Shown: in pieces, positions 1-64,000 of the stretch
How positions within the stretch are numbered: the stretch's first letter is position 1
How the letters are laid out: every line of letters begins with the position of its first letter
Assembly: GCA_964548205.1 (NCBI GenBank)
Contig: CAZJPJ010000002.1
Coordinates: 5,737-69,736, forward strand
Direction of reading: 5' to 3'
Length of the DNA: 64,000 nt
DNA from: an uncultured Candidatus Saccharibacteria bacterium
GTDB taxonomy: Bacteria; Patescibacteriota; Minisyncoccia; Phycocordibacterales; WO2-35-19
The notes under the pieces: generated by a model
The model's database searches: none
The model's input: the letters and a program-made list of their open reading frames with translations, nothing else
What the model was told of the DNA's origin: nothing
Program-made: the position numbers and the translations under genes

Positions 1-243
1 TCTAAGTTCGGTGCTAGCACAGTCGAGTTACTTAGAGCTCCGGGTAAGGGTGTTGTGGCTGGAAGTGCAGTCAGAACAGTTCTTGAGCTTGCAGGAGTAA
101 AAGAGGTATCCGGTAAGATATTGTCTCGTTCAAAGAATAAGTTGAACATTGCTCGTGCTACAGTCAACGCTCTAAAATCGCTAAAGGGCAAAAAGGCAGA
201 TAAAATCGATAAAAAAATTGAGGACAAGAAAGAATCTAAATAA
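1..243 (+). CDS. rpsE: 30S ribosomal protein S5, C-terminal part (5' end lies outside the window)
   Basis: Frame 1 translation ...[22 protein letters not shown]...[19 protein letters not shown] matches the conserved S5 C-terminal domain. It has a K/E-rich tail and sits directly upstream of L15. Confidence 0.85.
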
Positions 244-279
244 CTTTTAACTTTATACTTTCAACTTTCAACTAAATTC

Positions 280-708
280 ATGCAATTACACAATGTAAAA
301 AGAAATAAAAGCAACAGAAAGTCTCGCCAAGTAGGTAGAGGTGGTGCTAAAGGCAAAACTTCTGGTAGAGGTACTAAGGGTCAGAATGCTCGTTCTGGCA
401 GAAAGAAGCGCCCAGAAATGCGTGACTTCATAAAGCGCATACCAAAACTCAGGGGTCGTGGTAAGAATTTCCTCAAATCTATCAAGCAAGATAATCACCC
501 GATAAACTTGTCGGCGATAAGTCAGAAGTTTCTTAAGGGTGAGGTGGTTAGCAAAGCTACTCTTATGGAAAAGGGTTTGATAAATAGAGGGGAGGTAGCC
601 AAAGTACTTGCGGCTGGAGAATTGGACAAAGAGCTAACTTTCAAAGGTCTAGAGTTGTCAAAATCAGCAATAGAGAAAATAACTAAAGCTGGTGGTAGAA
701 TAGAGTAA
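280..708 (+). CDS. rplO: 50S ribosomal protein L15
   Basis: N-terminal basic G/R-rich segment (GRGGAKGKTSGRGTKGQNARSG) and C-terminal ...KAGGRIE are typical of L15. It precedes secY. No L30 gene lies between S5 and L15; the gap is only 36 nt. Confidence 0.9.
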   Translation: MQLHNVKRNKSNRKSRQVGRGGAKGKTSGRGTKGQNARSGRKKRPEMRDFIKRIPKLRGRGKNFLKSIKQDNHPINLSAISQKFLKGEVVSKATLMEKGLINRGEVAKVLAAGELDKELTFKGLELSKSAIEKITKAGGRIE

Positions 709-723
709 ATTAAGTAAATAACA

Positions 724-1992
724 ATGGGTATAGGGAGAAAAATAAATCTAATTTTCAGTGACGGTAGACTCAGAAGCAAAGTCTTCTTTACTCTAGGTAT
801 ACTAGCGCTATTTAGATTGCTAGCTTCGATACCGATACCAGGTATCGATCCTCTAAGACTAGAGCAATTTCTATCTAGCAATGAATTTTTTGGTTTGCTG
901 AATATCTTTTCTGGTGGTGGGCTTTCAAACCTTTCTATCATCATGCTCGGTGTTGGACCATACATCACCGCTTCTATCATCATGCAACTTCTTACTGTTA
1001 TGTTTCCAAAAATTAAAGAGATGTATCAGGAGAATGGAGAGGCTGGCAGAAGAAAATTTGCCCAATATTCTAGACTCCTCTCTGTCCCTCTTGCTCTGAT
1101 ACAAGGATTTGGCTTCATGGCACTTCTTCGAAGTCAGGGTGTTATTGGAACCTTCACTCCTCTTGAAACTATCTCAAATCTTATAGTGGTCACAGCGGGT
1201 TCTCTACTTCTTATGTGGCTTGGAGAACTGATAAGTGAGTTTGGTTTTGGTAATGGTGTGTCCATGATTATTTTTGCTGGTATAGTATCTGCTCTTCCAA
1301 ATGCTCTAGTAAGACTATTCATAAGTTTTGATCCTTCGCAGCTGCCAGCTTACCTAGGTTTTGCTGCTGTAGCTTTGTTTGTGGTGTGGGGTATAGTGGT
1401 AGTAACAGAAGCAGAGAGGCCTATTCCTGTGACTTATGCAAAGCAGGTCAGAGGTAACAAGGTTTATGGTGGTGTCTCTACCTACCTTCCTCTAAGGTTG
1501 AATCAGGCCGGTGTAATACCGATCATTTTTGCTCTGTCTATACTCCTATTCCCTCAGATGATAGTGAGGTTTCTAGTCAATGTAGCAAATCCTACAGTCC
1601 AAAAGATATCCTCTTTTATTCTTGAGGCCTTATCAAATCAGATCGTCTACGCCGTCCTATACTTTTTCTTGGTATTTATATTTACTTATTTCTACACCGC
1701 TATTACTTTCGATCCTGATACTTTGTCAAAAAATCTTCAGCGCAACGGCGCCTTTATTCCGGGAGTAAGGCCTGGAAATCATACTAGCGATCATATATCC
1801 AGTATCTTGTTTAGACTTACTATGGTAGGCGCGCTATTTTTGGCTATCATCGCTGTATTGCCTATAATTCTACAATCCATAACTCAGATAAACGCGGTCA
1901 CTATAGGGGGTACCGGTCTATTGATCGTCGTAGCTGTGGTCATAGATCTTATCAAGAAGTTGGAAGCTCAGATTTCGGCTCGAGAATATTAA
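724..1992 (+). CDS. secY: Preprotein translocase subunit SecY
   Basis: 422-aa protein with multiple TM segments and SecY signature regions (GNGVSMIIFAGIV, QAGVIPIIFA). Canonical position after rplO. Confidence 0.95.
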   Translation: MGIGRKINLIFSDGRLRSKVFFTLGILALFRLLASIPIPGIDPLRLEQFLSSNEFFGLLNIFSGGGLSNLSIIMLGVGPYITASIIMQLLTVMFPKIKEMYQENGEAGRRKFAQYSRLLSVPLALIQGFGFMALLRSQGVIGTFTPLETISNLIVVTAGSLLLMWLGELISEFGFGNGVSMIIFAGIVSALPNALVRLFISFDPSQLPAYLGFAAVALFVVWGIVVVTEAERPIPVTYAKQVRGNKVYGGVSTYLPLRLNQAGVIPIIFALSILLFPQMIVRFLVNVANPTVQKISSFILEALSNQIVYAVLYFFLVFIFTYFYTAITFDPDTLSKNLQRNGAFIPGVRPGNHTSDHISSILFRLTMVGALFLAIIAVLPIILQSITQINAVTIGGTGLLIVVAVVIDLIKKLEAQISAREY

Positions 1993-2031
1993 TAACTAAA
2001 AGCTATAAACTAACAACTAGAAGCTAATATA

Positions 2032-2619
2032 ATGCAACCGCAGACTTTTATTTTTTGGGGACCATCTGGTTCAGGGAAAGGTACTCAAGCCAAACTGCTC
2101 ATAGACAAGTTGAAAGAAAAAAGTGATATGAAGGTGTGCTACCTAGAAACTGGACAAAAGTTTAGGGAGTTTGCACTCGAATCATCTTTTGCTTCTAAGC
2201 TAACTAAGAATATTTTAGATGAAGGAGGTTTAATGCCAGAGTTTATGCCCATATGGATATGGACCGAATATCTAGTAAGGCATGTTTCTGGAGAAGAGCA
2301 CCTGATTCTTGATGGTGTATCAAGAAGAGCTCCAGAGGCCCCAGTGCTTGATTCAGCCATAAAATTCTTTCAAAGAAAGAACCCGATAGTTGTTTCTATA
2401 GAAGTGTCTGATGATTGGTCTAGGGAGAGGCTCTCAAATCGTGGTAGGCATGATGATAATAAGCTTGATATCGATAGACGTATTAGTTGGTTCCACGAAA
2501 ACACTAAGCCTGCGATAGAGTTTTTCAAAAATAATAAAGATTACACTTTTCTAAGTATAAATGGCGAAAGGTCAATCGAAGAAGTGCATGCTGACATAGT
2601 ATCTAAACTTGGGTTATAA
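2032..2619 (+). CDS. adk: Adenylate kinase (short LID type)
   Basis: P-loop FWGPSGSGKGTQAKLL at the N-terminus. Position after secY. Confidence 0.85.
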   Translation: MQPQTFIFWGPSGSGKGTQAKLLIDKLKEKSDMKVCYLETGQKFREFALESSFASKLTKNILDEGGLMPEFMPIWIWTEYLVRHVSGEEHLILDGVSRRAPEAPVLDSAIKFFQRKNPIVVSIEVSDDWSRERLSNRGRHDDNKLDIDRRISWFHENTKPAIEFFKNNKDYTFLSINGERSIEEVHADIVSKLGL

Positions 2620-2621
2620 AA

Positions 2622-3395
2622 ATGATCAGATTAAAATCAGAAGAAGATATTGCGATCCTAAGGGAGGGGGGTAAAATACATGCCAAGATTCTTGCAGAAG
2701 TAGCGAAGAAAGTAAAACCGGGAGTAAAGACAGAAGAGCTCAACGACTATGCAGAAAAACTGATCGACGAAGCTGGGTGTACCGCATCTTTCTTGGGTTA
2801 TAAGCCTCAAGGTGTCAAAAGACCATATCCAGCTTCGCTTTGTGTGTCAGTAAACGAAGAGATAGTGCACGGTATACCAAACGGTGATAACAATAGAATA
2901 TTATTCGAAGGAGATATCGTAACACTTGATCTCGGTCTTACTTATAATAAGATGATCACTGATGCCGCTATCACCGTGCCGGTAGGTAAGATCAGTGAAG
3001 AAGCTTCTACTCTTATAAGAGGCACAAAAGAGGCGCTCGATAGAGCTATCAAAAACATGAGAGTCGGAGGACATATAGGCGATATAGGAGCAGAAGTGAT
3101 GGAAGTGGCAGTCAAGTATGACCTAGGTGTAGTCGAAGGTCTTGCTGGGCATGGTGTAGGATACAAAGTGCACGAGTCTCCCTTTGTACCAAATAGGGCA
3201 GAGAGGGGCGAGGGGCCAGAACTTGTACCCGGACTGGTCATAGCTATAGAGCCTATGTTGAGCTTAGGGAGCAGAGAGATAAAGCTTTTGAGTGACGGGT
3301 ATACTTATATCACTCGCGACAAGTCACTCTCTGCACACTTCGAGCATACAGTAGCGGTCACCAAAACTGGCATCGAGGTCCTCACTCGTATATAA
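2622..3395 (+). CDS. map: Methionine aminopeptidase type I
   Basis: MetAP fold motifs (IRLKSEEDIAILREGGKI..., metal-binding D/D/H/E/E pattern, HGIPNG). Follows adk as in the spc operon. Confidence 0.9.
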   Translation: MIRLKSEEDIAILREGGKIHAKILAEVAKKVKPGVKTEELNDYAEKLIDEAGCTASFLGYKPQGVKRPYPASLCVSVNEEIVHGIPNGDNNRILFEGDIVTLDLGLTYNKMITDAAITVPVGKISEEASTLIRGTKEALDRAIKNMRVGGHIGDIGAEVMEVAVKYDLGVVEGLAGHGVGYKVHESPFVPNRAERGEGPELVPGLVIAIEPMLSLGSREIKLLSDGYTYITRDKSLSAHFEHTVAVTKTGIEVLTRI

Positions 3396-3441
3396 TAGCC
3401 GTCTTATTAAAAATGATTTTATAAATTTAAATATAAGTAAT

Positions 3442-4047
3442 ATGGATCATCCAAAATCGGAACGTACATTGGTAGTGATAAAACCAGATGGTATACAGAG
3501 GGTCTTGATGGGTCAAATAATAGGACGGTATGAGAGAGTTGGCCTAAAACTCTTAGGTATAAAGATGCTTGTGCCTACCACTGATTTTATCGAAAAGCAC
3601 TATACTCTTGATCCAGAATGGAGAAGGGTAACGGGAGAAAAGACTATCAAGGGATACAAAGACAAAGGTTTGACCCCTCCTTCTGAGGACCCACTTGAGA
3701 TTACGGCAAAGATTTTGGAAGGACTAAAGAAATATATGACTAGTGGGCCAGTTGTGGCCATGGTTTGGCAGGGAGCTCATGCTGTAAAGATAGTCAGAAA
3801 GATCACTGGCGGCACTGAACCGCTCTCGACTGATGTTGGAACAATAAGAGGAGACTATGTTCTAGATTCATACCAAATGTCAGATAAAGATGGTAGAGCG
3901 GTAAGGAATCTGATCCATGCTTCTGGTTCGGTAGAAGAGGCTGAAAACGAGATCAGGCACTGGTTCAGTGATGAGGAGCTTATAGACTACCGTCTCGTAC
4001 AAGAGCAGATCATCTATGACGTAAACATTGACGGCATTTTGGAGTAA
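3442..4047 (+). CDS. ndk: Nucleoside diphosphate kinase (with an internal insertion)
   Basis: ERTLVVIKPDGIQR...GRYERVGLKLLGIKM and ...NLIHASGSVEEAENEI match NDK, including the active-site His region. 201 aa is longer than the typical ~140 aa. Confidence 0.85.
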   Translation: MDHPKSERTLVVIKPDGIQRVLMGQIIGRYERVGLKLLGIKMLVPTTDFIEKHYTLDPEWRRVTGEKTIKGYKDKGLTPPSEDPLEITAKILEGLKKYMTSGPVVAMVWQGAHAVKIVRKITGGTEPLSTDVGTIRGDYVLDSYQMSDKDGRAVRNLIHASGSVEEAENEIRHWFSDEELIDYRLVQEQIIYDVNIDGILE

Positions 4048-4221
4048 TTTATGCTATAATTTAAGTAGGTCATTCGGGTTTTTCTAACCTAAGAAAATGT
4101 CAGGGAGGCTAACTTTCCCCGTGAGATAATACGTTCTAATTACCTCTGTGTAAATAGAATTCATATCTCACTGGGGTCGAGGCCACCCACCTTAGCTAAA
4201 TGTTAGGGAATACCCCCGAGT

Positions 4222-4260
4222 GACCACCTAAAAAGCCCCATAGGGGCTTTTTAGGTGGTC
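4222..4260. terminator. Symmetric (bidirectional) intrinsic terminator hairpin
   Basis: Perfect 18-bp stem gaccacctaaaaagcccc / ggggctttttaggtggtc with a 3-nt loop. A-tract and T-tract are on opposite arms, so it would work in either orientation. It lies ~175 nt after the ndk stop and ~50 nt before the next gene. Confidence 0.55.
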
Positions 4261-4309
4261 GGATTGAGATATAGAGCAAAGCGACTTTGGCTATGATAAA
4301 ATTCTGTAT

Positions 4310-4738
4310 ATGCATAGGCAAAAACTTTTCCTAGAATTCTTTGTTTCCATAGTTGTTCTAGGTGTTTTAAATTTTTTGGCTACAAAATATAATTGGTATT
4401 GGACCAATGATTATTTTGATTCGATGATGCACTTTCTTGGAGGGGTTATGGTGGCGCTATTTTTTATGTGGCTGTATTTTTATTCTGGCTGGTTTGTGCC
4501 TCCTTCTAGGAATCTAACACACTTTTTTTGTGCCACATTGCTTTGTGTTATTTTTGTAGCCGTCAGTTGGGAGGTCTACGAATTGCTTTTGGGAGAAGCA
4601 AAGTTTAATGCAAAAAATTATCGTCTAGATACTACGCTCGATTTTATAATGGATACATTGGGGGCATTGGCTGCAATATTGTATGGTTATCTGAGCGAGA
4701 TAGGGCTTAGTGCCAAAAATATAAGAACTGGCATATGA
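4310..4738 (+). CDS. Hypothetical integral membrane protein (4 predicted TM segments)
   Basis: Hydrophobic segments VSIVVLGVLNFL, GGVMVALFFMWLYFY, CATLLCVIFVAVSW, LGALAAILYGYL. No confident family assignment. Confidence 0.5.
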   Translation: MHRQKLFLEFFVSIVVLGVLNFLATKYNWYWTNDYFDSMMHFLGGVMVALFFMWLYFYSGWFVPPSRNLTHFFCATLLCVIFVAVSWEVYELLLGEAKFNAKNYRLDTTLDFIMDTLGALAAILYGYLSEIGLSAKNIRTGI

Positions 4739-6129
4739 AAACCCGACAGATCGGAAACGAGATTATTTTTTACGGTGGAGTCGGTTCTACCACAGGTGCC
4801 AATTTTATGTTTACCAATGGCAAAGTAAAAGTTCTCATAGATTGTGGTCTGCGACAAGGTTCTAAAAAGGAAGAAGAAGAAAATTTTTTAGACTTTTCTT
4901 ATGATCCAAGCGAAGTAGATTTTCTGCTTATAACCCACGCCCATATGGATCATATTGGGAGGGTGCCAAAACTGATCAGAGATGGTTTTAGGGGCAAGAT
5001 CGTGTCTACTGCTGCAACCAAGCAACTGTCAGAACTTGCTCTGCAGGATGCTCTCAGGGTTATTTCTTCAAAATATCCAGATAGAGTGTTGTTTGAAAGT
5101 GAAGATGTAGAAGTCGCATTGCGTATATGGGAAACAAAAGAGTATCACGAAGTTTTTGAGTTGGGCGAGGGTTTAAAATGTGAGTTTTACAACTCGGGAC
5201 ATATTCTAGGTTCTTCTATTGTGGTTATAGAAGATAAGAGTGGGCGAGTAGCTTTTACTGGAGACTTGGGTAATTCGCCATCCCTTCTTTTACAAGACGT
5301 AGAATTGCCACAAAATATTGATTATTTGGTTATAGAGAGTGTGTATGGAGACAGGAATCATGATAATAAAGCAGAGAGACATGGGAAGATGCAAAATCTT
5401 ATAAGAGAGGGTATTAGGCGTGGCGGGGCTATTCTTATACCAGTCTTTTCTATCGAGAGGGCTCAAGTTCTCCTATATGAAATAAATAACATGATAGAAG
5501 ATGGAGAAATCGATCAGGTGCCGGTTTATCTTGATTCACCTCTCGGAGCTAAAGTGACAGAGGTTTATAGAAATTATAAAGAGCTATTCAATAAAAATAT
5601 TAAAGCCGAAATATCAGGTGGAGACGATATATTTGATTTTCCGAATTTTAAGATCATAGATAGTTTGCAAGACTCAAGTTTGATTCACAAAGAAAAAGGC
5701 CCCAAAATAATTTTAGCCGGATCTGGGATGTCAGAAGGTGGGAGAATGATAAGTCATGAGCAGTTTTATCTGGAAGATCCAAATTCGACACTCATCTTTG
5801 TCGGTTATCAAGCAGTAGCTACTCTGGGTAGAAGATTGGAGCAGGGAGAGAAACGTATCGAAATATATAACAAAAACAAGGAAGGGAAAAAAGAAAAGAA
5901 GATAATAAATGTCAGAGCCCATATTGAAAAAATAAATGGTTACTCCTCACATATGGACATGGATCACCTAACCGAGTTTGTCGACAATCTCAATGCACAA
6001 CACAAGCTTAGAAAAGTTTTTGTGTGTATGGGAGAACCAAAATCCTCGCTGCATTTGGTACAACGTCTGCGAGATTATGTCGGTGTCGAAGCTGTGTACC
6101 CTGAGATAAATAGGGAATACATTGTTTGA
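4735..6129 (+). CDS. MBL-fold metallo-hydrolase, beta-CASP RNA-processing family (RNase J/CPSF-like)
   Basis: Metallo-beta-lactamase motif ITHAHMDHIG, N-terminal GG.G...LIDCG pattern, and a C-terminal beta-CASP-like region. Overlaps the upstream ORF by 4 nt. Adjacent to rny. Confidence 0.7.
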   Translation: MKTRQIGNEIIFYGGVGSTTGANFMFTNGKVKVLIDCGLRQGSKKEEEENFLDFSYDPSEVDFLLITHAHMDHIGRVPKLIRDGFRGKIVSTAATKQLSELALQDALRVISSKYPDRVLFESEDVEVALRIWETKEYHEVFELGEGLKCEFYNSGHILGSSIVVIEDKSGRVAFTGDLGNSPSLLLQDVELPQNIDYLVIESVYGDRNHDNKAERHGKMQNLIREGIRRGGAILIPVFSIERAQVLLYEINNMIEDGEIDQVPVYLDSPLGAKVTEVYRNYKELFNKNIKAEISGGDDIFDFPNFKIIDSLQDSSLIHKEKGPKIILAGSGMSEGGRMISHEQFYLEDPNSTLIFVGYQAVATLGRRLEQGEKRIEIYNKNKEGKKEKKIINVRAHIEKINGYSSHMDMDHLTEFVDNLNAQHKLRKVFVCMGEPKSSLHLVQRLRDYVGVEAVYPEINREYIV

Positions 6130-7659
6130 TTACCTAGCGAATTCGATGACGCGGGATTCCCGGATGATGAGTACTTTTATTTCACCAGGATATTTTAGTT
6201 CGTTCTCTATCCTTAAAGCTATGTCTCTGGCTAAGTTTTTAGCTTCGAGGTCTGTAACATCATTGGGGTTTACAAAGACTCTTACTTCTCGGCCAGCTTG
6301 TAAAGCGTACGCTTTGTCTATGCCTTTGAAAGAAGTAGCAATGCTCTCTAGTTCTTCCAGACGTTTCAGATAATTCTCTACAGTATCTCTTCTTGCTCCT
6401 GGTCTAGAGCCAGATATAGCGTCTGCAGCTTGGACTATATAAGATTCTAATGTTTCATAAGGGTATTCTCCGTGGTGAGCCTCCATAGCCTTTACTACAA
6501 GCGGATCGGCTCCAAATTTTTGTAATATTCTTCTACCAATCTCTACATGAGTGCCTTGGATTTCGTGGTCTACAGCTTTGCCTATGTCATGTACCAGAGC
6601 CCCAGTCTTTGCTATTGCCACATTTGCTCCGATCTCAGCTGCGATCATACCCGCTATATGAGACATCTCTATAGAGTGTTGGAGTACGTTCTGGCCATAT
6701 GATGTTCTAAAGTGCAGTCGACCGAGTATCCCAATGATACGTGGATCTAAGTTGAAAACTCCGCACTCATATGCTGCTTGTTCTCCTTTTTCTTTGATTA
6801 TCTTATTTATCTCTTGCTTTGCCTTTTCAAGCATCTCCTCGATCTTTGCTGGTTGGATGCGACCGTCTTCGATAAGTTTCTCAAGAGCCACTCTTGCCAC
6901 TTGTCTACGCACAGGATCATGAGACGAAAGGGTGATAACACCCGGAGTGTCGTCGACAATTACTTCTACACCACTAGCTCTTTCAAAGGCCTTGATGTTC
7001 CTTCCTTCTTTGCCGATAATTTTACCCTTGATTTCATCAGAAGGGATCGAGACTGCTGTAGCAAATATATCTGAAGAGACTGAGTTCGCTAGGCGATGAA
7101 TAGATGTGGTCAAAATACTTTTGGCTTTTGATTCTAGTTTCTCAGCACCTTGTTGCTCAAGTTTCTGCATCCTTACTAACAGATCTTCTTCATAGTTTTT
7201 CTCTGCTTCAGAGAGTATGATTTTTTTTGCTGATTCTGGATTTAATCCAGATATCTTTTCTAGGTTCTTTATACGCTGTTGTTCTAGGGCTTCTGCTCTA
7301 TCTTTGATCTGCTTTATTTCTGTTGCTTTTTCCTTTATCTGCTCAACTTCTTTGTCTATGTCTACTTGGCGTTTATCTAAGAACTCCTCTTTCTTTATAA
7401 GGCGCTCTTCTGTTTTTGTTATCTTTTCTTCTCTTTCTTTGAATTCACTACGAAGAGAAGTTTCCATCGCGGCTACCTTTTTTTCGGCCTCCTCTAATAT
7501 CTTGGTCGCTTCTTCTTTGGCATGAAGTTCCATTTGCTTTATTCGCAGCTCCACAGAACCTCTTTGGCCGAGAGAGATGATCCATCTGAGGAAATATCCA
7601 AAACCAATACCCAAAAGGGCTGCGAAGCCTGCGAGTATTATTGCTAATTTTAGTGACAT
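6130..7659 (-). CDS. rny: Ribonuclease Y
   Basis: N-terminal TM anchor, a long coiled-coil, a KH domain (GKIIGKEGRNIKAFE) and an HD domain (HSIEMSHIAGMIAAE...HDIGK). Confidence 0.9.
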   Translation of the reverse strand: MSLKLAIILAGFAALLGIGFGYFLRWIISLGQRGSVELRIKQMELHAKEEATKILEEAEKKVAAMETSLRSEFKEREEKITKTEERLIKKEEFLDKRQVDIDKEVEQIKEKATEIKQIKDRAEALEQQRIKNLEKISGLNPESAKKIILSEAEKNYEEDLLVRMQKLEQQGAEKLESKAKSILTTSIHRLANSVSSDIFATAVSIPSDEIKGKIIGKEGRNIKAFERASGVEVIVDDTPGVITLSSHDPVRRQVARVALEKLIEDGRIQPAKIEEMLEKAKQEINKIIKEKGEQAAYECGVFNLDPRIIGILGRLHFRTSYGQNVLQHSIEMSHIAGMIAAEIGANVAIAKTGALVHDIGKAVDHEIQGTHVEIGRRILQKFGADPLVVKAMEAHHGEYPYETLESYIVQAADAISGSRPGARRDTVENYLKRLEELESIATSFKGIDKAYALQAGREVRVFVNPNDVTDLEAKNLARDIALRIENELKYPGEIKVLIIRESRVIEFAR

Positions 7660-7857
7660 GTTCTAAAAGGCGACTGGTTTCCTAGTGCTGTTTAGAGAGT
7701 ATTGTAAGTATCGTATCGAAAACATTAGTTTATAAAGTTTTTCGGTTTGTCTCAGTGTTTCTCTCGAAGTGGCAGTATCAGAAAACAAATCACATTAATT
7801 AAAGTATTAATGGTTACATTATACTTAATATTATTGTTTTGTCTATGCCTTTATGTA

Positions 7858-8454
7858 TTAGAGTACTTTGTCGATCAGGCCATACTTTTTGGCTTCGTCA
7901 GAGGACATGAAGAAGTCGCGCTCAACATCCTTTTCTATAATAGACATAGGTTGGCCGGTATTTTTAGACAATATCTTGTTTAGATTCTCTTTAGTTTTCA
8001 GTATGTGTTTTGCTGTTATGGCTATATCAGTGGCTTGGCCTCCTATACCGTCTATAAGTGGTTGATGGATCATAACTTCAGAGTTTGGTAGGGCAAAACG
8101 CTTGCCTTTAGCTCCGGCAGATAACACAATAGCAGCCCCACTTGCAGCTATACCTACGCATACAGTAGAAATATCGGGCTTTATGTGGTTCATGGTGTCG
8201 AGTATGGCAAGTGTAGAGGTGACTGAGCCCCCAGGAGAATTTATGTATATAGATATGTCTTTCTTTGGATCTTCTGACTGGAGAAAAAGGAGTTGGGCTA
8301 TAATAAGGTTTGCCATGGTGTCTTCGATCGGGCCTCCTAGGAAGATAATGCGTTCTTTTAGTAGGCGAGAATATATGTCATACGCCCTCTCTCCTTGGTG
8401 AGTCTTTTCGATAACTGTCGGCACTAGTATTGAATTGTATTCTTGTTTTTTCAT
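7858..8454 (-). CDS. clpP: ATP-dependent Clp protease proteolytic subunit
   Basis: ClpP core [24 protein letters not shown], catalytic Ser in GIAASGAAI, His in MIHQP. The start is placed at the internal Met (MKKQEY...), giving a typical ~198 aa. The longest ORF extends to 8559 and would overlap rsmE. Confidence 0.85.
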
Positions 8455-8478
8455 ACCGGACAATGATAACATGATTTT

Positions 8479-9201
8479 ATGCGTCTGCATAGGTTTTATA
8501 TAAAAGAAGTATCGATCGATAGAAAACAAATCCAAATCTTGGGCTCTGACCTTTTGCATCAGTGGAGAAACGTTTTCCGATATAACACTGGGAGTAAGGT
8601 GGTTATTTTTTGCGGAGATGGTTTTGAATACGAATGTGTTATTTTGCAGCTAACAAATAGAGAAGCAGTACTCGAAGTGGTAGAGAAAAGAGAGGGAGAG
8701 AGGGGATTTCCGGGTCTAGTCCTCTATCAATCGCTAATAAAGAAGGGCAACATGGAGTGGGTGGTAGAAAAGGCTACAGAACTCGGAGTCGTTCAAATAG
8801 TACCTATCGTTTCAGAGCATAGCGAGAAAAAGGGCTTCAATATGGAGAGAGCCAAGAAGATAGCTATAGAGGCAAGTGAGCAGTGTGGTAGGGTGGATGT
8901 GCCAGAAATCAGTAGCATCATGGAGTTAGAAGAATGTATTAAGGAAGTTTCTGGAAAAGCTGTGGCTTTTGATAAATCCGGTGCCTCTTTTTCGGAGGCC
9001 CCACCCCCAAACCCCCTCCCCCAAGGGGAGGGGGCAGGGGGAGGGGTGAGTATCTTTATCGGACCGGAAGGAGGGTGGTCAGCGGGCGAGATTGAAAAGT
9101 TTAAAGAGGTTAATATCAAAATACTATCTCTGGGTAACCTGACCCTCAGAGCAGAAACTGCCGCTATTGTTGCTCTAACAATCTCAAGACTTCTTGGTTG
9201 A
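8479..9201 (+). CDS. rsmE: 16S rRNA (uracil1498-N3)-methyltransferase RsmE, carrying an in-frame GC-only low-complexity insert
   Basis: N-terminal MRLHRFYI... PUA-like region and the C-terminal SPOUT knot ([10 protein letters not shown]). The insert ...[17 protein letters not shown]... is encoded by a C/G-tract palindrome at 9001-9046. Confidence 0.8.
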
Positions 9202-10231
9202 TAAGCATGCTCTCTACGTATATTCTCACGTTTTCTTCGTTTGCTTCTCTATAGTGTTCAAGAATATTTTTGACCTCATTTTCTAATATGGTCTGGTCTG
9301 GTTTGAGGTTTTCTGCTTTGGCTATAGCGTTGAATATGAGTTGGATTTTTGCCTTTTTCTCACCTTGTTCTCTTAGTTCTTCTCTTAATTTACTCTCGTC
9401 TTTATTTATGTGAGATAAATACTCTTCCCATTTACCTTTCATCCTTGCTATATCATCTTTCATCTGGGCCAATGACTTTTCGACTTCGCTTACGACCAAT
9501 ATTTCTGGCAACTCAATCTCGGTGTTTTTGATAAGCTCTTCCATCAACGTCGCTCTTTGCTTATCAGCTTCTTTGTTTTTCTTCTCGTTTTTTATATTTT
9601 CTCTTACTTTGGTGCGTAGTTCTTCTAGATTGGCAAAATTGCCAGCAGCTTTCGCTAGTTCGTCATCTAGGGTAGGGAGGTTCGCTTCCTCTTCAAAATT
9701 TGGATGACTCGGGTCATCGTGACCTTTGTCTTTATTCTGATTATGCCAATCGTGGTGAGCCTTATTTTTGCGTATCTCAAATAATACATCCTCTACTTCT
9801 TTCTCCGTAACTTCTGGTTCTTCCTTATTATTTTTGTTAGCCAAATCAGTGCCTATCTTTTTGTAGTCTGGGAGTTTAAACTCTGGCAATGTGGCCACCT
9901 TTATCTTAAATTCAAGTGGGTTACCAAATGCTATCTTTGTGATGGATACATCAGGTCTACCTATAGCATCGATGTTTGCTTCAATTAGTATTTTGCCATA
10001 ATGTTCGTTTATAGCTATTTCTGCAGCTTCACTGAGTATAGTCGATTCTCCGAGTTTGCTTACGACTATATTTTCTGGAATATTTCCTTTCCTAAAACCA
10101 TCTACTGATATTGTTTCTCCAAGCTTTTTTATAGCTTTCTTGCGGGCCCCATCGAGTTCGGAGCTTTCTATAGTGCACTCTATCTCTACTTCTGATTTTG
10201 GTAACTTTTTTATTTTGAAATCGTATTTCAT
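9164..10231 (-). CDS. tig: Trigger factor (short form, apparently lacking the PPIase domain)
   Basis: N-terminal ribosome-binding domain with the GFRKGNIP signature, followed by a K/E-rich helical C-terminal arm. 355 aa with no FKBP-like segment. Confidence 0.75.
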   Translation of the reverse strand: MKYDFKIKKLPKSEVEIECTIESSELDGARKKAIKKLGETISVDGFRKGNIPENIVVSKLGESTILSEAAEIAINEHYGKILIEANIDAIGRPDVSITKIAFGNPLEFKIKVATLPEFKLPDYKKIGTDLANKNNKEEPEVTEKEVEDVLFEIRKNKAHHDWHNQNKDKGHDDPSHPNFEEEANLPTLDDELAKAAGNFANLEELRTKVRENIKNEKKNKEADKQRATLMEELIKNTEIELPEILVVSEVEKSLAQMKDDIARMKGKWEEYLSHINKDESKLREELREQGEKKAKIQLIFNAIAKAENLKPDQTILENEVKNILEHYREANEENVRIYVESMLINQEVLRLLEQQ

Positions 10232-10276
10232 GGTAGGGGGAGTTTAGCTAAACAGCGGATAATTTGCAACAAGCCA

Positions 10277-10378
10277 ATCAGAAAACAGCTTCGAGCAAGC
10301 CTTGCGAACGCGACGACGTGAGCACGAGCAAATTTTCAGCAGAAAATTATGCGTGCGAGCGAGAAGCTGTTTTCTGAT
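10277..10378. repeat. 102-bp GC-rich element bounded by perfect 16-bp terminal inverted repeats (MITE-like / long structured hairpin)
   Basis: atcagaaaacagcttc at 10277-10292 and its exact reverse complement gaagctgttttctgat at 10363-10378. The interior holds nested short inverted repeats (cgtg-agc-cacg, aattttc...gaaaatt). It sits in the tig 5' intergenic region. Confidence 0.5.
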
Positions 10379-10385
10379 CGAAGTT

Positions 10386-10694
10386 TTATTGTAGTTCTGC
10401 TTCTATGACTGCGGCACCTTGGTCTAGGTTGTTGAAATCGCTCGCATTTAGGTCTGCTTCGATTGATCCTAGATCATCATTCTCGCTTTGCATGTTTAGA
10501 GATTCAACCACCGAGTCATTTTGTGGGCCTGCCTGTTCATTGCTAACTCTGTTTTTCAAGAAATACAGGCCACCGATAATGATGAGAGCGAGTATGATAA
10601 TGACAGCTAAGAGTGGACCCATGCTTTTTTTATTCTGATCTACAGACATACTACTCACTGGTGGCATTTGGTTTGGATTCATATTGTTGTCCAT
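10386..10694 (-). CDS. Hypothetical small membrane-anchored protein
   Basis: Single TM segment LLAVIIILALIIIGGLYFL, Pro/Asn-rich N-terminus and an acidic C-terminus. No homology recognised. Confidence 0.45.
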   Translation of the reverse strand: MDNNMNPNQMPPVSSMSVDQNKKSMGPLLAVIIILALIIIGGLYFLKNRVSNEQAGPQNDSVVESLNMQSENDDLGSIEADLNASDFNNLDQGAAVIEAELQ

Positions 10695-10716
10695 TTTTTT
10701 ATATTCTTAATCTTAA

Positions 10717-11463
10717 TTAATTGTCTGAAGAATTGTTGTCTTCTGATGAAGAGCTGTCATCACTATTGTTGGTGTCGCTGTTAGAAGGATTGTCAGCGTT
10801 CTCTTCTGCTACTTTTTTCATGCTGTTTATTACATCTACAAGTCCAGCATGTGCTTCTTTGATACTCTCTTTTGCTACGTTAGCTACTTCTTTCAGTTCT
10901 GGATAAAGTGCTCTGACGTCTCCAGCGAGTACCTCTCGCGCTTTATTTTCTAGATCGTTGACGCTTTGCTTTGCTTTTTCTATTAGTTCTTGAGCTGAAG
11001 CAAGCTTGTCTCTACTCTCGGTCATATCTAGACCTCGCTCTTCCATCTTTGCGATTCTAGAATCGATTCTCTCAGACAATTTTTCCAATCTTTCTATTGC
11101 AGCATTGTATCTCTTGCTTAACTGGTCTACGAATTTTTGCAACCTTTCGGCTACCTTTTCAGATATTTCAGCCTTTCTTTCTTCTACTTTTTCTTTTAAT
11201 TCTTCTCTCTTTTCCTCCACCTTTTGTCTGATGGTATCTTTTCTGTCCTCAATTTTTCCTTCCATTTCGGTACGCTTTTGTTCCATCTCTGCTGCTCGAT
11301 CTTCTTGTCTATCCATCATCTCTTGCTTCCTTTCCTCGACTTTTTCCATCCTGTCGTTCATCCTATCTTCAATTCTTGTAGTATCCGAATCTTGCGCATG
11401 AGACACCAAAGGTATTGCAAGGCTCATTGCAAGTGTGGTGATTAATAATCTTTTAGCTTTCAT
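10717..11463 (-). CDS. Hypothetical secreted coiled-coil repeat protein
   Basis: Signal peptide MKAKRLLITTLAMSLAIPLVSHA. The body has iterated E/R/K heptad-like repeats (EDR..E.MEQKRTEMEGKIEDRKD...). The C-terminal tail is S/D/N low complexity. Confidence 0.5.
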   Translation of the reverse strand: MKAKRLLITTLAMSLAIPLVSHAQDSDTTRIEDRMNDRMEKVEERKQEMMDRQEDRAAEMEQKRTEMEGKIEDRKDTIRQKVEEKREELKEKVEERKAEISEKVAERLQKFVDQLSKRYNAAIERLEKLSERIDSRIAKMEERGLDMTESRDKLASAQELIEKAKQSVNDLENKAREVLAGDVRALYPELKEVANVAKESIKEAHAGLVDVINSMKKVAEENADNPSNSDTNNSDDSSSSEDNNSSDN

Positions 11464-11531
11464 TTTTTCTTAAGGTTAATTCTAAGAGCCAGAAAAGTAA
11501 TCTGGTTTGTTAGATTATACACCTTATGAAG

Positions 11532-12056
11532 TTATTTGCCGAATTTTTTTGTGTAGAGTTCCAGACCTTCTTCAAAAGCCTTTTGGGCCTCTTCTTTTCC
11601 TTTAAACCCCCTTACCTCCACCTCCTTTTGTTGTAGTTTTTTGTAGGTCGAGTAAAAGTGCTCGATTTCCTTCAGGGTATGTTTGTTTATATCTGCAAGA
11701 TCTTTCGTGTCTTCCCATCTTGGGTCGTCTACTGGTACTGCTATTATCTTGTCGTCACCTTCTCCAGAATCAATCATGTTCATTATAGCAATGGGTCGCG
11801 CTCTAACTAAGATGCCCGGCTGTAGGGGGTATGTTGTCAGTAGTATAACGTCCAGAGGATCTTCGTCATGCCACAGACTTTTTGGTACAAAACCGTAGTC
11901 AAAAGGAAAATCTTGGGCTGTGTGTGCCACTCTATCAAGTGCTATTAGGCCAGTCTTTTTGTCTATCTCGTATTTGTTTTTGGAGCCTTTATTGATCTCG
12001 ATGATGACGTTCATCTCATCTTTGGATCCTGATTCCACTTCGTGCCACAAGTTCAT
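11532..12056 (-). CDS. ppa: Inorganic pyrophosphatase (family I)
   Basis: IEINKGSKNKYEID, DYGFVP and DPLDVIL motifs of soluble PPase. Confidence 0.85.
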   Translation of the reverse strand: MNLWHEVESGSKDEMNVIIEINKGSKNKYEIDKKTGLIALDRVAHTAQDFPFDYGFVPKSLWHDEDPLDVILLTTYPLQPGILVRARPIAIMNMIDSGEGDDKIIAVPVDDPRWEDTKDLADINKHTLKEIEHFYSTYKKLQQKEVEVRGFKGKEEAQKAFEEGLELYTKKFGK

Positions 12057-12183
12057 AAGTTAGTTAAAAGTTAAAAGTTTTTAAAGTTATACAAGTCTGG
12101 TTATTTTAATCCAAAGAATGGACTATTTCAATGTCGCTATTTTATCACATTTCCTAACGAGGTTTATGTTTTCACTCTTCTCC

Positions 12184-13317
12184 CTATGCGCTACCCAAGT
12201 CTTCTCCTTTGACTGAGCTTATGTCGATACGCCAACCTGTTAGCTTGGCTGCCAAGCGTACATTTTGTCCTCCCTTACCTATAGCTAAAGACTGCTGGTC
12301 TTCGGCTACTACTACACTTGCTTGTTTGTCTTCTTCTTTTATATCTACAGATACTATTTTTGCTGGAGAAAGTGCTGCCTCTATAAACTCTACTGGGTCT
12401 TCTGAATATTCTATACAGTCTATCTTCTCACCTCCAAGCTCACTGGTGACTGTGGCTACACGTACGCCTCTTTGACCAACAAGAGAGCCTACTGGGTCGA
12501 TATAAGCATCATTTGTAGATACTGCCACCTTTGATCTAGAACCAGCCTCTCTGGCTATAGCTCTTATTTCTATTGTGCCGTTAGCTAATTCCGGAGCTTC
12601 ATTTTCAAACAGAGCAGCCAAAAAGCGGGGATGCGAACGAGAAAGTCTTAGCATCACACCTTTCGGACCATCTTCTACTCTGTATAGATAGGCTCTGACT
12701 CTCTCTCCTTGGCTAAACCTCTCACCTGGTATTTGTTCGTCATAAGACAATATACCTACAGCTCTCCCTATGTCTACAAAAACATTACCCCTTTCTATGC
12801 GCTGGACGAAGCCAGATACTATCTCTCCTTCTTTGCTGCCAAATTCTTTTAAAACAGAACCTCTTTCTGCTTCACGGATTTTTTGCATGATAACCTGTTT
12901 TGCAGTCTGGGAAGCTATGCGGCCATAGTCGCCCTTGTCTTCAAGAGGGAAGTTTATCTCATCACCGACTTCTGCATCTCTTTTGATTTTCTTCGCATCT
13001 TCTATGAGTATGTGATGTTCGCTATTGTAAAGCACTCTTTCGTCTCCAGATTCCTCGGCATCTTCTACTGCTTTTTCCATTTCGCTACGGTCCATGAATA
13101 CCTTGGTATCATCCACCACTATCTTTACTTGCTCCATCTCTACTTGGCCGGAGTTTTTGTCAAAATGGGCTCTTATTATCTGCCCCTTCTTGCCATATTC
13201 CTTCTTGTAAGCGGTAGCCAATGCAAGTTCGATCGCCTCGAGAACACTTTCTCGGGGTATGCCACGCTCTTCTTCTAGTTGGTCCAGAACAGAATTTATA
13301 ACTTTGAGGTCAAACAT
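12184..13317 (-). CDS. nusA: Transcription termination/antitermination factor NusA
   Basis: N-terminal domain, S1 domain (GEIVSGFVQRIERGNVFVDIG) and tandem KH domains (LAIGKGGQNVRLAAKLTGWRIDI). Confidence 0.9.
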   Translation of the reverse strand: MFDLKVINSVLDQLEEERGIPRESVLEAIELALATAYKKEYGKKGQIIRAHFDKNSGQVEMEQVKIVVDDTKVFMDRSEMEKAVEDAEESGDERVLYNSEHHILIEDAKKIKRDAEVGDEINFPLEDKGDYGRIASQTAKQVIMQKIREAERGSVLKEFGSKEGEIVSGFVQRIERGNVFVDIGRAVGILSYDEQIPGERFSQGERVRAYLYRVEDGPKGVMLRLSRSHPRFLAALFENEAPELANGTIEIRAIAREAGSRSKVAVSTNDAYIDPVGSLVGQRGVRVATVTSELGGEKIDCIEYSEDPVEFIEAALSPAKIVSVDIKEEDKQASVVVAEDQQSLAIGKGGQNVRLAAKLTGWRIDISSVKGEDLGSA

Positions 13318-13488
13318 ATTGGTAAATTAAAATTAAAGACTAAAAATTTAATGAATAAAATTTAAAGATTTGTTAAGAATAATCTCTATACTTAAACAAG
13401 AAAGCCCGCTTTCGGGCGGACTCTCGATCATTCAGTATTAAAGCCATTATATTCTTTTGTACGCATTTTGTCAACTCACACTTTTGGA

Positions 13489-13517
13489 TTGATAAAAATG
13501 TTGTGAGCCCTTAAAAT
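13489..13517 (+). promoter_or_regulatory. Sigma70-like promoter for the giant ORF: TTGATA, 17-nt spacer, TAAAAT. The transcript is probably near-leaderless
   Basis: The -35 and -10 hexamers have canonical spacing. The ATG at 13525 lies ~8 nt after the -10 element with no Shine-Dalgarno upstream. Confidence 0.35.
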
Positions 13518-13524
13518 TTGTTAT

Positions 13525-16500
13525 ATGAGTAATCCAGGGTTGGAAATTGATAAAGGAATCAAAAGGTCCCCGGTAGATAGTTTGAGGTCTTTTGTAACCG
13601 ATCATGGGTATAAGGTTGAGTTCAATAGTGAGTTTTCAAACCTTGGCGCTGAAGAAAAGAACAGAGTTGCCGATATTTGGTTAGATTATCTAAGCAGTTT
13701 ATCAGAAGATGGTTTAAAAAGTTTTTTCTCTGGCCGTCAAGATAACATGCAAGTTATATCCGCCGACACTACTTACATTACACATCAATTAAGTGATGGC
13801 GATACTGCTGAGACAGAACCAACAAGGAGAATCACTTTTGGTTTAAACCCAGATTTTAAAAGAATATCAGATTTGTTAAATAGTTTAGATATAGGATGGA
13901 ACACTTCGGATAGTTTTGCTTTAATGAATGATCGAGCAAGAAAGAGAATATTAAGGGAAGTTGCTGATCGCTTGACCGAAAATTCTGATTCAGATTTGGT
14001 TGTGGCTCTTGGTGAGTTAAAGAAAAGAGAAGTGAGTATAATGTTGGCTCCAAATTCTCCCGGTGGTCACAATGGGGTGTCTTTGTCTGAAGATGGAAAA
14101 ATTTTAAATATAGCCAACCATTTTTTTACCGGTGCGGATATTTTAAGAGCTCTTGGTTTGGGCAATTTGATTAGTGTCAAGCAAGAGAAAAAGCAGGAAC
14201 AAGATGCAGAAATAAAAGGTCTAAAACTAGACATTTATCAGAAATTAGCGGGTGTAAATGTAGAGTATGGTCTTGAAGGAGATGAATTGGCAGAAGGTCT
14301 TCATAATTTTCTTAAGGTACTCAAAACCTATAGTTTATCTGAGTTGCAGACGATAAAAGAAAGATTTTCCAATATCTTGATAACAAAAGGTGTAGATATG
14401 TATTCTGATCTTGATTTGTTATTAAGAAAAGAAAGACAGGGTAGTTTGAGAGTTGATGCAACCCTTCCTTTCGAGGCTTTGAAACGGAACATAGATATTT
14501 TGGTCAATCCACTTCTTTTGTCAGATGATGTGCCAAGTCCTGATATTCCTGTACCGGAAATAGATGCTGAGGATGCAAATCCAGATCCATTTAAGGAGGG
14601 CGTGTTCGATCAATCTGAAGAAGTCAAAACTGGTATCGAAAAATTTAAACAAGATCTTTTTGAAGCAAGTAAAGATCTGGCGCGAGCCGAGTTTGATTTT
14701 AATAAGAGTAAAAGTCCCGAGGATAGAGAAAAAATGGATGAAGCCCAGACAAGATTGTACCAAAAAAGAGCGGAACTTGACCAAGAGGTTTTGAAAAATG
14801 TTAGTTCTAGAGCCAAAGATGAAAACATCGACGGTGCTAATTTGCAGGATGTAGATATAAAAATCGGATCTATATATAGGCGTATACAGATGGAGATATT
14901 GGCAGAAGAAAGAAGAGTCTTTCTAGACGAATACAGAAGTTATAGTGAACAAAATAGAGAAAGGGGAGCCAAAGATTGGCTTATAGAAAAAGCCAAAAAA
15001 GCCTTAGGTATAAAGGGGGTACAGTGGTATCTGGGTCTAAACAAATACAAGAGGACTGCTATAAATGTTGCCATATTTAGTACTGCTGTGACTGTAGGTA
15101 CTTTTGCTACGGGAATTGGGGCTGTAGCGGCTGCGGGCACAGGAGTTTCTATGGGAGCAATCAGAGGGGTCAGAGCTTTAGGAGCTTTGGGGACGGGGTA
15201 CCTTACTAACTCTCAGGTAGAGAAGAGAGGTATTAAAACACTAAATATCCTGTCTAAAGATGCTATAGATACTCTAGAAAAAGAAGAAAGAGAAAAAATA
15301 GAAAATTCAGGTATGGATATAAATGCAAAAGCAAAAGCTTATGAAGAGTTAGAGAGACGTCTTACAAGTGAAAAGAAAAAACTGAATATATCAAAGATAG
15401 TCGCAACTCTTGCAGGTGGTGTAGGTGGAGGTGTGGGTACTGGTCTGTTGCTAGATGCGTTTTACGGAGGAACAGGAAGTTCTTCTTTGCTGAACAATCG
15501 TTCTGGTCGCGCTTCTTTTGATCCCTCTTCTCAAAATGGAAGAAATTCTTTAACAGGATTATCGCCAAAGTCTCAAGACCAGATCCCTGTTGCGGGCAAA
15601 GGTGTTACAGAAGAGGTTGTCAAACCTATAGAACTTGTACCTCCTGCACAAGAGATGATGCCGCAGGTTGCTATACAGGAAATGTTTGGAAATACTGAAG
15701 CGGTGAAGCATATAGTGGAAGCTGGAGATTCTCAATGGAAACTTCTCGAAAAGACTCTTGAAAACTATGACAAATACAAACAGCTCTCTTCTGGAGAGGG
15801 GCAAAGTGCAAATGCTGTACTGGAGGCAAAGAGAACCTATGTAATCTCAATGCTAAATCAGGAGATTCAAAAAGACCCTTCTCAATATGGAGTAGATGCT
15901 GATGGGCTAAAGGTTGGCGATAAAGTTGATTATACAAAGTTGTTTGAAAACAAAGCTTTAGTGGATAGGGCTATAAATGAAGCAGAAAATCTAAAACCAA
16001 ATCAGATAGAGAATATTATTAAGAATAATGCTCAAGTAAAAAATTGGGTAGAAAAGCATTCCGGAGAAGCTCTTGATGAGAGTAAGGTAAGCGAAATTAT
16101 TTCTAACGACACTTCTAAGACTTCTGGGGGTATAAAATCACTATATACAGAATCCAGTGGTTCTACGGGCGCTGAAGGTGTTGATAATGAAGATGTGAAT
16201 GCTCGTGAGAGCACCACAGTTGCCCCAGATAAGGGGGGAGTAGAAGAAGTTGCAACTCCACAAGCAGCGGGTGCCAATGCGACGAAAGAAGCTGCTAAAG
16301 AAGTAGAGTTGCTCAAGAACAGTGAATACTTTGATGTATACAAGAAAGATATTGGTGAATCGTTGGTCCAATTCTTAGAATTAAAGGAACAAATCTTAAA
16401 ATTGGATTTACCGCAAAATGTTTCTAAGAATCTTGTAGCAAAAATTGATTACCTAACAAACAGTATAGAGGTTTTAAAAGAAAACCTGAATACATTGACG

Positions 16501-17223
16501 ACAGAATCGTATAATCAGCAAATTGAAAACATAGCAAATGAGTATGAACAACTTATCAATGAAGCTCGCAAGGCTATATCTGACGAAACTAAGTCAAGAG
16601 GTCTAATGGAAGATTTATCTAATGAAAAAAGATTACTTGCCAATCTAATAGACAATAAAAAGCCTAGTGTTGGTAACAGCGGTTTAGATGAGCAGAGAAA
16701 TATGATTCACAATGAAATAGCTGCTGCAAAGGAGAGATTGGTCGCTTTGCAATCACAGACTAAAGACAATGTAGTAGAGATGCCGACGAGGAATGCAAAT
16801 CTTGAGAGGACTATGTATGGAGATATTAGTGATATAGAAAGAATAGGAAAAACATTTGAACAAGAATTTAGAAATATATATGACCAAAATGGTTGGTTGA
16901 GACGTACGTCTGGAATTGATACTAAGGAGGGCCGATGGATGCTCTCTCAGAATTTTGACAAGATTTTGAAATTTGCCACAACTGGTGATGCACAAAAATC
17001 TGGATTGGCAGCTGAAGCTATAAACACCATATCTGGATCTCCCAAACATCAAGCTTTTCTTAATGAGATAAGAGATTTGCATAGTATGGCAAAAGAAAAT
17101 GGTATTGCAATAACAGTAGCCCCCAACACTGGTGTTCGAGAAGGTATGATGAAGTTGGTCGAATCTATTATGAGATTCCAAAATAACGCATCAGCTACAA
17201 ATGTGTTGCCTAAAGTGGCATAA
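13525..17223 (+). CDS. Giant hypothetical membrane protein of 1232 aa with no recognisable domains
   Basis: Uninterrupted 3.7-kb ORF. Central Gly/Ala-rich hydrophobic segments (AINVAIFSTAVTVGTFATGIGAVAAAGTGVSMGAI; IVATLAGGVGGGVGTGLLL). Long predicted coiled-coil regions on both sides and a Ser/Gly-rich linker. Confidence 0.6.
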   Translation: MSNPGLEIDKGIKRSPVDSLRSFVTDHGYKVEFNSEFSNLGAEEKNRVADIWLDYLSSLSEDGLKSFFSGRQDNMQVISADTTYITHQLSDGDTAETEPTRRITFGLNPDFKRISDLLNSLDIGWNTSDSFALMNDRARKRILREVADRLTENSDSDLVVALGELKKREVSIMLAPNSPGGHNGVSLSEDGKILNIANHFFTGADILRALGLGNLISVKQEKKQEQDAEIKGLKLDIYQKLAGVNVEYGLEGDELAEGLHNFLKVLKTYSLSELQTIKERFSNILITKGVDMYSDLDLLLRKERQGSLRVDATLPFEALKRNIDILVNPLLLSDDVPSPDIPVPEIDAEDANPDPFKEGVFDQSEEVKTGIEKFKQDLFEASKDLARAEFDFNKSKSPEDREKMDEAQTRLYQKRAELDQEVLKNVSSRAKDENIDGANLQDVDIKIGSIYRRIQMEILAEERRVFLDEYRSYSEQNRERGAKDWLIEKAKKALGIKGVQWYLGLNKYKRTAINVAIFSTAVTVGTFATGIGAVAAAGTGVSMGAIRGVRALGALGTGYLTNSQVEKRGIKTLNILSKDAIDTLEKEEREKIENSGMDINAKAKAYEELERRLTSEKKKLNISKIVATLAGGVGGGVGTGLLLDAFYGGTGSSSLLNNRSGRASFDPSSQNGRNSLTGLSPKSQDQIPVAGKGVTEEVVKPIELVPPAQEMMPQVAIQEMFGNTEAVKHIVEAGDSQWKLLEKTLENYDKYKQLSSGEGQSANAVLEAKRTYVISMLNQEIQKDPSQYGVDADGLKVGDKVDYTKLFENKALVDRAINEAENLKPNQIENIIKNNAQVKNWVEKHSGEALDESKVSEIISNDTSKTSGGIKSLYTESSGSTGAEGVDNEDVNARESTTVAPDKGGVEEVATPQAAGANATKEAAKEVELLKNSEYFDVYKKDIGESLVQFLELKEQILKLDLPQNVSKNLVAKIDYLTNSIEVLKENLNTLTTESYNQQIENIANEYEQLINEARKAISDETKSRGLMEDLSNEKRLLANLIDNKKPSVGNSGLDEQRNMIHNEIAAAKERLVALQSQTKDNVVEMPTRNANLERTMYGDISDIERIGKTFEQEFRNIYDQNGWLRRTSGIDTKEGRWMLSQNFDKILKFATTGDAQKSGLAAEAINTISGSPKHQAFLNEIRDLHSMAKENGIAITVAPNTGVREGMMKLVESIMRFQNNASATNVLPKVA

Positions 17224-17243
17224 TAAATAAAACCAAAGATAAA

Positions 17244-17543
17244 ATGGATGAGAATTTAAAGAAAAAATTGATAGAGGATTTCAACCTAAGCAAGATGAGC
17301 AAAGGCGAGCAAGAAGAGATGATAGATAAGATAGGCACTATGCTCTTTGAAGCAGTGCTCGAGCGTTCGCTCGATGATATGGACGAAGATACTCTCTATA
17401 AGTTTGAAAATGAGCTCTCTGACCCTAAGGGTGATTATGACATCGTTATCGCATTTCTAAAGAAGAATGTTAAAGACTTCAATGACATCGTCTCAACTGA
17501 GATGGCTCGCCTCAAACGCGCCACTGCCGGCATTTTTGCATAA
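17244..17543 (+). CDS. Hypothetical small acidic helical protein
   Basis: 99-aa ORF starting 20 nt after the giant ORF. No family recognised. Confidence 0.45.
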   Translation: MDENLKKKLIEDFNLSKMSKGEQEEMIDKIGTMLFEAVLERSLDDMDEDTLYKFENELSDPKGDYDIVIAFLKKNVKDFNDIVSTEMARLKRATAGIFA

Positions 17544-17575
17544 TATACAGGGCTCTGTACGCCTTCTGTACCTAT

Positions 17576-17604
17576 TTGACTAGGTATTTATCATTTGATA
17601 CAAT
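17576..17604 (+). promoter_or_regulatory. Sigma70-like promoter upstream of tuf: TTGACT, 17-nt spacer, TACAAT
   Basis: Near-consensus hexamers with optimal spacing ~110 nt upstream of the tuf ATG. Confidence 0.45.
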
Positions 17605-17716
17605 GTCGCTACTCGAAATTAAGCGGCTTTTTTATGCTCAACAAGACTTTTTAAGCTTTTGGAGAGCTAAGGCTGGTCGCAAAATTATTTAATAATAGAA
17701 TTTTAACAAAAATATT

Positions 17717-18916
17717 ATGGCAGAATTTGATCGAAGCAAGCCACACGTAAACGTAGGTACCATAGGCCACGTTGACCATGGTAAGACAACACTCACAGCT
17801 TCTATACTTCGCACACTTGACCTAAACAAGGATAAGGGTTTTGGTGCTAGAGTAGAAGCGGTTGACAGTATTGACAATGCTCCAGAAGAAAAGGCAAGAG
17901 GGATAACCATTGCTCTTCACCACAGCGAATACTGGACACCAGATAGACACTATGCTCACATCGATGCTCCAGGTCACGCCGACTACATAAAGAACATGAT
18001 CACTGGTGCTGCTCAGATGGACGGTGCAGTACTTGTAGTAGCTGCTACAGATGGTGTGATGCCTCAGACAAGAGAGCACATCTTGCTCGCAAAGCAGGTG
18101 GGTGTACCTAAGATCATTGTTTTCCTAAACAAGTGTGACATGGTGCCTGACAACGACCTTATCGACCTAGTGGAAGAAGAAGTAAGAGAGCTTTTGACTA
18201 AAAACGGATACGATGGTGCAGGTACTCCTGTCATAAGAGGTTCTGGTCTAAAGGCTCTAGAAGCAACAAGTGCAGATGACGAATGGTCACAAAAAGTATT
18301 AGAACTTGTAAAGACTCTTGATAGCTATATCCCAATGCCAGAGCGTGATACAGAAAAGCCATTTCTTATGCCTATTGAAGACATATTCTCTATCGAAGGA
18401 AGAGGTACTGTGGTCACAGGTAAGATAGAACGCGGTATCGTAAAGGTAGGTGAAGAAGTAGAAATAATCGGTCTTAAGGACGCTCAGAAGACTACAGTTA
18501 CAGGTATAGAAATGTTCAACAAGAATCTTCAGGAAGGTCAGGCTGGAGACAACGCTGGTATCTTGCTCCGTGGTCTTAAGAAAGAAGATGTCCACCGAGG
18601 TCAGGTTATCGCAAAGACTGGCAGTGTTACACCACATACAGATTTTGAAGCAGAAGTGTATATCCTCAAGAAGGAAGAAGGTGGTAGACACACCCCGTTC
18701 TTTACTGGCTACAAACCACAATTTTACATACGAACTACTGATGTAACGGGTGAAGTGACTTTGAAGGAAGGTGTAGAAATGGTTATGCCTGGAGACACTG
18801 CTCAGTTTAAGGTAAAGCTTGTAGCTCCTGTAGCTCTAGAAGAGAAGCAAAAGTTTGCTATCCGCGAGGGTGGCAAGACAGTTGGAGCCGGTGTAGTAAC
18901 AAAAATCGTAGCATAA
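17717..18916 (+). CDS. tuf: Elongation factor Tu
   Basis: [18 protein letters not shown] and NKCD GTPase motifs. 399 aa. Confidence 0.97.
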
Positions 18917-18931
18917 TCTAAGACAAAAAAG

Positions 18932-19300
18932 ATGGCAGAAGGTACATTAAAAACAGAAAAGAAAACAAAAAAAGGGGCAAGGAAGGACGACGTCATTTCT
19001 AAGCTTAGAATAAGAGTAAAGGCTTATGAATACAAAGTTCTTGATTTGTCTGTAAAGCAGATCATAGATACTGCGCTTCGTTATGATGCTCAGATTGTAG
19101 GCCCCGTGCCTCTGCCAATAGAGATAAAGAAATACACTGTAAACAGGTCTCCGTTTGTTTACAAAAATGCTAGAGAACAGTTTGAGATGAGGGTCCACAG
19201 AAGGGTTATTGATATAATAAATCCGTCCCCTAAAATCATGGAATCTCTGACAAATTTATCTCTACCAAGTGGTGTCTCTATAGATGTGAAGATTATATAG
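18932..19300 (+). CDS. rpsJ: 30S ribosomal protein S10 (with an N-terminal basic extension)
   Basis: RIRVKAYEYKVLD...GPVPLP...SPFVYKNAREQFEMRVHRRVIDI matches S10. Confidence 0.9.
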   Translation: MAEGTLKTEKKTKKGARKDDVISKLRIRVKAYEYKVLDLSVKQIIDTALRYDAQIVGPVPLPIEIKKYTVNRSPFVYKNAREQFEMRVHRRVIDIINPSPKIMESLTNLSLPSGVSIDVKII

Positions 19301-19348
19301 TCAAAAGTTAGAAAGGGGAAAGTTAAAAAGGAATAAGTTTCATTTAAA

Positions 19349-19383
19349 CCAAAAAGCCCTAAGCATGTTGAAGGGCTTTTTGG
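19349..19383 (+). terminator. Intrinsic terminator/attenuator-like hairpin between rpsJ and rplC
   Basis: aaaaagccct, an 11-nt loop, agggcttttt, then ggtt. GC stem with a flanking T-run. Confidence 0.45.
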
Positions 19384-19392
19384 TTGGGGTGC

Positions 19393-19421
19393 TTGATTAA
19401 AAAAGTGTAACCTGTTATATT
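19393..19421 (+). promoter_or_regulatory. Sigma70-like promoter upstream of rplC: TTGATT, 17-nt spacer, TATATT
   Basis: Lies between the hairpin and the rplC start. Confidence 0.35.
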
Positions 19422-19467
19422 ATCCATCAAGCCAAATGGCCTTTTATTTTGCAAGATTAAACACGGA

Positions 19468-20082
19468 ATGAAGTTTCTTTTAGCTAAAAAAATAAATATG
19501 ACCCAAGTCTTTGGGGTAGACAACAAGGTACGAGCTGTAACGGTTCTTCTTGTTGCTCCTAATACCGTATCTCAGATAAAAACTAAAGAGAAAGATGGTT
19601 ATAATGCTGTACAGTTCGCTGCTTTTGATCGCAAAGAGAAAAATATCAAAAAACCACAAAGGGGACATCTTAAGGATATAGGATCTTTTTCTCATATGAG
19701 AGAAGTTCGCATGGAGGCTGGTGAAATGAAAAGAGGAGATAAGGTTGGCGTCGATATTTTTAAGGCTGGAGAGACGGTGACAGTCAGAGCAATTTCAAAG
19801 GGTAAAGGTTTTCAAGGTGTAGTAAAGAGGCATGGTTTTGCTGGAGGTAGGAGAACACATGGTCAGAAGCACTCCGAAAGAGAACCGGGTTCCATAGGCG
19901 GTGGGGGTAGGGCTGGAGGCAGGGTGGCAAAAGGTATGCGTATGGCAGGAAGAATGGGGGGAGACAGAGTCACTGTGAAAAACCTAAAGGTAGTAGCTGT
20001 CGATACTGATAAGAATGAAATACTAGTCTCTGGTGCTGTGCCTGGTAGAAGGGGGACTCTTGTAGAAGTAAAATCAAGCTAA
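19468..20082 (+). CDS. rplC: 50S ribosomal protein L3
   Basis: LLAKKINMTQVF...VTVL aligns to the L3 N-terminus. The Gly/Arg-rich loop (GGGGRAGGRVAKGMRMAGRMG) is present. Confidence 0.9.
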   Translation: MKFLLAKKINMTQVFGVDNKVRAVTVLLVAPNTVSQIKTKEKDGYNAVQFAAFDRKEKNIKKPQRGHLKDIGSFSHMREVRMEAGEMKRGDKVGVDIFKAGETVTVRAISKGKGFQGVVKRHGFAGGRRTHGQKHSEREPGSIGGGGRAGGRVAKGMRMAGRMGGDRVTVKNLKVVAVDTDKNEILVSGAVPGRRGTLVEVKSS

Positions 20083-20107
20083 AAGAGGGTAATATTTGAT
20101 ATAAAAA

Positions 20108-20779
20108 ATGGAAGCAATAGTTTACAACCAAAAAGGAGTAGAGGATGGCAAAATAAAATTGCCAAAGAGTATCTTCGGATTGCCAAAAAATGATGCGCTG
20201 GTACATCAGGTTGTGGTTTCAATGATGGGCAACGCTAGGACTCCGGTAGCTCATACAAAAAACAGGGGGGAAGTCAGTGGTACAGGCAAGAAGCCATGGA
20301 AGCAAAAGGGTACTGGCAGAGCAAGACACGGTTCACGCAGAAGCCCTATATGGGTAGGTGGAGGTATAGCTCATGGTCCTAGAAACGAACGCGACTATTC
20401 TAGAAAGATAAACAAGAAGATGAAAACCAAAGCTCTCTTTACCGTATTGTCTCAAAAATATGAAGATGGAAAAGTCTTGTTTGTGGGTCCTATGGACTTT
20501 AAGGCTCCAAAAACAAGCGAAGCTAAGAAGATGGTAGGAACTCTTGCGACAATAAGTGGTTTTTCTGGTTTGAACAGTAGGAAGAATGCTTTTATACTAG
20601 CGACTCCAAACAAGTCTGAAGCGTTGAGTAAGAGTTTTCGAAATTTTGGCAACATAGAGACCGCTGCGGTCAAAGATCTAAATCCTGTCGATGTTTTGAA
20701 ATACAAATACGTATTGTTCGGGGATGCAAACGGAGCTCTAGAAGTCTTAAAACAGAGATCTTATAAGAAAGAGGAATAA
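20108..20779 (+). CDS. rplD: 50S ribosomal protein L4
   Basis: L4 family: ...KPWKQKGTGRARHGSRRSPIWVGGG.AHGP... Confidence 0.9.
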   Translation: MEAIVYNQKGVEDGKIKLPKSIFGLPKNDALVHQVVVSMMGNARTPVAHTKNRGEVSGTGKKPWKQKGTGRARHGSRRSPIWVGGGIAHGPRNERDYSRKINKKMKTKALFTVLSQKYEDGKVLFVGPMDFKAPKTSEAKKMVGTLATISGFSGLNSRKNAFILATPNKSEALSKSFRNFGNIETAAVKDLNPVDVLKYKYVLFGDANGALEVLKQRSYKKEE

Positions 20780-20784
20780 ATAAC

Positions 20785-21078
20785 ATGGCAGATAAGCAAA
20801 CCAAAAAAGCTAAATATGCAGACATACTTATAAAGCCACACATGACAGAGAAGGCTAACAATGCTGCCTCTAAAAATGTTCACACTTTTGATATTGCCCC
20901 TTCTGCAACCAAAGGTGATGTGGCAAAAGCTATCGATGCTTTTTATGGAGTTGCTCCTGTCAAAATTGCTATAGTAAATCTTCCAAAGAAAAAAGTTTTT
21001 GTTAGAGGTAAAGTTGGCTTTAAAAATGCTACCAAGAAGGCTTATGTATATTTGAAGGAGGGAGATAAGATAGAATAA
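20785..21078 (+). CDS. rplW: 50S ribosomal protein L23
   Basis: ILIKPHMTEKA...TFDIAPSATKGDVAKAI... Confidence 0.9.
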   Translation: MADKQTKKAKYADILIKPHMTEKANNAASKNVHTFDIAPSATKGDVAKAIDAFYGVAPVKIAIVNLPKKKVFVRGKVGFKNATKKAYVYLKEGDKIE

Positions 21079-21082
21079 AAAT

Positions 21083-21931
21083 ATGGCTATAAAACACTAC
21101 AAACCAACAACGAAATCTAGACGCCACATGAGTGTGGTGAACTATAGAGGTGTCACTACTACGAATAAGCCCCACAAAGCCCTTACTGTAGGTGGTAAAA
21201 GACACGTAGGTAGAGATGGTGCTGGTAGGATAAGCGTAAGACACAAAGGGGGTGGTCACAAGAGGCTTTTCAGAGATATAGATTTTAGATACAACAAAAT
21301 AAACATACCTTACAAAATAGCTTCTGTAGAATACGATCCAAATAGAACTGGTCTCATAGCTCTTGCTGTATACAAAGATGGAGAGAAACGATACATCTTG
21401 CTCCCAAGAGAGGTGAAGGTTGGGGAAACATGCATCACGGCACCTGAGACAGAGGTCAAAGTTGGCAACAGAATGAATCTGGCCAACATACCACTTGGAA
21501 CGTTTGTATACAATGTGGAATTGAAGCCGGGAGAGGGTGCAAAGATTGCAAGAAGTGCTGGAAATTATGTCCAAGTTATCGCCAAAGATGCCGGATTTGT
21601 CGACCTTAAGATGCCATCGAGTGAAGTAAGAAAAGTTAGAGAAAATTGCTTTGCGTCTATAGGTGCTGTTTCAAACGAAGAGAAAAGACTAGAAAAGTAT
21701 GGGAAGGCCGGAAGAAGTAGACATAAGGGTATTAGACCAACTGTAAGGGGTACAGCCATGAATCCAGTAGATCACCCACACGGAGGAGGTGAGGGAAGGC
21801 AAGGCAGAGGAAGAAGGAGAGCCATCTCTCTTTGGGGTAGGCCTACTGGTAAAGGTCAGAAGACTAGAAAAGCTAAAAAGTATTCTGATAAATATATTGT
21901 TTCTAGGAGAAAAGTCGGCAAGAAGCGATAA
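21083..21931 (+). CDS. rplB: 50S ribosomal protein L2
   Basis: L2 signatures: ...GRDGAGRISVRHKGGGHKR...HPHGGGEGRQGRG... Confidence 0.95.
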   Translation: MAIKHYKPTTKSRRHMSVVNYRGVTTTNKPHKALTVGGKRHVGRDGAGRISVRHKGGGHKRLFRDIDFRYNKINIPYKIASVEYDPNRTGLIALAVYKDGEKRYILLPREVKVGETCITAPETEVKVGNRMNLANIPLGTFVYNVELKPGEGAKIARSAGNYVQVIAKDAGFVDLKMPSSEVRKVRENCFASIGAVSNEEKRLEKYGKAGRSRHKGIRPTVRGTAMNPVDHPHGGGEGRQGRGRRRAISLWGRPTGKGQKTRKAKKYSDKYIVSRRKVGKKR

Positions 21932-21954
21932 GCAAGAAAAATAAGATCTAAACC

Positions 21955-22455
21955 ATGACAAAAGTTATTTCATCAGTGGACATAAAAAGTAGACAAACTC
22001 TCGATATCCGTTCGGGAGATACTTTGAAGGTTACCCAAAAAATAATAGAGCGTGACAAAAAAACAGGAAAACCTAAAACTAGGCTCCAAGTCTTTGAAGG
22101 CATTTGTCTTGCACTTAAGCACGGCAAGCAAGCAGGATCTACTTTTACAGTCAGAAAGACTGCAAGCGGGGTTGGTGTAGAAAGAATCTTTCCTCTTTAT
22201 TCTCCAATGATCGAGAAGATAGAGGTGACAAAGCGATCCAAGGTTAGACAAAGCAAGCTCTACCATATACGCGACAAAGCAGCCAAAGAAATCAGAAGGC
22301 AAATGAGAAATATTCAGGCAGTTCCGGAGCAAGAAGAGGTGAAAGCAGAAGAAGAAGTGGTGGCGGAAGAGAAAACAGAAGAAAATAAAGATCAAATGAC
22401 AGAAAGCTCTGAAAACACAGAGACCACGGAAAAGACAGAAGAAACAAAAGAATAA
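21955..22455 (+). CDS. rplS: 50S ribosomal protein L19 (with an E/K-rich C-terminal tail), sitting where rpsS (S19) would normally be
   Basis: RSGDTLKV...RLQVFEGICLAL..FTVRKTASGVGVERIFPLYSP.IEKIEV...KLYHIR aligns with L19, not S19. Confidence 0.85.
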   Translation: MTKVISSVDIKSRQTLDIRSGDTLKVTQKIIERDKKTGKPKTRLQVFEGICLALKHGKQAGSTFTVRKTASGVGVERIFPLYSPMIEKIEVTKRSKVRQSKLYHIRDKAAKEIRRQMRNIQAVPEQEEVKAEEEVVAEEKTEENKDQMTESSENTETTEKTEETKE

Positions 22456-22532
22456 TAAACCAAAAGCCCCCAAGGGGGCTTTTGGTTTATGTAATTGAAA
22501 AAAGTTGTTATTTAGCTATACTTGTCTTTATT

Positions 22533-22617
22533 GCGCAGGTGGCGGAACTGGTATACGCGTACGCTTGAGGTGCGTATGGAGCAATCCTTGGAGGTTCAAG
22601 TCCTCTCCTGCGCACCA
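22533..22617 (+). tRNA. tRNA-Leu(GAG), type II with a long variable arm. 3' CCA encoded
   Basis: Acceptor gcgcagg/cctgcgc, 3-bp D stem, anticodon stem tacgc/gcgta, loop ttGAGgt, variable stem-loop, T arm ggagg-ttcaagt-cctct, discriminator A. Confidence 0.85.
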
Positions 22618-22728
22618 GATTGATATTTTTGCTTTGCAACACTTTATGATTAAGGGTTTGTCGGTGGGGGACCCGCGCTTTTGATTGTAGAATTATTAGT
22701 AAAAGTATGTCACAATACATTACCTGAT

Positions 22729-22802
22729 GGTGGTACTAGCTCAGCTGGTAGAGCGCCGCTCTGTGGAAGCGGAGGTCATGGGTTCGAACCCCATGTATCA
22801 CC
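22729..22802 (+). tRNA. tRNA-His(GTG) with an encoded G-1
   Basis: Extra 5' G paired to discriminator C73. Anticodon stem ccgct/agcgg, loop ctGTGga, T loop ttcgaac. Confidence 0.85.
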
Positions 22803-22820
22803 CAAATATAAATTCTAAAA

Positions 22821-23318
22821 GTGACAAATTACTTTCAAAACAAGAAAGATCACCCTCAACATATTTCAGTCGGGGCGGTGGTTGTAAATAGCAAGGGCGA
22901 GATAATGGCCCACTATTTTAGTGAACGACTTTCTCATGGATATTGGCCAGACCTAGGGCTAAAAGACTTTTATATTTTGATGAGGGAGACACTGAATCCA
23001 AACGAAACTCTCGAACAAGCTCTACACAGAGGTCTTATGGAAGAGTTTGGAGTAGAGGCAGAGATTGTCGATTATATCGGATCACAATGTACAAGTGTAA
23101 ATAGCGCGAAACATGGCTGGAAGATCGACAAAACGACTTTGTATTTCTTGTGCAAATTTATATCTCAAGATGTATCGAAGAGAAGCAAAGAAGACATAGA
23201 GGGTGAGACTGATATAGAATGGCGAACCAAAGAATTTCTTATTTCCAAGATGAAAGATCAAGCAAAGAAATATGGCAGAGGCGATCTAGACGAATCAAGC
23301 ATCTTAGAGAAAATATAA
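22821..23318 (+). CDS. NUDIX hydrolase
   Basis: Nudix box G.....E.LEQALHRGLMEEFGVEA. Confidence 0.75.
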   Translation: MTNYFQNKKDHPQHISVGAVVVNSKGEIMAHYFSERLSHGYWPDLGLKDFYILMRETLNPNETLEQALHRGLMEEFGVEAEIVDYIGSQCTSVNSAKHGWKIDKTTLYFLCKFISQDVSKRSKEDIEGETDIEWRTKEFLISKMKDQAKKYGRGDLDESSILEKI

Positions 23319-23368
23319 TCCACACTATTTTGGATATTAATGTGGAGATTACTTTATAATTATTTGTA

Positions 23369-23635
23369 ATGGAAGGGGGGAAAGATGCTTACAAAAAGAT
23401 TCTTACTGAGATCATAAAAAAGCAATCTGTGATACTAGGACCTCAGATCGCTGTCTTGAAGGCCCGAGCAGTACCGGGTCTCAAGATTCTTGATGATGGA
23501 ACCGTGGTTGATTTGTCAGGCAATGAGCAAGACATTCTGCACAAACTAGTAGAGCAGTACGTAGCTCTTTCTGGTGAGATTGTGAAGAATGCGGTCAACT
23601 CTGTTTTTGATAAGTATCCTAATCTACAAACATAA
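23369..23635 (+). CDS. Hypothetical protein
   Basis: 88-aa ORF. No homology recognised. Confidence 0.35.
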   Translation: MEGGKDAYKKILTEIIKKQSVILGPQIAVLKARAVPGLKILDDGTVVDLSGNEQDILHKLVEQYVALSGEIVKNAVNSVFDKYPNLQT

Positions 23636-24033
23636 TGAAAAAAGTATTAATAATGTTTATGTTCGGTTTGTTACCCACTATGTCGTTGGCACAGACTGTT
23701 AGTATAAAAGACGTTGACGTCGAAGATGGCGTTGCTTATGCATCGTTCTTTACTAGCAACTTCTCCTTTCTCTTGTCTATAATAATAGGTCTTTTCGCTA
23801 CCTATTTTGTATATAGGTCTTCAAGAAAGATGGGTGGAGGGCTGTTTGGAGACGTTTTGAAATATGTTTCAGCAGGCATGCTACTTATAAGCCTTGGTGC
23901 ATTTGCTTTGGCTGCACCGATACTAGCTAATATCCAGTGGGTTTCTATTATTTATAGCGCGCTATTGTCTCTAGGTTTCGTGTTTCTTGTTCTCGGGGCT
24001 GAAAAGCTACTAAAAGGTATAAGCGAAAAGTAA
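23635..24033 (+). CDS. Hypothetical membrane protein (signal peptide plus TM segments)
   Basis: MKKVLIMFMFGLLPTMSLAQ leader and three hydrophobic segments. Overlaps its neighbours (ATGA). Confidence 0.45.
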   Translation: MKKVLIMFMFGLLPTMSLAQTVSIKDVDVEDGVAYASFFTSNFSFLLSIIIGLFATYFVYRSSRKMGGGLFGDVLKYVSAGMLLISLGAFALAAPILANIQWVSIIYSALLSLGFVFLVLGAEKLLKGISEK

Positions 24034-24034
24034 A

Positions 24035-25807
24035 ATGCAATCTGCTCTATTCGTGAGCAATATATTTTTTTTAGTCTCATCGACCATATTCTTGGCACTC
24101 ATAGTAGTGTCATTTTTGCTGATGCGTTCACTAAAGAAAAGGGATAATGAAGTCAAAAAAGAAAAAGAACTTTCAGCCAGAAGATTGTATGAGACTACGG
24201 TCGCCAAAGAAATAGGAGAACGCATCGGCTACTCCCTAGATGTATCTGAGATACTGAGTGTCATAACAGGAAGCCTAAGGCAGTTTATCGATTATACCAG
24301 TGTCGCTTACTTGGTACTTGGAGGCACTGAGATGAAATTTAACATCCATTTTGAAAAATCAGTCGATCATACATATTTTTCTGATGTTAAAAAAAGAACA
24401 GTCGATTCTTTGTCTGCGCTTTTGAATGAAAATATCAACAATCAAAAAATTTCTGATGTTGTATCAGGGGCAATAGAAATAGATGTCGGGATGCAGAAAG
24501 TTGGATCGTTTTTCAATATCCCTCTTGTTGTTGGGGGCAAACTCTCAGCTGTGCTCAATGTTTCCAGTATTGAAGAAGGTAAATACAAAGAAGACGACAT
24601 GACTATACTTTACAAGATTGTGTCGCAAGCTTCCGAACAGGTAACGAGGTTGCAAGAGGTTGTAAAGACTGAGCAAAGCAAGATAAACTCTATGGTATCC
24701 AGTATGGGGGAAGGGGTGATGATGGTCGACAAAGATTATCGGATAATAGTCGCAAATCCTGCCGTCAAAGAAATAATCGGGATCGATGATGATAGGGAGC
24801 TCAGCATATTTGATTTTATCGATAAACTGGGAGGTAAGTTCGATATAAGGGGTAGACTAGAAGAAAGTGTTGTAAAAAATGATTCATATGTGTCCGATAG
24901 AATCGAGATAAATAAATTCTATTATGCTATAGGTGTATATCCTGTTACTTCAGAAAAACTGAGAGGAGGGAGCGAGATACTAGGTGCGGTAGTCGTGTTC
25001 CACGATATGTCTAGAGAGGTGGAAGTAGAACAAATAAGAGAAGAGTATACTTCTATGATAGTACACGAATTGCGTTCACCGCTCGATGGGATAAAGAAAA
25101 TTATGGAGCTGGTTCATTCTGGTAAGGTCAGGAAAGGAGGAAAAGAGTTTGACGATTATCTCTCTATGATGCTCAACAGCTCTTCTTCGATGCTGGAGTT
25201 GGTAAACGATATTCTCGATATATCAAAGATCAGAGCCGGTAAATTCGAAATACATAAGACAGAAACTGATATCAAATCTCTTTTTGAAGACAGATTTATG
25301 TTCTACAAGCCTAGTGCAAAATCAAGAGGTGTAGATTTATCTCTCTCTATAAGTAACAATGTTCCCAAGACCATAAATCTTGACGAGAGAGCCATAAAGC
25401 AAGTTATAAACAACTATGTATCAAATGCTTTGAAATTTACAAAAGAGGGAGGCAAAGTGTTGGTATCAGTTTTTGTAGCAGAGAAGGGTCGTGTTTTGCC
25501 AGATGATCTTGAAAGAGCAGACATGAAAGTTTTCCCATCCATCAAGGATATGAACATAGAAGGAAAGACTTTGTGTATAGTGGTTTCAGACAATGGTTCT
25601 GGTATAAAGGATGAGTATATGCAAAATCTGTTCCAGAGCTATGTGCAGGTTGGGAATGGATCAAACAATGAAAAAGAGAAAGGTACTGGTCTTGGGCTTG
25701 CTATCAGCAAAGGTATAGCTCAGGCTCATGGTGGAAATGTGGGCGCTATATCAAGAAGCGAGGAAGGTTCAAGTTTCTTCTTTACACTACCGCTTGACGC
25801 AGTATAA
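24035..25807 (+). CDS. Sensor histidine kinase (TM, PAS-like, HisKA/HATPase)
   Basis: N-terminal TM, H-box HELRSPLDGI, N box NALKFT, G boxes DNGSGI and GTGLGLAISKGIAQAHGG. Confidence 0.85.
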   Translation: MQSALFVSNIFFLVSSTIFLALIVVSFLLMRSLKKRDNEVKKEKELSARRLYETTVAKEIGERIGYSLDVSEILSVITGSLRQFIDYTSVAYLVLGGTEMKFNIHFEKSVDHTYFSDVKKRTVDSLSALLNENINNQKISDVVSGAIEIDVGMQKVGSFFNIPLVVGGKLSAVLNVSSIEEGKYKEDDMTILYKIVSQASEQVTRLQEVVKTEQSKINSMVSSMGEGVMMVDKDYRIIVANPAVKEIIGIDDDRELSIFDFIDKLGGKFDIRGRLEESVVKNDSYVSDRIEINKFYYAIGVYPVTSEKLRGGSEILGAVVVFHDMSREVEVEQIREEYTSMIVHELRSPLDGIKKIMELVHSGKVRKGGKEFDDYLSMMLNSSSSMLELVNDILDISKIRAGKFEIHKTETDIKSLFEDRFMFYKPSAKSRGVDLSLSISNNVPKTINLDERAIKQVINNYVSNALKFTKEGGKVLVSVFVAEKGRVLPDDLERADMKVFPSIKDMNIEGKTLCIVVSDNGSGIKDEYMQNLFQSYVQVGNGSNNEKEKGTGLGLAISKGIAQAHGGNVGAISRSEEGSSFFFTLPLDAV

Positions 25808-25814
25808 TTAGTAT

Positions 25815-26180
25815 ATGAAAAAGATATTGATTGTAGATGATGACGAATTTTTCCCAAAGACTTTGGCTTCTGCTTTGCCTGTTGGTAAATACAAGATTGT
25901 CATGGCTAGTGACGGGGCTGAGGGTATGGAAAAATTAAAAACAGAGAATCCAGATCTGGTTATCTTGGATCTGCTGATGCCGAAGATGGATGGTACAGAG
26001 TTTTTGCGAGCGGTAAATGCAGACAAGGATATAAAAAAAATTCCTATACTAGTTTCTTCAAATTTGACCAGTATGAAGAAGGTGGGTGACTGTTTGTCTA
26101 TGGGTGCGGCTGGTTATATATTAAAGTCCGATGAGAGCCTCGATACTATAGTTCAAGATATAGAAAGAATCTTGGGATAA
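25815..26180 (+). CDS. Response regulator, receiver domain only (CheY-like)
   Basis: KILIVDDDE...LVILDLLMPKMDG...K... REC signature. No output domain. Confidence 0.85.
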   Translation: MKKILIVDDDEFFPKTLASALPVGKYKIVMASDGAEGMEKLKTENPDLVILDLLMPKMDGTEFLRAVNADKDIKKIPILVSSNLTSMKKVGDCLSMGAAGYILKSDESLDTIVQDIERILG

Positions 26181-26181
26181 T

Positions 26182-26754
26182 TTAAGACAATACTTCTAGT
26201 AGTAGAGTTCCAAGGTACACTGTAATGGTGTTGCTAGGTAGGAGCCCTACAAAAGTCCCCAATATGTAGTTTGTCAAACTTATTCTAGATAGACCCATAA
26301 GAATATTAAGAACATTGAACGGCATAATAGGAAGAATACGTAAAATAACAAGATCCGCCACTCCGCTATTCTCCAGTCTGTGATTGTATTTTTTTATAGA
26401 TTCCAGATACTTGCTGTTTAATATACTCTCAACCCACGATCTACCCATCATTCTAGATATATAGAAGGTGATAAGTGAACTCATTAAGCCTCCTATCATT
26501 GTAAACACCAATCCGTGAGCGAACCCGAACAATATGCCGCTTATAAGCATGAAGGGAGTAGAAGGTATAAATATAGTACCGATTGCAAGTATCACTATAA
26601 AGACGATCGGGGCCAGTATACCCAACTGATTGATGTACTCTCTAAAATCGTCTATATTTACTTGGTTTTCAAGTATGGGGGATACGATCAAGCCTGAAAT
26701 CACAAGGCAAATGAACAACCAGAATAGATATTTTTGAAGCTTTTTAAATTTCAT
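26182..26754 (-). CDS. DedA / TVP38-TMEM64 family membrane protein
   Basis: Multi-TM protein with the family-typical GxxxGxxxG-like core (FIPSTPFMLISGILFG) and ...RILPIMPFNVLNILMGLSRIS. Confidence 0.55.
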   Translation of the reverse strand: MKFKKLQKYLFWLFICLVISGLIVSPILENQVNIDDFREYINQLGILAPIVFIVILAIGTIFIPSTPFMLISGILFGFAHGLVFTMIGGLMSSLITFYISRMMGRSWVESILNSKYLESIKKYNHRLENSGVADLVILRILPIMPFNVLNILMGLSRISLTNYILGTFVGLLPSNTITVYLGTLLLEVLS

Positions 26755-26776
26755 TATTAAAATTATAATAGCAGTT

Positions 26777-27601
26777 ATGGTTCATGTTTTGTATGGAAAA
26801 CCAGTTAGAGATAGTATCAAGGCTAATTTGGTAGAAAGGATTGGGAGGCTTTCTTTTGTCCCCGAGTTGGTTATTTTCCAGGTTGGAGATAGGGATGATT
26901 CAAATATCTATATAAATAATAAAAAGAAATTCGGAGAAGAAATTGGAGCAAAGATTAGGCATATAAAATTGGACGAGTCAGTAGAAGAGAGGGTACTTAT
27001 CGAAGAAGTGAAGAAAATGAATAATGAAGAGAGTGTTTCCGGTATCATAATCCAGCTGCCTCTACCCAAAAATATGGATACAGAGAAAATCCTTTCTTTT
27101 ATCTCCAAAGAAAAAGATGCTGACGGTTTGAGAGAAGTAGGAGGGGAAAATGAAGAAATTTTTGTTACTCCTGCGACAGCGAGGGCTGTAGAAAATATTT
27201 TGGATTTCTATAATATTGAGGTGTTGGGCAAGAAAGTTGCTGTGGTCGGTCGCTCTAGGTTGGCTGGATCCCCCATTGCTAGTGTTTTAAGAAAACGGGG
27301 GGCTCAGGTAGAGGTTTGTCATAAGGAAACGCTAGATACGGAAGCGGTTTGTAAAAGCTCTGATGTATTGGTATCTGCTGCAGGCCAGCCTAGTCTTATA
27401 ACAAAAGATTTTGTAAATAGTAACCAAGTTGTTATTGATGTGGGTATCAATAGGGTGAACGCTTCTGTTGTTGGGGATGTGGATTTTGAGGAAGTGGAGC
27501 CTATTGTTAAAGCAATTACGCCCGTACCGGGGGGTGTCGGCCCTCTTACAGTAGCTTGTCTTTTTGAGAATTTGCTTGATCTCTGTTATAATAAGAGCTA
27601 A
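26777..27601 (+). CDS. folD: Bifunctional 5,10-methylene-THF dehydrogenase / 5,10-methenyl-THF cyclohydrolase
   Basis: GKKVAVVGRSRLAGSPIA, VDVGINRV, PVPGGVGPLTVACL motifs. Confidence 0.85.
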   Translation: MVHVLYGKPVRDSIKANLVERIGRLSFVPELVIFQVGDRDDSNIYINNKKKFGEEIGAKIRHIKLDESVEERVLIEEVKKMNNEESVSGIIIQLPLPKNMDTEKILSFISKEKDADGLREVGGENEEIFVTPATARAVENILDFYNIEVLGKKVAVVGRSRLAGSPIASVLRKRGAQVEVCHKETLDTEAVCKSSDVLVSAAGQPSLITKDFVNSNQVVIDVGINRVNASVVGDVDFEEVEPIVKAITPVPGGVGPLTVACLFENLLDLCYNKS

Positions 27602-27647
27602 GGTTTCCTTTATAAAGTATTTTAATTTATTAACTAATTAATTTTTT

Positions 27648-28451
27648 ATGTTCAACCAAATTATGGGTAGCGAGTCAGGAAAAATAGCAAAATGGGCAAC
27701 AATAACATTGATGCTATTATCGGCGTTTCTTTTTGTTCATGTAGTATCTGGACTATGGAGATTGCCAAATATAGACAGAGAAACATATCCGCAGAGTACC
27801 ATAACAGCTACTGGAAAGGGTGAGGCCTACGCTATCCCAGATGTCGGGTCATTCAGTTTTACAGTTACTGAAACTGCAGAATCGACCGAGGCGGCCCAAA
27901 AATTGTTGAATGAAAAAGTTTCGAGTGCAATCGCAGCAGTGAAGCAGATGGGAGTAGAAGAGAAAGATGTGAAGACTATAAACTACAATGTGTATCCAAA
28001 GTATCAATGGAGTGAAATAGTATGTGTCACTTACCCTTGTCCTCGAGGTGAGAATAAGCTAATTGGTTATGAAGTCAGCCAAACCATTCTTGTGAAGGTT
28101 AGAGACTTGGACAAAGCTGGGACTCTAGTAGACGAAGTAGGGGCTATCGGTATTTCAAATATTGGTGGGATCCAGTTTGAAGTAGATGACCGAGAAAAGT
28201 ATGTAGCAGAAGCTAGAGAGCAAGCTATAGCCGATGCAAAAGAACAGGGCAAGATTTTGGCTAAGCAGTTAGGTGTAAGACTTGGAAAGGTTTTGTATTT
28301 CAATGAAAACGGTGGCTATCCAACACCATATTATGCAGAAGGTATGGGCGGAGGAGATATAACAATGTCTGCTTCTATGATGAAGGCCGAAATCCCTGTG
28401 GGTGAAAACAAAATAGAGTCTCAAGTCTCAATAACTTACGAAATAGACTAG
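27648..28451 (+). CDS. SIMPL/DUF541-family secreted (periplasmic-immunogenic-like) protein
   Basis: N-terminal TM/signal, then ITATGKGEAYAIPDVGSFSFTV...QTILVKVRDLDKAGTLVDE... as in SIMPL domain proteins. Confidence 0.55.
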   Translation: MFNQIMGSESGKIAKWATITLMLLSAFLFVHVVSGLWRLPNIDRETYPQSTITATGKGEAYAIPDVGSFSFTVTETAESTEAAQKLLNEKVSSAIAAVKQMGVEEKDVKTINYNVYPKYQWSEIVCVTYPCPRGENKLIGYEVSQTILVKVRDLDKAGTLVDEVGAIGISNIGGIQFEVDDREKYVAEAREQAIADAKEQGKILAKQLGVRLGKVLYFNENGGYPTPYYAEGMGGGDITMSASMMKAEIPVGENKIESQVSITYEID

Positions 28452-28492
28452 ATTTGACACTTTTGGTGTATCTGGTAGAATAGAAACCAAAG

Positions 28493-28514
28493 GACCCGGG
28501 TAACGGGTTTTTTG
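28493..28514 (+). terminator. Intrinsic terminator-like hairpin with a T6 tract
   Basis: acccg-ggtaa-cgggt followed by tttttt, 40 nt after the SIMPL gene stop. An overlapping TTGACA...TAGAAT promoter-like motif at 28455-28482 makes the function ambiguous. Confidence 0.4.
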
Positions 28515-28527
28515 GTAAAATAAACAT

Positions 28528-28704
28528 ATGTCTATAACAAACTATATAAAAGAAACAAAAAATGAAATGGCTCATGTTAGTTGGCCTACAAGAAATCAGT
28601 CGATAAATTTCAGTATATTGGTGGTAGTAGTGTCGGTACTTGTATCCTTATTTCTTGCCCTGTTCGATCTTATCTTTACAAGAATTTTGTCTCTAGTTGT
28701 CTAG
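28528..28704 (+). CDS. secE: Preprotein translocase subunit SecE (58 aa, below the supplied ORF-track cutoff)
   Basis: MSITNYIKETKNEMAHVSWPTRNQSINFSILVVVVSVLVSLFLALFDLIFTRILSLVV has the SecE motif (..E..KV.WPTR.E) and one TM. Directly upstream of nusG-rplK as in the canonical secE-nusG cluster. Confidence 0.8.
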   Translation: MSITNYIKETKNEMAHVSWPTRNQSINFSILVVVVSVLVSLFLALFDLIFTRILSLVV

Positions 28705-28758
28705 TTTTTAAAACTCTTGCTTTCAAATTTATAGACTTTAAACTTTTAACTAAATCTC

Positions 28759-29304
28759 ATGTCTAAACAACAAATACAAGAGGGCAGAAATTGGTACGCT
28801 ATACACACATATTCTGGTTATGAAAATGCTGTGGCAAGAAACTTGAAGCAGCGTATCGAGTCTTTGGGTATGGAAGATAAGATTTTTAACGTCATTGTAC
28901 CTACTGAGAAGAAGATAAAGATAAAAGGTACTAAGAGGGTGGTGGAAGAAGAGAAGATATACCCTGGATATGTGCTTGTGGACATGGTGGTGTCAGATGA
29001 CTCTTGGTATGTAGTGCGCAATACTCCGAGAGTGACAGGTTTTGTAGGGAGCGGGGTGTTTCCAGTACCGCTTGATAAGAAAGAAGTAGAAAGCCTCTTC
29101 TCAAGGATGAATTCTGACACACCTAAGCACAATATTGATTTGGCTCTTGATGATGCTGTGAAGATAATGGACGGACCGTTTAAGGACCTTGAGGGTAAGG
29201 TTGGGGAAGTGGATGAGTCTAGGGGTAAAGTGAAGGTGCTTGTGCCTATGTTTGGCAGAGAAACACCAGTAGAGTTAGATTTTCTTCAGGTGAAGAAAAT
29301 CTAA
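28759..29304 (+). CDS. nusG: Transcription termination/antitermination factor NusG
   Basis: NGN domain (WYAIHTYSGYENAV) and a C-terminal KOW (GKVGEVDESRGKVKVLVPMFGRETPVEL). Confidence 0.9.
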   Translation: MSKQQIQEGRNWYAIHTYSGYENAVARNLKQRIESLGMEDKIFNVIVPTEKKIKIKGTKRVVEEEKIYPGYVLVDMVVSDDSWYVVRNTPRVTGFVGSGVFPVPLDKKEVESLFSRMNSDTPKHNIDLALDDAVKIMDGPFKDLEGKVGEVDESRGKVKVLVPMFGRETPVELDFLQVKKI

Positions 29305-29306
29305 CC

Positions 29307-29339
29307 GTATCATGTATTGAGTATTATGAATTATGCAAA
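29307..29339 (+). repeat. 33-nt A/T-rich direct repeat, upstream copy flanking rplK
   Basis: gtatcatgtattgagtattatgaattatgcaaa. 28/33 identical to the copy at 29814-29846. Confidence 0.5.
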
Positions 29340-29385
29340 GAATTGACTTTTTATAAAAATCAGATAGTCTATAGGTCACAAAGTT

Positions 29386-29808
29386 ATGGCAAAGAAAGTA
29401 AGTAAAACAATAAAATTGGTTATACAAGCAGGCAAAGCCACACCAGCTCCTCCTGTCGGTACTGCCCTTGGTCCTGCTGGTATCAATATCGGTGAGTTTG
29501 TCACCAAGTTCAACGATGCTACCAAGCAAATGAGTGGCCCTGTGCCTGCTCTCATTTCAATATACGAGGATAGAACATTCGACTTCGTGCTGAAGACCCC
29601 TCCTGCTTCAAGTCTGATACTCAAGGCTATTGGTGCCGAAAAAGGTGCTGGTAAGGCTCCTTCTCAAAAGATAGGCACTATAACTAGGAAACAACTCGAG
29701 GAAATAGCTACTACTAAGATGGTTGACCTCAATGCAAATGATATAGAGGCGGCTGTCAAAATCATCGCCGGCCAGTGTCGAAGCATGGGGGTTGAGGTGA
29801 AGGGGTAG
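29386..29808 (+). CDS. rplK: 50S ribosomal protein L11
   Basis: [31 protein letters not shown] is a diagnostic L11 N-terminus. Not followed by rplA. Confidence 0.95.
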
Positions 29809-29813
29809 AGCCT

Positions 29814-29846
29814 GTATCAAGTATTATGTATTAAGTATTATGCAAA
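29814..29846 (+). repeat. 33-nt direct repeat, downstream copy flanking rplK
   Basis: gtatcaagtattatgtattaagtattatgcaaa, immediately followed by a terminator hairpin. Confidence 0.5.
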
Positions 29847-29870
29847 AAAACACCGAGTGGTGTTTTTTGT
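29844..29870 (+). terminator. Intrinsic terminator after rplK
   Basis: aaaaacacc-gagt-ggtgttttttgttttt. Confidence 0.55.
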
Positions 29871-29944
29871 TTTTAGAGTTAGGTTTTCCAAATTTTTCAG
29901 AGTGTGATGGGTGGGGGCGGACTCGACTTTCTTAGGAGGGAATC

Positions 29945-30376
29945 ATGAAAATTTACGTTGGTTGTGCGTTGACTCAGGCGTCAGCAGAGTTTCGTCAACA
30001 TGTTGACGGTCTCAAAGACCAATTACGGTATCTCGGACACGAAGTACTTGATTTCGTTGGCCTTGAAGCTGGTACACCTGAAGATGTGTACGCAGGGGAC
30101 ATCAGATGTGTTAGAGAGTGCGATATTTTTATCGCGGTTTGTGATTACCCAGCCATTGGTCTCGGCTATGAGCTTGGGGTAGCGGTGGAAGTACTGGGCA
30201 AACCAGTACTTGCTGTAGCTCACAAAAACGCAGTTGTTACAAGACTGGTGTTGGGCATCACTCACCCTAATTTTACTTTTCGTCGATATCAACTCTTGGC
30301 TGATGTTAAATATTTTCTTGCCGAGATGTTAGTACGACCGCAACAGCAACAGCTTCCGTTTCCGCTTATTCTCTAG
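29945..30376 (+). CDS. Nucleoside 2-deoxyribosyltransferase-family protein
   Basis: MKIYVGCAL... N-terminus and a central IAVCDYPAIGLGYELGVA block. These parallel the NDT motifs (IYFAGxxF; D.G..MELGYA with the catalytic Glu). The ORF is noticeably GC-richer than the flanks. Confidence 0.55.
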   Translation: MKIYVGCALTQASAEFRQHVDGLKDQLRYLGHEVLDFVGLEAGTPEDVYAGDIRCVRECDIFIAVCDYPAIGLGYELGVAVEVLGKPVLAVAHKNAVVTRLVLGITHPNFTFRRYQLLADVKYFLAEMLVRPQQQQLPFPLIL

Positions 30377-30464
30377 TTTGACTCGGTGCGAAGATTTGGT
30401 CTCGTACCGAGTTTTCGCGTTTATGGAAGTTGCTTTTTGGGGAACCGAGTAATATTATGATGAT

Positions 30465-30947
30465 ATGAAAGACAGTAGGCCGAGCTGGGATGAATATTTT
30501 TTTGAGATAATGGCGGCTGTAGCTAAGAGGGCTACGTGTGATAGGGGGCGAAGTGGGTGCGTTGTTGCTCGGGATAAGCGTATATTAGCTACTGGGTATG
30601 TAGGTGCTCCAGCGGGTTGTAAGCACTGTGATGAGGTTGGTCATGAGATGCACACAGTTCTCAAGGATGATGGTACAGAGTCAAAACATTGTATAAGGAC
30701 AGCCCACGCTGAGCAAAATGCTATAGCTCACGCGGCAAGAGTTGGTATATCTCTCGAGGACGCTACCCTCTATTGCCAGATGACACCTTGCTATGCATGT
30801 GCCAAGATGATAATAAATGCTGGTATTACAAGAGTGGTGGCAAAGAATGATTATCATGCAGGGGGCAGAAGTAAAGAAATTTTTAAAGAAGCAGGGGTAG
30901 CATACGAACTATTAAATGATGTAACAGAAAAATACGAAAACCAATGA
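30465..30947 (+). CDS. dCMP deaminase (cytidine/deoxycytidylate deaminase zinc-binding family, ComEB-like)
   Basis: HAEQNAI...PCYACAKMIINAGI zinc-binding signature. WDEYF N-terminus typical of dCMP deaminases. Confidence 0.8.
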   Translation: MKDSRPSWDEYFFEIMAAVAKRATCDRGRSGCVVARDKRILATGYVGAPAGCKHCDEVGHEMHTVLKDDGTESKHCIRTAHAEQNAIAHAARVGISLEDATLYCQMTPCYACAKMIINAGITRVVAKNDYHAGGRSKEIFKEAGVAYELLNDVTEKYENQ

Positions 30948-31273
30948 GTATAGATCTAAAGGCTCTCCAAAAGGAGGTAATGCAAAACAAAATAGATAAG
31001 GGCTTCAACACCACTGACGTGGCCCTTGAGTTTTGTAGAGCGCACGAAGAATTATCTGAAGCGTTTAAGAAATATAACCAAGGGTCAGATGGAGTAGCGG
31101 AAGAGTTTGCGGATGTGGCTATTTTTTTGCTCGGTATGTGTGAGATATTGGGCTTTGACCTCGAAAAAGAAATTGTTGAAAAAGTTGAAATCAATAAAAA
31201 ACGAAAGTACAAGAAACATAAATCTCCAGATGGCAAAGATATCTTTATACGTATAGAAGAAGGAGTAAGCTAA
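30944..31273 (+). CDS. MazG-like nucleotide pyrophosphohydrolase domain protein
   Basis: All-alpha NTP-PPase motifs (E..E...A....E.....EEFADVAIFLLGMCEILGFDLE). Start overlaps the dCMP deaminase stop (ATGA). Confidence 0.6.
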   Translation: MSIDLKALQKEVMQNKIDKGFNTTDVALEFCRAHEELSEAFKKYNQGSDGVAEEFADVAIFLLGMCEILGFDLEKEIVEKVEINKKRKYKKHKSPDGKDIFIRIEEGVS

Positions 31274-32625
31274 TCTTTTCGTACTATATCGTGTTCGCCA
31301 CGTTTGACATCAAATCTGTCTGGGTCTTTGTCTAGGTGTATTACTAGATTACAATCTTTAAACTTTTGTTCCAAGGTTTTGGCCATTTGTACAGCTCTTG
31401 CTCGTAGGGTCGGGTGTACGAAGCGAGTGGCACGTAATTCTACTAGATATACTAGAGCTGACAGATTTCCCGTAAGTTTATTGGGTAAGTTGTACCCCAT
31501 CGGTACGTAGTATTGCTTGTCTTCTTTGGACAGTTTTAGTGATTTTATTTTCTTTTTTTGGGACACTAACAATTTTTCTGCTTCTTTTCTAAATTCTTTT
31601 GGTAGCTCACTCAAATACCATTCTCCAAATCCATGTTCATCGGTAACAAGCGGCATTCTTTGGTGCACTGCCCTGTGGCGTTGGATATCTCTAAACGATC
31701 CAAAGTCTAGCAAAAATTCAAATTGTAGCTGACCACATTCTGCCACTTCTCTAGGGAGTTCGGTTTTAGAGGGTCTCTGTTTTAGAGATTGTGAAAAAGA
31801 TTTTAATGTATTTTTGTCGATGCTGTTTTTTGATAACCTAAAATCTGAAACTTTTTTATTTGTGTAGTAGTAATGTTTTTGCATCCAATCTTTATTGAAT
31901 TTTTCTGTACTGTCATACCTTTTGTGTCCGAAAGAGCTGGGGTAGGCTTCCTTCAGAGCTTCTTCTATCTTTTCTCCAATCTGTCGTACTTCTTCTAGTG
32001 GATGGTGGCGAAGGGTGGCGATATGGTCTGCAGCTTGTCTCAGATTGGTGTGCCAAGCAAGGTTGGTGGTAGCTCCTGCAGGTAAGAAACTTCTCATGAT
32101 ATCAAAAGCCCTGGCCATAATAGCTTTCTTGTAGATGTTCTCTAGCTCACCTTCTTTTATTGGAAATCTTTTTTGAAGCTCTGTTTCTAGAATCTTTAGT
32201 CCTTTCATGTAAAATTTTCTCCAGGTTTCCAATACCTCTTTTGAATTTTTATTTTTTGCTGGATCTAGAAATTTTTGTTTTGCAAAATCTATATAACGGG
32301 TAGAGGCTTCTTGACCGGAATACAGTGGCCAATCTTGTATGGCTTTGGCGGCAAGCATTGAAACTCCTTCTATGAAAATAGTGCAAGTACCACAATCACC
32401 GATCGATTTGTGGCCATAGCCGACATAAAAGGTCGACATAAACTTTTCTGAACCTTTGTTTATAAGAACTTCTAGGTGGCTTTTTATACCCCCTATAGAT
32501 CTAGAGTGTAGAGCTTGAAGCATGGCCTCGGATTCTGGGCTTATAAGAGCTCCATTATTGAGTATAAGCACCATGCCTCCACCTGGTAATTTCTTTTCTG
32601 TATGTTGTAGGGATTTGATATCCAT
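31270..32625 (-). CDS. thyX: Flavin-dependent thymidylate synthase (ThyX)-like protein, unusually long (451 aa) with an apparent tandem ThyX-like architecture
   Basis: The N-terminal half aligns to the ThyX core (ALHSRS..., GHKSIG.C.TCTIFIEGVS, ...TNLAWHTNLRQAADHIATLR) but lacks the RHR motif. The C-terminal half carries RHRAVHQR. Divergent promoter region shared with tmk. Confidence 0.5.
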   Translation of the reverse strand: MDIKSLQHTEKKLPGGGMVLILNNGALISPESEAMLQALHSRSIGGIKSHLEVLINKGSEKFMSTFYVGYGHKSIGDCGTCTIFIEGVSMLAAKAIQDWPLYSGQEASTRYIDFAKQKFLDPAKNKNSKEVLETWRKFYMKGLKILETELQKRFPIKEGELENIYKKAIMARAFDIMRSFLPAGATTNLAWHTNLRQAADHIATLRHHPLEEVRQIGEKIEEALKEAYPSSFGHKRYDSTEKFNKDWMQKHYYYTNKKVSDFRLSKNSIDKNTLKSFSQSLKQRPSKTELPREVAECGQLQFEFLLDFGSFRDIQRHRAVHQRMPLVTDEHGFGEWYLSELPKEFRKEAEKLLVSQKKKIKSLKLSKEDKQYYVPMGYNLPNKLTGNLSALVYLVELRATRFVHPTLRARAVQMAKTLEQKFKDCNLVIHLDKDPDRFDVKRGEHDIVRKD

Positions 32626-32677
32626 TGATATACTGAAGTGGTCGTGCTAAATATAGCATAAGAAAATAATAAACAGT

Positions 32678-33358
32678 ATGAAAAAGGGCAAGTTTATAGT
32701 GATAGAGGGAACTGATGGATCTGGAAAAGCGACTCAGTTGGAATATCTCACAAAATATTTGAAAAGAAATAAAAAAAAGTTTGCTACTGCAGATTTCCCC
32801 CAATACGACAATTTCTCAGGGGCGTTTGTTGCCAAGTATCTAAGAGGTGAATATGGAACCGCTGATGAAGTTGGTCCGTATAGAGGCTCGATGTTTTATG
32901 CAGTAGATAGATATGACAAATCTTTTGACATAAAGAAGTGGATAGATGAAGGCAAAATAGTTTTGAGCAATAGATATGTCTCTGCTAACATGGGACACCA
33001 GACGGGAAAGATAAAAGGGAAGAAAAATAAAGACAAATTTCTAAAATGGCTTGATAATCTAGAGTATGAAATATTTGGTATACCTAGACCCGATGCTACA
33101 ATTTTACTTTTTGTATCACCAGAAATTGGTCAAAAACTTGTAGACCAGAAAAAAGAAAGAGCTTATACCAAAGGCAAAAAGAGAGATATACATGAGGCAG
33201 ATCTCAAGCATCTTAAAAATGCCGCTCTAGCGTATGTGTATGTGGCAAAGAAATATAAATGGATCGTGATAAACTGTACAAAAAACGGAGAGATGCGTAC
33301 CCGTGAAGATATACACAAAGAAATAGTGAACGTGCTTGAAGGTAAAAAACTAATATAA
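32678..33358 (+). CDS. tmk: Thymidylate kinase
   Basis: FIVIEGTDGSGKATQ P-loop, DRY motif (AVDRYDKS). Confidence 0.85.
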   Translation: MKKGKFIVIEGTDGSGKATQLEYLTKYLKRNKKKFATADFPQYDNFSGAFVAKYLRGEYGTADEVGPYRGSMFYAVDRYDKSFDIKKWIDEGKIVLSNRYVSANMGHQTGKIKGKKNKDKFLKWLDNLEYEIFGIPRPDATILLFVSPEIGQKLVDQKKERAYTKGKKRDIHEADLKHLKNAALAYVYVAKKYKWIVINCTKNGEMRTREDIHKEIVNVLEGKKLI

Positions 33359-33413
33359 ACACATGATCTAACCTTCTGACAAAAGAATAGTTTTAACAGA
33401 TAAGTTTACTTAT

Positions 33414-34670
33414 ATGAAGGCAAAAATGAAGGACAAAAAAGTTGAAAAATTGATCAAAGGAGAAGAAAGGAGGCAAGCCCTAGGCCTTGAGCTTATCCCC
33501 TCAGAAAATTATGTTTCAAACGATGTGCTTGCAGCAAATGGTAGTGTGTTTACAAACAAATATTCTGAAGGTTATCCAGGCCGAAGGTATTATGGTGGTC
33601 AAGACTTTACCGATGAGGTAGAAAGGCTTGCTATAGAGAGAGCTTGCAAGCTCTTTAAGTGCAAATACGCCAATGTCCAACCTCATGCTGGAGCTCCGGC
33701 CAATGTGGCTGCATACTTCGCTCTCCTTGAGCCCGGGGACACTGTCATGGGTATGGACCTTTCGCATGGTGGGCACCTTACACATGGCCATCCTGTCACC
33801 AGCGTTACAAAAGTTTTCAAGTTTATACGATACAAGATGAAAAACCCTGATACAGGGGAGATAGATTATGAAGATATGGAGAGAGTGGCTATGAAAGAAA
33901 AGCCAAAGATAATTTTGGCAGGATTTTCTGCCTACACTCGAGAGTTGGATTATGCTCGTATGGCAAAAATAGCAAAGAAAGTAGGAGCTATAGCTATGGC
34001 AGACATTGCTCACATAGCTGGGCTTATAGCGGGGAAGGCTCACAAGAACCCATTTGATTATGGCTTCGACATAATGACTACTACTACTCACAAAACTCTA
34101 CGCGGCCCGAGAGGAGGCATGATACTCGTAAGAGATAATGAGGAGATAGCCAAGAAAATAGACAAGACAGTTTTCCCCGGACTTCAGGGTGGGCCACTCA
34201 TGCACCATGTGGCGGCAAAGGCTGTCTGCTTTGGCGAAGCCCTCTCACCAAAGTTTAAGGTTTATGCTAAGCAGATCATTAAAAATGCCAAGGCTATGGC
34301 AAAGGTGCTAGAAAAAAATAAAATCAGGATGATAGGAGGCGGTACTGACAACCACTGCATACTTGCTGATATCTATGGTTCGCTCGGGGTCACTGGCAAG
34401 GAAGCTCAGACTGTACTCGATGAAGTCGGCATCACTCTCAATATGAACGTCATTGCAGACGATCCTAGGAAACCTCTTGACCCATCAGGTATCAGGTTCG
34501 GCACACCTGCCATCACTACCAGAGGATTTAAAGAAAAAGAGTGTGCGAGAGTAGCGGAGTTGATGATCGGTGTACTCAAAGATAAGGAGAACAAAAAACT
34601 GAAGGCAGAAGTGAAGAAAGAAATCCAAAAGTTGGCCAAAAAATTCCCTATACCAAAGAGTTTTGTGTAA
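33414..34670 (+). CDS. glyA: Serine hydroxymethyltransferase
   Basis: LIPSENYVS, LSHGGHLTHG and PLP-Lys region TTTTHKTLRGPRGG. Confidence 0.95.
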   Translation: MKAKMKDKKVEKLIKGEERRQALGLELIPSENYVSNDVLAANGSVFTNKYSEGYPGRRYYGGQDFTDEVERLAIERACKLFKCKYANVQPHAGAPANVAAYFALLEPGDTVMGMDLSHGGHLTHGHPVTSVTKVFKFIRYKMKNPDTGEIDYEDMERVAMKEKPKIILAGFSAYTRELDYARMAKIAKKVGAIAMADIAHIAGLIAGKAHKNPFDYGFDIMTTTTHKTLRGPRGGMILVRDNEEIAKKIDKTVFPGLQGGPLMHHVAAKAVCFGEALSPKFKVYAKQIIKNAKAMAKVLEKNKIRMIGGGTDNHCILADIYGSLGVTGKEAQTVLDEVGITLNMNVIADDPRKPLDPSGIRFGTPAITTRGFKEKECARVAELMIGVLKDKENKKLKAEVKKEIQKLAKKFPIPKSFV

Positions 34671-34695
34671 GTCGTGAAAGTGTTACAATAAAGCC

Positions 34696-34971
34696 ATGAG
34701 AACTAAGTCTAAAATAACAAAATTGAAGAAAGAAAAAGGGAAGCTTGTCAGTTTGCCAGTGCTTATAGAACAAGATGAAAGGGGTATGTATATTGGTTCG
34801 GTGCCATCGCTTCGGTCTTGCTATACCCAAGCTCAAACACTAGACGAACTTTATAAAAATTTACAGGAAGTTGTAGAACTGTCTATAGAGGTAGAAAAAG
34901 AATTTTTTGGCAACAAAGTAGAGACCAATCGCATTGTTGGATTTCAGAATTTATCTTTTGCGCTACATTAA
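34696..34971 (+). CDS. hicB: HicB-family antitoxin (UPF0150)
   Basis: ...MYIGSVPSLRSCYTQAQTLDELYKNLQEVVEL... matches the HicB N-terminal RNase-H-like fold pattern. Confidence 0.6.
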   Translation: MRTKSKITKLKKEKGKLVSLPVLIEQDERGMYIGSVPSLRSCYTQAQTLDELYKNLQEVVELSIEVEKEFFGNKVETNRIVGFQNLSFALH

Positions 34972-34974
34972 GAT

Positions 34975-35202
34975 ATGCCCCACTTATCTCCAGTCTCTCC
35001 AAAGAAACTTTTCAAATTTTTGGAGAAAGAAGGTTTTGAGTGTATTAGAATAAAAGGAAGCCATCATTTTTTCTTAAACCCAGTTGACCAAAGGACGACT
35101 TGTGTACCCCTCCATGGCAAGAGGGATATTGGGGTCGGGCTTTTGCGCCAGATTATAAAGGATATAAATATGTCAGTTGAGGATTTTAAGTCGAACCTAT
35201 GA
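34975..35202 (+). CDS. hicA: HicA-family mRNA interferase toxin
   Basis: KKLFKFLEKEGFECIRIKGSHHFF..P....TCVPLHGKRDIGVGLLRQIIKD is the YcfA/HicA pattern. 4 nt after hicB. Confidence 0.65.
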   Translation: MPHLSPVSPKKLFKFLEKEGFECIRIKGSHHFFLNPVDQRTTCVPLHGKRDIGVGLLRQIIKDINMSVEDFKSNL

Positions 35203-35621
35203 AGTTAAAAGTAAAAAAAGTGCACTCTGATGCTAAGTTGCCGCACTATGCTAATGCACATGACGCTGGTATGGACCTTTTTGCTCTAGAAGAAGTAATA
35301 GTAAAGAAAGGGGAGATAGCTAGGATAAGGACGGGGATATCGCTTGAAATACCGGAAGGGTATGTAGGGCTTTGCTGGGACAAGAGCGGGCTCTCGATGA
35401 ACCACGGTATCAAGACTTTGGCTGGAGTTATAGACTCTGGGTTTCGTGGGGAGCTTGTGGTAGCTGTCATAAACTTGGGCAATGAAGACTATACCTTTGA
35501 AAAAGGGCACAAAGTAATGCAGATGCTTGTGCAGAAAATTGAAACTGTAGAAATAGAAGAAGCAGAAGAACTGTCTGATTCAGATAGAGGAGAAAAAGGC
35601 TTCGGCAGCAGTGGGAAGTAG
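35199..35621 (+). CDS. dut: dUTP diphosphatase
   Basis: AGMDLFA, GLCWDKSGL, GVIDSGFRGEL motifs. Confidence 0.9.
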   Translation: MKLKVKKVHSDAKLPHYANAHDAGMDLFALEEVIVKKGEIARIRTGISLEIPEGYVGLCWDKSGLSMNHGIKTLAGVIDSGFRGELVVAVINLGNEDYTFEKGHKVMQMLVQKIETVEIEEAEELSDSDRGEKGFGSSGK

Positions 35622-35644
35622 GTATATATGTTATAAATATAGGG

Positions 35645-37303
35645 ATGTTGTTGAAAGCAATAATAAAGAAATGGGTGAAGGAGACTTTGGAGACAGAGGC
35701 AGATTTTGCTATCGAAGAGCCTAGGGACATAAGCTTTGGTGACTACTCGACCAATGTAGCCATGGTTTTGGCTAAAAAGGAGGGTAAAAACCCAAATGAG
35801 CTGGCAAAAGAAATAGTGAACAAACTTGAGGCAAAGAAAATGGCAGATGTGGAAAAAATAGAAGCCGTAGGCGGGTTTGTAAACCTTTTTTTAAGCAAAG
35901 AAGCGGTGAGCACTGCGCTTGTAAATACAAGCAAGGGCGCCGACCTTCCAGATAATCTTAAAGGTAAAAAAATATTTATAGAACATACTCAACCAAACCC
36001 ATTCAAAGTTTTCCATATCGGCCACCTGATGAACAATGCGATCGGTGAATCTGTGTCTCGACTGATAAAAACTTTGGGGGCTGAAGCAAAGGTGGTGACA
36101 TATCATGGGGATGTTGGTCTACATATCGCAAAGTCTATATGGGCTGTAAGTACAAAGAAGACAGTCAATTTTGCAGAGGGTTATGCTTTAGGTAATGATG
36201 CTTACGAAAATGGTGAATCTGCAAAAGAAGAAATAATAGAAATAAATAAGAAAATATATAACAAGAGTGACGAAGAGATAAACAAACTGTATCAAAAAGG
36301 AAAAGAAGAAAGCCTCCTGAAATTTGAGGAGTTGTATAGAAAACTGGATAGCCATTTTGATCACCACTTTTTTGAAAGCGAGGCTGGGCCTATAGGTAAA
36401 CAGATAGTAGAAGAAAATATAGGCAAAGTGTTTGAAGAAAGTGAGGGAGCAGTAATTTTCAGAGGAGAAAATTTTGAACCAAAGACTCATACAAGAGTTT
36501 TTCTAAACAAAGACAAATTGCCTACTTATGAAGCCAAAGAGGTGGGCTTGGCAAAGCTCAAGAAAGAGATGTTTGATTATGATGCTTCGATAACCATCAC
36601 CGCAAACGAACAGGATTCTTTTTTTGATGTGGTAGAGGTTGCTATTGGTGAAGTGATGTCTGACAGAAAGGGAAAGCTCATGCACCTCTCTCATGGGATG
36701 TTGCGACTCCCTGAAGGTAAGATGTCTTCTCGTACTGGCAATATTGTAAGTGCCGAGCAGATGATAAGTGATGTAAAAGAGAGGGTGATGGGAAAAATGA
36801 AGGATAGAGAATTAGATAGTAATGCAAAAGAAGAAATCTCGGAAATGGTAGCTATAGGGGCGATAAAATACTCGATACTGAGGCAGGCGATAGGTAAGGA
36901 CATAATATTTGATTTTGATAAGTCGCTTTCTTTCGAAGGAGATTCGGGTCCATACCTACAATACAGTGCAGTCAGGGCAAATTCTATAATAAAAAATGCT
37001 ACTGAAGCAGGGCTTGAAGCGAAAAGTGATGTTCCAGAAAAATGGGCCACCACTGTGCTGGAAAGAAAACTGACAAAGTTTTATGAAGTGATTGAACGTT
37101 CTTGTCTTGAATATGCCCCCCAACATTTGGTCACATATCTTACGGACCTTGCTTCTGAGTTTAACGGATTTTATGCAAAGGAAAAGATAGTGGACAAAGA
37201 AGATAAGGCAAGCCCTTACAAAATATTCCTAACCCAAGTCTTCAGAGAAACGATGCAAAGCGGCCTCTGGCTTCTCGGCATCAAAACTCCCGAGGTGATG
37301 TAG
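35645..37303 (+). CDS. argS: Arginine--tRNA ligase
   Basis: Class I HIGH motif (FHIGHLMNNAIG), KMSK-like region (GKMSSRTGN), C-terminal DALR anticodon-binding domain. Confidence 0.9.
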   Translation: MLLKAIIKKWVKETLETEADFAIEEPRDISFGDYSTNVAMVLAKKEGKNPNELAKEIVNKLEAKKMADVEKIEAVGGFVNLFLSKEAVSTALVNTSKGADLPDNLKGKKIFIEHTQPNPFKVFHIGHLMNNAIGESVSRLIKTLGAEAKVVTYHGDVGLHIAKSIWAVSTKKTVNFAEGYALGNDAYENGESAKEEIIEINKKIYNKSDEEINKLYQKGKEESLLKFEELYRKLDSHFDHHFFESEAGPIGKQIVEENIGKVFEESEGAVIFRGENFEPKTHTRVFLNKDKLPTYEAKEVGLAKLKKEMFDYDASITITANEQDSFFDVVEVAIGEVMSDRKGKLMHLSHGMLRLPEGKMSSRTGNIVSAEQMISDVKERVMGKMKDRELDSNAKEEISEMVAIGAIKYSILRQAIGKDIIFDFDKSLSFEGDSGPYLQYSAVRANSIIKNATEAGLEAKSDVPEKWATTVLERKLTKFYEVIERSCLEYAPQHLVTYLTDLASEFNGFYAKEKIVDKEDKASPYKIFLTQVFRETMQSGLWLLGIKTPEVM

Positions 37304-37386
37304 GGGGTTCACCATATCTATTTTATAAAAAACGTGTAAGGCGTATAATTTGGGTTATATATTATTAGTCCTATCATAAACTATCT

Positions 37387-37860
37387 ATGCAAAATCTTTT
37401 GAAAAAATCGGCCACGCTCGCGATCGTTGCCGGTGTGATACTTGTAGTCGGGGGAGCGTGGGGTATTTACTTCACATACACAAATGTAGCTAGAGAAAAT
37501 ATCACTACTCCGAGCGACGCCTCGATACCGAATGCTCCGGTAAGAGGGCCATTTACACTTATGTCGCAAGCAGACATCATACGACACCACACTCTCGAGT
37601 CGACTGGAGGTCAGACTTATGCACAGATGCCTCGACAAGTGGAGAAGAAAGATGAGAGTGGCAATGTCGTTTTGGGTGAAGACGGCAAACCAGTCTTAGT
37701 AGCAAACGAAGCTAGGAACATATGGGTCACTGCTACTACTCTTACTACTGCACTCAATCTGGCCATCATCTCCTATGTCTTCTCGGCTCTTATCGCACTC
37801 TTCGGACTCATATCCATATGGACGGGCTTTGTCTTCAGAGCTCTTGGTAGAATGCAATAA
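37387..37860 (+). CDS. Hypothetical membrane protein (N- and C-terminal TM segments)
   Basis: Hydrophobic segments LAIVAGVILVVGGAWGIYF and ALNLAIISYVFSALIALFGLISIW. No family recognised. Confidence 0.4.
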   Translation: MQNLLKKSATLAIVAGVILVVGGAWGIYFTYTNVARENITTPSDASIPNAPVRGPFTLMSQADIIRHHTLESTGGQTYAQMPRQVEKKDESGNVVLGEDGKPVLVANEARNIWVTATTLTTALNLAIISYVFSALIALFGLISIWTGFVFRALGRMQ

Positions 37861-38153
37861 TGCAATACAAATTTAAATCTGAAGTCTGGCTTTATCCTAG
37901 CGATGTGGCCTCTTGGCACTTTGTAACTGTGCCAAAAAAAGAATCGGCTGATATAAAGAAAAAGAAAAAGGGCCCCAAGAGGGGATGGGGGGCTGTGAAA
38001 GTGAAAGTGAATATCGGTAAAACTTCTTGGACTACTTCAATATTTCCTGACAAAAAGTCAGACTGCTATATCTTGCCACTCAAGGCTGATGTAAGAAAGA
38101 AGGAAGATGTCTTTGCGGGCGATAGGTTAGGTCTAGAGATAAAATTGGTGTAA
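37860..38153 (+). CDS. Hypothetical protein, possibly DUF1905-like
   Basis: ...WHFVTVPK...GWGAVKVKVNIGKTSWTTSIFP... pattern. Overlaps the upstream ORF (ATGA). Confidence 0.4.
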   Translation: MQYKFKSEVWLYPSDVASWHFVTVPKKESADIKKKKKGPKRGWGAVKVKVNIGKTSWTTSIFPDKKSDCYILPLKADVRKKEDVFAGDRLGLEIKLV

Positions 38154-38177
38154 AAAAACAGGCGTTGGCCTGTTTGG
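38153..38177 (+). terminator. Intrinsic terminator-like hairpin
   Basis: aaaaaacaggc-gttg-gcctgtttgg directly after the stop codon. Confidence 0.45.
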
Positions 38178-38197
38178 AGAAAAATGTAAAAAAGGAA

Positions 38198-38400
38198 AAA
38201 CCGGCAGCGTTTTGGTATGACACCGCCGGTTTGCTCGGCCTGGCAAATCTGTTGCGAGACCAGACCGAGTCTTTCACCCAGCGCCGCGCGTTTCATGCAC
38301 GGCAGCGGCGGGTGATCGCGGCGCTGACAAGACTCCGACTGACAGAGTCTCAGTCCCAACCGCGCGAGATCGGGCAATCAAACCCGAATCTTCCTTAAGT
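38198..38400. other. GC-rich, highly structured noncoding element (candidate small structured RNA or inserted element)
   Basis: ~200 nt of strikingly high GC content in an AT-rich genome. Perfect hairpins aaaccggc...gccggttt (38198-38232) and cagcgccgcg...cgcggcgctg (38279-38326). Only short overlapping ORFs of low coding likelihood occur on either strand. Confidence 0.4.
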
Positions 38401-38587
38401 ATAGCACCTTTATGGGTGACTGTCAAGCGTTTTGAGAATTTGTTGGTATTTTCTTTTTATTGCTACCAAAATACGTTGCAAAATAAGGATAAAATTGGAC
38501 AAGGACAAAAATGAGGCCGATTTTATAGGGCTAGAGCTATATTTGCCATAAAGGCGCGGTCTGGCTTGTCGGGGTATTGCGGGGTGT

Positions 38588-38616
38588 TTGACAATAAGCT
38601 GTTATTTGATAGTATA
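38588..38616 (+). promoter_or_regulatory. Promoter of the rpsS-rplE block: TTGACA, 16-nt spacer, extended -10 TGaTAGTAT, followed by a leader hairpin
   Basis: Consensus -35. TG two nt upstream of TAGTAT. The cccgc-tct-gcggg hairpin and an AAAGAG Shine-Dalgarno precede the rpsS ATG. Confidence 0.5.
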
Positions 38617-38655
38617 TTCGGGTCCCGCTCTGCGGGTTTAGTTTTATAAAGAGTT

Positions 38656-39009
38656 ATGTCAAGATCACTCAAAAAAGGACCTTACGTAGATGAGCGTGTG
38701 CTCAAAAAAGTAATGGGCAAGAAACCTCAGGAGACTGGGGTTATAAAGACGTGGTCTAGAGCATGTGTCATATCTCCTGAGATGGTCGGCTTCACTTTCG
38801 GCGTACACAATGGCAGAGCACATCTAGAAGTTTTTGTCAGTGAAGATATGGTAGGCCACAGGCTTGGCGAATTTTCACCAACAAAGAAATTCATAAAGCA
38901 CGGAGGTAAGATGCAGAAGGAACAAGAAGCTAAGGCTAAAGAAGCTGAGATAGCAGCAGCCAAGGCCGCCAAGACAACTGCCGATTCTGCCACAACAAAG
39001 AAAAAATAA
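38656..39009 (+). CDS. rpsS: 30S ribosomal protein S19 (with a K/A-rich C-terminal extension)
   Basis: [11 protein letters not shown]...[40 protein letters not shown]. Confidence 0.95.
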
Positions 39010-39015
39010 TTTTGT

Positions 39016-39405
39016 ATGAAAGAAATAACTGCACAGCTCAATAGCTACCGTCAATCACCAAGAAAAGTGAGACTTGTTGCTAGTAGCTTGCGTGGCAAGT
39101 CAGTAAACGATGCGCTCTCAACTTTGCGATTTACAGTCAAAAGAGCTTCGACTCCGCTTGATAAACTATTGAAGTCTGCTATCGCAAATGCAAAGAATGC
39201 AGGAGTTGAGAAGGATAATCTTTTTGTGAAGTCTATTTCTGTAGATGGTGGTAGAATACTTTATCGTAGGATGCCAGTAGCTCACGGAGCAGCACATCCT
39301 ATAAGAAAAAGGACAAGTCATGTGAAGCTAGTGCTTGGTGAAAAGTCTAAAAGTCCAAAGGTCGAAGCCAAGAACAAGAAGGAAAAGAAAGAAAAATCAA
39401 AATAA
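39016..39405 (+). CDS. rplV: 50S ribosomal protein L22
   Basis: SPRKVRLVASSLRGKSVNDALSTL...SAIANA...RTSHV. Confidence 0.9.
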   Translation: MKEITAQLNSYRQSPRKVRLVASSLRGKSVNDALSTLRFTVKRASTPLDKLLKSAIANAKNAGVEKDNLFVKSISVDGGRILYRRMPVAHGAAHPIRKRTSHVKLVLGEKSKSPKVEAKNKKEKKEKSK

Positions 39406-39441
39406 CTTTATAGACTTTTAACTTTAAAACTTTTAACTAAA

Positions 39442-40104
39442 ATGAGTCATACCGTACACCCATATTCACATAGACTAGGTATCATCAGAGACTGGAAGAG
39501 TCGTTGGTTTGCTCTTGGTAATGACTACAAGAGCAATTTGCGTTCTGATGTTTTGATCACAGAGTTTTTGAGGAAGAGGCTCAAGGGTATGCACGTTAGC
39601 TCTATAGAGATAGAACGCAATGTAAAGACTTTTAGGATAATTATCGAAACTGGCCGTCCTGGTCTGATCATAGGTAGAAGCGGAGAGGGTATGAACAAGC
39701 TTAGAGATGATCTCCTAAGCTTTATGGTAAAGAATAAAATTGCAAATAAAGCAGAGCTGAAGATAGATGTAAAAGAGATAAAATCACCCGAATCAAACGC
39801 CATGATCAGCGCTCAGATGGTAGCAGAAGGACTTGAAAAGAGGCTTCCTTTCCGTAGAGTAGTCAAGCAAGTAATAGAGAAAGCTTTTGCAAATAGAGAT
39901 GTAAAGGGTGTAAAGGTGACACTCTCTGGCATTATGGGAGGTTCCAACATGGCTCGCGTAGAAACAAGAAAGCTTGGTCGTATCCCACTTCAAACTTTGA
40001 GAGCAGATGTTGATTATGCTTTTTATGAAGCTCTCTTGCCTCTAGGGAAGATAGGTATAAAGGTGTGGATATACAAAGGCGATATCTTTAATAAGAAAAG
40101 CTAG
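39442..40104 (+). CDS. rpsC: 30S ribosomal protein S3
   Basis: [22 protein letters not shown] N-terminus, KH domain ([13 protein letters not shown]). Confidence 0.95.
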   Translation: [220 protein letters not shown]

Positions 40105-40110
40105 AATATT

Positions 40111-40530
40111 ATGTTAGTCCCAAAGAAAGTAAAATACAGAAAATGGCATGTAATGCGCAAGAACCCGCTCAAGGTCGGGGCTGCTACTCGTGGTACTACA
40201 GTTTCTTTCGGTTCTCATGGTCTAAAGTCTACTAGCGCTTTTCGGGTGACTTCAAACCAAATAGAGGCAGCTAGGAAGGCTATATCAAGATCTCTTGGTA
40301 AAACTGGAAGAATCTGGATTCGCATTTTTCCTGACAAACCTTTTACAAAGAAGCCAGCTGAAGTAAAGATGGGTAAGGGTAAGGGTGATATCGAGGGTTA
40401 TCATGTGCAAGTGTTGCCTGGTCAGATCGTCTTTGAAGTAGACGGAGCAGTCGACACTGTAGCCGTAGAGTCGCTGAGAAAGGGTGGCACCAAATTACCT
40501 TTGAAGACTAAGATAGTTTCTAGGCACTAA
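40111..40530 (+). CDS. rplP: 50S ribosomal protein L16
   Basis: MLVPKKVKYRK...GKTGRIWIRIFPDKP.TKKPAEVKMGKGKGD.E. Confidence 0.95.
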   Translation: MLVPKKVKYRKWHVMRKNPLKVGAATRGTTVSFGSHGLKSTSAFRVTSNQIEAARKAISRSLGKTGRIWIRIFPDKPFTKKPAEVKMGKGKGDIEGYHVQVLPGQIVFEVDGAVDTVAVESLRKGGTKLPLKTKIVSRH

Positions 40531-40544
40531 TTTCACAAATTGTT

Positions 40545-40724
40545 ATGAAGAAAGCTACAGAAAAAAAAGATATAGAGAAAATAAAGAAAGATTTGGAAGA
40601 GAAGAATCTAGAGCTTTTTGATATAAGGTTTGGCAAAGCCGGAGCGGGTGCTAAGAATGTAAAAAAATACGGCACTCTAAAAAAAGAAATAGCGAGAATA
40701 AAGACAACACTGAATAATCAATAA
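40545..40724 (+). CDS. rpmC: 50S ribosomal protein L29 (59 aa, below the ORF-track cutoff)
   Basis: Translation MKKATEKKDIEKIKKDLEEKNLELFDIRFGKAGAGAKNVKKYGTLKKEIARIKTTLNNQ. Canonical position between L16 and S17, with an L29-like helical K/E pattern. Confidence 0.75.
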   Translation: MKKATEKKDIEKIKKDLEEKNLELFDIRFGKAGAGAKNVKKYGTLKKEIARIKTTLNNQ

Positions 40725-40738
40725 TATTTGAAATCACA

Positions 40739-41008
40739 ATGAACACGAAATCTGAGACAAAAGAAAAAGACAACAAGGTAGGAGCAAAAGTGCTCAATGG
40801 AGTTGTGGTATCAAGTAAAATGAAGGACACTGCAGTTGTAGAAGTGGTGAGGTATGTGAAGCACCCAAAGTATAAGAAATACTACAAGGTGAACAAGAGG
40901 TACAAGGCACATGATGTCGGCAACAAGGCAGAGGTTGGGCAGAAGGTAGGAATAAGGTCTGTAAGGCCAATATCAAAAGACAAACATTTTGTTATAGTTC
41001 ATAGTTAA
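40739..41008 (+). CDS. rpsQ: 30S ribosomal protein S17
   Basis: GVVVSSKMKDTAVVEV.RYVKHPKYKKYYKVNKRYKAHD...G..V.I...RPISK.K.FVIV. Confidence 0.9.
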   Translation: MNTKSETKEKDNKVGAKVLNGVVVSSKMKDTAVVEVVRYVKHPKYKKYYKVNKRYKAHDVGNKAEVGQKVGIRSVRPISKDKHFVIVHS

Positions 41009-41033
41009 AAGTCGAAGGTTAAAAGTAAAAGAG

Positions 41034-41411
41034 ATGATACAGCCAAGAAGTATAGTAAAAGTAGCGGATAATTCAGGAGCCAAGATAGGGCGTATTTTCA
41101 AAGTGCTCGGCAGTTCCAAGAAGAGGTACGCAGAGATCGGAGAACTTGTTGTTTTCTCTGTTCAGAAGGCCGAGCCAAGAAAAACTGTAAAGAAAAAAGA
41201 TGTCCTTCTCGGATTGGTGGTACGTCAGAAAAATCCTTATAGGAGGAAAGATGGTTCCTACATAAGATTTGACGAAAATGCAGTGGTTTCAGTTGAAAGA
41301 AAAAAAGGAGAGATAATACCTAAGGCCAATCGTATCTTTGGTCCTATAACTAGAGAGATAGCAGAAGCGGGTCATCAAGCTATAGTCTCTCTTGCACCAG
41401 AAGTAATATAA
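41034..41411 (+). CDS. rplN: 50S ribosomal protein L14
   Basis: MIQPRSIVKVADNSGAK... Confidence 0.95.
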   Translation: MIQPRSIVKVADNSGAKIGRIFKVLGSSKKRYAEIGELVVFSVQKAEPRKTVKKKDVLLGLVVRQKNPYRRKDGSYIRFDENAVVSVERKKGEIIPKANRIFGPITREIAEAGHQAIVSLAPEVI

Positions 41412-41416
41412 ACACT

Positions 41417-41635
41417 ATGCATATAAAGAAAGGAGACAAAGTAATAGTGCTAGCAGGCAAAGATAAGGGCAAGAGCGGCTCTGTGGTTAAAGCTTTGCCG
41501 CAAAAGGGTAAAGTGGTAGTAGAAGGTATAAACAAGCTCAAAAAGCACATGAGAAAAAGAAAGCAAAACGAAAAAGGTAAGGTGGTAGAAATGGAGATGC
41601 CTATAGATGTTTCTAATGTAAAGAAAGCAAAATAA
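41417..41635 (+). CDS. rplX: 50S ribosomal protein L24
   Basis: MHIKKGDKVIVLAGKDKGKSGSVVKALPQKGKVVVEGINKLKKH is a KOW-domain L24. Confidence 0.9.
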   Translation: MHIKKGDKVIVLAGKDKGKSGSVVKALPQKGKVVVEGINKLKKHMRKRKQNEKGKVVEMEMPIDVSNVKKAK

Positions 41636-41641
41636 ACTAAT

Positions 41642-42175
41642 ATGATCAGGTTAAAAGAAAAAACAAAATCAGCATACAAAGAGCTCAAAGAAAGCATGGG
41701 TCTTAAAAATGTCATGCAGTCTCCTAAGATACAAAAGGTGGTTATAAGTGCAGGTGTTGGCTCTTTTAAAGATCCAAAGAAAGTTGAAATAGTAGAAGAC
41801 AGGCTATCAAAGATTACTGGCCAAAAGGTTTCAAAGCGTGGTGCCAAACAATCTATCGCCACATTTAAGACTAGAGAAGGTGATACTGTAGGTCTTCAGG
41901 TTACTCTAAGAGGAGAGAAGATGTGGAGTTTTCTAGACAGGCTTGTAAACATAGCTCTTCCTAGAACCAAAGACTTCAGAGGTATACCGACTACAGGAGT
42001 AGATCTCATGGGTAACTATACTCTCGGTATAAAAGAAAACACTGTCTTTCCTGAAACAGCTGACGAAGATCTAAAAGACGTCTTTGGTTTTGCTGTGACA
42101 GTGGTCACAAATCAGAAAACTCAGCAAAAGGCTCGTCTTTTCTTCGACTATCTAGGCTTTCCTTTCAAGAAATAG
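41642..42175 (+). CDS. rplE: 50S ribosomal protein L5
   Basis: L5 family (...NVMQSPKIQKVVISAGVG...RGIPTTGVDLMGNYTLGIKENTVFPE...). The operon breaks off here, with no rpsN/rpsH following. Confidence 0.9.
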   Translation: MIRLKEKTKSAYKELKESMGLKNVMQSPKIQKVVISAGVGSFKDPKKVEIVEDRLSKITGQKVSKRGAKQSIATFKTREGDTVGLQVTLRGEKMWSFLDRLVNIALPRTKDFRGIPTTGVDLMGNYTLGIKENTVFPETADEDLKDVFGFAVTVVTNQKTQQKARLFFDYLGFPFKK

Positions 42176-42184
42176 TTTTAAATA

Positions 42185-42850
42185 TCAATGGGCTAGAAAT
42201 AGTCCGAAGACATGAATCCCGCCGCGCCCCAAAAGGGCGCGGCGGGATTCATCAAAGGTAGCTCCTGTTGTATAGACATCATCTACTACCACAAACAATC
42301 TCTTTTTATCGATATCTGCATCCATCGCACCTATAATATTTTTTAATCTCAAGTCTCGGCTTAGTTTGTTTTGTTTCTCTGTGTCTCTGATCTTCTTCAA
42401 TATGTCGTATTTAATATTTATATCTTTGTGCTTATTGACTTCTTTTAGTAACTCAACCATGGGATTGAATCCTCTCTCCTGTTGCTCTTTCTTACTCATG
42501 GGCATCGGCAAGACTATGGCGTCTGATCCATAAAACATGTTTATGTCTGAAAGAATCTCTAGAAGTTCTTGGTAAACCACTTTTGCAAAAAATTTTCTAG
42601 CAAATGGGTGGTTCTTGTATTTCAATGCGATCAACAATGATTTGGTCTTTGGATTTTGGTAGCTAAACAGAGATATGACGTCTTTTTTTACCAAATCAGA
42701 TCTTGGTATAGACCGTGTTAATTCATCAAAATCAATTCCTGTAAATTCATCTAATTTTTTATCCTCAGGTATTGCTATACCTATAAAGATATCGAAGACT
42801 TTAACCGCAGTCCTACCTAAAAAGAGGGTACTCTTTTTTAAGAAATCCAT
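42185..42850 (-). CDS. comF: ComF-family protein (competence, phosphoribosyltransferase domain)
   Basis: C-terminal PRTase motif RLFVVVDDVYTTGATFDESRRAL. Position next to the type IV pilus genes. A GC-only 15-bp perfect palindrome (42215-42249) lies in its 3' coding end. Confidence 0.65.
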   Translation of the reverse strand: MDFLKKSTLFLGRTAVKVFDIFIGIAIPEDKKLDEFTGIDFDELTRSIPRSDLVKKDVISLFSYQNPKTKSLLIALKYKNHPFARKFFAKVVYQELLEILSDINMFYGSDAIVLPMPMSKKEQQERGFNPMVELLKEVNKHKDINIKYDILKKIRDTEKQNKLSRDLRLKNIIGAMDADIDKKRLFVVVDDVYTTGATFDESRRALLGRGGIHVFGLFLAH

Positions 42851-42867
42851 TATGTTAAAATGATACC

Positions 42868-43968
42868 ATGAGTTTTTTGGATAAAATATTTAAGAGTAAA
42901 ACTAATAATGCTATAGGCATCGACATAGGGTCTTCCTCTATAAAAGTAGTGGAGCTAAAGAGGGATGGTGATAAAGCTGTTCTCGGTACGTACGGGGAGC
43001 TATCCTTGGGTCCATATGGAGGAGTTTCTATAGGTCAATCTACAAATCTTCCAACAGAAAAGTTGATTGAGGCAGTAACTGATTTACTAAAGGAAAAAGA
43101 GGTTGCCATAACTACTCTAAAAGCTGGTATCGCTATACCTTTCAAAGCTAGTCTTCTTTCGGTAATTGAGATGCCAGAGTTGAGTAAGTCAGAGCTTGAT
43201 TCTATGGTACCTATAGAAGCTCGGAAATACATTCCAGTGCCTATAGCAGACGTTACTATCGATTGGTCTGTTATACCAAAGAAAGAGAATGAAGATGAAC
43301 CTAGCAATGCTGTTTCAAAAAAGACAATGGAAATACTGCTTGTTGCTATACACAATAATATACTTAACCAGTACAATGAAATTGTTGAAAAAACTGGCTT
43401 AGAGGCAAAGTTTTCAGAGATAGAGGTGTTCAGTTCTATGAGATCGGTGGTAGAAAGTACTTCTGGCCCAATCATGATATTAGATATGGGCGCTTCTACC
43501 ACAAAGCTTTATATTATCGATAGGGGTATTGTTCTTTATTCTCATACCGTAAACCATGGCTCCCAAGAAATAACTGGAAATATAGCCAGATCACTAAATA
43601 TATCTGTAGAAGACGCTGAAATCCAGAAGAGGGCAGGGGACGTTTCTAGGACGATAGGAGGTGCTGATATAAAGGAAGCAGTTTCAAATGTTATCGATCG
43701 CATTTTTTCTGAAACCAACCGCTTTTTATTTGAATATCAAAAAAAACACAACAGGAATATAAAGTCGGTGACTCTCATTGGAGGTGGGTCAGCGTTAAAA
43801 GGCTTTAAAAAGTTGGCCGAGGATAATTTTAAGGTTGAGATAATATCAGGTAATCCATTTGAAAAAATTGTTGTACCAGCATTTTTGGAGGATGTCTTAA
43901 GACAAACTGGTCCAGAATTTGCAGTTTCTGCTGGTGTAGCATTGAGAGCACTGACCGAATTAGAATGA
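42868..43968 (+). CDS. pilM: Type IV pilus assembly protein PilM (actin-like ATPase)
   Basis: N-terminal AIGIDIGSSSIKVVEL..., ASKHA-fold motifs, ...TLIGGGSALKG. Confidence 0.85.
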   Translation: MSFLDKIFKSKTNNAIGIDIGSSSIKVVELKRDGDKAVLGTYGELSLGPYGGVSIGQSTNLPTEKLIEAVTDLLKEKEVAITTLKAGIAIPFKASLLSVIEMPELSKSELDSMVPIEARKYIPVPIADVTIDWSVIPKKENEDEPSNAVSKKTMEILLVAIHNNILNQYNEIVEKTGLEAKFSEIEVFSSMRSVVESTSGPIMILDMGASTTKLYIIDRGIVLYSHTVNHGSQEITGNIARSLNISVEDAEIQKRAGDVSRTIGGADIKEAVSNVIDRIFSETNRFLFEYQKKHNRNIKSVTLIGGGSALKGFKKLAEDNFKVEIISGNPFEKIVVPAFLEDVLRQTGPEFAVSAGVALRALTELE

Positions 43969-44030
43969 TGGATAAGTAATTAACACAATTCTTCGACCAT
44001 ACAGCTATATTTGTTCTATAATTTAATAGT

Positions 44031-44726
44031 ATGGCTCCAGAATTTAGATCTTCATTTATACCCAAAAATACTCAATCTGCCGAAGTCTTCCAAAAGAAAG
44101 GAGATGGTCCGTTTGGTTGGGTTGCTCTTTTGTTTTTTATATTGTCTTTGCTATTGAGTGGAGCGCTTTTTGCTTACAAAACTATTCTGTCTCGTAATAT
44201 AGCGTCTCTAAAGAATGAATTAGAACTCAAAGAGTCGTCTATAGACTATAAAACTATTGAGACGATGGCTACTTTTAGTAATCAGCTCAAGGGTGCTAAA
44301 GATGTCTTGGCTAGACATATCATAGTATCTAGTTTTCTAGAAATACTTAACGACAGTACTCCATCGACTGTCAGATTTACTGATTTTCTATACAACATTG
44401 ATCAAGAGGGTAGGGTGTTTGTGGTCATGCCAGGAGAAGCTAAGGATTATTCTAGTATCGCTTTGTTAGATAGAGAATTGAAGAAATCAAAATACCTGAA
44501 AGAAGTTAATTTTGGTCAGTTAGATTCTAGGAAGGGGATGGTAGCTTTTGAGTTAAATGTCTCTGTTGATCCTAGTATTGCTGCCTATAAAGCAGAGACG
44601 GAAGAGCCTGTAGATGTTGTTGGGAATAGGTCAGACGATACTTCGGTAGAAAATGCTGATGATATAGACTTATCAGAATTAGAGCAGAGCATGGATTTTT
44701 TACCAGAGTCATTTGATGATATATAA
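44031..44726 (+). CDS. pilN: PilN-like type IV pilus assembly protein (bitopic)
   Basis: Single TM (WVALLFFILSLLLSGALFAY) followed by a coiled-coil/periplasmic domain. Position after pilM. Confidence 0.6.
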   Translation: MAPEFRSSFIPKNTQSAEVFQKKGDGPFGWVALLFFILSLLLSGALFAYKTILSRNIASLKNELELKESSIDYKTIETMATFSNQLKGAKDVLARHIIVSSFLEILNDSTPSTVRFTDFLYNIDQEGRVFVVMPGEAKDYSSIALLDRELKKSKYLKEVNFGQLDSRKGMVAFELNVSVDPSIAAYKAETEEPVDVVGNRSDDTSVENADDIDLSELEQSMDFLPESFDDI

Positions 44727-45303
44727 AAATAAATCAATGAGAAGTTCAAGTGCATTGTCATATCTCATACTCACCATAGCTGTAGTCTATGCTTTTGCTT
44801 TACCTCAATATCAAAATGTAAACGTATTGTCTGTAGAAAAAGAAGAAGTTACTAAGAAACTGGATAAGGTCGATGTGATTGAAGACAAGAAGAATGCTCT
44901 ACTTGCTGAGTTCAATGAGATTAGTTCTAGAGAAGTAAACATGGTAAAAACTCTAGTTCCTGAATCTTTTGATTATGTAAAATTGGCTTACGATATTGAT
45001 TCGGCCGCTTCTAGGTACGGTATCTCTATATCTAATGTCGCTACTCAAGACAATGAAGTTACTTCAGTTTCAGAGACAGAAATGGTAAACAGCAGTCCTT
45101 ATAGATCAAGGGAGGTTTATGTATCTTTCGAGGCAACTTATGACGCTTTTGGCAAATTGGTGACTGATTTGGAAAAAAGTCTTAGGGTTTTGGATATAAT
45201 TTCTCTGAAAATTACAACAAAAGAGGGATCGATTTATGACTATGAATTAGGCTTTAGAACTCATTGGGCCAACAATCTAAATGTAAATCAAGATGAACAA
45301 TAA
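44713..45303 (+). CDS. pilO: PilO-like type IV pilus assembly protein (bitopic)
   Basis: Single TM (ALSYLILTIAVVYAFALP), then a coiled-coil and a ferredoxin-like C-terminal region. Overlaps pilN by 14 nt. Confidence 0.55.
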   Translation: MMIYKNKSMRSSSALSYLILTIAVVYAFALPQYQNVNVLSVEKEEVTKKLDKVDVIEDKKNALLAEFNEISSREVNMVKTLVPESFDYVKLAYDIDSAASRYGISISNVATQDNEVTSVSETEMVNSSPYRSREVYVSFEATYDAFGKLVTDLEKSLRVLDIISLKITTKEGSIYDYELGFRTHWANNLNVNQDEQ

Positions 45304-45550
45304 TATTGCAATATCTATAATCATAGCTGCAGCCCTTATAATATACAAAATATTTTTTGTGGTACCTGTAGATGATAGTATCCCGATTACTTCAGCAAAA
45401 ATAGACCAAGCTTTAATAATGATAGATAGTATAAACTTCGATCGTCAGGTTTTTAGTGATCCCAACCTAGGTTCCCTAAAAAGTTTGGAGATTCCTATAA
45501 ATGAAGTTTCAGTAGGTAAGAGTAATCCTTTTGGATCTATTATAAAGTAA
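45293..45550 (+). CDS. Hypothetical small membrane-anchored protein in the pilus locus (possibly PilP-like)
   Basis: N-terminal TM (IAISIIIAAALIIYKIFFVV). Overlaps pilO by 11 nt. Confidence 0.4.
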   Translation: MNNNIAISIIIAAALIIYKIFFVVPVDDSIPITSAKIDQALIMIDSINFDRQVFSDPNLGSLKSLEIPINEVSVGKSNPFGSIIK

Positions 45551-45557
45551 TACAAAA

Positions 45558-47327
45558 ATGAGCGTTCTTGATATCTTGGTAAAATCAGGTGTTCTCAGCC
45601 AAAGAGATGCTTCGATTCTTAAATCAAAAGAAGGGGCAAGAGAAGAATTGGACAAACAACTTCTTTCTTTGGGAGTAAGTGAGACTGATCTTTTGAGTGC
45701 AAAGTCAGAATATTTTGGTGTGCCTTTGAAAAAAGTAGAATACTCAAGAATTGATCAGAAGATCCTAGATTATATACCAGAAGAGTCGGCAGTTTATTAT
45801 CAGTTTGTACCCGTTGGTCTAAAAGACGGCATTATAGAAGTGGGTATGGTGGATCCGGATAATATATCTGCGCGCGATGCTTTAAACTTTATATCTTCAA
45901 GGATAAATCTACCTTTTAAGATATTCCTTATATCTTTTGAAGATTTTGAAAAAACAGTCTCTCTGTACAAGGGTCTTTCAGGTGAAGTCACAAAAGCTCT
46001 TTCTGAGCTTGAGAACGAGCTTGTTTTGGAATCAAAAGAAATCAAAGGTGAAGAAAAAAAAGATAGTAAAGAAGCTGGGAAGGATGCTTTTGATGATAAT
46101 CAAGAAGAAAATATAATAGGGGACACTAAAGATCCAACAAAAATAGAAAATGCCCCTGTAACAAAGATTGTGGCCACAATATTGCGGTATGCCACAGACG
46201 GTAGAGCGTCAGATATCCATATAGAACCCACCATTAATAATCTAAGAGTGCGCTTTAGAGTTGACGGCATTATGAATACAAGCTTGGTCTTGCCCGTAAG
46301 GGTACATAGCGCAGTCGTAGCTAGGATAAAAATCATGTCAAATATGAGACTGGATGAAAAAAGAAAACCTCAAGATGGCAGGTTTTCTGCGCGGTTGGAT
46401 GAAAGGAAGATTGACTTTCGTGTCTCCACATTTCCTACTTACTATGGTGAAAAGATAGTGATTAGAATCCTGGATCAGGATAAAGGGGTTCTCAAACTTG
46501 AAGAATTGGGCTTGAGTAAAGAAAATCTCCAAAAAATAAAAAATGCTCTAGAGAGGCCCTACGGTCTAATACTCATATCTGGCCCTACAGGTAGTGGTAA
46601 ATCCACAACACTTTATTCTATGTTAAACGAAGTTGATAAAGATCATAAAAACGTCCTCTCTCTTGAAGATCCGATAGAATACAATATCGAAGGCATGAGC
46701 CAATCGCAAGTAAGGGCAGAAATAGGTTATACATTTGCTTCGGGGCTACGTACTACATTGCGACAGGACCCGGATATTATAATGGTGGGTGAGATAAGAG
46801 ATAAAGAGACTGCCCAGCTTGCAATACAGGCGGCCCTTACTGGCCACTTAGTATTTTCGACTATTCACACTAACAATGCTATAGGTGTCGTGCCGAGGCT
46901 TATAGATATGGGTGTAGATCCGTATCTCATCGCACCTACTTTGGTTCTTGCTATCGCTCAAAGATTGGGCCGAGCTCTTTGTAAGGGTGCAGGCAAGCCA
47001 ATGAAAGTCAAAGGTACTGCTATTGGTGCTATGATCGAAAAACAGTTTTCTGATTTACCAACTGAGTATCTATCGAAAATCCAGTTTGGTGATGAGGTGT
47101 GTGAGGTTTCTCCAGGACCTGATTGTCCTAATGGTGTTAGGGGCAGGGTTGCAGTGATGGAAATACTCGAAGTCGATAAAGATTTGCAACAGATTATCCT
47201 GAATACACCCACTGAGGAGGCTATATGGAAGCATGCCAGAAGTAAGGGCATGTTGACTATGAAAGAGGATGCAATACTAAGAGCTTTCAACAAGCAGATC
47301 CCGTTCGAAGAAGTGAATTCTCTCTAA
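45558..47327 (+). CDS. pilB: Type IV pilus assembly ATPase PilB (GspE family)
   Basis: N-terminal GSPII_E_N domain. Walker A LISGPTGSGKSTTLYSML, Asp box, Walker B, His box, tetracysteine-like CEVSPGPDCPNG. Confidence 0.9.
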   Translation: MSVLDILVKSGVLSQRDASILKSKEGAREELDKQLLSLGVSETDLLSAKSEYFGVPLKKVEYSRIDQKILDYIPEESAVYYQFVPVGLKDGIIEVGMVDPDNISARDALNFISSRINLPFKIFLISFEDFEKTVSLYKGLSGEVTKALSELENELVLESKEIKGEEKKDSKEAGKDAFDDNQEENIIGDTKDPTKIENAPVTKIVATILRYATDGRASDIHIEPTINNLRVRFRVDGIMNTSLVLPVRVHSAVVARIKIMSNMRLDEKRKPQDGRFSARLDERKIDFRVSTFPTYYGEKIVIRILDQDKGVLKLEELGLSKENLQKIKNALERPYGLILISGPTGSGKSTTLYSMLNEVDKDHKNVLSLEDPIEYNIEGMSQSQVRAEIGYTFASGLRTTLRQDPDIIMVGEIRDKETAQLAIQAALTGHLVFSTIHTNNAIGVVPRLIDMGVDPYLIAPTLVLAIAQRLGRALCKGAGKPMKVKGTAIGAMIEKQFSDLPTEYLSKIQFGDEVCEVSPGPDCPNGVRGRVAVMEILEVDKDLQQIILNTPTEEAIWKHARSKGMLTMKEDAILRAFNKQIPFEEVNSL

Positions 47328-47383
47328 ATATTATCAACACTAGTCAAGGGTTATGTTGCTCTTGGTAGTGTATAATTGTTTTC

Positions 47384-47773
47384 ATGGCATCAGATAGTAA
47401 ATCGAAAATCATGATTGTAGATGATGATGATTTTCTCTTAAACATGTACTCTCTAAAGTTCAGCAAGTCAGGTGCAGAGGTTCTAGTTTCTAGATCTGGC
47501 TCTGAGCTATTGGACCATTTGAAATCTGGAGTTGATCCAGATGTGATATTGCTAGATATTGTTTTGCCCGGTATGAATGGTATAGAGATACTTGAGGAGA
47601 TTAGAAAAAATAAATTTGCACCAGATTCAAAAATAGTAATGCTAACAAATCAAAATGATGAATCAGAGATTGCGAAGGCAAACGCTCTTGGTGTTGCTGG
47701 TTATATTGTGAAGTCTTCTGAAACTCCGTCTGAGGTGGTAGAAAATGTTCTTAGTATTTTAAAATCAAAATAA
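47384..47773 (+). CDS. Response regulator receiver protein (PilH/PilG-like, REC only)
   Basis: KIMIVDDDDF...ILLDIVLPGMNG...MLTNQ...GYIVKS. Confidence 0.8.
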   Translation: MASDSKSKIMIVDDDDFLLNMYSLKFSKSGAEVLVSRSGSELLDHLKSGVDPDVILLDIVLPGMNGIEILEEIRKNKFAPDSKIVMLTNQNDESEIAKANALGVAGYIVKSSETPSEVVENVLSILKSK

Positions 47774-47774
47774 T

Positions 47775-48827
47775 ATGGGTAGTAATATAGACACCCTCAT
47801 AGACCTAGTGGTCAAAGAAGGGGCATCGGACCTTCACTTAGCAGAAGGTAGGCCTCCGTATATAAGAATATCTGGAGAGCTTTTGCCTCTGCACAAAAGT
47901 GGGGCTATGACTCATCAGCATATAGAAAAAATAATAGACAGTATGCTTTCTGATGCAAAGAAAAAGGACTTTATCGAAAGGCAAAGTGCAGACTTGTCAT
48001 ACAACCATGCAAATTCTAGATTCCGAGTACATGTTAGTGTCGAACAGCAGCGTCTCTGTATTACTTTTAGGCATATAAAAGAGGATATACCAACTCTCTC
48101 TGAATTGAACCTTCCGGATTCTTTGGCAGATTTTTCTCGCAGAAAGTCTGGATTTTTCCTAGTGGTAGGTCCAACTGGAAACGGTAAATCTACCACACTA
48201 GCCTCACTCATAAACTTGATCAATCAAGAGAGACTTGAGAAGGTTGTGACTATAGAAGACCCTATAGAATACATATTCAAGCAAGACAAGTCTTTGATTT
48301 TCCAAAGAGAAGTAGGTATCGATACTCCAAGTTTCTCTCAAGCCCTAAATGATTCTTTCAGAGACGATATAAATGTTATAATGGTTGGCGAGATTCGTAA
48401 TCCAGAAACTATATCTACAGCTGTAACAGCCGCTGAAACTGGTCACCTTGTATATTCGACACTCCATACCAATAGCGCTGCTCAAACGGTAGATCGTATT
48501 ATAGATGCCTTTCCTGCAAACCAGCAAAATCAAATTCGCATTCAGCTCGCCGCTTCGCTTGCAGGTATCTTTTCGCAAAGATTGGTTCCGAAAATTTCTG
48601 GTGGCTTGGTTCCGGTTTTTGAGTTGCTTATTAACAACACCGCCATATCAAACCTTATCAGAGATAAACGCACTCATGAAATAAATGCAGTTATAGAGAC
48701 TAGTTCAAGTGAAGGGATGATTGATTTTAACAGGTGTCTAATAGAAAAGGTCCAAGCGGGTGACATATCTGTTGAGAATGCTTACTTGTATTCAAACAAC
48801 CCTAAAACTCTAGAAAAAATGTTATAA
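47775..48827 (+). CDS. pilT: Twitching motility (pilus retraction) ATPase PilT
   Basis: Walker A VVGPTGNGKSTTLASLI. PilT-specific AIRNLIRE-like motif (AISNLIRDKRTHEINAVIETS). Confidence 0.9.
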   Translation: MGSNIDTLIDLVVKEGASDLHLAEGRPPYIRISGELLPLHKSGAMTHQHIEKIIDSMLSDAKKKDFIERQSADLSYNHANSRFRVHVSVEQQRLCITFRHIKEDIPTLSELNLPDSLADFSRRKSGFFLVVGPTGNGKSTTLASLINLINQERLEKVVTIEDPIEYIFKQDKSLIFQREVGIDTPSFSQALNDSFRDDINVIMVGEIRNPETISTAVTAAETGHLVYSTLHTNSAAQTVDRIIDAFPANQQNQIRIQLAASLAGIFSQRLVPKISGGLVPVFELLINNTAISNLIRDKRTHEINAVIETSSSEGMIDFNRCLIEKVQAGDISVENAYLYSNNPKTLEKML

Positions 48828-48829
48828 AG

Positions 48830-50032
48830 ATGAAATTTGTTTACAAAACAATTGACAAAGATGGAAAGTTTCAGTCAGGAGAGATTGATTCTTTTAGTAT
48901 AGATACTGCTATAAGCAACTTGCAAAAGCGAGGGTTAGTTATATCTTCCATAAAACCAAAAGATAGTGGTAATTTTGTAGATAAAATACCTTTTTTGAAC
49001 ACGGTTTCAAACAAAGATATTGTGATTCTATCAAGGCAGATATCTACTTTGTTTGAGGCTCAAGTTTCAGCTTTGAGAGCGTTCAAGCTTATCGGTACAG
49101 AAAATACAAATCCAATACTTAGGAAACATTTGTTGCAAGTAGTAGATGATTTACAGGGTGGTAGCTCTATATCCAATGCTTTAGCCAAGCATCCGCAAGT
49201 TTTTTCTGATTTTTATGTAAACATGGTTCGATCAGGTGAAGAATCCGGTAAACTAGATGAAACGTTTTCTTACCTAGCGGATTACATGGATAGAACTTAC
49301 GAAGTGACCTCAAAAGCTAAGAACGCTCTGATTTATCCCGCCTTTGTTATATTCACCTTCATTGCAGTTATGGTCCTAATGTTTACGATTATTATCCCAA
49401 AGATTGGGGTTATCATAAAAGATTCTGGACAGGAGATACCGATTTATACAAAAGCGGTGTTTGCTGTCAGCGATTTTATGATCAACAATGGCGTTATAAT
49501 GGTAATCGGTATTTTGCTTATCGCAGGCCTTGGCTATTGGTATATAAAGACAGAAGAGGGGGGTAAACAGTTTTCAGTTATGAGGCTATATGTGCCGTAC
49601 GTTGGTGATTTGTTTAAGAAACTATATCTGTCTAGGTTTTGTGACAACATGAGTACTATGATCAGCTCAGGTATTCCGATGCTCAAATCTATAGAAGTTA
49701 CTTCTGCTATTATTGATAATGTCATATATAAAGACTTATTGAATTCTGCGTTGATCAAAGTAAAATCTGGTACTTCTCTTTCAGAATCGATATCTGATTC
49801 TGAGGTTATGCCGAAAATATTGACGCAAATGGTAAGGGTGGGAGAAGAGACTGGTGAGCTAGGTAAAATAATGAAGACCATGGCTAAGTTTTACCAGCGA
49901 GAGGTGATAAATGCGGTAGATACTCTGGTTGGACTTATAGAGCCAGTCATGATTGTATCTCTCGGTATTGGGGTTGGTATTTTGCTCGCTTCTGTGCTTG
50001 TGCCTATATACAATGTGGCTTCGGGTCTATAA
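48830..50032 (+). CDS. pilC: Type IV pilus inner-membrane platform protein PilC (GspF family)
   Basis: Two T2SF repeats with TM segments. ...MVRVGEETGELGKIMKTMAKFYQRE. Confidence 0.9.
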   Translation: MKFVYKTIDKDGKFQSGEIDSFSIDTAISNLQKRGLVISSIKPKDSGNFVDKIPFLNTVSNKDIVILSRQISTLFEAQVSALRAFKLIGTENTNPILRKHLLQVVDDLQGGSSISNALAKHPQVFSDFYVNMVRSGEESGKLDETFSYLADYMDRTYEVTSKAKNALIYPAFVIFTFIAVMVLMFTIIIPKIGVIIKDSGQEIPIYTKAVFAVSDFMINNGVIMVIGILLIAGLGYWYIKTEEGGKQFSVMRLYVPYVGDLFKKLYLSRFCDNMSTMISSGIPMLKSIEVTSAIIDNVIYKDLLNSALIKVKSGTSLSESISDSEVMPKILTQMVRVGEETGELGKIMKTMAKFYQREVINAVDTLVGLIEPVMIVSLGIGVGILLASVLVPIYNVASGL

Positions 50033-50158
50033 AGTCATTATCCACATTCTGGTCATAAATTTCTCTCCACTTGTTTATAATCTATATTAGCTTAATAGCA
50101 AGTTTGGTCGATTGCTTAAGCTTCTCTCTCGAGAGGGACATTATAAAAAAATACTATT

Positions 50159-50590
50159 TTGAAAATGAAAAATAAAGGTTTTACACTTATCGAGCTCTTG
50201 GTGGTTATTGCGATCATAGGTATTCTATCTTCTGTTGTTTTGGCTTCACTCAATACCGCTAGAACTAGGGGTCAAGATGCCAAAATGAAGTCTGAGATGT
50301 CAGGTCTTAGAGCGGCGGCAGAGTTGTATTATGACTCTAACTCTGCTTCCTACTCTGGTCTCTTCACTACAAACAATACATGTAACGCAACTGCTGGTAC
50401 TGCTCATGATCAGTATATAGACTCTATAGCTGCAGCTTCAAACTCTGAAGCTTGTTTCAGTGGCGCTGCTGGGTATGCTATGGTGGCTCAATTACCTAGT
50501 GGTACATATTGGTGTGTGGGTTATGATGGTGACTCTAAGTCTGTGGCTGGCACATCGGCGATCGGGGCATCAGATTTTGATTGTGATTAA
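50159..50590 (+). CDS. pilA: Type IV major pilin (prepilin with class III signal)
   Basis: MKMKNKG|FTLIELLVVIAIIGIL with Glu at +5. C-terminal Cys pair (C...DFDCD) forms a disulfide loop. Confidence 0.85.
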   Translation: MKMKNKGFTLIELLVVIAIIGILSSVVLASLNTARTRGQDAKMKSEMSGLRAAAELYYDSNSASYSGLFTTNNTCNATAGTAHDQYIDSIAAASNSEACFSGAAGYAMVAQLPSGTYWCVGYDGDSKSVAGTSAIGASDFDCD

Positions 50591-50640
50591 TTTTTGATTG
50601 CTACACGAAAACCCCTCTTTCTGTAATGGTTTGAGGGGTT

Positions 50641-51474
50641 TTGTGTTACAATTTTTCTGTGGCTTTATTACTTACAATTAAAATAATCATATTTTTTATT
50701 TTCGGCGCGTGTATTGGCAGCTTTGTAAATGTTGTGGCGCTTCGTTATGGGACTGGGTTATCTTTTTTCAGAGGAAGATCATTTTGTTTTTCATGTAACG
50801 AAAAGCTCGGGTTTATAGATCTTATTCCTATTTTTTCCTTCCTCTTTCTAAGAGGGAAGTGTCGATATTGCCATTCCGTAATACCGAAAAATCTACTATT
50901 TTCGGAAATCATAATGGGTTTTTTGTCAGTTTGTGCGGCTTATAAAGTTGGCTTTTTACAGACTGGCCTTCTAACTAATTTTAATGTTAGCTTTATTCTG
51001 GATTATCTTTCTCTTGTCTCGCTGTTTGCCATTGTCTTTTTGATAACCATTTATGATATAAAACATCTTATAATTCCTGATACTTTTTTAATAGCATTAT
51101 TGCTGTCATCTTTTGTTTACTGGTTTCCTCTGTTGGTTAGTCTTGAACGTGTTGCCTCCGGCGTCTTATTATCCCTACCTTTTCTACTTATCTTTTATAT
51201 TTCACGGGGACGTTGGATGGGGTTTGGAGACATAAAGTATATAGCCCTGATCGGGTACATGTTCGGCTTGTACCAAGGGGTATCTGTTGTCACTTTATCT
51301 TTTTGGATCGGAGCTCTGGTCTCTGTAATTATCTTATCTCTCCAGAAAATTAGAGATAAGCGCGGTTTGCATCCATATTTCAATAAGATTACAATTAAGT
51401 CCGAGATACCTTTCGGTCCTTTTCTATCAGTGGCAATTATCTTTGTGGTAATTTTTAATATAAATGTTTATTGA
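50641..51474 (+). CDS. pilD: Prepilin peptidase PilD (A24 family)
   Basis: Tetracysteine motif (CFSCNEKL...CRYC). Catalytic-Asp regions (IPDT; GFGDIKYIALIG). Eight TM segments. Confidence 0.85.
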   Translation: MCYNFSVALLLTIKIIIFFIFGACIGSFVNVVALRYGTGLSFFRGRSFCFSCNEKLGFIDLIPIFSFLFLRGKCRYCHSVIPKNLLFSEIIMGFLSVCAAYKVGFLQTGLLTNFNVSFILDYLSLVSLFAIVFLITIYDIKHLIIPDTFLIALLLSSFVYWFPLLVSLERVASGVLLSLPFLLIFYISRGRWMGFGDIKYIALIGYMFGLYQGVSVVTLSFWIGALVSVIILSLQKIRDKRGLHPYFNKITIKSEIPFGPFLSVAIIFVVIFNINVY

Positions 51475-52115
51475 TGAAATTTTCCAACCACAAAAGAGGT
51501 TTTAGTATCGCAGAACTTATCGTGGTTGGGGCGATCATATCTATACTTTCAAGCGTAATTCTGACAGGGCAGGTAAGATATGGAGATAAGGCAGCTACGT
51601 TTGAACGTGCATACAAGATTTCTTCTGATATTAAGAGGGCTCAGACTGAAGCTCTAGCAGCAAAGAAATGGCCCTGCACCTTGCCGGGTGTTCCTGACAG
51701 TTTTGATGTAAACATAGGTGTAAGTTTTTCTGTTAGTAATCTAAATCAGTACAATTATTTTGCAGACCTAAGTCCTGATAGGATTTTTACTTCATCTGAG
51801 CTCAATACTCCATGCTCTTATGAGACATTCTCGACCAAGATATATAAGATATGTGTGGATAGACCTTCTGGTTCTAGTAAGATATGCATGCCAGATAACC
51901 CTAACTTTACTCAGGTAAATATTATTTTTAATAGACCTGATCCAAGGCCTGATATTTATTTTGGTTGTGGAGCTAGCGTCAGTCCTTGTGGTGGTGTGAA
52001 TATCCGAACTCCGATTTATCTGTATTTTGCAGATTCAAAAGGTGGTAGTTATGTGGAATTGAAATATGATAAGGGTGGTCAAGTGGCTATAAAGAGCGTA
52101 GGTTCTACTCCTTAA
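51471..52115 (+). CDS. Minor (pseudo)pilin 1
   Basis: Prepilin motif KRG|FSIAELIVVGAIISIL. Confidence 0.65.
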   Translation: MMKFSNHKRGFSIAELIVVGAIISILSSVILTGQVRYGDKAATFERAYKISSDIKRAQTEALAAKKWPCTLPGVPDSFDVNIGVSFSVSNLNQYNYFADLSPDRIFTSSELNTPCSYETFSTKIYKICVDRPSGSSKICMPDNPNFTQVNIIFNRPDPRPDIYFGCGASVSPCGGVNIRTPIYLYFADSKGGSYVELKYDKGGQVAIKSVGSTP

Positions 52116-52116
52116 A

Positions 52117-52665
52117 ATGAAGCATCTTTTAAAAAAAGAAAGAGGTTTTACATTGGTTGAGATGATTGTTGCTGTCGGCCTTTTCCTTATCTGTGTTTCT
52201 ATTGCTACAGGAGCAGTCTCTATCCTCATTGATTCAAGTCGTAGAGTTCAAACCAATAAAAACGTACTAGACAATTTCAACCTTGCCATTGAGGAAATGA
52301 CTCGTTTTATTCGTTATGGTAAAAATTATCATTGTGGCAATACTGGTACCTACAGCGTTCCTCAGGATTGTATAAATGGTAGCGATTTTCTCGCTGTTCA
52401 ATTTAAAGCATATACTTATATATTCAAGAAGGTTGGATCTACTCTGGTCCTAGATGATCAGGATACCTTTGATAAGAATCTTTCTTCTGAGGATGTGGTT
52501 ATCACAAACTTAACCTTCTACACCTATGGTACTACGAGTGGAGTTGGTGATACTATTCAACCGTATGTAATCATAAAAATAGCAGGATATATAAAATCTG
52601 GAGCCAATTCCCAAATAAATTTTGATTTACAGACTACTGCTTCACAAAGGGATGTCGATATATAA
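52117..52665 (+). CDS. Minor (pseudo)pilin 2
   Basis: ERG|FTLVEMIVAVGLFLI. Confidence 0.65.
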   Translation: MKHLLKKERGFTLVEMIVAVGLFLICVSIATGAVSILIDSSRRVQTNKNVLDNFNLAIEEMTRFIRYGKNYHCGNTGTYSVPQDCINGSDFLAVQFKAYTYIFKKVGSTLVLDDQDTFDKNLSSEDVVITNLTFYTYGTTSGVGDTIQPYVIIKIAGYIKSGANSQINFDLQTTASQRDVDI

Positions 52666-53232
52666 ATGAATAAGGTGTATAAAAAAAATAATAAGGCTTT
52701 TGGTATCATAGAACTAATTATTTCTATAGCTATTATTGCGTCTGTCATAGCTTCCGTGGCTACAGTATTGAGAGATAGCATAAAGGCTTCTTCCTTGGCA
52801 AAAGACGAAGTTCAGGCTATATATCTGGCACAAGATGCCGTAGAGATATTGCGTCATGTGAGAGACAACAACCGCTTGTCTTATTTAAGGGGTAACAACA
52901 CTAACTGGCTTCAAGACATAGCTAGAGTGTCAACAGATCCTTGTTATTTTGGAAAGACTTGTATGGTTGATGCTACTAAGAATAATTTTGGCAACCTTAC
53001 TTTTTTTAGGTCATGCACTAGCACTTTCGAATCTTGTGATTTTCTGCGTCAAAATACCTCGACTGGCTTGTATGGATACGATACCGCTTGGACCCAAACT
53101 AAATACAAAAGGGCTATATCACTTACTCAAAATTCTGCAAATGATGTCTTGGTGACGGTAAGTGTAAAGTGGTCAAGAGGTATAAATGATTATGATTATA
53201 CTTACAAGACCATTTTAATGAATTGGAAATAG
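52666..53232 (+). CDS. Minor (pseudo)pilin 3
   Basis: KAFGIIELIISIAIIASV. Confidence 0.6.
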   Translation: MNKVYKKNNKAFGIIELIISIAIIASVIASVATVLRDSIKASSLAKDEVQAIYLAQDAVEILRHVRDNNRLSYLRGNNTNWLQDIARVSTDPCYFGKTCMVDATKNNFGNLTFFRSCTSTFESCDFLRQNTSTGLYGYDTAWTQTKYKRAISLTQNSANDVLVTVSVKWSRGINDYDYTYKTILMNWK

Positions 53233-53236
53233 GATT

Positions 53237-53740
53237 ATGAATAAATTTTACACATCAAAAAAAGGATTCTCTATATATCTAGCTGTCATTATGAGTGCTG
53301 CTTTGTTGACTGTGGCAGTATCTGTCTCAAAAATAAGCTCTTCTAGTCTTAAGTATGTAAATATAAACAAAGAGTCTCAGGCTGCGTATTTTGCTGCAGA
53401 AGCTGGTCTTGAGTGTGCATTGTATTGGGACACTTATCCTTCTGTGTCTGCTTTTGATTATAATACTGCAAATACTATTACTTGTCTTGGTCAGGTGATG
53501 AGTGGGGGTATAGCTTTGCCAAACGGCCAGACTAGTCTAGTGGGCGGAGGAGGTGCCTCAAATTATATAAGTAATTTTCTTTTCTATATGGAGCCAGGTG
53601 CTAGTCAAACATCTAAACCGTGTGTTTATGTTACGGTATCTAAAGCCGGTTTTACTACAATAATAAAGTCGAGAGGGTACAATATATGTTCGTTTAGTGA
53701 TCCACGCATTCTTGAAAGAGGTATCGACACCACCTATTGA
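53237..53740 (+). CDS. Minor pilin-like protein lacking Glu+5 (PilX/GspK-like)
   Basis: KKG|FSIYLAVIMSAALLTVAV. Hydrophobic N-terminal helix without the conserved E5. Confidence 0.5.
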   Translation: MNKFYTSKKGFSIYLAVIMSAALLTVAVSVSKISSSSLKYVNINKESQAAYFAAEAGLECALYWDTYPSVSAFDYNTANTITCLGQVMSGGIALPNGQTSLVGGGGASNYISNFLFYMEPGASQTSKPCVYVTVSKAGFTTIIKSRGYNICSFSDPRILERGIDTTY

Positions 53741-53769
53741 TACGCTATTACTTTGTAAGTTGGTTGTGA

Positions 53770-55827
<2,058 letters not shown>

Positions 55828-55842
55828 CGATAATATGCTTCT

Positions 55843-56130
55843 ATGGTAAATAAGGATGATGTCCAAGAATTAGCCAATTTGTCTCGTATTGAGATAACTG
55901 AAAATGAAGCGCAAGAGCTATCAAAAGAGATAGAAGATATCTTGGGTTATGTCGGCCAAGTGTCGCAGATAGCTTTTTCACACAAAACGGATGACATTGT
56001 TTTTGGTAGTACTAGAAATGTTTGGCGCGAAGATGATGCTGTTACTCAAAGTGGTGAATACAGCAAAGAGCTTATAGAAGCTTTTCCTGAAAAGGAGGGG
56101 GATCTTTTGAAGGTTAAGAAAGTTCTTTAG
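55843..56130 (+). CDS. gatC: Asp/Glu-tRNA amidotransferase subunit C
   Basis: Size, position before gatA, and ...LSRIEITE.E......I..ILGYV pattern. Confidence 0.75.
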   Translation: MVNKDDVQELANLSRIEITENEAQELSKEIEDILGYVGQVSQIAFSHKTDDIVFGSTRNVWREDDAVTQSGEYSKELIEAFPEKEGDLLKVKKVL

Positions 56131-56144
56131 TTTGGGTCAAAAAT

Positions 56145-57560
56145 ATGGATATAAAAAATCTAACAATCAAAGAAGCAAGAATTCTTTTGGATAAAAAAGA
56201 TATCTCGGCAGAAGAGCTCTCAGGGTATTATCTAAAAAATATTGAATCCAAAAATAAAAAACTCAATGTTTATTTGGAAGTTTATGATGATGTCTTGGAG
56301 CAGGCAAAAAACGCACAATTGTTGATAGATCAAGGTAAATCTATGCCACTTACTGGTATCCCGCTTTCGTTAAAAGATAATCTTTTAGTAAAAGGCAGGA
56401 AGGTTAGCGCTGCTTCTAAGATGCTTGAAAACTATACTGCTTCCTATACAGCTACGGCAGTACAAAAACTGATAGATCAAGGTGCTGTTTTGCTCGGCCG
56501 AGTCAATATGGACGAATTTGCTTGTGGAGGTTCTACAGAAAATTCAGCTTTTGGTGTTACTTACAATCCCCATGATATAGAGAGGGTGGCCGGTGGTTCA
56601 AGTGGCGGTAGTGCTGCAAGTGTAGCTGCAGACATGGCCCTAGGTTCACTTGGGTCTGACACGGGCGGATCAGTGAGAGAGCCAGCGGGATTCTGTGGTG
56701 TAGTAGGTTTAAAGCCAACATACGGAAGTGTATCTAGAAACGGTCTTATGGCCATGGGTTCTTCTCTTGATATCATCGGTACGTTGACAAAGAATGTGGC
56801 TGATGCTGAGATTCTTTTCGACAGCATAAAAGGTAAGGACAAAATGGATGCTACATCAATCGAGCTGGAATATAAAAGTCAGCAGCTAAAAGCCAATACT
56901 GTTGGCATACCAAGACACTTACTCGAGATGGACGGTATCTCTAAAGAAGTGCGTGACAATTTTGAACAATCAGTAAAGAAGCTCAAAGACCTAGGTTTTG
57001 AAATAGTAGATTTGAAACTGCCTAATATCGAGAAAGCTTTGGCTGTCTACTACATCATAATGCCAGCAGAACTCTCGTCAAACTTAGCACGCTTCGATGG
57101 TATGAGATACGGACTAAGAAGTGAAGGAGATAATTTAATGTCGGTTTACAAAAATTCTCGTCGCAATGGTTTTGGTAGTGAAATAAGGCGCAGGATTATT
57201 CTCGGCACTTATGTTTTGTCAGCAGGGTATTACGATGCCTTTTATGGCAAAGCCATGATCGCTCGCGAAATTATCAAACAAGATTTTGAAGAAGCTTTTA
57301 AAAAAGTAGATGTGGTCATTACTCCGACTGCTCCGACTCCTGCGTGGAAGGTGGGGGAGAAGTCGAGCCCTTTGGAAGTTTACCTTGCAGATATATTTAC
57401 AGTCTCAGCTAACATTGCTGGTATACCAGCAATGTCAGTACCGGGAGGATTTGCTAAAATAAATGGCAAGGATCTTCCCATTGGTGTTCAGTTTATGGCG
57501 CCAAATCTAAATGAAGATGCTTTGTTTTCCTTGGGTAAGAAATTCCTAGGCGAAAAATAA
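56145..57560 (+). CDS. gatA: Asp/Glu-tRNA amidotransferase subunit A (amidase)
   Basis: Amidase signature GGSSGGSAASVAA and Ser-cisSer-Lys triad context. Confidence 0.9.
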   Translation: MDIKNLTIKEARILLDKKDISAEELSGYYLKNIESKNKKLNVYLEVYDDVLEQAKNAQLLIDQGKSMPLTGIPLSLKDNLLVKGRKVSAASKMLENYTASYTATAVQKLIDQGAVLLGRVNMDEFACGGSTENSAFGVTYNPHDIERVAGGSSGGSAASVAADMALGSLGSDTGGSVREPAGFCGVVGLKPTYGSVSRNGLMAMGSSLDIIGTLTKNVADAEILFDSIKGKDKMDATSIELEYKSQQLKANTVGIPRHLLEMDGISKEVRDNFEQSVKKLKDLGFEIVDLKLPNIEKALAVYYIIMPAELSSNLARFDGMRYGLRSEGDNLMSVYKNSRRNGFGSEIRRRIILGTYVLSAGYYDAFYGKAMIAREIIKQDFEEAFKKVDVVITPTAPTPAWKVGEKSSPLEVYLADIFTVSANIAGIPAMSVPGGFAKINGKDLPIGVQFMAPNLNEDALFSLGKKFLGEK

Positions 57561-57564
57561 AAAA

Positions 57565-58305
57565 ATGGACAAAGAAGAAGAAAAAAGTGATGGTTGGAAT
57601 CTAGACCCTGTAGAAGCTATCTATGTGTTACTTATCATAAGTGTAATATTGGGGTCTTTGTTGCCAGCATTGTTTGGTTATATAAAGAGCGGAAGTGTTA
57701 CTTTTTTTGGGATACCGATGGGTGAGTTGGGTAGTTCTATTTTGGGCATCTTCAAATACTCTTGGCTTTTTAAGATATTAGGTTTTTCTATAGCAGGTGT
57801 CGCGGCAGTTGCTACTTTTGTTTGGAATAAGATGGCTGATTCTGTGTTGCAAACAGTGCTCTCTGGCCTCTATCCTAGTACAGGATCTATGGCTGGTGTT
57901 TCAAGTGTGGTTACAAACAGGACGCTTTCTGGTTCGGTGGCTCAGAATGGCGGTATGGTCGTAGTAAATAGCAATGGTAACAGTAAGTCAGCCAAAAATA
58001 AGTGGCAGAAAATTATCGACCTTGTCGAATCAAATGAGGAATCAAACTGGAGGCTTGCTATTATCGAAGCTGACATAATCCTCGATTCTCTACTAGAAAC
58101 ACTTCAACTTCCGGGACAAACCATAGGAGACAAGCTAAAAGCCGTGGAACCAAGTGATTTTCTTACCCTTGACTACGCTTGGGAGGCCCATAAAGCACGC
58201 AATGCTGTAGCTCACAAAGGAAGTGAGTTTTTACTCAATCAACGCGAAGCTCGCCGTGTTATCTCTCTCTATGAAATGGTTTTCAAGGAGTTTTATCTTA
58301 TATAA
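57565..58305 (+). CDS. Hypothetical membrane protein
   Basis: Three N-terminal TM segments, then a Ser/Gly/Asn-rich region and a helical C-terminal domain. No family recognised. Confidence 0.45.
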   Translation: MDKEEEKSDGWNLDPVEAIYVLLIISVILGSLLPALFGYIKSGSVTFFGIPMGELGSSILGIFKYSWLFKILGFSIAGVAAVATFVWNKMADSVLQTVLSGLYPSTGSMAGVSSVVTNRTLSGSVAQNGGMVVVNSNGNSKSAKNKWQKIIDLVESNEESNWRLAIIEADIILDSLLETLQLPGQTIGDKLKAVEPSDFLTLDYAWEAHKARNAVAHKGSEFLLNQREARRVISLYEMVFKEFYLI

Positions 58306-58530
58306 CTTGTGTTTACATTGAGCTTGCCGAAGTGTTGCGGGCCGCTTCTAACGAGTCTCGCAAAATTTATTCCAAGATTGTTGCGGGGCCCAGACTCGCA
58401 CTAGGATCTTTTGGTTATGAGCCAAACGAATTACTTTACTCTACCCCGCAGATAATGATGTGAAAAATACTATCATATTTTTCATAGAATGCAAAATATC
58501 TAAAAGTGTGATAGATTTTCTATGCAAAAC

Positions 58531-58603
58531 GACGGAGTAGCTCAGTTGGTAGAGCACAGGACTCATAAGCCTGGGGTCGTGGGTTCAATCCCCACCTCCG
58601 TCA
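58531..58603 (+). tRNA. tRNA with CAT anticodon (Met elongator, or Ile2 if lysidinylated)
   Basis: Acceptor gacggag/ctccgtc, D arm gctc-agttggta-gagc, anticodon loop ctCATaa, T arm gtggg-ttcaatc-cccac, discriminator A. One A:G mismatch at 31:39. An extended -10 (TGaTAGATT) lies ~12 nt upstream. Confidence 0.75.
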
Positions 58604-58607
58604 CAAT

Positions 58608-58829
58608 ATGAAGAAAATCCAATACATAACCCTAAGAGTATTTTTTGTAACTATGCTCTTATGTGCCGCTATCTTTCTGTACATGGTATGGACAGCAGCT
58701 CCAAACGGGCCAGATGAATTTGGCCTAAAAAACCAAGTGGCTTTCACAAGTTTTGTAGTTGGCTTAGCCTCTTTCCTTATTTGGCTCACTACTATGATAG
58801 TGGATATCAGGGATAGGATGAGTAAATAG
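58608..58829 (+). CDS. Hypothetical small membrane protein (2 TM)
   Basis: 73-aa ORF starting 5 nt after the tRNA. Confidence 0.4.
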   Translation: MKKIQYITLRVFFVTMLLCAAIFLYMVWTAAPNGPDEFGLKNQVAFTSFVVGLASFLIWLTTMIVDIRDRMSK

Positions 58830-58851
58830 TTCTAAATTTTTTCTAAATACT

Positions 58852-59208
58852 CTACATACCCAGTGTGCTTATAGTGTCTACATAAGTACGCAAGAAGGCT
58901 GGTATGGCAAATACAAGGCCTATGACTGGCACCACGAATACTATTATAGTGATGATAGCTGTCCACTTTATATAATTGCGTATTTTTTCTACTGATATAT
59001 GTACTGCATCGATCTTGCGCTCGAGCTCATCGAGCCTTTTTTGGATATCTGGTTGCATGAGTACATAGTAGCATTTTGAGGTTGAGATATGTAGAAGGGG
59101 CGTGAATTCATGCTTGACCATATAGTAAAAAGCCTCTTTGAAATTGTGTAATTTCATGTATAATAACCTTCGTTCTTCCAGATTATTTTTAGATAGGAAG
59201 AAACGCAT
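58852..59208 (-). CDS. Hypothetical membrane-anchored protein
   Basis: 118-aa ORF with a C-terminal TM (WTAIITIIVFVVPVIGLVFAIPAFL). Confidence 0.4.
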   Translation of the reverse strand: MRFFLSKNNLEERRLLYMKLHNFKEAFYYMVKHEFTPLLHISTSKCYYVLMQPDIQKRLDELERKIDAVHISVEKIRNYIKWTAIITIIVFVVPVIGLVFAIPAFLRTYVDTISTLGM

Positions 59209-59229
59209 TTTTGAAAGATTTATAAAAAT

Positions 59230-59511
59230 GCGGGTGTAGCTCAGCTGGTTAGAGCGTCCGCCTGTAGATATGCAGCTTTTTGCCGAAAAGGCAAATTGAA
59301 ACTCTTTGGGATATCGGTGAAGGCTAAGTCTTATTTATATATATAGGATATGCGAACACCGAGGGAACTCGCCGATAAGGCGAGAGCGCCGTAGAGACTA
59401 GATACCAAAGCACCTAAAAGGAAACTCATGGTGAAGATATAGTCCACTCCGCTATGAAAATAGCGGGTAAGTGCACGCGGAAGGCCGTGGGTTCAAATCC
59501 CATCACTCGCG
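59230..59511 (+). tRNA. tRNA-Asp(GUC) gene interrupted by a group I intron in the anticodon loop (exon 1 59230-59265, exon 2 59474-59511)
   Basis: Exons join to gcgggtg-ta-gctc-agctggtta-gagc-g-tccgc-CTGTCAC-gcgga-aggcc-gtggg-ttcaaat-cccat-cactcgc-G. G10, G73 and the CUGUCAC loop are as in canonical tRNA-Asp. The 5' splice site follows U35 and pairs ctgt with the gcag guide (U:G). The intron ends in G. Confidence 0.8.
59266..59473 (+). ncRNA. Group I (self-splicing) intron, ~208 nt, Azoarcus/tRNA-intron type core
   Basis: The P7-P9 region cgccGTAGAGACTAGAtaccaaagCACCTAAaaGGaAACtCATGG closely matches the Azoarcus tRNA-Ile intron core (GUAGAGACUAGACGGCACCCACCUAAGGCAAACGCUAUGG). gggat...ctaagtc resembles its P3-P4 segment. 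No ORF inside. Confidence 0.75.
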
Positions 59512-59591
59512 CATCGATTTTTATACTGTGGTTAAGCCACAAAAACCACACACCCCTAAGGGATTAGAACTGTGGTAGTATTTTGGGTATG
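59497..59591 (+). repeat. Cassette-junction repeat family A, founder copy (tRNA-Asp 3' end plus downstream ~80 nt)
   Basis: aaatcccatcactcgcgcatcgatttttatactgtggttaagccacaaaaaccacacacccctaagggattagaactgtggtagtattttgggtATGg. Near-identical copies occur at 62471-62577 and 63646-63754. Confidence 0.8.
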
Positions 59592-60071
59592 GAAAATGAA
59601 ATTGAAAGAAAGTTCTATGTTAAAGAAATGCCTGATTTGTCTCTAACCAAGCCATTGCATTATGAAAGATTTTTCTTAGAAAGAAGTGAGGGAAGAGAGA
59701 TTAGGATTTCGAAAGTAGATAACAGGTATTGGTATGAAGTAAAGAATGAGTTATCCGAATTGGAAAGAACACGAGAAAAGAAAGAAATAACAAAAGAAGA
59801 GTTTGATAGCTTAAAACGGGGTTCCTCAGAAGTTATTATGAGGGAAAGATACGATCTTTCGTCTAATCCTAAAATTTCAATACAGATATATCACGGAAGA
59901 TTTGAAGGTCTAGTAAGAGCTGAGGTTGAGTTTGAAACAGAGGAAGAAGCTAAAAACTTCAAACCCTTGGAATGGATGGGAGAAGAAATGACGGGGTTGC
60001 CGATTGCTAGGGATAGTAAACTTATTGATCTATCGGATGCAGAATTTAAGACATATTTAAAATTGATTTAG
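59589..60071 (+). CDS. CYTH-domain protein (triphosphate tunnel metalloenzyme)
   Basis: N-terminal EIERKFYV (the ExExK motif of CYTH). Acidic residues recur in the alternating-strand pattern. ATG start preferred over the TTG at 59583. Confidence 0.6.
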   Translation: MENEIERKFYVKEMPDLSLTKPLHYERFFLERSEGREIRISKVDNRYWYEVKNELSELERTREKKEITKEEFDSLKRGSSEVIMRERYDLSSNPKISIQIYHGRFEGLVRAEVEFETEEEAKNFKPLEWMGEEMTGLPIARDSKLIDLSDAEFKTYLKLI

Positions 60072-60123
60072 TAAAATCAGTATTCATTTAATTGTTAGCG
60101 GGAGTTCCCAATTTACTACTGTT

Positions 60124-60309
60124 ATGATAAAAATAGAGGGGAAGGATCATATGAGCGAAGAAAATGACTTATACAGAGCTCTTGTTGATGCCCAGGCGAG
60201 AAGAGCCTCAATGGCAACAGAAAGCAGTCTCTGCCCCACGTGTGGGGCTACTATGATAAAAAGCGGTGGGCATTACCACTGCGAAACTCATGGCTCTCCA
60301 AAAAAATGA
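60124..60309 (+). CDS. Hypothetical small zinc-ribbon protein
   Basis: CPTCG...HYHCETHG four-ligand motif. 61 aa. Confidence 0.4.
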   Translation: MIKIEGKDHMSEENDLYRALVDAQARRASMATESSLCPTCGATMIKSGGHYHCETHGSPKK

Positions 60310-60349
60310 GGACTGATTAAAACAGCCAGACACTCAGAAAGGAGGTATT

Positions 60350-60399
60350 GTGTCTGGCTTTCGCTTTTATAAATATAGAGTGATAGTATTTCGGGTATG
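60350..60399 (+). repeat. Promoter/start-module repeat family B, copy 1
   Basis: gtgtctggctttcgcttttataaatatagagtgatagtatttcgggtATG. A 48/50 match occurs at 62107-62156. It carries the TGaTAGTAT extended -10 and a near-leaderless start context. It is preceded by the hairpin agccagacac...gtgtctggct. Confidence 0.7.
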
Positions 60400-60924
60400 A
60401 AAATCTACTTAATAAGACATGGTGAGACAACTGGTGATATAGAAGATAGATATGGTGGTAGTTATGACGACCATCTTACAGAGTTAGGAAGACAACAGAT
60501 TCAAGAAACAGCCGATAAAATTGTAGGAAAAGGGATAGAAATCATTTTTACCAGTACCCTTATAAGAGCAAAGGAATCTGGACAAATAATTTCTTCAAAG
60601 ATTGGTTGTGCGGTAGAAGAAAGAGAAGGTCTACAAGAAAGACACTATGGCATTCTAACTGGTCTTACAAAAGCTGAAGCCCTAGAAAAATACCCAGAAG
60701 TTGTGGAAGCGCATAAGGACTCAAAAAATACTGACCCAGAAGGGGAGAGTTATGAAGACTTTCAAAACAGAGTTCTGAATTCATTCAAAGAAATACAAAA
60801 AGAAAACTATAATACTGTTGCCATAGTCTCTCATGGTGGCCCAATTAAGCAAATCCTGGCTTACTTGAATATGGATATTCCTGAAAAACTGGGAGACGGA
60901 GAGATAATTGAGTTTGAACATTAG
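60397..60924 (+). CDS. Histidine phosphatase family protein (phosphoglycerate mutase-like)
   Basis: MKIYLIRHGET (RHG catalytic motif), ...VSHGGPI second His. Confidence 0.65.
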   Translation: MKIYLIRHGETTGDIEDRYGGSYDDHLTELGRQQIQETADKIVGKGIEIIFTSTLIRAKESGQIISSKIGCAVEEREGLQERHYGILTGLTKAEALEKYPEVVEAHKDSKNTDPEGESYEDFQNRVLNSFKEIQKENYNTVAIVSHGGPIKQILAYLNMDIPEKLGDGEIIEFEH

Positions 60925-60951
60925 TTCTAACGTCGTACACTACCCCGCGCA
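60923..60951 (+). repeat. Partial copy of junction repeat A (5' part only)
   Basis: agttctaacgtcgtacactaccccgcgca versus agttctaacatcgtacactagctcgcgca in the full copies. Confidence 0.6.
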
Positions 60952-61216
60952 AGACCAAAAATTGCTGGATTTTTTCCAGCAATTTTTGCGTCTATGCACG
61001 ATGTAGAAGCAAGCCAACTGCTTGGCTTGCGTTGGGATTTGAAAAGCGCAGCCATGTTTTTGTAGCAACAAAAACAGGCGAGCTAGGGTCATGAAAAATT
61101 TTCTGCAGAAAATTTATTCCTGACCAAATCCCATCACTCGCGCTAAGGGACTTTTTCTTAAAATATGTTGATAAATAAAGCCCGTTGGGTTCTAACGGGA
61201 GCTATTGTTTTTTTAT
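60952..61216. other. Highly structured noncoding region carrying an exact 19-nt copy of the tRNA-Asp 3' end (att-like) and ending in an intrinsic terminator
   Basis: Perfect hairpins at 60955-60989 (14-bp stem), 61009-61030 and 61056-61077. The self-complementary gaaaattttc occurs twice around tgcag. caaatcccatcactcgcgc at 61125-61143 equals the tRNA-Asp 3' end. Terminator cccgtt-gggttct-aacggg plus T7 lies at 61179-61216. Confidence 0.55.
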
Positions 61217-61304
61217 CATATCTATTATATAATTAGACCACTACTTAAACACGAGTAGTCGGTAACAACGAACATGTTCCCGCAATCCAAACAGAGGTGA
61301 AAAT

Positions 61305-61655
61305 ATGCCCGAGATTATTCTTTCTAGGCTGCAGTATGTGGCGGCGGGTATCGTCTTTCAGTCGTCGTTGTTTTCGTTTGACGATCTGGCTCATTTGAAT
61401 CATGTCGAGGTCAAGATTGCACCGACGACGGTTGGAAAGAGGGCCTTGATTGCTTATGTAAAGTTGTACTTCGATCGTTGGACATATGTTCAACACGGAC
61501 CCAGCGATCATCCTGCCCACAAAATGCCTGCAGAAGTCAGTGTTGTTTTCCTTCAGAACAGACAAAGGAAGCTGACGGGATACTACACTGTCGCCTTTTT
61601 CTACAACGGTGATCCTGGAGAACCGAAATTTCTCCATTCCATTGTTGGTTGGTAA
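61305..61655 (+). CDS. Hypothetical protein encoded in a GC-rich cassette
   Basis: Good Shine-Dalgarno (GAGGTG) 7 nt upstream of the ATG. The ORF region is much more GC-rich than the genome. A fully overlapping antisense ORF (61245-61658) exists, so the strand call is tentative. Confidence 0.4.
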   Translation: MPEIILSRLQYVAAGIVFQSSLFSFDDLAHLNHVEVKIAPTTVGKRALIAYVKLYFDRWTYVQHGPSDHPAHKMPAEVSVVFLQNRQRKLTGYYTVAFFYNGDPGEPKFLHSIVGW

Positions 61656-61817
61656 CAAACGCTCTGGAGAACAGCGTCCAACTTCAGCCTCGCGCTAACA
61701 CCGTGGGGCTTTCCATTTTTAATGCAAATGCAGTTCTAACATCATCCCTGCCCGCAATGCTTCGCATAGCGATGCAGGCGGGCACTAGGTGTTCCGAATT
61801 ATGCTAATATTTCACGC

Positions 61818-62096
61818 ATGATACGTTGGTTGGTTGATCGTAAATACTTTAGAAACGAAAATCATGCCATATGGTTTGCATGTTCGCTGGCCATAATATT
61901 TTTCGTGACACTCACGTATCTGAGGCCAAGCAAATTCATTTTTCTTTTGACACCGCTCGTTGTACATATACCCGCTCTCATAAACTCTTCTATCTCCGTT
62001 TACTTTGCTAAGGAGAGCGACTTGTATTCTAAAGACTGCATTTGGTTCAATGCTCTTTTGATAATTGTTTACCTAATATTATTTTCACTTTTTTAG
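61818..62096 (+). CDS. Hypothetical membrane protein (3 TM)
   Basis: 92-aa hydrophobic ORF. An upstream sequence (61721-61790) starts with cagttctaacatc, like the junction repeat, followed by nested GC hairpins. Confidence 0.4.
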   Translation: MIRWLVDRKYFRNENHAIWFACSLAIIFFVTLTYLRPSKFIFLLTPLVVHIPALINSSISVYFAKESDLYSKDCIWFNALLIIVYLILFSLF

Positions 62097-62106
62097 ACTC
62101 TATAGA

Positions 62107-62156
62107 GTGTCTGGCTTTCGCTTTTATAAAGATAGAGTGATAGTATTTTGGGTATG
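62107..62156 (+). repeat. Promoter/start-module repeat family B, copy 2
   Basis: gtgtctggctttcgcttttataaagatagagtgatagtattttgggtATG. Confidence 0.7.
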
Positions 62157-62480
62157 GAAAAAGTAAAAATTGTTGTGTTTGTTCCAGAAACTCATGCTGA
62201 TGCGGTTAGAAAAGCTGTTGGAGAAGCAGGTGCTGGAAAAATTGGAAACTATATCCATTGTAGCTTTTCAGTAAAGGGCAAAGGAAGATTCATTCCTCAA
62301 GATGGAGCTGACCCAACAATAGGGGAAATAGGTAGATACGAAGAGGTAGACGAAGAAAGAATCGAGTTTGTTTGTGACAAGGGTATGTTAGATCAAGTGA
62401 TTAAAGCTATGAAAGAAGTACACCCATATGAAGAGGTTGCATATGATGTTTACCCACTTTTAATAAAATCCCAGTTCTAA
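62154..62480 (+). CDS. Hypothetical small alpha/beta protein, tentatively PII/CutA-like fold
   Basis: KIVVFVPETHADAVRKAVGEAGAGKIGNY...HPYEEVAYDVYPL resembles GlnB-like superfamily members (HPYE motif as in CutA). The ATG start is used rather than the TTG at 62148. The stop codon lies inside the junction repeat. Confidence 0.4.
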   Translation: MEKVKIVVFVPETHADAVRKAVGEAGAGKIGNYIHCSFSVKGKGRFIPQDGADPTIGEIGRYEEVDEERIEFVCDKGMLDQVIKAMKEVHPYEEVAYDVYPLLIKSQF

Positions 62481-62577
62481 CATCGTACACTAGCTCGCGC
62501 ATCGGTTTTTCTATTGTGGTTAAGCCACAAAAACCACACACCCCTAAGGGATTTGAACTGTGGTATATTGGGATAGG
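62471..62577 (+). repeat. Cassette-junction repeat family A, copy 2
   Basis: ccagttctaacatcgtacactagctcgcgcatcggtttttctattgtggttaagccacaaaaaccacacacccctaagggatttgaactgtggtatattgggatagg. Confidence 0.8.
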
Positions 62578-62590
62578 AAAGAGGTGAATA

Positions 62591-63094
62591 TTGGAACGTG
62601 TAATAGAAATAGTTGGAAATATAGATGACCAAATGGCTGACATGTTTGAGGGAAAGATCCGAGAACTATCTGCTAAAGGAAATGATCCTATTTTGCTCGT
62701 GATTAGCTCACACGGTGGGTATGAAGCTCCCATGATAAGAATTATCGAGCAGATCAAAGCTTGCTCGGCCATTGTCAATGGGCGGGTTCGTGATTATGCA
62801 CATTCAGCAGGATTCGTTATTCTGCAATACTGCAAAGAGAGGAGAGCGCCTAGAGACAGCAGTCTGCTTCTTCATCTACCAAGATATGAAGCGGCAGATA
62901 TTACCAGAATGGTTGGCTTTCCAGCTGAGGAGGCCTGCGTAATCGAAGGTAATGAATTCTTCTATCGTTTTCTGGATTATCTAGGAGGAAGATCAAACCT
63001 TAACAGGTTTAAGCTTCGAGAGCTCGCAAGGGAAGATAGGGTGATTTTGGGGGCTGAAGCACTTGCCCTCGGTTTTCTTGACTGTTTGGAATAA
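62591..63094 (+). CDS. ClpP-family serine peptidase-like protein (phage prohead-protease type)
   Basis: ILLVISSHGGYEAPMIRII, nucleophile context YAHSAGFVIL, His in LLLHLP. TTG start with an AAGAGG Shine-Dalgarno. Confidence 0.5.
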   Translation: MERVIEIVGNIDDQMADMFEGKIRELSAKGNDPILLVISSHGGYEAPMIRIIEQIKACSAIVNGRVRDYAHSAGFVILQYCKERRAPRDSSLLLHLPRYEAADITRMVGFPAEEACVIEGNEFFYRFLDYLGGRSNLNRFKLRELAREDRVILGAEALALGFLDCLE

Positions 63095-63157
63095 CACGCC
63101 GCCCGATGCGAGGCACGACCTCGGTCGGGCTCTCGCTTTTTATGCTATATTCTTGGT

Positions 63158-63655
63158 ATGGAATCTCAGCCCAAACAATTTAACTATGAGAATAGTCTAA
63201 TAAGAGAAGTTTATGAATTATTAGGAGCCAGCACTCCGCTTGAGCTCCATGATAAATATGTCATAGAAGAACAGAAATTATTTAAGTCTCATGAATGGGA
63301 TTATGATAACCATGAGCAAATACAGAATAAGGTAAAAGATATTTTAGATAACGTAGATCCCACCACTCTTACTGAAGAGGAGCAAGAATGGAGACAGGAG
63401 ATACTGTGGTTCTGGTACCACCATGCTATTAGCTGTGCCATCTGGAAGAAAGATAGAGAAAAAGCTATTGAGTACTCAGAAAAAGCACTTTCTCTACAAG
63501 ATCGAGATCACCCTAATAAAATAACTAAGGTTCTTAGTTTGCTTGTCAACGACAAACTAGAAGAAGCAGAGGAATTTGTAAAAACTATTAATACCGATAA
63601 AGACACGGCCGAAGGGTTAATCGAGGATTATAAGAATGGAGGATTCCAGTTCTAA
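63158..63655 (+). CDS. Hypothetical protein
   Basis: 165-aa acidic ORF. Its last codons (…QF*) are provided by the junction repeat, as for the 62154 ORF. Confidence 0.4.
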   Translation: MESQPKQFNYENSLIREVYELLGASTPLELHDKYVIEEQKLFKSHEWDYDNHEQIQNKVKDILDNVDPTTLTEEEQEWRQEILWFWYHHAISCAIWKKDREKAIEYSEKALSLQDRDHPNKITKVLSLLVNDKLEEAEEFVKTINTDKDTAEGLIEDYKNGGFQF

Positions 63656-63754
63656 CATCGTACACTAGCTCGCGCATCGGTTTTTATATTGTGGTTAAGC
63701 CACAAAAACCACACACCCCTAAGGGATTTGAACTGTGGTAGTATTTTGGGTATG
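63646..63754 (+). repeat. Cassette-junction repeat family A, copy 3
   Basis: ccagttctaacatcgtacactagctcgcgcatcggtttttatattgtggttaagccacaaaaaccacacacccctaagggatttgaactgtggtagtattttgggtATG. Confidence 0.8.
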
Positions 63755-64000
63755 GAAATATTGGAATTATCTGAAATAGGTGAGAAGGTAATAAAAAACA
63801 AGACAAATATTTTAATTGGTTTAAGTATAAACAATAGCTATTTCAAAGATGGAAACCTGGAGAAAATAATCCAATGGTCAGCAGAAAATGCAAAAAGAAT
63901 ATTCATAATGATACCTGATAAACCTGCCATTTTTACCTTAATGAGCTTTGGTTATTCTGAAGATAAGGCTAAGGCAAAGGCTCGCCTCGAATCTAATAGA
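63752..64000 (+). CDS. Cyclodipeptide synthase (tRNA-dependent, CDPS)-like protein, N-terminal 83 aa (3' end outside the window)
   Basis: NILIGLSINNSYFKDGNLEKIIQWSAENAKRIFIMIPDKPAIFTLMSFGYSEDKAKAKAR parallels the CDPS N-terminal core (for example the B. subtilis YvmC-like [24 protein letters not shown]...LLAGHEAANLLEALG...KAERKVR), including the catalytic Ser context. Confidence 0.5.
   Translation, partial: MEILELSEIGEKVIKNKTNILIGLSINNSYFKDGNLEKIIQWSAENAKRIFIMIPDKPAIFTLMSFGYSEDKAKAKARLESNR

Follow-up and report, generated by a model that had tools for sequence, protein, structure and literature searches.

Organization of the locus

The forward strand of the window (the whole 64,000-nucleotide stretch of DNA analysed) encodes a protein of 1232 amino acids, here termed BIG. 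As originally predicted, it is specified by a single uninterrupted 3.7-kb open reading frame, lies divergent from nusA and is followed by a co-oriented gene for a 99-amino acid acidic helical protein (Table 1). No open reading frame overlapping that of BIG exceeds 142 amino acids, and 1232 stop-free codons would arise by chance with a probability of about 1e-36 at a GC content of ~39% (an arithmetic estimate). The identical protein is also encoded by an independent assembly (Logan SRR15237813, locus L081) and by a 136-kb NCBI contig. In the window, BIG is flanked by housekeeping genes (nusA, tuf and the S10 operon), and mobile-element genes are absent from its surroundings.

The -10 element of the promoter ends 7 nt upstream of the ATG, and no Shine-Dalgarno motif precedes the start codon. 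A spacing of 7-9 nt between the -10 element and the ATG is repeated in approximately 12 of 14 homologous loci, with TATAAT at this distance in L014, L001, L012, L015, L003, L016, L007, L004, L010, L090 and L091. The proposed leaderless start is thus retained, but not as a peculiarity of this gene: Shine-Dalgarno motifs are almost absent genome-wide, and such a start is ordinary for the genome. An Rfam search of the intergenic region returned no match. Together, these features support transcription of BIG and its downstream partner from a conserved leaderless-type promoter.

Table 1 Features of the BIG locus, numbered from the first nucleotide of the window.
Feature	Position	Strand	Remarks
nusA	12184..13317	-	divergent from BIG, 207-bp spacer between
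BIG promoter, leaderless-type	13489..13517	+	-35-like TTGATA, 17-nt spacer, -10 TAAAAT; 10 of 12 consensus matches
BIG coding sequence including stop	13525..17223	+	ATG start, TAA stop, uninterrupted frame
Hypervariable N-terminal arm, aa 1-350	13525..14574	+	no alignment in A1, no conserved relatives
Conserved helical region, aa 351-500	14575..15024	+	consensus EEWxEF...KxxxWYLG, precedes the hydrophobic segments
Segment 1, aa 501-560	15025..15204	+	WYLGLxK..R motif and Gly/Ala-rich hydrophobic stretch, ~30-36 aa, basic on both flanks
Lys/Glu-rich loop, aa 561-619	15205..15381	+	conserved, highly charged; basic cluster at end
Segment 2, aa 620-647	15382..15465	+	Gly-rich hydrophobic; family consensus AGAGAGLLAGLAE
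Ser/Gly/Pro-rich linker, aa 648-722	15466..15690	+	degenerate family motif NNRSGRASFDP
Conserved module, aa 723-866	15691..16122	+	LysM-derived start, long helical insertion, helical extension; profile match
Acidic linker (aa 866-935) and genome-specific helical insert, aa 867-1055	16123..16689	+	not in other A1 members
All-helical C-terminal domain, aa 1056-1232	16690..17220	+	conserved extreme C-terminus, PKVA here
99-aa acidic helical protein, DUF5663 family	17244..17543	+	20 nt after BIG, co-oriented

BIG belongs to a rapidly diverging protein family

BIG had been taken for an orphan. This is refuted by an exhaustive HMMER search, which yielded 265 cluster representatives at E<=1e-3, of which 143 reach E<=1e-10, all of them unnamed or annotated as "hypothetical". 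The family to which BIG belongs is uncharacterised and diverges rapidly. Its members come from Parcubacteria/Paceibacteria genomes and similar metagenomic contigs, which bears out the proposed lineage specificity. Homologs range from 446 to more than 1700 amino acids in length, and all three conserved modules are present in 70 of 151 sampled members. The protein is also fast-evolving: BIG sequences share 26-31% identity, compared to 76-82% for NusA and 87-91% for EF-Tu in the same genome pairs. The position of the gene, its promoter and its partner are conserved in dozens of genomes.

Homologs were located by anchoring the contig scan on NusA; the same scan with BIG itself as query gave no match. 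Family alignments (A1-A5) were used, and the alignments for structure models were built from sequences retrieved in the exhaustive search. Word-indexed protein searches returned nothing with full BIG or A1, and only one 133-amino acid fragment with A2. These nulls do not establish an orphan, because low-complexity words probably swamped the 8000 candidates that the searches considered, and the 90% cluster of BIG is represented by a fragment of 35 residues.

No family in Pfam, PHROGs, NCBIfam or PADLOC matches the BIG protein itself, and profile searches against PDB sequences gave chance-level matches only. As expected from the original prediction, no homology to SMC or tape-measure families was detected in Pfam, NCBIfam and PHROGs. 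Pfam and NCBIfam contained no SMC, AAA or P-loop match; PHROGs contained no tape-measure match, and the single one in Pfam concerned one of 12 modules (E 0.027). The second half of A4 resembled the C-terminal domain of E. coli RecA with E 0.07 per single chain, values of 7e-18 being confined to chains in which 4-6 copies of RecA are fused. This relationship was rejected, as only E. coli-type RecA sequences match and Foldseek returned no RecA.

Domain architecture of BIG

BIG is modular, consisting of a variable arm, a conserved helix with two hydrophobic segments, and a head formed by the conserved module and the C-terminal domain. Among the matches listed in the exhaustive search, none starts before query residue 289 (approximately protein residue 321), and a local phmmer search with the N-terminal arm gave one marginal match. 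The arms of some homologs carry a DnaJ domain (E 9.8e-15) or an FtsK-gamma domain (E 1.7e-23). One homolog, P0146, is named 'DNA translocase FtsK' in GenBank; this label is attributable to the gamma domain alone, as Pfam detects no other FtsK domain. Inspection and hydropathy reveal neither a signal peptide nor a lipobox or sorting signal in BIG. Its N-terminus (MSNPGLEIDKGIKRSPVDS...) is hydrophilic, as are those of the homologs, and the earliest hydrophobic window lies at residues 200-218. Further downstream, residues 351-659 are matched by the family profile 'preTM_TM'.

The two Gly/Ala-rich hydrophobic stretches predicted near the middle of the protein are indeed present (residues 510-552 and 620-647), with Kyte-Doolittle 19-residue peaks of 1.56 and 1.67. 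They are separated by the Lys/Glu-rich loop, with the family consensus WSxEE...LKNS..SLEEKSK...KERKK..KK. The description of BIG as a membrane protein is weakened by its simple Hessa sums of +2.8 (segment 1) and +2.7 (segment 2), compared to -0.9 to -5.2 for SecY, PilC, PilD, a 102-amino acid anchor protein and an RNase Y-like anchor encoded in the window. EF-Tu and NusA, also scored, reach +8.7 and +12.6. Across the family, the medians are +2.8 for segment 1 and +5.2 for segment 2, and no member falls below +1. Wimley-White octanol values are below zero for segment 1 in 73% of members and for segment 2 in none. Judged by sequence, segment 1 is a borderline candidate for a transmembrane or re-entrant element, whereas segment 2 probably does not cross a membrane by itself. 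In the linker that follows, the family motif (N/S)RLPRKGFEP (NNRSGRASFDP in BIG) is retained even in forms without hydrophobic segments.

The conserved module starts with the consensus HxVxxGDSxWKLL ... GDKxDFxKLFE. Pfam LysM (PF01476) matches 16 of 44 family modules, with a best E of 4.1e-6, and LysM-containing NCBIfam models, including those of YneA, LysM and SafA, match 9-14 of 44. The family profile of the module additionally matches the LytE LysM in PDB sequences (E 0.008). BIG's own module has no match to Pfam LysM at E<=1; LysM homology is supported for the family by transitivity and not directly for the copy in BIG. The earlier view that BIG has no recognisable domain holds insofar as no library family matches the protein itself, but not for residues 723-866, which are LysM-derived at the family level. 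The AlphaFold2 model of the module (158 residues, residues 715-872 of the protein) reached a pLDDT of 91 and a pTM of 0.83. Two predicted strands, at model positions 14-16 and 86-88, enclose approximately 70 helical residues, including a 25-residue helix, and three further helices follow the second strand. This differs from the compact beta-alpha-alpha-beta LysM fold of ~45 residues. Foldseek searches with the model returned no match in PDB or BFVD; the best E in PDB was 0.41, and no LysM structure was retrieved. The modelled structure is at most that of a heavily elaborated LysM derivative.

Following the module, the predicted acidic Ser/Gly-rich linker was confirmed as a Ser/Gly/Thr-rich stretch at residues 866-935, with 13 D/E against 6 K/R. 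A local phmmer search with the region of residues 867-1055 found no relatives. The long coiled-coil-prone regions proposed previously were not upheld: in a crude heptad scan, signal appeared only at residues 360-394 and 964-1023 and was not clearly above that of shuffled sequences. The C-terminal domain was modelled by AlphaFold2 with a pLDDT of 85 and a pTM of 0.65, and Foldseek found no match in PDB (best E 0.17). The C-terminal tripeptides of the family are mostly K/R-A-A (KAA in 26 members, RAA in 7, MAA in 6 and KVA in 3). We regard the region as a predicted new all-helical domain ending in K/R-A-A. A role of the K-A-A end as an ssrA-like degron for ClpXP or as a signal for tail-specific proteases was considered; the window contains no tmRNA for comparison.

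DUF5663 is the downstream partner of BIG

The 99-amino acid protein has no signal peptide or hydrophobic segment. It matches Pfam DUF5663 (PF18908) over profile positions 2-82 of 84 with 17.0 bits (E 0.0092), below the Pfam gathering cut-off of 23.7 bits, yet we accept it as a member by orthology. It is 49-58% identical to its syntenic orthologs, and the partners of distant BIG-family members have confident precomputed DUF5663 matches. A match of the DUF5663 profile to Rpb1 (E 0.007) was treated as chance.

The DUF5663 gene immediately follows the BIG gene not only in the window but also in 11 syntenic genomes and in distant members with unrelated neighbours. In a search that started from DUF5663, a BIG-family gene was directly upstream in all 41 informative metagenomic loci. 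This arrangement supports DUF5663 as an obligate downstream partner that is probably functionally coupled to BIG. A literature search on DUF5663 and Zambryskibacteria yielded nothing relevant, and as far as we could find the obligate pairing is apparently undescribed so far. In relatives, the pair is repeatedly followed at short distance by a type IV pilin gene. Distant members neighbour genes for MreB, FtsQ (POTRA), GT4 and PMT_2 glycosyltransferases, UppS and a polyprenyl synthase, an envelope/division neighbourhood seen in one sub-clade only.

A sub-lineage of the family comprises split forms with neither hydrophobic segments nor an export signal. These retain the promoter, the head and DUF5663, and their C-terminal half is under purifying selection (dN/dS ~0.16). 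DUF5663, likewise without an export signal, persists precisely in those forms that have kept the head alone.

Proposed role and alternative explanations

As our best explanation, held tentatively, we propose that BIG may be a cytoplasmic, membrane-associated scaffold that works as a unit with DUF5663, possibly in envelope biogenesis. We infer this role from the architecture of the protein, not from homologs of known function. The whole protein would face the cytoplasm, an orientation suggested by the lack of a signal peptide, the DnaJ and FtsK-gamma arms, the marginal Hessa sums, the split forms and a partner without export signal. Segment 1 (~30 residues, basic on both sides) would serve as a tether that dips into or weakly spans the membrane. 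The head would bind DUF5663, while the variable arm would recruit lineage-specific clients, in some relatives possibly DnaK via the J domain or DNA via FtsK-gamma. More speculatively, BIG would most likely serve, on the inner side of the membrane, to organize division or the synthesis of the cell envelope or of peptidoglycan precursors, as suggested by the LysM ancestry and the envelope/division genes beside distant members. The latter are a weak point, as they occur in one sub-clade only and the window instead has nusA and tuf.

LysM domains are overwhelmingly extracytoplasmic; a cytoplasmic location is rare, with Kbp and SafA as precedents. A module descended from LysM accordingly points to a place outside the cytoplasm and counts against a cytoplasmic scaffold. 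The same applies to the Kyte-Doolittle values of 1.5-2.0, which would read as transmembrane in many predictors, and to the basic cluster before segment 2, which fits an in-to-out orientation of this segment by the positive-inside rule; neutral or acidic residues follow the segment. BIG could accordingly be a bitopic envelope tether, with the arm in the cytoplasm, segment 1 (or segments 1 and 2, in a three-pass form) crossing the membrane, and the module and C-terminal domain outside, bound to peptidoglycan. In this way it would connect cytoplasmic clients with the wall, in the manner of a FimV/HubP in reverse or of a DamX/FtsN-type protein. The LysM-related matches, the Pro/Ser/Thr-rich spacers after the hydrophobic region and the recurrent type IV pilin gene fit this arrangement as well. 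We nevertheless consider both the topology and the linking role rather unlikely: purifying selection maintains the module and C-terminal domain in the split forms, which have neither hydrophobic segments nor a signal peptide and which also retain a DUF5663 that has no export signal; segment 2 is too polar in every member to cross a membrane alone; Foldseek retrieves no LysM structure; and BIG's own module does not score as LysM.

Envelope scaffolding, one of the functions named in the original prediction, thus remains live, whereas the other, a giant surface protein with which an episymbiotic CPR bacterium attaches to its host cell, is very unlikely indeed. Large size, lineage restriction, very fast divergence and low-complexity linkers would suit such a protein, but it would have to do without a signal peptide, lipobox or sorting signal, and without adhesin-type repeats or beta-rich domains, as both modelled domains are helical. 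Furthermore, its most variable part is the N-terminal arm, where homologs carry cytoplasmic J or FtsK-gamma domains; the hydrophobic segments are marginal, soluble split forms exist, and the obligate partner is of cytoplasmic type. That BIG is non-functional (an open frame arisen by chance, a pseudogene in decay, or a protein domesticated from a phage or mobile element, such as one of tape-measure or SMC-like kind) would agree with the absence of curated-library matches to the whole protein and the extreme length variation, but is already effectively refuted by the length of the open frame, the conserved position, promoter and partner, the purifying selection on the conserved half, the lack of PHROGs, PADLOC, SMC and tape-measure matches, and the housekeeping flanks.

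Extending the proposal of a cytoplasmic scaffold, BIG and DUF5663 might constitute a Parcubacteria-specific obligate cytoplasmic two-protein module with two unseen folds. Its LysM-derived domain, put to a new use, would recognise a ligand inside the cell, such as lipid-linked precursors of peptidoglycan or glycans on the inner side of the membrane. The pair would organise envelope synthesis or division in organisms where many canonical scaffolds are lacking, with the arm as a plug-in site for clients (J domain, FtsK-gamma). In this full form, the idea is decidedly improbable.

Large "hypothetical" proteins of CPR bacteria are routinely read as episymbiont adhesins, and the evidence for BIG points instead to an intracellular modular scaffold whose small partner is strictly conserved. 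If this is true, an uncharacterised family and DUF5663 gain a name and a testable partner, and two confidently predicted domains without a solved structural relative are added. The split forms provide a natural experiment on which parts matter. The case also cautions against reading "membrane" or "surface" from Kyte-Doolittle hydropathy and size alone. Taken alone, the finding settles no long-standing question, and the function is one that we infer.

Comparison with known systems

Compared to LysM proteins (PF01476; B. subtilis LytE, YneA and SafA; E. coli Kbp/YgaU), the start of the family module, V-x-x-G-D-S-x-W-K-L-L ... G-D/Q-K-x-D-F, matches LysM models in the 16 of 44 members noted above, and the BIG module model likewise has two short strands flanking helices. 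The match is restricted to ~33 residues; the BIG module adds a helix insert of ~25 residues and ~60 appended helical residues.

FimV/HubP proteins are likewise large, fast-evolving, acidic scaffolds of low complexity, a resemblance of kind only. In them, as in the layout proposed for BIG, a LysM-type module goes together with a membrane anchor and a conserved domain at one terminus, and they have a link to type IV pili. In contrast to BIG, their LysM is N-terminal and periplasmic, following a signal sequence, so that the domain order is reversed, and they have no DUF5663 partner. Membership of BIG was rejected on the basis of this reversed order, the missing signal peptide and the lack of a FimV/HubP model match in NCBIfam or Pfam.

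With its putative weak tether to the membrane, its long and variable linkers and a globular head that is conserved, BIG resembles membrane-tethered adaptors with long disordered linkers, namely ZipA, the N-terminus and linker of FtsK, and DjlA. Some BIG relatives have a J domain, as DjlA does, or the gamma domain of FtsK. No sequence or fold relationship of BIG to these three proteins was detected.

A rapidly evolving gene between nusA and tuf

The 1232-amino-acid protein, here called BIG, is encoded by a real ORF, which runs from ATG to TAA at exactly the predicted coordinates. Overlapping ORFs at the locus all measure 142 aa or less, and because about 6.5% of random codons are stops at ~39% GC, we calculate a probability near 1e-36 for 1232 open codons by chance. 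The identical protein also occurs in an independent Logan assembly and in an NCBI contig of 136 kb. As originally predicted, the gene diverges from nusA (207 bp between them) and is followed after a 20-nt gap by an acidic 99-aa ORF; beyond this lie tuf, which has a separate promoter-like site, and then the S10 ribosomal operon. The whole protein has no match in Pfam, PHROGs, NCBIfam or PADLOC, and its assignment to SMC, tape-measure or FimV/HubP proteins, or to any other curated family, was rejected.

BIG is not the orphan it had been taken for. The empty result of a word-indexed protein search is a technical miss, since the candidate ceiling was reached and a 35-aa fragment stands for BIG's cluster. 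An exhaustive HMMER search, which works without a word index, retrieved 265 cluster representatives at E<=1e-3, of which 143 remain at E<=1e-10 and 34 at E<=1e-30, with lengths of 234-1705 aa. Their source names are "hypothetical protein" or none, with one exception, "DNA translocase FtsK" (P0146, L086:67-5184, GenBank MDP3965044.1). In this 1705-aa relative Pfam finds only a 60-residue FtsK-gamma winged helix (aa 302-362), and the name looks like an annotation error caused by domain fusion.

A NusA-anchored search yielded 80 syntenic loci from Zambryskibacteria-like Parcubacteria. Wherever NusA was at least 76% identical and the upstream sequence long enough, a large ORF (880-1436 aa) filled the BIG slot, and the order tuf, small ORF, BIG, then divergent nusA was kept, so that slot, partner and synteny are conserved in related genomes. 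These ORFs share 26-31% identity with BIG across two stretches (aa ~450-900 and ~1030-1217). For the same pairs of genomes, EF-Tu (87-91%), NusA (76-82%) and the small ORF (49-58%) are far more similar; BIG therefore evolves very fast. In more distant relatives, the slot divergent from nusA holds large ORFs of pilB- and pilC-like size (~584 and ~404 aa).

Coordinates of the features described (nucleotides within the window unless a homologous locus, L, is named; aa, residues of BIG)
Feature	Position	Strand	Remark
nusA	12184..13317	-	divergent from BIG
BIG gene	13525..17223	+	1232 aa
DUF5663 gene	17244..17543	+	99 aa, acidic
Hypervariable arm	aa 1-350	+	relatives not detectable
Conserved helical region	aa 351-500	+
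WYLGLxK..R motif, then segment 1	aa 501-560	+	~30-36 Gly/Ala-rich hydrophobic residues, both flanks basic
Lys/Glu-rich conserved loop	aa 561-619	+	basic cluster at end
Segment 2, Gly-rich	aa 620-647	+	family consensus AGAGAGLLAGLAE
Ser/Gly/Pro linker	aa 648-722	+	family motif RLPRKGFEP, degenerate in BIG
Conserved module	aa 723-866	+
Acidic linker and helical insert	aa 867-1055	+	insert unique to this genome
Conserved C-terminal domain	aa 1056-1232	+
248-aa protein	within 10386-11463	-	signal-peptide-like N-terminus, apolipoprotein-like helical repeats
102-aa protein	within 10386-11463	-	single-pass membrane protein
CTTTTAACTAA site	265-275		gene at 280
CTTTTAACTAA site	12060-12070	-	gene at 12056 (pyrophosphatase)
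CTTTTAACTAA site	28743-28753		gene at 28759 (nusG-like)
CTTTTAACTAA site	39430-39440		gene at 39442 (rpsC-like)
Split gene	L010:6466-7809	-
Split gene	L090:2031-3757
Split gene	L091:293-2601
Pilin gene	L006:4026-4553	-
Pilin gene	L091:2897-3448
Pilin genes	L093, L094, L109, L124, L132, L134

Predicted leaderless initiation and the nusA leader

The BIG gene is preceded by a promoter-like site (TTGATA-17 nt-TAAAAT) whose -10 box stops 7 nt short of the ATG; this codon has no Shine-Dalgarno motif ahead of it. TATAAT likewise ends 7 nt ahead of the start in nine homologous loci (L014, L012, L015, L016, L007, L004, L010, L090 and L091), and 8, 9 and 11 nt ahead in L003, L001 and L008, respectively; the N-terminal residues of the homologs are likewise similar among these loci. 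The leaderless start suspected earlier thus becomes a convincing prediction, because the spacing recurs in relatives. It is not peculiar to BIG within its genome: Shine-Dalgarno-like motifs are nearly absent, preceding only 6 of ~85 window genes, 21 genes show a -10-like hexamer 5-10 nt ahead of the start codon (for example those at 23369, 25815, 26777, 44031 and 47384), and leaderless initiation seems common in this organism. Another motif, CTTTTAACTAA, which often takes the form of a tandem CTTTTAAC repeat, ends 1-5 nt ahead of four start codons. With at most one mismatch it occurs 9 times against 3.6 expected; it could serve translation initiation or regulation in place of Shine-Dalgarno.

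On the opposite strand, nusA has a sigma-70 promoter of perfect consensus (TTGACA-17 nt-TATAAT, 13474..13446), followed ~20 nt later, in the 5' leader, by a GC-rich hairpin and T-run (13425..13400). Across 11 of 11 related loci the stem UCCGC/GCGGA and the U-run are conserved, with variable loop and flanks; the invariant stem offers no covariation, and Rfam gives no match. It resembles a conserved leader terminator or attenuator, possibly serving NusA autoregulation. Two small, fast-evolving genes are also conserved beside nusA across the clade, encoding the 248-aa and 102-aa proteins (30-43% and 52-68% identity, respectively); the former matches Pfam Apolipoprotein below threshold (E 2e-6).

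Modular architecture and the LysM-derived module

Delimited from alignments and profiles, BIG is modular, consisting of a variable arm, an optional hydrophobic region, a LysM-derived piece and a conserved head (the module plus the C-terminal domain). All three conserved modules are present in 70 of 151 sampled members. Both predicted Gly/Ala-rich hydrophobic segments were found (aa 510-552 and 620-647), as was the acidic Ser/Gly linker, a Ser/Gly/Thr-rich acidic stretch at aa 866-935. Among 84 members with the C-terminal domain, the most C-terminal residues are KAA (26), RAA (7), MAA (6) or KVA (3); BIG itself ends in PKVA.

The protein had also been described as lacking any recognisable domain, which the family contradicts. 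Pfam LysM matches 16 of 44 diverse modules (best E 4e-6), NCBIfam matches the same set as YneA (14), "peptidoglycan-binding protein LysM" (12) and SafA (9), and the family profile finds the LysM of LytE among PDB sequences at E 0.008. The window's own copy, too diverged, has no LysM score. At the sequence level, the start of the module is thus classed as LysM-derived. Since the AlphaFold2 model separates two short strands by ~70 residues, inserts a long helix and adds a helical extension, the module would be an elaborated LysM derivative rather than a canonical LysM. Its second half (aa 795-870, nt 15907-16134) aligns over 74 residues with the C-terminal domain of E. coli RecA (WLKDNPE...IEKKVRELL vs WVKEHPGE...EKVEEIL, E ~0.07 per chain); we rejected this kinship as chance, as only E. 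coli-type RecA matches and Foldseek is unsupportive.

An obligate DUF5663 partner

The 99-aa ORF encodes a DUF5663 protein; the window copy falls below the Pfam threshold, and its orthology is clear. The DUF5663 gene lies directly 3' of the BIG gene even in distant members with wholly different other neighbours. Conversely, all 41 metagenomic DUF5663 loci with sufficient upstream sequence have an ORF with the BIG-family C-terminal domain upstream, ending 1-137 nt before the DUF5663 start; in the four loci where none is seen, the contig breaks off within 115 nt. BIG and DUF5663 form an obligate gene pair, and by sequence comparison a conserved, selected and leaderless two-gene unit. DUF5663 proteins have no hydrophobic segment and no signal peptide, and the literature searched held no mention of them.

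A type IV pilin gene, with a GFTLIELL motif, lies downstream of the DUF5663 gene in at least eight related loci, standing between DUF5663 and tuf where the flank suffices. The window's own type IV pilus cluster lies ~25 kb away (42868-53740).

Split forms and the membrane side

In one sub-lineage the gene is split (L010, L090, L091, also L094, L101-103, L124 and L135), with adjacent or overlapping TAA/ATG inside the module, just after its first strand and helix. These split forms have lost the conserved helix and both hydrophobic segments, and contain no hydrophobic window >0.8 and no signal peptide. The head, the RLPRKGFEP motif and the leaderless promoter are nevertheless retained, and the DUF5663 gene follows directly. 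Both halves are open, and the C-part is under purifying selection (dN/dS ~0.16, L010 vs L090; frames intact across dS > 1.8). Because DUF5663 is retained exactly where the head alone remains, the two most probably act together and share a compartment. At L006:5090-9815, a 556-aa opposite-strand gene (6554-8224) separates a 521-aa ORF adjoining nusA from a 459-aa ORF holding only module and C-terminal domain; the family gene either received an insertion there or is truncated in another way.

No export signal was found at the BIG N-terminus. The arms of relatives carry a DnaJ domain (P0067, E 9.8e-15), a J-like HPD motif (P0099) or FtsK-gamma (P0146, E 1.7e-23; one more, E 3.6e-4), and the J and FtsK-gamma domains have cytoplasmic functions. 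On the Hessa scale, segments 1 and 2 of BIG score +2.8 and +2.7 (family medians +2.8 and +5.2, none below +1), compared with -0.9 to -5.2 for SecY, PilC, PilD and two single-pass anchors of the window, and +8.7 and +12.6 for EF-Tu and NusA. In 73% of members segment 1 has a Wimley-White octanol value under zero, and it appears borderline as a membrane segment; segment 2 alone is predicted not to span the membrane. Because of the missing export signal, the arm domains, the Hessa values, the split forms and DUF5663 retention, we consider BIG probably cytoplasmic. A head outside the cell would suit the LysM ancestry and the strongly basic flank ahead of segment 2, and seems less likely given that split forms devoid of segments and signal peptide keep both head and DUF5663. 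The notion of a giant surface adhesin finds no export signal to build on, and meets cytoplasmic-type arm domains, marginal segments and split forms.

Proposed role and comparison with known systems

We propose that BIG would act in the cytoplasm as a scaffold or adaptor whose membrane tether is a marginal Gly/Ala-rich segment, which may be re-entrant. Its head would bind DUF5663, and its arm may recruit lineage-specific clients. More speculatively, BIG may help to make the envelope or peptidoglycan precursors, or may act in division, as hinted at by the LysM ancestry and by the genes that adjoin distant members: MreB, FtsQ, two GT4 and two PMT_2 glycosyltransferases, UppS, polyprenyl synthase and a TraG/VirD4-like ATPase. 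In one distant sub-clade (L082:12053-15005, L087:12431-15417), two further genes after the pair encode a conserved acidic protein of 155 aa and an 826-aa protein bearing DUF8128 and TraG/TrwB-like (VirD4-type ATPase) signatures, neither gene having a relative in the window; MreB, FtsQ, GT4 and PMT_2 glycosyltransferases, UppS and polyprenyl synthase flank this region.

Databases already list BIG-family sequences under the name hypothetical protein. As far as we could find, the family definition, the obligate DUF5663 pairing, the segment-less split variant and two domains modelled as confidently folded, with no solved structural relatives, are new. While we infer the function, these observations correct the common over-reading of a "giant CPR surface adhesin" and set up clear experiments. 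Among known kinds of protein, those nearest to BIG are scaffolds containing LysM, and adaptors that combine a membrane tether with long variable linkers, a likeness of architecture only in both cases.

Follow-up and report, generated by a model that had tools for sequence, protein, structure and literature searches.

A probable thymidylate supply module with a two-domain ThyX on a Saccharibacteria chromosome

The window analysed here is a stretch of 64,000 nucleotides (64 kb) from an uncultured Candidatus Saccharibacteria bacterium. Between positions 29945 and 35621 it carries a row of genes that a preliminary description, made from the sequence alone, had read as a compact pyrimidine-deoxynucleotide/dTMP module of a reduced-genome organism. 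The open reading frames (ORFs) were found in the order and at the coordinates first described, and the catalytic motifs, as read from the translations, are intact across the enzymes of the module. The features are as follows.

26777-27601, + strand, putative folD, outside the reported span (ORF translation, name read from the sequence)
29845-29868, + strand, terminator-like hairpin after rplK, a 10-bp stem followed by a T run (consensus match only)
29945-30376, + strand, NDT-like ORF (nucleoside 2-deoxyribosyltransferase family), 143 aa
30465-30947, + strand, dCMP deaminase ORF, 160 aa (PF00383, HAE and PCxxC motifs)
30944-31273, + strand, MazG-like ORF, 109 aa, small all-alpha NTP pyrophosphohydrolase type
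31270-32625, - strand, ThyX-like ORF, 451 aa (PF02511)
31912-32592, - strand, ThyX N-terminal domain, residues 12-238 (Thy1 profile and hhalign)
31345-31851, - strand, ThyX C-terminal domain, residues 259-427 (Thy1, hhalign, AF2 and Foldseek)
32678-33358, + strand, tmk (dTMP kinase), 226 aa (PF02223)
33414-34670, + strand, glyA (serine hydroxymethyltransferase; PF00464)
34696-34971, + strand, hicB (PF15919)
34975-35202, + strand, hicA (PF07927)
35199-35621, + strand, dut (dUTPase), 140 aa (TIGR00576)

The hairpin after rplK suggests that a separate transcription unit probably starts there. The start codon of the MazG-like gene overlaps the deaminase stop in an ATGA, consistent with the translational coupling proposed earlier. 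The ThyX and MazG-like genes are convergent, their stop codons overlapping by 4 nt; tmk is divergent from ThyX across a 52-bp spacer, and the start of dut overlaps the stop of hicA. The search for thyA and folA that had been suggested for the genome was made within the 64-kb window, where neither thyA nor folA (DHFR) was found, nor was tdk or a second thyX.

The ThyX-like protein consists of two ThyX domains in a single chain. The whole protein matches PF02511 (Thy1) with 79.1 bits (cut-off 24.8) in two stretches. Each half also matches Thy1 when scanned alone, the N half (residues 56-230) with 58.1 bits and the C half (residues 293-421) with 25.1 bits against the cut-off of 24.8, so that the two halves first proposed are borne out and a single ordinary ThyX fails as an explanation of the whole ORF. 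Both halves are colinear with T. maritima ThyX in hhalign, the N half with residues 4-209 (probability 96%) and the C half, weakly, with residues 26-201 (E 7.7e-4, probability 25%); residue equivalences between the C half and canonical ThyX were based on motif anchoring and the fold match. Foldseek searches of the PDB returned only ThyX for the full-length AF2 model (pLDDT 83.9) and only ThyX for the C half modelled alone (AF2, pLDDT 88; E 2.5e-7), the latter with query-normalised TM-scores of 0.50-0.57 to ThyX structures. Searching the PDB with the plain sequence gave no ThyX match, and similarity between the two halves was undetectable by direct comparison. More than 4265 homologs of similar length (about 450 aa) were found, many of them annotated as FAD-dependent thymidylate synthase.

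By motif, each half has lost a part of the active site that the other keeps. RHR is present once, at residues 316-318, and the N half has D98-W99-P100 (DWP) at this position, in agreement with the earlier remark that only the second half keeps the motif. The N half retains H72, E106, S108, R110, Y111, and R178, its E-x-S-x-R-Y containing STRY. The C half retains R312, D313, R316-H317-R318, R398, and H404, of which R398 is the equivalent of T. maritima R174, the second uracil-binding Arg; it has no S-x-R-Y, and Q371 stands where T. maritima has R147. The combination RHR...S-x-R-Y is not found inside one domain and is complete only when the halves are combined. Among 129 diverse members, R316, R318, R398, and H404 of the C half are each conserved in 129/129, as are S108 and R110 of the N half, with E106 in 125/129 and Y111 in 124/129. 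Where the C half has RHR the N half is degenerate, and its R174 equivalent is Arg in only 38 of the 129. In M. tuberculosis ThyX, two subunits share in holding the dUMP of subunit C: A contributes R95 and R199, and C itself S105, R107, and Y108 (PMC6514825). The asymmetric conservation of the halves fits this division of roles between subunits, which supports the reading of the locus as a dTMP module. The canonical homotetrameric ThyX (T. maritima TM0449, M. tuberculosis) shares the fold of each half, and its catalytic residues are those of both halves taken together; whereas it holds RHR...S-x-R-Y in a single domain, with four equivalent sites, the window protein has them split over two diverged domains.

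Such a double-length ThyX is already known, and by sequence the window protein belongs to the long form seen in Chlamydia. The Chlamydia enzymes are long too (C. trachomatis, 529 aa; C. pneumoniae CPn_0746, 531 aa), with two Thy1 domains per chain. Residues 70-416 of the window ThyX align with residues 94-495 of the C. pneumoniae protein over both halves (E 7e-26); identity is 24%, and chains of the Chlamydia type have about 80 residues more. As in the window ThyX, the N half of the Chlamydia type has D for the first Arg of RHR together with E-x-S-x-R-Y, and its C half has R-D-x-x-RHR, Q371, R398, and H404 (window numbering). Across 60 CPR-type and 119 Chlamydia-type sequences the conserved residues are S41, R42, S74, E106, S108, R110, Y111, D175, R284, R312, D313, R316, R318, Q371, R398, H404, and R442. 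The types differ at the equivalent of T. maritima H53, which is His (H72) in the CPR type and Asp in 119/119 of the Chlamydia type, and in a W336-Y337 motif confined to the CPR type. The Chlamydia proteins are annotated as ThyX, and expression and assay of the one from C. trachomatis have been described (PMC3498832). At least 555 species genomes carry the long form, as do a few large phages, among them jumbo Vibrio phages and the Microcystis phage LMM01.

A different substrate or role for the tandem protein has to be weighed against dUMP methylation; it might, for example, methylate UMP or dCMP, or one of its halves might serve in regulation or binding. The score against the NCBIfam thyX equivalog TIGR02170 is 40.8 bits, below the cut-off of 87.9 and with the N half alone matched, and the extra invariant residues D175, R284, D313, and R442 are not found in canonical ThyX. 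ThyX-fold enzymes acting on other nucleotides also exist, as in PolB of polyoxin synthesis. However, all of the residues that contact dUMP are conserved in trans, the gene is tightly linked to tmk, dut, and the dCMP deaminase gene, and Chlamydia depends on the homologous long ThyX for dTMP (PMC5954106, PMC6514825), so we regard another substrate or role as unlikely.

The NDT-like protein can be assigned on its motifs and best matches to the NDT/DNPH1 superfamily, as a CPR-specific subfamily. Its match to PF05014 is marginal (29.9 bits, cut-off 28.8) and covers residues 42-97 only; its best PDB matches are Rcl/DNPH1 (1.9e-6), in an alignment that spans D52 and E76. Tyr4, Asp52, and Glu76 (in GLGYELG) are present and are invariant among 18 family members aligned to Rcl/DNPH1, E76 being the catalytic Glu whose absence would have told against the first proposal. 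Nearly all of the 187 homologs come from CPR, and most are annotated 'hypothetical'. DNPH1/Rcl and nucleoside 2-deoxyribosyltransferases share P-(S/A)-x-G-x-G-Y-E-L-G, with the nucleophile Glu, and the conserved Tyr and Asp. Where human DNPH1 has the phosphate-binding loop G-S-I-R-G-G, the NDT-like protein has G-C-A-L-T-Q-A.

The deaminase matches PF00383 (85.1 bits), with zinc motifs H81-A-E83 and P108-C-Y-A-C112, and the PHROG dCMP deaminase (8.5e-43); against the ComEB equivalog TIGR02571 it reaches 114.9 bits, below the cut-off of 219.45. The MazG-like protein has the metal motifs E35E36xxE39 and E53E54xxD57, and thus shares EExxE...EExxD and a length of about 110 aa with small MazG/DCTPP1-type pyrophosphohydrolases. 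It matches PHROG 3301 'pyrophosphatase' (9.5e-14); its matches to the PDB pyrophosphatase 4qgp (1.4e-3), 1vmg, MazZ, and DCTPP1 are weak. With PF12643 it scores 25.4 bits and so falls short of the cut-off of 27. Of the domain assignments anticipated in the preliminary description, the NDT profile (marginally) and the double Thy1 were recovered. Other CPR loci have a NUDIX or HD protein in the slot of the MazG-like gene.

The remaining enzymes match their families as follows. Tmk, with the P-loop GTDGSGK and a DRY motif, scores 65.4 bits with PF02223 (cut-off 27), 113 bits with NF005923, and 72.5 bits with TIGR00041, below the cut-off of 83.25. GlyA reaches 504 bits with PF00464 and 572 bits with NF000586 (cut-off 335), and Dut, which has the dUTPase motifs, 145.6 bits with TIGR00576 (cut-off 102.55). 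Both domains of the hicAB pair reported between glyA and dut were detected at 34696-35202, HicA with PF07927 (HicA_toxin, 64.7 bits) and HicB with PF15919 (HicB_lk_antitox, 28.6 bits), each above its cut-off, the genes being adjacent in the order hicB-hicA. A counterpart at the corresponding place was found in 0/83 related loci, and hicBA is the sole part of the locus that looks like a recent insertion. This toxin-antitoxin pair would also suit a nucleotide-depleting anti-phage defence island made up of the deaminase, an NDT-like effector, the MazG-like protein, and hicAB, for which the deaminase zinc motif, locally matching the PADLOC dCTPase and NCBIfam anti-phage dCTP deaminase models, could be cited. 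Those matches, however, span about 48 residues of models of 437-630 positions and lie far under the cut-offs. Beyond this 48-residue match the PADLOC defence models found nothing in the locus, with no match for the NDT-like, MazG, ThyX, HicA, or HicB protein, and the related loci conserve the metabolic genes and not hicBA. A defence island is thus scarcely credible.

The neighbourhood of rplK, accessory genes, ThyX, tmk, dut, glyA, and argS recurs across CPR lineages. In the 83 loci examined, the genes near the long ThyX include tmk (51, adjoining ThyX in each), rplK (41), dCMP deaminase (28), dut (28), argS (16), and glyA (15), and one locus (L035) has a gene set almost identical to that of the window. 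A homolog of the putative folD lies in the fetched long-ThyX flanks of 5 related loci. The NDT-like gene (8/83) and MazG (3/83) are variable accessories rather than a fixed set; since they occur in so few loci, their role in the pathway is loose.

The preliminary description had also offered a horizontally acquired base-modification pathway. In a phage-like pathway of this kind, making or handling a non-canonical (hypermodified) pyrimidine, the ThyX-like protein would be a modified-base synthase and the NDT-like and MazG-like proteins would remove the canonical nucleotide. Phages carry sets of deaminase, MazG, NDT, and thymidylate synthase (TS)-like enzymes, and the co-occurrence of such genes in phage pyrimidine-hypermodification sets resembles the window. 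DNPH1, one of the nearest relatives of the NDT-like protein with a solved structure, is described as an N-hydrolase of 5-hydroxymethyl-dUMP, and the long ThyX is also present in the Vibrio and Microcystis phages. Overall GC is indeed raised in the NDT-like (0.458) and deaminase (0.445) genes relative to the window mean (0.396), as had been pointed out. In GC3, however, both genes are average (z +0.35 and -0.27, respectively), and rplK, glyA, and dut have an equally high GC; the excess derives from amino-acid composition. Unlike the phage sets, the locus is chromosomal, syntenic across CPR next to rplK, and linked to ribosomal and aminoacyl-tRNA synthetase genes. It also has no hydroxymethylase-type TS and no base-decoration transferases or kinases; glycosyl-, amino-, or other transferases and other base-modification genes were absent nearby, and PADLOC gave no defence match beyond the deaminase zinc motif. 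The dUMP-binding residues of ThyX are conserved, the thymidylate synthase of Chlamydia is of the same tandem type, and tmk, dut, and glyA are the genes that normally accompany dTMP synthesis. With recurrent synteny, native GC3, and no modification genes, horizontal acquisition of a base-modification pathway is not supported, and we consider it very unlikely.

In the dTMP supply module favoured here, the flow of the pathway follows the established roles of the enzyme families. The deaminase would convert dCMP to dUMP, and Dut would convert dUTP to dUMP. The translationally coupled MazG-like protein probably yields dCMP/dUMP from dCTP/dUTP or clears non-canonical dNTPs. Residues, gene context, and the Chlamydia homolog suggest that the tandem ThyX would then convert dUMP to dTMP with FAD, NADPH, and methylene-THF, after which Tmk would form dTDP. 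GlyA and the putative upstream FolD would regenerate 5,10-methylene-THF, and the NDT/DNPH1-like protein may be an accessory N-glycosidase or deoxyribosyl-transferase of salvage or clean-up. ThyX itself is read as a pseudo-dimer within one chain, as in Chlamydia. Its C half stands in for one subunit of the canonical tetramer, providing RHR (FAD, dUMP phosphate) and the R174 equivalent, and its N half stands in for the dUMP-holding subunit through E-x-S-x-R-Y. Since each half supplies the residues of one subunit, a dimer of two chains would mimic the tetramer, with about two active sites instead of four.

Taken together, the compact dTMP module first proposed for this reduced-genome organism is supported, and we put the probability that the locus is a vertically inherited thymidylate (dTMP/dTTP) supply module of the CPR/Patescibacteria chromosome at about 85%. 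Judged on the 64-kb window, it is plausibly the main dTTP route of the organism.

The ORF map of the dTMP module reproduced exactly the gene list of the preliminary description:

29945-30376, +, gene for a protein of the NDT/DNPH1 superfamily (NDT-like)
30465-30947, +, dCMP deaminase gene
30944-31273, +, gene for a MazG-like pyrophosphohydrolase
31270-32625, -, ThyX-like gene (451 aa)
32678-33358, +, tmk
33414-34670, +, glyA
34696-34971, +, hicB
34975-35202, +, hicA
35199-35621, +, dut

An ATGA overlap joins the deaminase and MazG genes, and the MazG and ThyX genes are convergent with a 4-nt overlap. Family assignments were confirmed by Pfam and NCBIfam, with the caveats that the NDT-like protein is a marginal match to Pfam NDT (29.9 bits, cut-off 28.8) and that the MazG-like protein falls below its Pfam cut-off (25.4 bits against 27). 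The latter matches PHROG 3301 'pyrophosphatase' (9.5e-14) and carries the motifs EExxE and EExxD in translation. The translations also revealed H81-A-E83 and PCxxC in the deaminase, the P-loop and DRY in Tmk, and the standard motifs of dUTPase. Rfam and tRNA scans of the module region gave no matches, and promoter-like matches there were no better than chance.

The ThyX-like protein had been described as containing two ThyX-like halves. No significant similarity between its N and C halves was detected by BLASTP or hhalign, so the duplication had to be demonstrated through Pfam, hhalign alignment to canonical ThyX, and structure. A phmmer search of the PDB with the whole protein found no ThyX, and the family profile yielded weak matches to the N half only. 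Against Pfam Thy1, residues 56-230 (N half) scored 58.1 bits and residues 293-421 (C half) 25.1 bits when each was scanned alone. In profile alignments, both halves are colinear with Thermotoga maritima ThyX (a sequence verified as identical to PDB 1kq4): residues 12-238 align to its residues 4-209 with a probability of 96%, and residues 259-427 to its residues 26-201 with an E-value of 7.7e-4. The structure-search matches of the full-length AF2 model (pLDDT 83.9) were ThyX structures only. A separate model of the C half (pLDDT 88) gave ThyX for all of its top 50 matches, with E-values from 2.5e-7 and TM-scores, normalised to the query, of 0.50-0.57. The duplication is therefore real: each half is separately a ThyX domain, and the protein is not a single ordinary ThyX matching over its whole length, the alternative raised beforehand. 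RHR occurs once, at residues 316-318, and is thus confined to the second half as originally noted.

Active-site residues are divided between the halves. Across 129 diverse family members, R316 and R318 of the C half (T. maritima R78 and R80) are present in all 129, as are R398 (R174) and H404 (H178). The N half has D/x/P where RHR would be, and its equivalent of T. maritima R174 is arginine in just 38 of the 129. It retains E106, S108, R110, and Y111 (T. maritima E86, S88, R90, and Y91) in 124-129 members, together with H72 (H53) and R178 (R147). The C half lacks S-x-R-Y and has Q371 at the position of T. maritima R147. According to a review of ThyX structures, the four active sites lie between three subunits; in the M. 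tuberculosis enzyme, subunit C binds its dUMP through its own R87, S105, R107, and Y108 together with R95 and R199 from subunit A (PMC6514825). In our alignment, M. tuberculosis R95 and R199 correspond to T. maritima R78 and R174, and S105, R107, and Y108 to S88, R90, and Y91. By these equivalences, the residues of "subunit A" survive in the C half and those of "subunit C" in the N half. Judged from sequence, a dimer of two such chains would mimic the tetramer and have approximately two functional sites. We propose, with a probability of about 0.6, that each long ThyX chain is an obligate, asymmetric pseudo-dimer and that these enzymes have half the usual number of active sites.

The tandem ThyX belongs to the Chlamydia-type long ThyX, and the long form is already known. 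A chlamydial ThyX sequence used as search query showed 97% identity to C. pneumoniae CPn_0746 (531 aa). Throughout the genus Chlamydia and in other Chlamydia-like genomes, such proteins carry the annotation FAD-dependent thymidylate synthase; we also confirmed the cluster to which the 529-aa enzyme of C. trachomatis belongs. Residues 70-416 of the window protein align to residues 94-495 of C. pneumoniae ThyX, covering both halves (24% identity, E = 7e-26), and the asymmetric invariant residues are common to 119 Chlamydia-type and 60 CPR-type sequences. The notable difference is residue 72 (32410-32412; T. maritima His53), which is His in 56 of the 60 CPR-type sequences, whereas its equivalent is Asp in all 119 of the Chlamydia type; the two clades may differ mechanistically here. 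The mechanism of C. trachomatis ThyX was reportedly characterised by Griffin et al. in 2005 (J Biol Chem). The C. trachomatis enzyme has been cloned, purified, and assayed (PMC3498832), and Chlamydia is counted among the organisms with ThyX as sole thymidylate synthase (PMC5954106, PMC6514825). The literature searched, with incomplete coverage, described no tandem or duplicated ThyX, no split motif, and no ThyX from CPR. Reading the long ThyX as a split-motif, half-sites enzyme is a modest, testable addition to what is known of it.

Long ThyX proteins occur in CPR, among Chlamydia-type sequences (some with the source label Verrucomicrobia or Victivallaceae), and in some large phages. The CPR type, approximately 450 aa, has more than 4265 close homologs at 60-76% identity and 2034 cluster representatives at E <= 1e-3. 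At least 555 species genomes contain relatives of the window protein. The 80 best appear to be CPR MAGs, with other taxon labels on a minority of records. A cluster look-up for ten distant long-ThyX representatives returned no names. Jumbo Vibrio phages encode tandem long ThyX (phage matches H1-H4). ORF269 of Vibrio phage BONAISHI (locus L085, 4890-6332) is 32.5% identical to the window protein and has the same asymmetric residue pattern, but with Ala for Q371; the BONAISHI paper had noted Parcubacteria as the best match (PMC6207643). The long ThyX of Yong phages is annotated as 'hypothetical'. The full-length model is also matched by a predicted structure of Microcystis phage LMM01 (BFVD A0A7D4). 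In L041, a related long-ThyX locus, two separate ORFs match long ThyX, which may reflect either duplication or a gene that is split or frameshifted.

The neighbourhoods of long ThyX genes were compared across 83 loci, counting the loci with each gene nearby: tmk (51), rplK (41), AAA_18 kinase (33), dCMP deaminase (28), dut (28), gatB (27), argS (16), glyA (15), NDT-like (8), folD (5), NUDIX (5), HD (4), TK (4), MazG (3), DHFR (2), and hicA or hicB (0). These counts indicate a conserved core of ThyX, tmk, deaminase, and dut beside rplK, apparently inherited vertically, whose accessory genes for house-cleaning and salvage are interchangeable. A gene set close to that of the module was found in one related locus (L035). 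The hicBA pair (34696-35202) lies between glyA and dut with the antitoxin gene first. Since neither hicA nor hicB occupies this position in any of the 83 related CPR loci, hicBA looks like a recent, lineage-specific insertion; the hicA stop and dut start overlap (ATGA), and the pair may now be co-transcribed with dut.

The NDT-like and deaminase genes had been described as GC-richer than their surroundings. This holds for overall GC (0.458 and 0.445, against 0.396 for the window), and the 1-kb span of both genes ranks within the top 2.7% of windows. It does not hold for GC3, with z-scores of +0.35 and -0.27 relative to 62 window genes; the excess sits in codon positions 1 and 2, and rplK, glyA, and dut are equally GC-rich. 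Horizontal transfer of the module was rejected on GC3 and synteny. The proposal of an acquired base-modification pathway is not supported in view of the ordinary GC3, the conserved synteny, and the absence at the module of transferase or hydroxymethylase-type genes for base modification. Outside the module, the window is core CPR chromosome (SecY, NusA, EF-Tu, ribosomal proteins, type IV pilus genes, LigA, and GatA). On the PADLOC results, in which a 48-residue deaminase zinc motif was the sole match, a defence role was rejected. We consider it highly improbable that the CPR-specific NDT/DNPH1-like protein, MazG, and tandem ThyX make or clear a 5-substituted deoxyuridylate such as 5-hydroxymethyl-dUMP; were this true, these bacteria would carry or police a non-canonical pyrimidine.

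The best solved relatives of the NDT-like protein are Rcl/DNPH1 (1.9e-6), in an alignment spanning D52 and the Glu of GLGYELG. It has 187 homologs, small proteins from CPR for which 'hypothetical' is the usual annotation, and an identical copy is listed on a 136-kb contig (NCBI and Logan). Y4, D52, and E76 are invariant in 18 family members; the catalytic Glu, whose absence had been named as a possible refutation, is thus in place. Unlike DNPH1, the protein lacks the phosphate loop, so its substrates may be either nucleosides or nucleotides.

Several further observations were made. In other CPR genomes, an HD, NUDIX, or AAA_18-type kinase gene fills the MazG/NDT-like slots. Several related loci have NUDIX genes within the dTMP cluster; here, a NUDIX gene (22821-23318, +) lies 7 kb upstream of the module. 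DHFR is directly 3' of long ThyX in some CPR genomes (loci L001, 9350-9832, and L015); ThyX chemistry yields no dihydrofolate. The S10/spc ribosomal-protein operon is split (19468-21931 and 38656-42175): L3-L4-L2 stop at 21931 and S19-L22-S3...L14-L5 pick up at 38656, parted by approximately 16.7 kb with L19, two tRNAs, NUDIX, a two-component system, folD, secE-nusG-rplK, the dTMP module, and argS. After rplK come a hairpin and the NDT-like gene rather than rplA. A gap of approximately 500 bp upstream of rpsS (38154-38655) is GC-richer (~0.455), has no long ORFs, and matches no Rfam family (best E 0.68). A 1232-aa ORF (13525-17223, +) has no Pfam match at E <= 1e-5.

No thyA, DHFR, TK, or short thyX was found within the 64-kb window, and the suggestion that a reduced genome relies on the module as its main source of dTTP is supported. 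The module shows how a minimal-genome CPR bacterium obtains its dTTP, drawing on dC/dU nucleotides and on one-carbon units derived from serine; the accessory hydrolases are variable. In the long ThyX family, the halves of the inter-subunit active site would be apportioned to two fused domains. Long ThyX would thus offer a natural single-chain system to dissect ThyX catalysis, and its split active site would bear on inhibitor design against Chlamydia ThyX.

What the first reader, a model, noticed from the sequence alone, without database searches (positions are those of the whole stretch)
59230..59511. tRNA-Asp(GUC) gene split by a ~208-nt group I intron in the anticodon loop
Joining 59230-59265 to 59474-59511 reconstitutes a textbook tRNA-Asp: G10, G73 and the CUGUCAC loop. 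The intervening 208 nt carries a group I P7-P9 core almost identical in primary sequence to the Azoarcus tRNA-Ile intron (GTAGAGACTAGA...CACCTAA..GG.AAC..ATGG). The 5' exon ends in U, pairing with a gcag guide, and the intron ends in G. Bacterial tRNA group I introns are known for Leu(UAA), fMet, Ile(CAU) and Arg(CCU). An insertion in tRNA-Asp between positions 35/36, in a CPR-like genome, would be unusual. It also places a ribozyme at the exact site later used as a recombination anchor (see the cassette array).
Basis: partly seen in the sequence, partly recalled or inferred. Interest (0 to 1): 0.8.

Follow-up and report, generated by a model that had tools for sequence, protein, structure and literature searches.

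The report
Self-splicing intron inside a tRNA-Asp gene

Summary
Window 59230-59265 plus 59474-59511 make a clean tRNA-Asp(GUC). The 208 nt between them (59266-59473) is a group I intron between anticodon-loop positions 35 and 36.

Evidence:
- Intron-aware ARAGORN calls tRNA-Asp(gtc) i(37,208).
- Rfam Intron_gpI scores 47.8 bits, E=4.6e-9 for the whole window. This is 2.2 bits below the gathering cut-off, so default annotation misses it.
- P1-P9 plus P9.0 can be drawn, with a U.G wobble at the 5' splice site and a terminal G.
- In 35 homologous introns, 93% of cells pair, against 35-42% in slid controls, and 31 of 59 pairs show compensatory changes.
- 95 of the 97 loci from the GTDB and metagenome scans match the window's pre-tRNA. 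Every GTDB record with a phylum-level label is Patescibacteria, and many loci share the ligA-gatC-gatA neighbourhood.

It is not new. Nakagawa et al. (mSystems 2026, PMC13011429; preprint 2025) describe group I introns at 35/36 in Patescibacteria tRNA-Asp and tRNA-Asn. They show in vitro self-splicing and list a Paceibacteria intron of the same family (83% identical).

The claim that the intron sits at the exact recombination anchor is wrong. The downstream repeats overlap only the tRNA's 3' end (59494 onward).

Verdict: real, correctly interpreted, already known. Interest is low.

The parts
59138..59164 (+). Promoter-like element for the tRNA-Asp gene: TTGAAA (59138-59143), 15-nt spacer, TG-TATAAT (59157-59164)
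   Evidence: Inferred. The CTCTTTGAAA...ATGTATAAT block is conserved at the same distance upstream of the intron-containing tRNA-Asp in most related loci. The consensus scanner did not report it because it requires a 16-18 nt spacer.
59165..59229 (+). 5' leader of the pre-tRNA with a hairpin (TTCTTCC 59173-59179 / GGAAGAA 59196-59202), presumably removed by RNase P
   Evidence: DNA-level conservation extends about 95 nt upstream of the tRNA in L012, L024, L002, L022, L008 and others. Function is inferred.
59230..59265 (+). tRNA-Asp 5' exon: acceptor 5' strand, D-arm, anticodon-stem 5' strand, C32 U33 G34 U35
   Evidence: The 5' exon ends in GCCTGT in all 35 aligned sequences (window plus 34 relatives).
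59266..59473 (+). Group I intron, 208 nt, no ORF
   Evidence: RF00028 at 47.8 bits, E=4.6e-9. Covariation. MFE fold z=-4.57 reproduces the helices. Only spurious ORFs of 41 aa or less overlap it.
59262..59275 (+). P1: CUGU|A (59262-59266) pairs with UGCAG (59271-59275). U35 (59265) with G59271 is the wobble pair at the 5' splice site. GCAG is the internal guide.
   Evidence: Four pairs are invariant in 35 of 35 sequences; the fifth covaries (AU 32, CG 2, GC 1).
59279..59295 (+). P2 hairpin (UUUGCC/GGCAAA) with a GAAA-type loop L2
   Evidence: All 6 pairs show compensatory changes. The loop A residues are invariant.
59304..59309 (+). P3 5' strand (CUUUGG), pairs with 59405-59410
   Evidence: 100% of cells paired; 4 of 6 pairs have changes on both sides.
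59314..59362 (+). P4-P5-P5a domain: P4 59314-19/59357-62, P5 59323-24/59352-53, P5a 59328-34/59343-49. The motif GCUAAG...UAUGC resembles an 11-nt GAAA-tetraloop receptor.
   Evidence: P4 U-A/A-U covariation (21 vs 14 sequences). P5a has 6 of 7 pairs compensatory. The receptor motif columns are invariant. The receptor role is inferred from the known motif.
59363..59390 (+). P6 (GG/CC) and P6a (CUCGCC/GGCGAG)
   Evidence: P6 is invariant. P6a has 5 of 6 pairs compensatory; the MAFFT alignment is imperfect in this length-variable hairpin.
59396..59400 (+). P7 5' strand GACUA. G59396-C59444 is the presumed guanosine-binding pair. Pairs with 59440-59444.
   Evidence: Aligned to P7 of RF00028. It is invariant in the alignment, but the 3' strand was part of my search pattern, so invariance there is by construction.
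59405..59410 (+). P3 3' strand (CCAAAG). It forms the P3/P7 pseudoknot.
59411..59433 (+). P8 hairpin CACC...GGUG with CCUAAA...CAUGG. The family consensus CCUAAG...UAUGG equals the 11-nt receptor.
   Evidence: The receptor role is inferred.
59434..59444 (+). J8/7 (AAGAUA) and P7 3' strand (UAGUC)
   Evidence: Matches the RF00028 consensus gAAGAUAUAGUC exactly.
59446..59472 (+). P9.0 (ACU 59446-48 / AGU 59470-72) enclosing P9 (CCGCUAU 59449-55 / AUAGCGG 59460-66) with an invariant GAAA loop L9
   Evidence: P9.0 covaries in register with the last G (ACG/CGU, AUG/CAU, ACU/AGU). P9 has 5 of 7 pairs compensatory.
59473..59473 (+). Omega-G, the last intron nucleotide
   Evidence: Invariant G immediately before CACGC in all 35 sequences.
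59474..59511 (+). tRNA-Asp 3' exon: C36 A37 C38, anticodon-stem 3' strand, variable loop, T-arm, acceptor 3' strand, G73
   Evidence: The best E. coli matches of the spliced tRNA are all annotated tRNA-Asp.

Best explanation
Window 59230-59511 is a functional tRNA-Asp(GUC) gene interrupted between anticodon-loop nucleotides U35 and C36 by a 208-nt group I self-splicing intron with no ORF. It belongs to the family found at this site in Patescibacteria, class Paceibacteria.

Proposed mechanism:
1. The gene is transcribed from its own promoter about 70 nt upstream (inferred).
2. The intron folds into P1-P9. The internal guide GCAG pairs with exon CUGU, placing the U35.G wobble at the 5' splice site (shown in sequence and by covariation).
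3. Exogenous guanosine bound at the P7 G-C pair attacks after U35 (inferred from the group I mechanism; shown in vitro for a homologous tRNA-Asp intron in PMC13011429).
4. P9.0 positions the terminal G59473 in the same site, and the freed U35 3'-OH attacks after it. This joins U35 to C36 and restores the anticodon GUC.
5. The exons are probably held together by the anticodon stem rather than by a P10 helix.
6. The two GAAA-type loops (L2, L9) probably clamp the fold by docking into the 11-nt-receptor-like motifs in P8 and P5 (inferred by analogy).
7. RNase P, 3' trimming and CCA addition then complete the tRNA.

With no homing endonuclease, and with the same ligA-gatC-gatA neighbourhood in many relatives, the intron appears to be inherited vertically.
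For: - Exon and intron boundaries and the cloverleaf.
- RF00028 full-length hit at 47.8 bits, E=4.6e-9 window-wide.
- The MFE fold independently gives P1, P2, P3, P4, P5/5a, P6/6a, P8, P9.0, P9 and the exon-exon anticodon stem, with z=-4.57.
- In 35 homologues, 93.2% of 2045 cells pair against 35-42% when partners are slid. 31 of 59 pairs have compensatory changes, and 0 of 500 shuffles reach the observed values.
- 35 GTDB species genomes and 62 metagenome contigs carry the pattern; 95 of these 97 loci match the window's pre-tRNA by blastn. All GTDB records with a phylum-level label are Patescibacteria.
- Synteny with ligA-gatC-gatA.
- Published precedent with in vitro splicing, junction sequencing and an omega-G-to-C control. 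A same-family Paceibacteria sequence is in their Table S3, 83% identical over aligned positions.
- No ORF in the intron.
Against: - The Rfam score is 2.2 bits below the curated gathering cut-off.
- No Watson-Crick P10 can be drawn between the 3' exon (CAC...) and the nucleotides 5' of the guide.
- P1, P5, P6, P7 and most of P8 never vary, so they are uninformative, and the P7 3' strand and J8/7 were fixed by my search pattern.
- Splicing of this particular sequence has not been tested. The experimentally spliced tRNA-Asp intron is only 63% identical.
- A 2-nt-shifted boundary also obeys the U/G rule (see rival 1).
- Whether the genome holds an intron-less tRNA-Asp copy elsewhere is unknown.
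Confidence: 0.95

Rival explanations
1. The gene is tRNA-Ala(UGC) with the same intron placed two nucleotides upstream, at 33/34. The 5' exon would end at U33 (59263) and the intron at G59471, giving the loop CUUGCAC.
For: Both boundaries also satisfy 'U before, G at the end' (sequence). The published survey reports that ARAGORN and tFind sometimes make exactly this call for Patescibacteria tRNA-Asp genes.
Against: - In P1 the only U.G wobble is at U35; U33 pairs with A.
- P9.0 covaries in register with the three nucleotides directly before G59473, not G59471.
- The acceptor stem has G3-C70, not the alanine determinant G3.U70, and the discriminator is G73 as in tRNA-Asp (identity rules are from established knowledge).
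- ARAGORN calls Asp here, and the best E. coli matches are tRNA-Asp.
- Junction sequencing of a homologous intron gave 35/36.
Confidence: 0.02
2. The intron is a decayed or protein-dependent relic that no longer self-splices. The locus would then be a tRNA pseudogene or need an unknown cofactor.
For: This exact sequence has not been tested. The score is slightly under the Rfam gathering cut-off. No P10 can be drawn.
Against: - Every core element is intact and under purifying selection, with compensatory changes across 35 species.
- The gene sits at a conserved syntenic position with a conserved promoter.
- No other tRNA-Asp is in the window.
Confidence: 0.03
3. The ribozyme is functionally tied to the downstream repeat-bounded gene cassettes, for example by marking or creating the recombination site.
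For: A repeat array does start at the 3' end of this tRNA.
Against: - The repeats share sequence with the tRNA only from 59494 or 59504 onward (T-loop to the 3' end), not with the anticodon loop or the intron.
- Integration at tRNA 3' ends is common irrespective of introns (established knowledge).
- Relatives carry the same intron without the 1.4-kb insertion. For example, the L041 sequence directly after its tRNA corresponds to window 60945-61096.
Confidence: 0.01

Closest known systems
Group I introns at position 35/36 of tRNA-Asp(GUC) and tRNA-Asn(GUU) in Patescibacteria (Nakagawa, Amikura, Omae, Suzuki, mSystems 2026, PMC13011429; preprint 10.1101/2025.07.03.662931)
   Same: Same host tRNA, same insertion site, same phylum, the same GCAG-type guide pairing with CUGU, terminal G, no homing endonuclease, and missed by default tRNA finders. 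Their Table S3 entry GCA_023898525.1 (Paceibacteria, Asp 35/36) is the same family: 83% identity over aligned positions.
   Different: This exact sequence is not one of theirs. The nearest public relative is about 85% identical (L012, a Zambryskiibacteriota MAG). The intron they spliced in vitro (Microgenomatia GCA_001029755.1) is only 63% identical. They report Patescibacteria tRNA introns as subgroup IA. This family lacks the P7.1/P7.2 insertion seen in their IA1- and IA2-labelled examples.
Classical bacterial IC3 tRNA introns (cyanobacterial tRNA-Leu(UAA) at 34/35; Azoarcus tRNA-Ile(CAU); Agrobacterium tRNA-Arg(CCU))
   Same: Small size (about 200 nt) and a P1-P2-P3-P4-P5-P6-P7-P8-P9 layout without P7.1/P7.2. 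The J6/7-P7-P3'-P8-J8/7-P7' core is collinear with GTAGAGACTAGA...CACCT.A...ATGGTGAAG..ATAGTCC. GAAA loops in L2 and L9 are paired with 11-nt-receptor-like motifs in P8 and P5. The Azoarcus comparison itself rests on my recollection of that sequence.
   Different: The insertion site (35/36 rather than 33/34, 34/35 or 36/37), host tRNA and host phylum all differ. Overall identity to IC3-labelled introns is only 63-71% over aligned positions, no better than to IA-labelled ones. Subgroup covariance models could not be run.
tFind catalogue of tRNA group I introns (Williams 2020, bioRxiv 10.1101/2020.01.27.920355)
   Same: It expanded the known intron-interrupted bacterial tRNA classes from 4 to 21. 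PMC13011429 credits it as the first record of the 35/36 site.
   Different: The text does not mention Asp, and the class table is an image, so I could not confirm that tRNA-Asp was among the 21.

Membership tests
Group I intron (Rfam RF00028) | Significant full-length match to the group I covariance model | tested here: met
   47.8 bits over model positions 1-253. E=4e-11 for the region and 4.6e-9 for the whole window. It is 2.2 bits under the curated gathering score of 50, so it fails the annotation cut-off but not significance.
Group I intron (Rfam RF00028) | P1 helix between the 5' exon and an internal guide, with a U.G wobble at the 5' splice site | tested here: met
   CUGUA (59262-66) pairs with UGCAG (59271-75). 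U59265.G59271 is found in 35 of 35 homologues.
Group I intron (Rfam RF00028) | Terminal guanosine (omega-G) at the 3' splice site | tested here: met
   G59473 is invariant in 35 of 35 sequences. P9.0 covaries in register just upstream.
Group I intron (Rfam RF00028) | Conserved core: P3-P8 and P4-P6 domains, P3/P7 pseudoknot, J8/7 | tested here: met
   All helices can be drawn. P2, P3, P4, P5a, P6a, P9.0 and P9 have compensatory changes. 93.2% of cells pair against 35-42% in slid controls. P7 and J8/7 are identical to the model consensus, but they were fixed by my search pattern.
Group I intron (Rfam RF00028) | P10 pairing between the guide and the 3' exon | tested here: not met
   There is no Watson-Crick complementarity between CAC (59474-76) and the nucleotides 5' of the guide. 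The MFE fold instead pairs the two exons as the anticodon stem. P10 is not universal or essential. The paper reports splicing of introns at this site, but I did not check whether those have a P10.
Group I intron (Rfam RF00028) | Guanosine-dependent self-splicing | not testable with these tools
   Shown in vitro for a homologous tRNA-Asp 35/36 intron (63% identical) in PMC13011429.
Patescibacteria 35/36 tRNA introns (PMC13011429) | Insertion between nucleotides 35 and 36 of tRNA-Asp(GUC) or tRNA-Asn(GUU) | tested here: met
Patescibacteria 35/36 tRNA introns (PMC13011429) | Sequence homology to a listed member | tested here: met
   83% identity over aligned positions to GCA_023898525.1 Paceibacteria Asp, and 76% to GCA_030583765.1 Paceibacteria Asn.
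Patescibacteria 35/36 tRNA introns (PMC13011429) | Host is a Patescibacteria genome | tested here: met
   Indirect. All labelled GTDB genomes with this intron are Patescibacteria/CPR (two are labelled only 'bacterium'). The nearest is a Zambryskiibacteriota MAG, and flanking ligA-gatC-gatA is syntenic. The window's own taxon was not determined independently.
Patescibacteria 35/36 tRNA introns (PMC13011429) | Subgroup IA by best-scoring subgroup covariance model | not testable with these tools
   The subgroup models are not available here. The part of Table S5 holding Patescibacteria rows was cut when stored. Structurally there is no P7.1/P7.2: the gap from the P7 5' strand to the P7 3' strand is 39 nt, like IC3/IB3-labelled introns (29-39) and unlike IA1/IA2/IA3-labelled ones (58-81).
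tRNA-Asp | Canonical cloverleaf with anticodon GUC after splicing | tested here: met
   ARAGORN on the spliced sequence.
tRNA-Asp | Asp identity nucleotides (G73, G10, G34 U35 C36, C38) and absence of the Ala G3.U70 pair | tested here: met
   Read from the sequence and the ARAGORN drawing. The identity rules are from established knowledge. The best E. coli matches are annotated tRNA-Asp (weak, 75% over 61 nt).

The most novel reading that the evidence does not exclude
This Paceibacteria tRNA-Asp intron family may be structurally an IC3/Azoarcus-type minimal ribozyme: no P7.1/P7.2, and two GAAA-loop/11-nt-receptor clamps (L2-P8 and L9-P5). The published survey assigns Patescibacteria tRNA introns to subgroup IA. 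Its 5' part (P1-P2-P3-P4) resembles the IA1-labelled tRNA-Asn 35/36 introns. That would suggest one mosaic intron lineage that spread among the GUN-anticodon tRNAs by reverse splicing at their shared CUGU loop sequence and then shed or gained the P7.1/P7.2 module.
Probability: 0.25. Interest if true: 0.3.

Novelty: already known. Interest (0 to 1): 0.15.

Why it matters
The practical point is annotation. Default ARAGORN and the Rfam tRNA and group I models at curated thresholds all miss this gene, so the genome would appear to lack tRNA-Asp and its completeness would be underestimated. The 2026 paper already makes this point.

My scans extend the known spread of this tRNA-Asp intron from 3 complete genomes in that paper to 35 GTDB species genomes plus 62 metagenome contigs. 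They also supply comparative support for its secondary structure.

Biologically, it is one more case of a ribozyme retained in an essential single-copy gene of a highly reduced genome. It does not open a new question.

Tried and rejected
- Verifying the Azoarcus similarity. Two full-text searches for Azoarcus intron sequence strings found nothing usable. The comparison therefore uses a sequence recalled from memory and counts only as a lead. I substituted IC3-labelled introns from Table S5 of PMC13011429.
- Getting the published subgroup label for the Paceibacteria tRNA-Asp intron. The stored supplement is truncated before the Patescibacteria rows of Table S5.
- Checking whether Williams 2020 already listed tRNA-Asp. 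The text has no mention and the table is an image.
- Identifying the source genome through the GatA protein. Only an 8.4-kb Logan contig (SRR15237813) turned up, and it ends before the tRNA-Asp.
- Searching for a phage origin. No viral contig carries the pattern. The phage collection gave only an 80% match over a 92-nt stretch of the query (81 bases of the phage record) to the intron core in one uncultured 485-kb phage, plus a plain tRNA-Asp hit.
- Using the promoter scanner. It did not report the conserved upstream TTGAAA/TGTATAAT block because the spacer is 15 nt.
- The 'recombination anchor at the intron site' idea was considered and rejected.
- The tRNA-Ala(UGC) 33/34 boundary was considered and rejected (see rivals).
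- I did not build a covariance model.

Full report
**Observation.** Window 59230-59265 (36 nt) and 59474-59511 (38 nt) are separated by exactly 208 nt. Joined, they give GCGGGUG-UA-GCUC-AGCUGGUUA-GAGC-G-UCCGC-CUGUCAC-GCGGA-AGGCC-GUGGG-UUCAAAU-CCCAU-CACUCGC-G. ARAGORN draws this as a canonical tRNA-Asp(GUC) with G10, C38 and G73. On the raw sequence, ARAGORN with introns allowed reports tRNA-Asp(gtc) i(37,208). Default ARAGORN and the Rfam tRNA model do not see the gene. No CCA is encoded. No other tRNA-Asp is in the window.

**The insert is a group I intron.** At gathering thresholds Rfam reports nothing here. With E-value reporting, RF00028 Intron_gpI matches 59254-59466 over the whole model (1-253) at 47.8 bits. 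That is 2.2 bits under the gathering score of 50. E is 4e-11 for the region and 4.6e-9 for the whole window.

I drew the following structure:

| Element | 5' strand | 3' strand |
|---|---|---|
| P1 | 59262-66 | 59271-75 |
| P2 | 59279-84 | 59290-95 |
| P3 | 59304-09 | 59405-10 |
| P4 | 59314-19 | 59357-62 |
| P5 | 59323-24 | 59352-53 |
| P5a | 59328-34 | 59343-49 |
| P6 | 59363-64 | 59389-90 |
| P6a | 59368-73 | 59379-84 |
| P7 | 59396-400 | 59440-44 |
| P8 | 59411-14 | 59430-33 |
| P9.0 | 59446-48 | 59470-72 |
| P9 | 59449-55 | 59460-66 |

J8/7 is 59434-39 and omega-G is 59473. In P1, exon CUGU pairs with the guide GCAG, and U35.G is the only wobble, sitting at the splice site. An unconstrained MFE fold of 59258-59481 independently reproduces every nested helix and also pairs the two exons as the anticodon stem. 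Its energy is -75 kcal/mol, z=-4.57, and 0 of 200 shuffles fold as well. The intron holds no ORF beyond spurious ones of 41 aa or less, so there is no homing endonuclease. I could not draw a P10.

**Relatives and covariation.** I scanned one genome per GTDB species for J8/7-P7' followed by omega-G, CACGC and the T-arm (GAAGRYATAGTC N15-45 GCACGC N11 GGTTC).
- The GTDB scan returned 35 loci. All with a phylum-level label are Patescibacteria/CPR MAGs: Paceibacteria, Zambryski-, Kaiser-, Vogel-, Nomura- and Doudnabacteria, some labelled Saccharibacteria. Two are labelled only 'bacterium'.
- The same pattern found 62 JGI/ENA metagenome contigs and no viral contig.
- In 34 of the 35 GTDB loci the 5' exon ends in GCCUGU and is followed by an intron of 200-253 nt ending in G before CACGC. 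The remaining locus has a masked N run.
- Four loci that ARAGORN had called His or Tyr with shifted boundaries fit the same Asp 35/36 junction.
- All 35 introns are distinct. The nearest to the window is L012, a Zambryskiibacteriota MAG, at 85% over the pre-tRNA.

On the MAFFT alignment of the 35 introns (A1), my structure gives these counts:
- 93.2% of 2045 cells are standard pairs, against 35-42% when 3' partners are slid by 1-3 columns.
- 31 of 59 pairs have changes on both sides, and 227 cells have a double change.
- 0 of 500 shuffles reach the observed value on any measure.
- Compensatory changes support P2 (6 of 6 pairs), P3 (4 of 6), P4 (U-A/A-U, 21 vs 14), P5a (6 of 7), P6a (5 of 6), P9.0 (2 of 3) and P9 (5 of 7).
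- P1, P5, P6, P7 and most of P8 never vary and so say nothing. The P7 3' strand and J8/7 were fixed by the search pattern.

**Tertiary contacts (inferred).** L9 is an invariant GAAA and L2 is a GAAA-type loop. P5 carries GCUAAG...UAUGC. P8 carries CCUAAG...UAUGG in the family consensus, and CCUAAA...CAUGG in the window, an A.C in place of G.U. These match the classical 11-nt GAAA-tetraloop receptor. By analogy with the Azoarcus structure, L2 would dock on P8 and L9 on P5. This rests on established knowledge of the motif, not on a test here.

**Which splice site.** A boundary shifted by 2 nt also has U before and G at the end. It would give tRNA-Ala(UGC) with the intron at 33/34, a confusion documented for these genes. 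I reject it for five reasons:
- The only U.G wobble in P1 is at U35.
- P9.0 covaries in register with the three nucleotides immediately before G59473 (ACG/CGU, AUG/CAU, ACU/AGU).
- The acceptor stem has G3-C70 rather than G3.U70, and the discriminator is G73.
- ARAGORN prefers Asp, and the spliced sequence's best E. coli matches are all annotated tRNA-Asp (weak, 75% over 61 nt).
- The junction of a homologous intron was sequenced as 35/36.

**Context.** Upstream lie ligA, gatC, gatA, a 246-aa ORF and two tRNA-Met genes. The ligA-gatC-gatA block is found next to the intron-containing tRNA-Asp in many related loci. That fits vertical inheritance. DNA conservation runs about 95 nt upstream of the tRNA. 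It includes a conserved TTGAAA-15 nt-TG-TATAAT block (59138-59164) and a leader hairpin. I read this as the gene's own promoter and leader (inferred).

**What is already known.** Nakagawa et al. (mSystems 2026, PMC13011429; preprint July 2025) report the following:
- A tRNA-Asp intron (GCA_001029755.1) and a tRNA-Asn intron self-splice in vitro. The junction was sequenced at 35/36, and an omega-G-to-C mutant blocked exon ligation.
- 19 of 28 introns at 35/36 in 4,934 complete genomes are from Patescibacteria.
- Most of these introns lack homing endonucleases.

Their Table S3 lists a Paceibacteria tRNA-Asp intron (GCA_023898525.1) that is plainly the same family as the window's: 83% identity over aligned positions. 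The spliced Microgenomatia intron is 63% identical, and a Paceibacteria tRNA-Asn intron is 76% identical. They credit Williams 2020 (tFind) with the first record of the 35/36 site. I could not confirm Asp in that preprint.

**Subgroup.** The paper assigns Patescibacteria tRNA introns to IA by best-scoring covariance model. I could not run those models, and the relevant supplement rows were cut. Structurally the window's intron has only GAUA between the P7 5' strand and P3'. The gap from the P7 5' strand to the P7 3' strand is 39 nt. That resembles the IC3- and IB3-labelled introns in their Table S5 (29-39 nt), not the IA1/IA2/IA3-labelled ones (58-81 nt), which carry P7.1/P7.2. Overall identity does not separate the classes (62-72% to all).

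It is a generic bacterial tRNA-intron core. My own Azoarcus comparison uses a remembered sequence and is only a lead.

**The recombination-anchor remark.** There is a repeat-bounded array downstream.
- A roughly 98-nt repeat occurs at 59480-59577, 62468-62565 and 63643-63740.
- An exact 19-nt copy of the tRNA 3' end (CAAATCCCATCACTCGCGC) lies at 61125-61143.
- Degenerate 3'-end-like boxes lie at 60923, 62473 and 63648.

All of these overlap the tRNA only from the T-loop or acceptor 3' strand onward. None touches the anticodon loop or the intron. The intron is therefore not at the recombination site.

**Verdict.** It is a further member of a published, experimentally validated class. Novelty: already known. 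Interest: low.

Noticed in passing
window 59480-63764: Repeat-bounded array of small gene cassettes starting at the 3' end of tRNA-Asp. A roughly 98-nt repeat (…CTCGCGCATCG.TTTTT.TA.TGTGGTTAAGCCACAAAAACCACACACCCCTAAGGGATT.GAACTGTGGTA) occurs at 59480-59577, 62468-62565 and 63643-63740. Each copy is followed by GTATTTTGGGTATGGAA and an ORF. Degenerate tRNA-3'-end-like boxes AGTTCTAAC.TCGTACACTA.C.CGCGCA lie at 60923, 62473 and 63648. No integrase is visible before the window ends.
   Followed up: partly
window 61125-61143; L002, L006, L012, L019, L029, L030, L031: An exact 19-nt copy of the tRNA-Asp 3' end lies 1.6 kb downstream of the gene. Six related loci (L002, L012, L019, L029, L030, L031) carry a second copy of their own tRNA-Asp 3' end 150-240 nt downstream of the gene, and L006 has a copy on the opposite strand beside it. 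This suggests the site is a recurrent integration target in this lineage.
   Followed up: partly
window 60945-61096 vs L041:1045-1197: The sequence directly after tRNA-Asp in a Hainich groundwater contig is 88% identical to window 60945-61096. Window 59512-60944 (three ORFs) therefore looks like an insertion between the tRNA and its ancestral downstream flank.
   Followed up: partly
window 59134-59229: A conserved upstream block: TTGAAA-15 nt-TG-TATAAT (59138-59164) and a leader hairpin (59173-59179 / 59196-59202). It is shared with many related loci at the same distance from the tRNA. It overlaps the N-terminal part of a minus-strand ORF (58852-59208), whose true start is probably further in.
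   Followed up: partly
L007, L011, L014, L020, L022, L030, L033, L036: Other intron-containing tRNA genes lie within a few kb of the tRNA-Asp in relatives. ARAGORN calls them Thr(ggt) i37, Arg(gcg) i35 (probably the divergent Thr(GGU) introns of the paper), Leu(caa) i36 and Met(cat) i33. The window's own neighbouring tRNA-Met genes have no intron.
   Followed up: no
window 58380-58450 (-) and 58531-58604 (+): A divergently oriented pair of tRNA(CAU) genes. The minus-strand one scores lower (53 bits) and has an atypical D-arm and a T-loop lacking GTTC (…UAGUGCGAGUCUGGG…).
   Followed up: no
window 17845-17920 (+): A weak sub-threshold match to the xanthine (NMT1) riboswitch aptamer RF03054: 28.1 bits against a gathering score of 36, E=0.046.
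   Followed up: no
phage record LR745208.1:167928-168008: An uncultured 485-kb phage genome has an 80% match to the intron core (window about 59355-59446). This is possibly a related group I intron in a huge phage. The record is unannotated.
   Followed up: no
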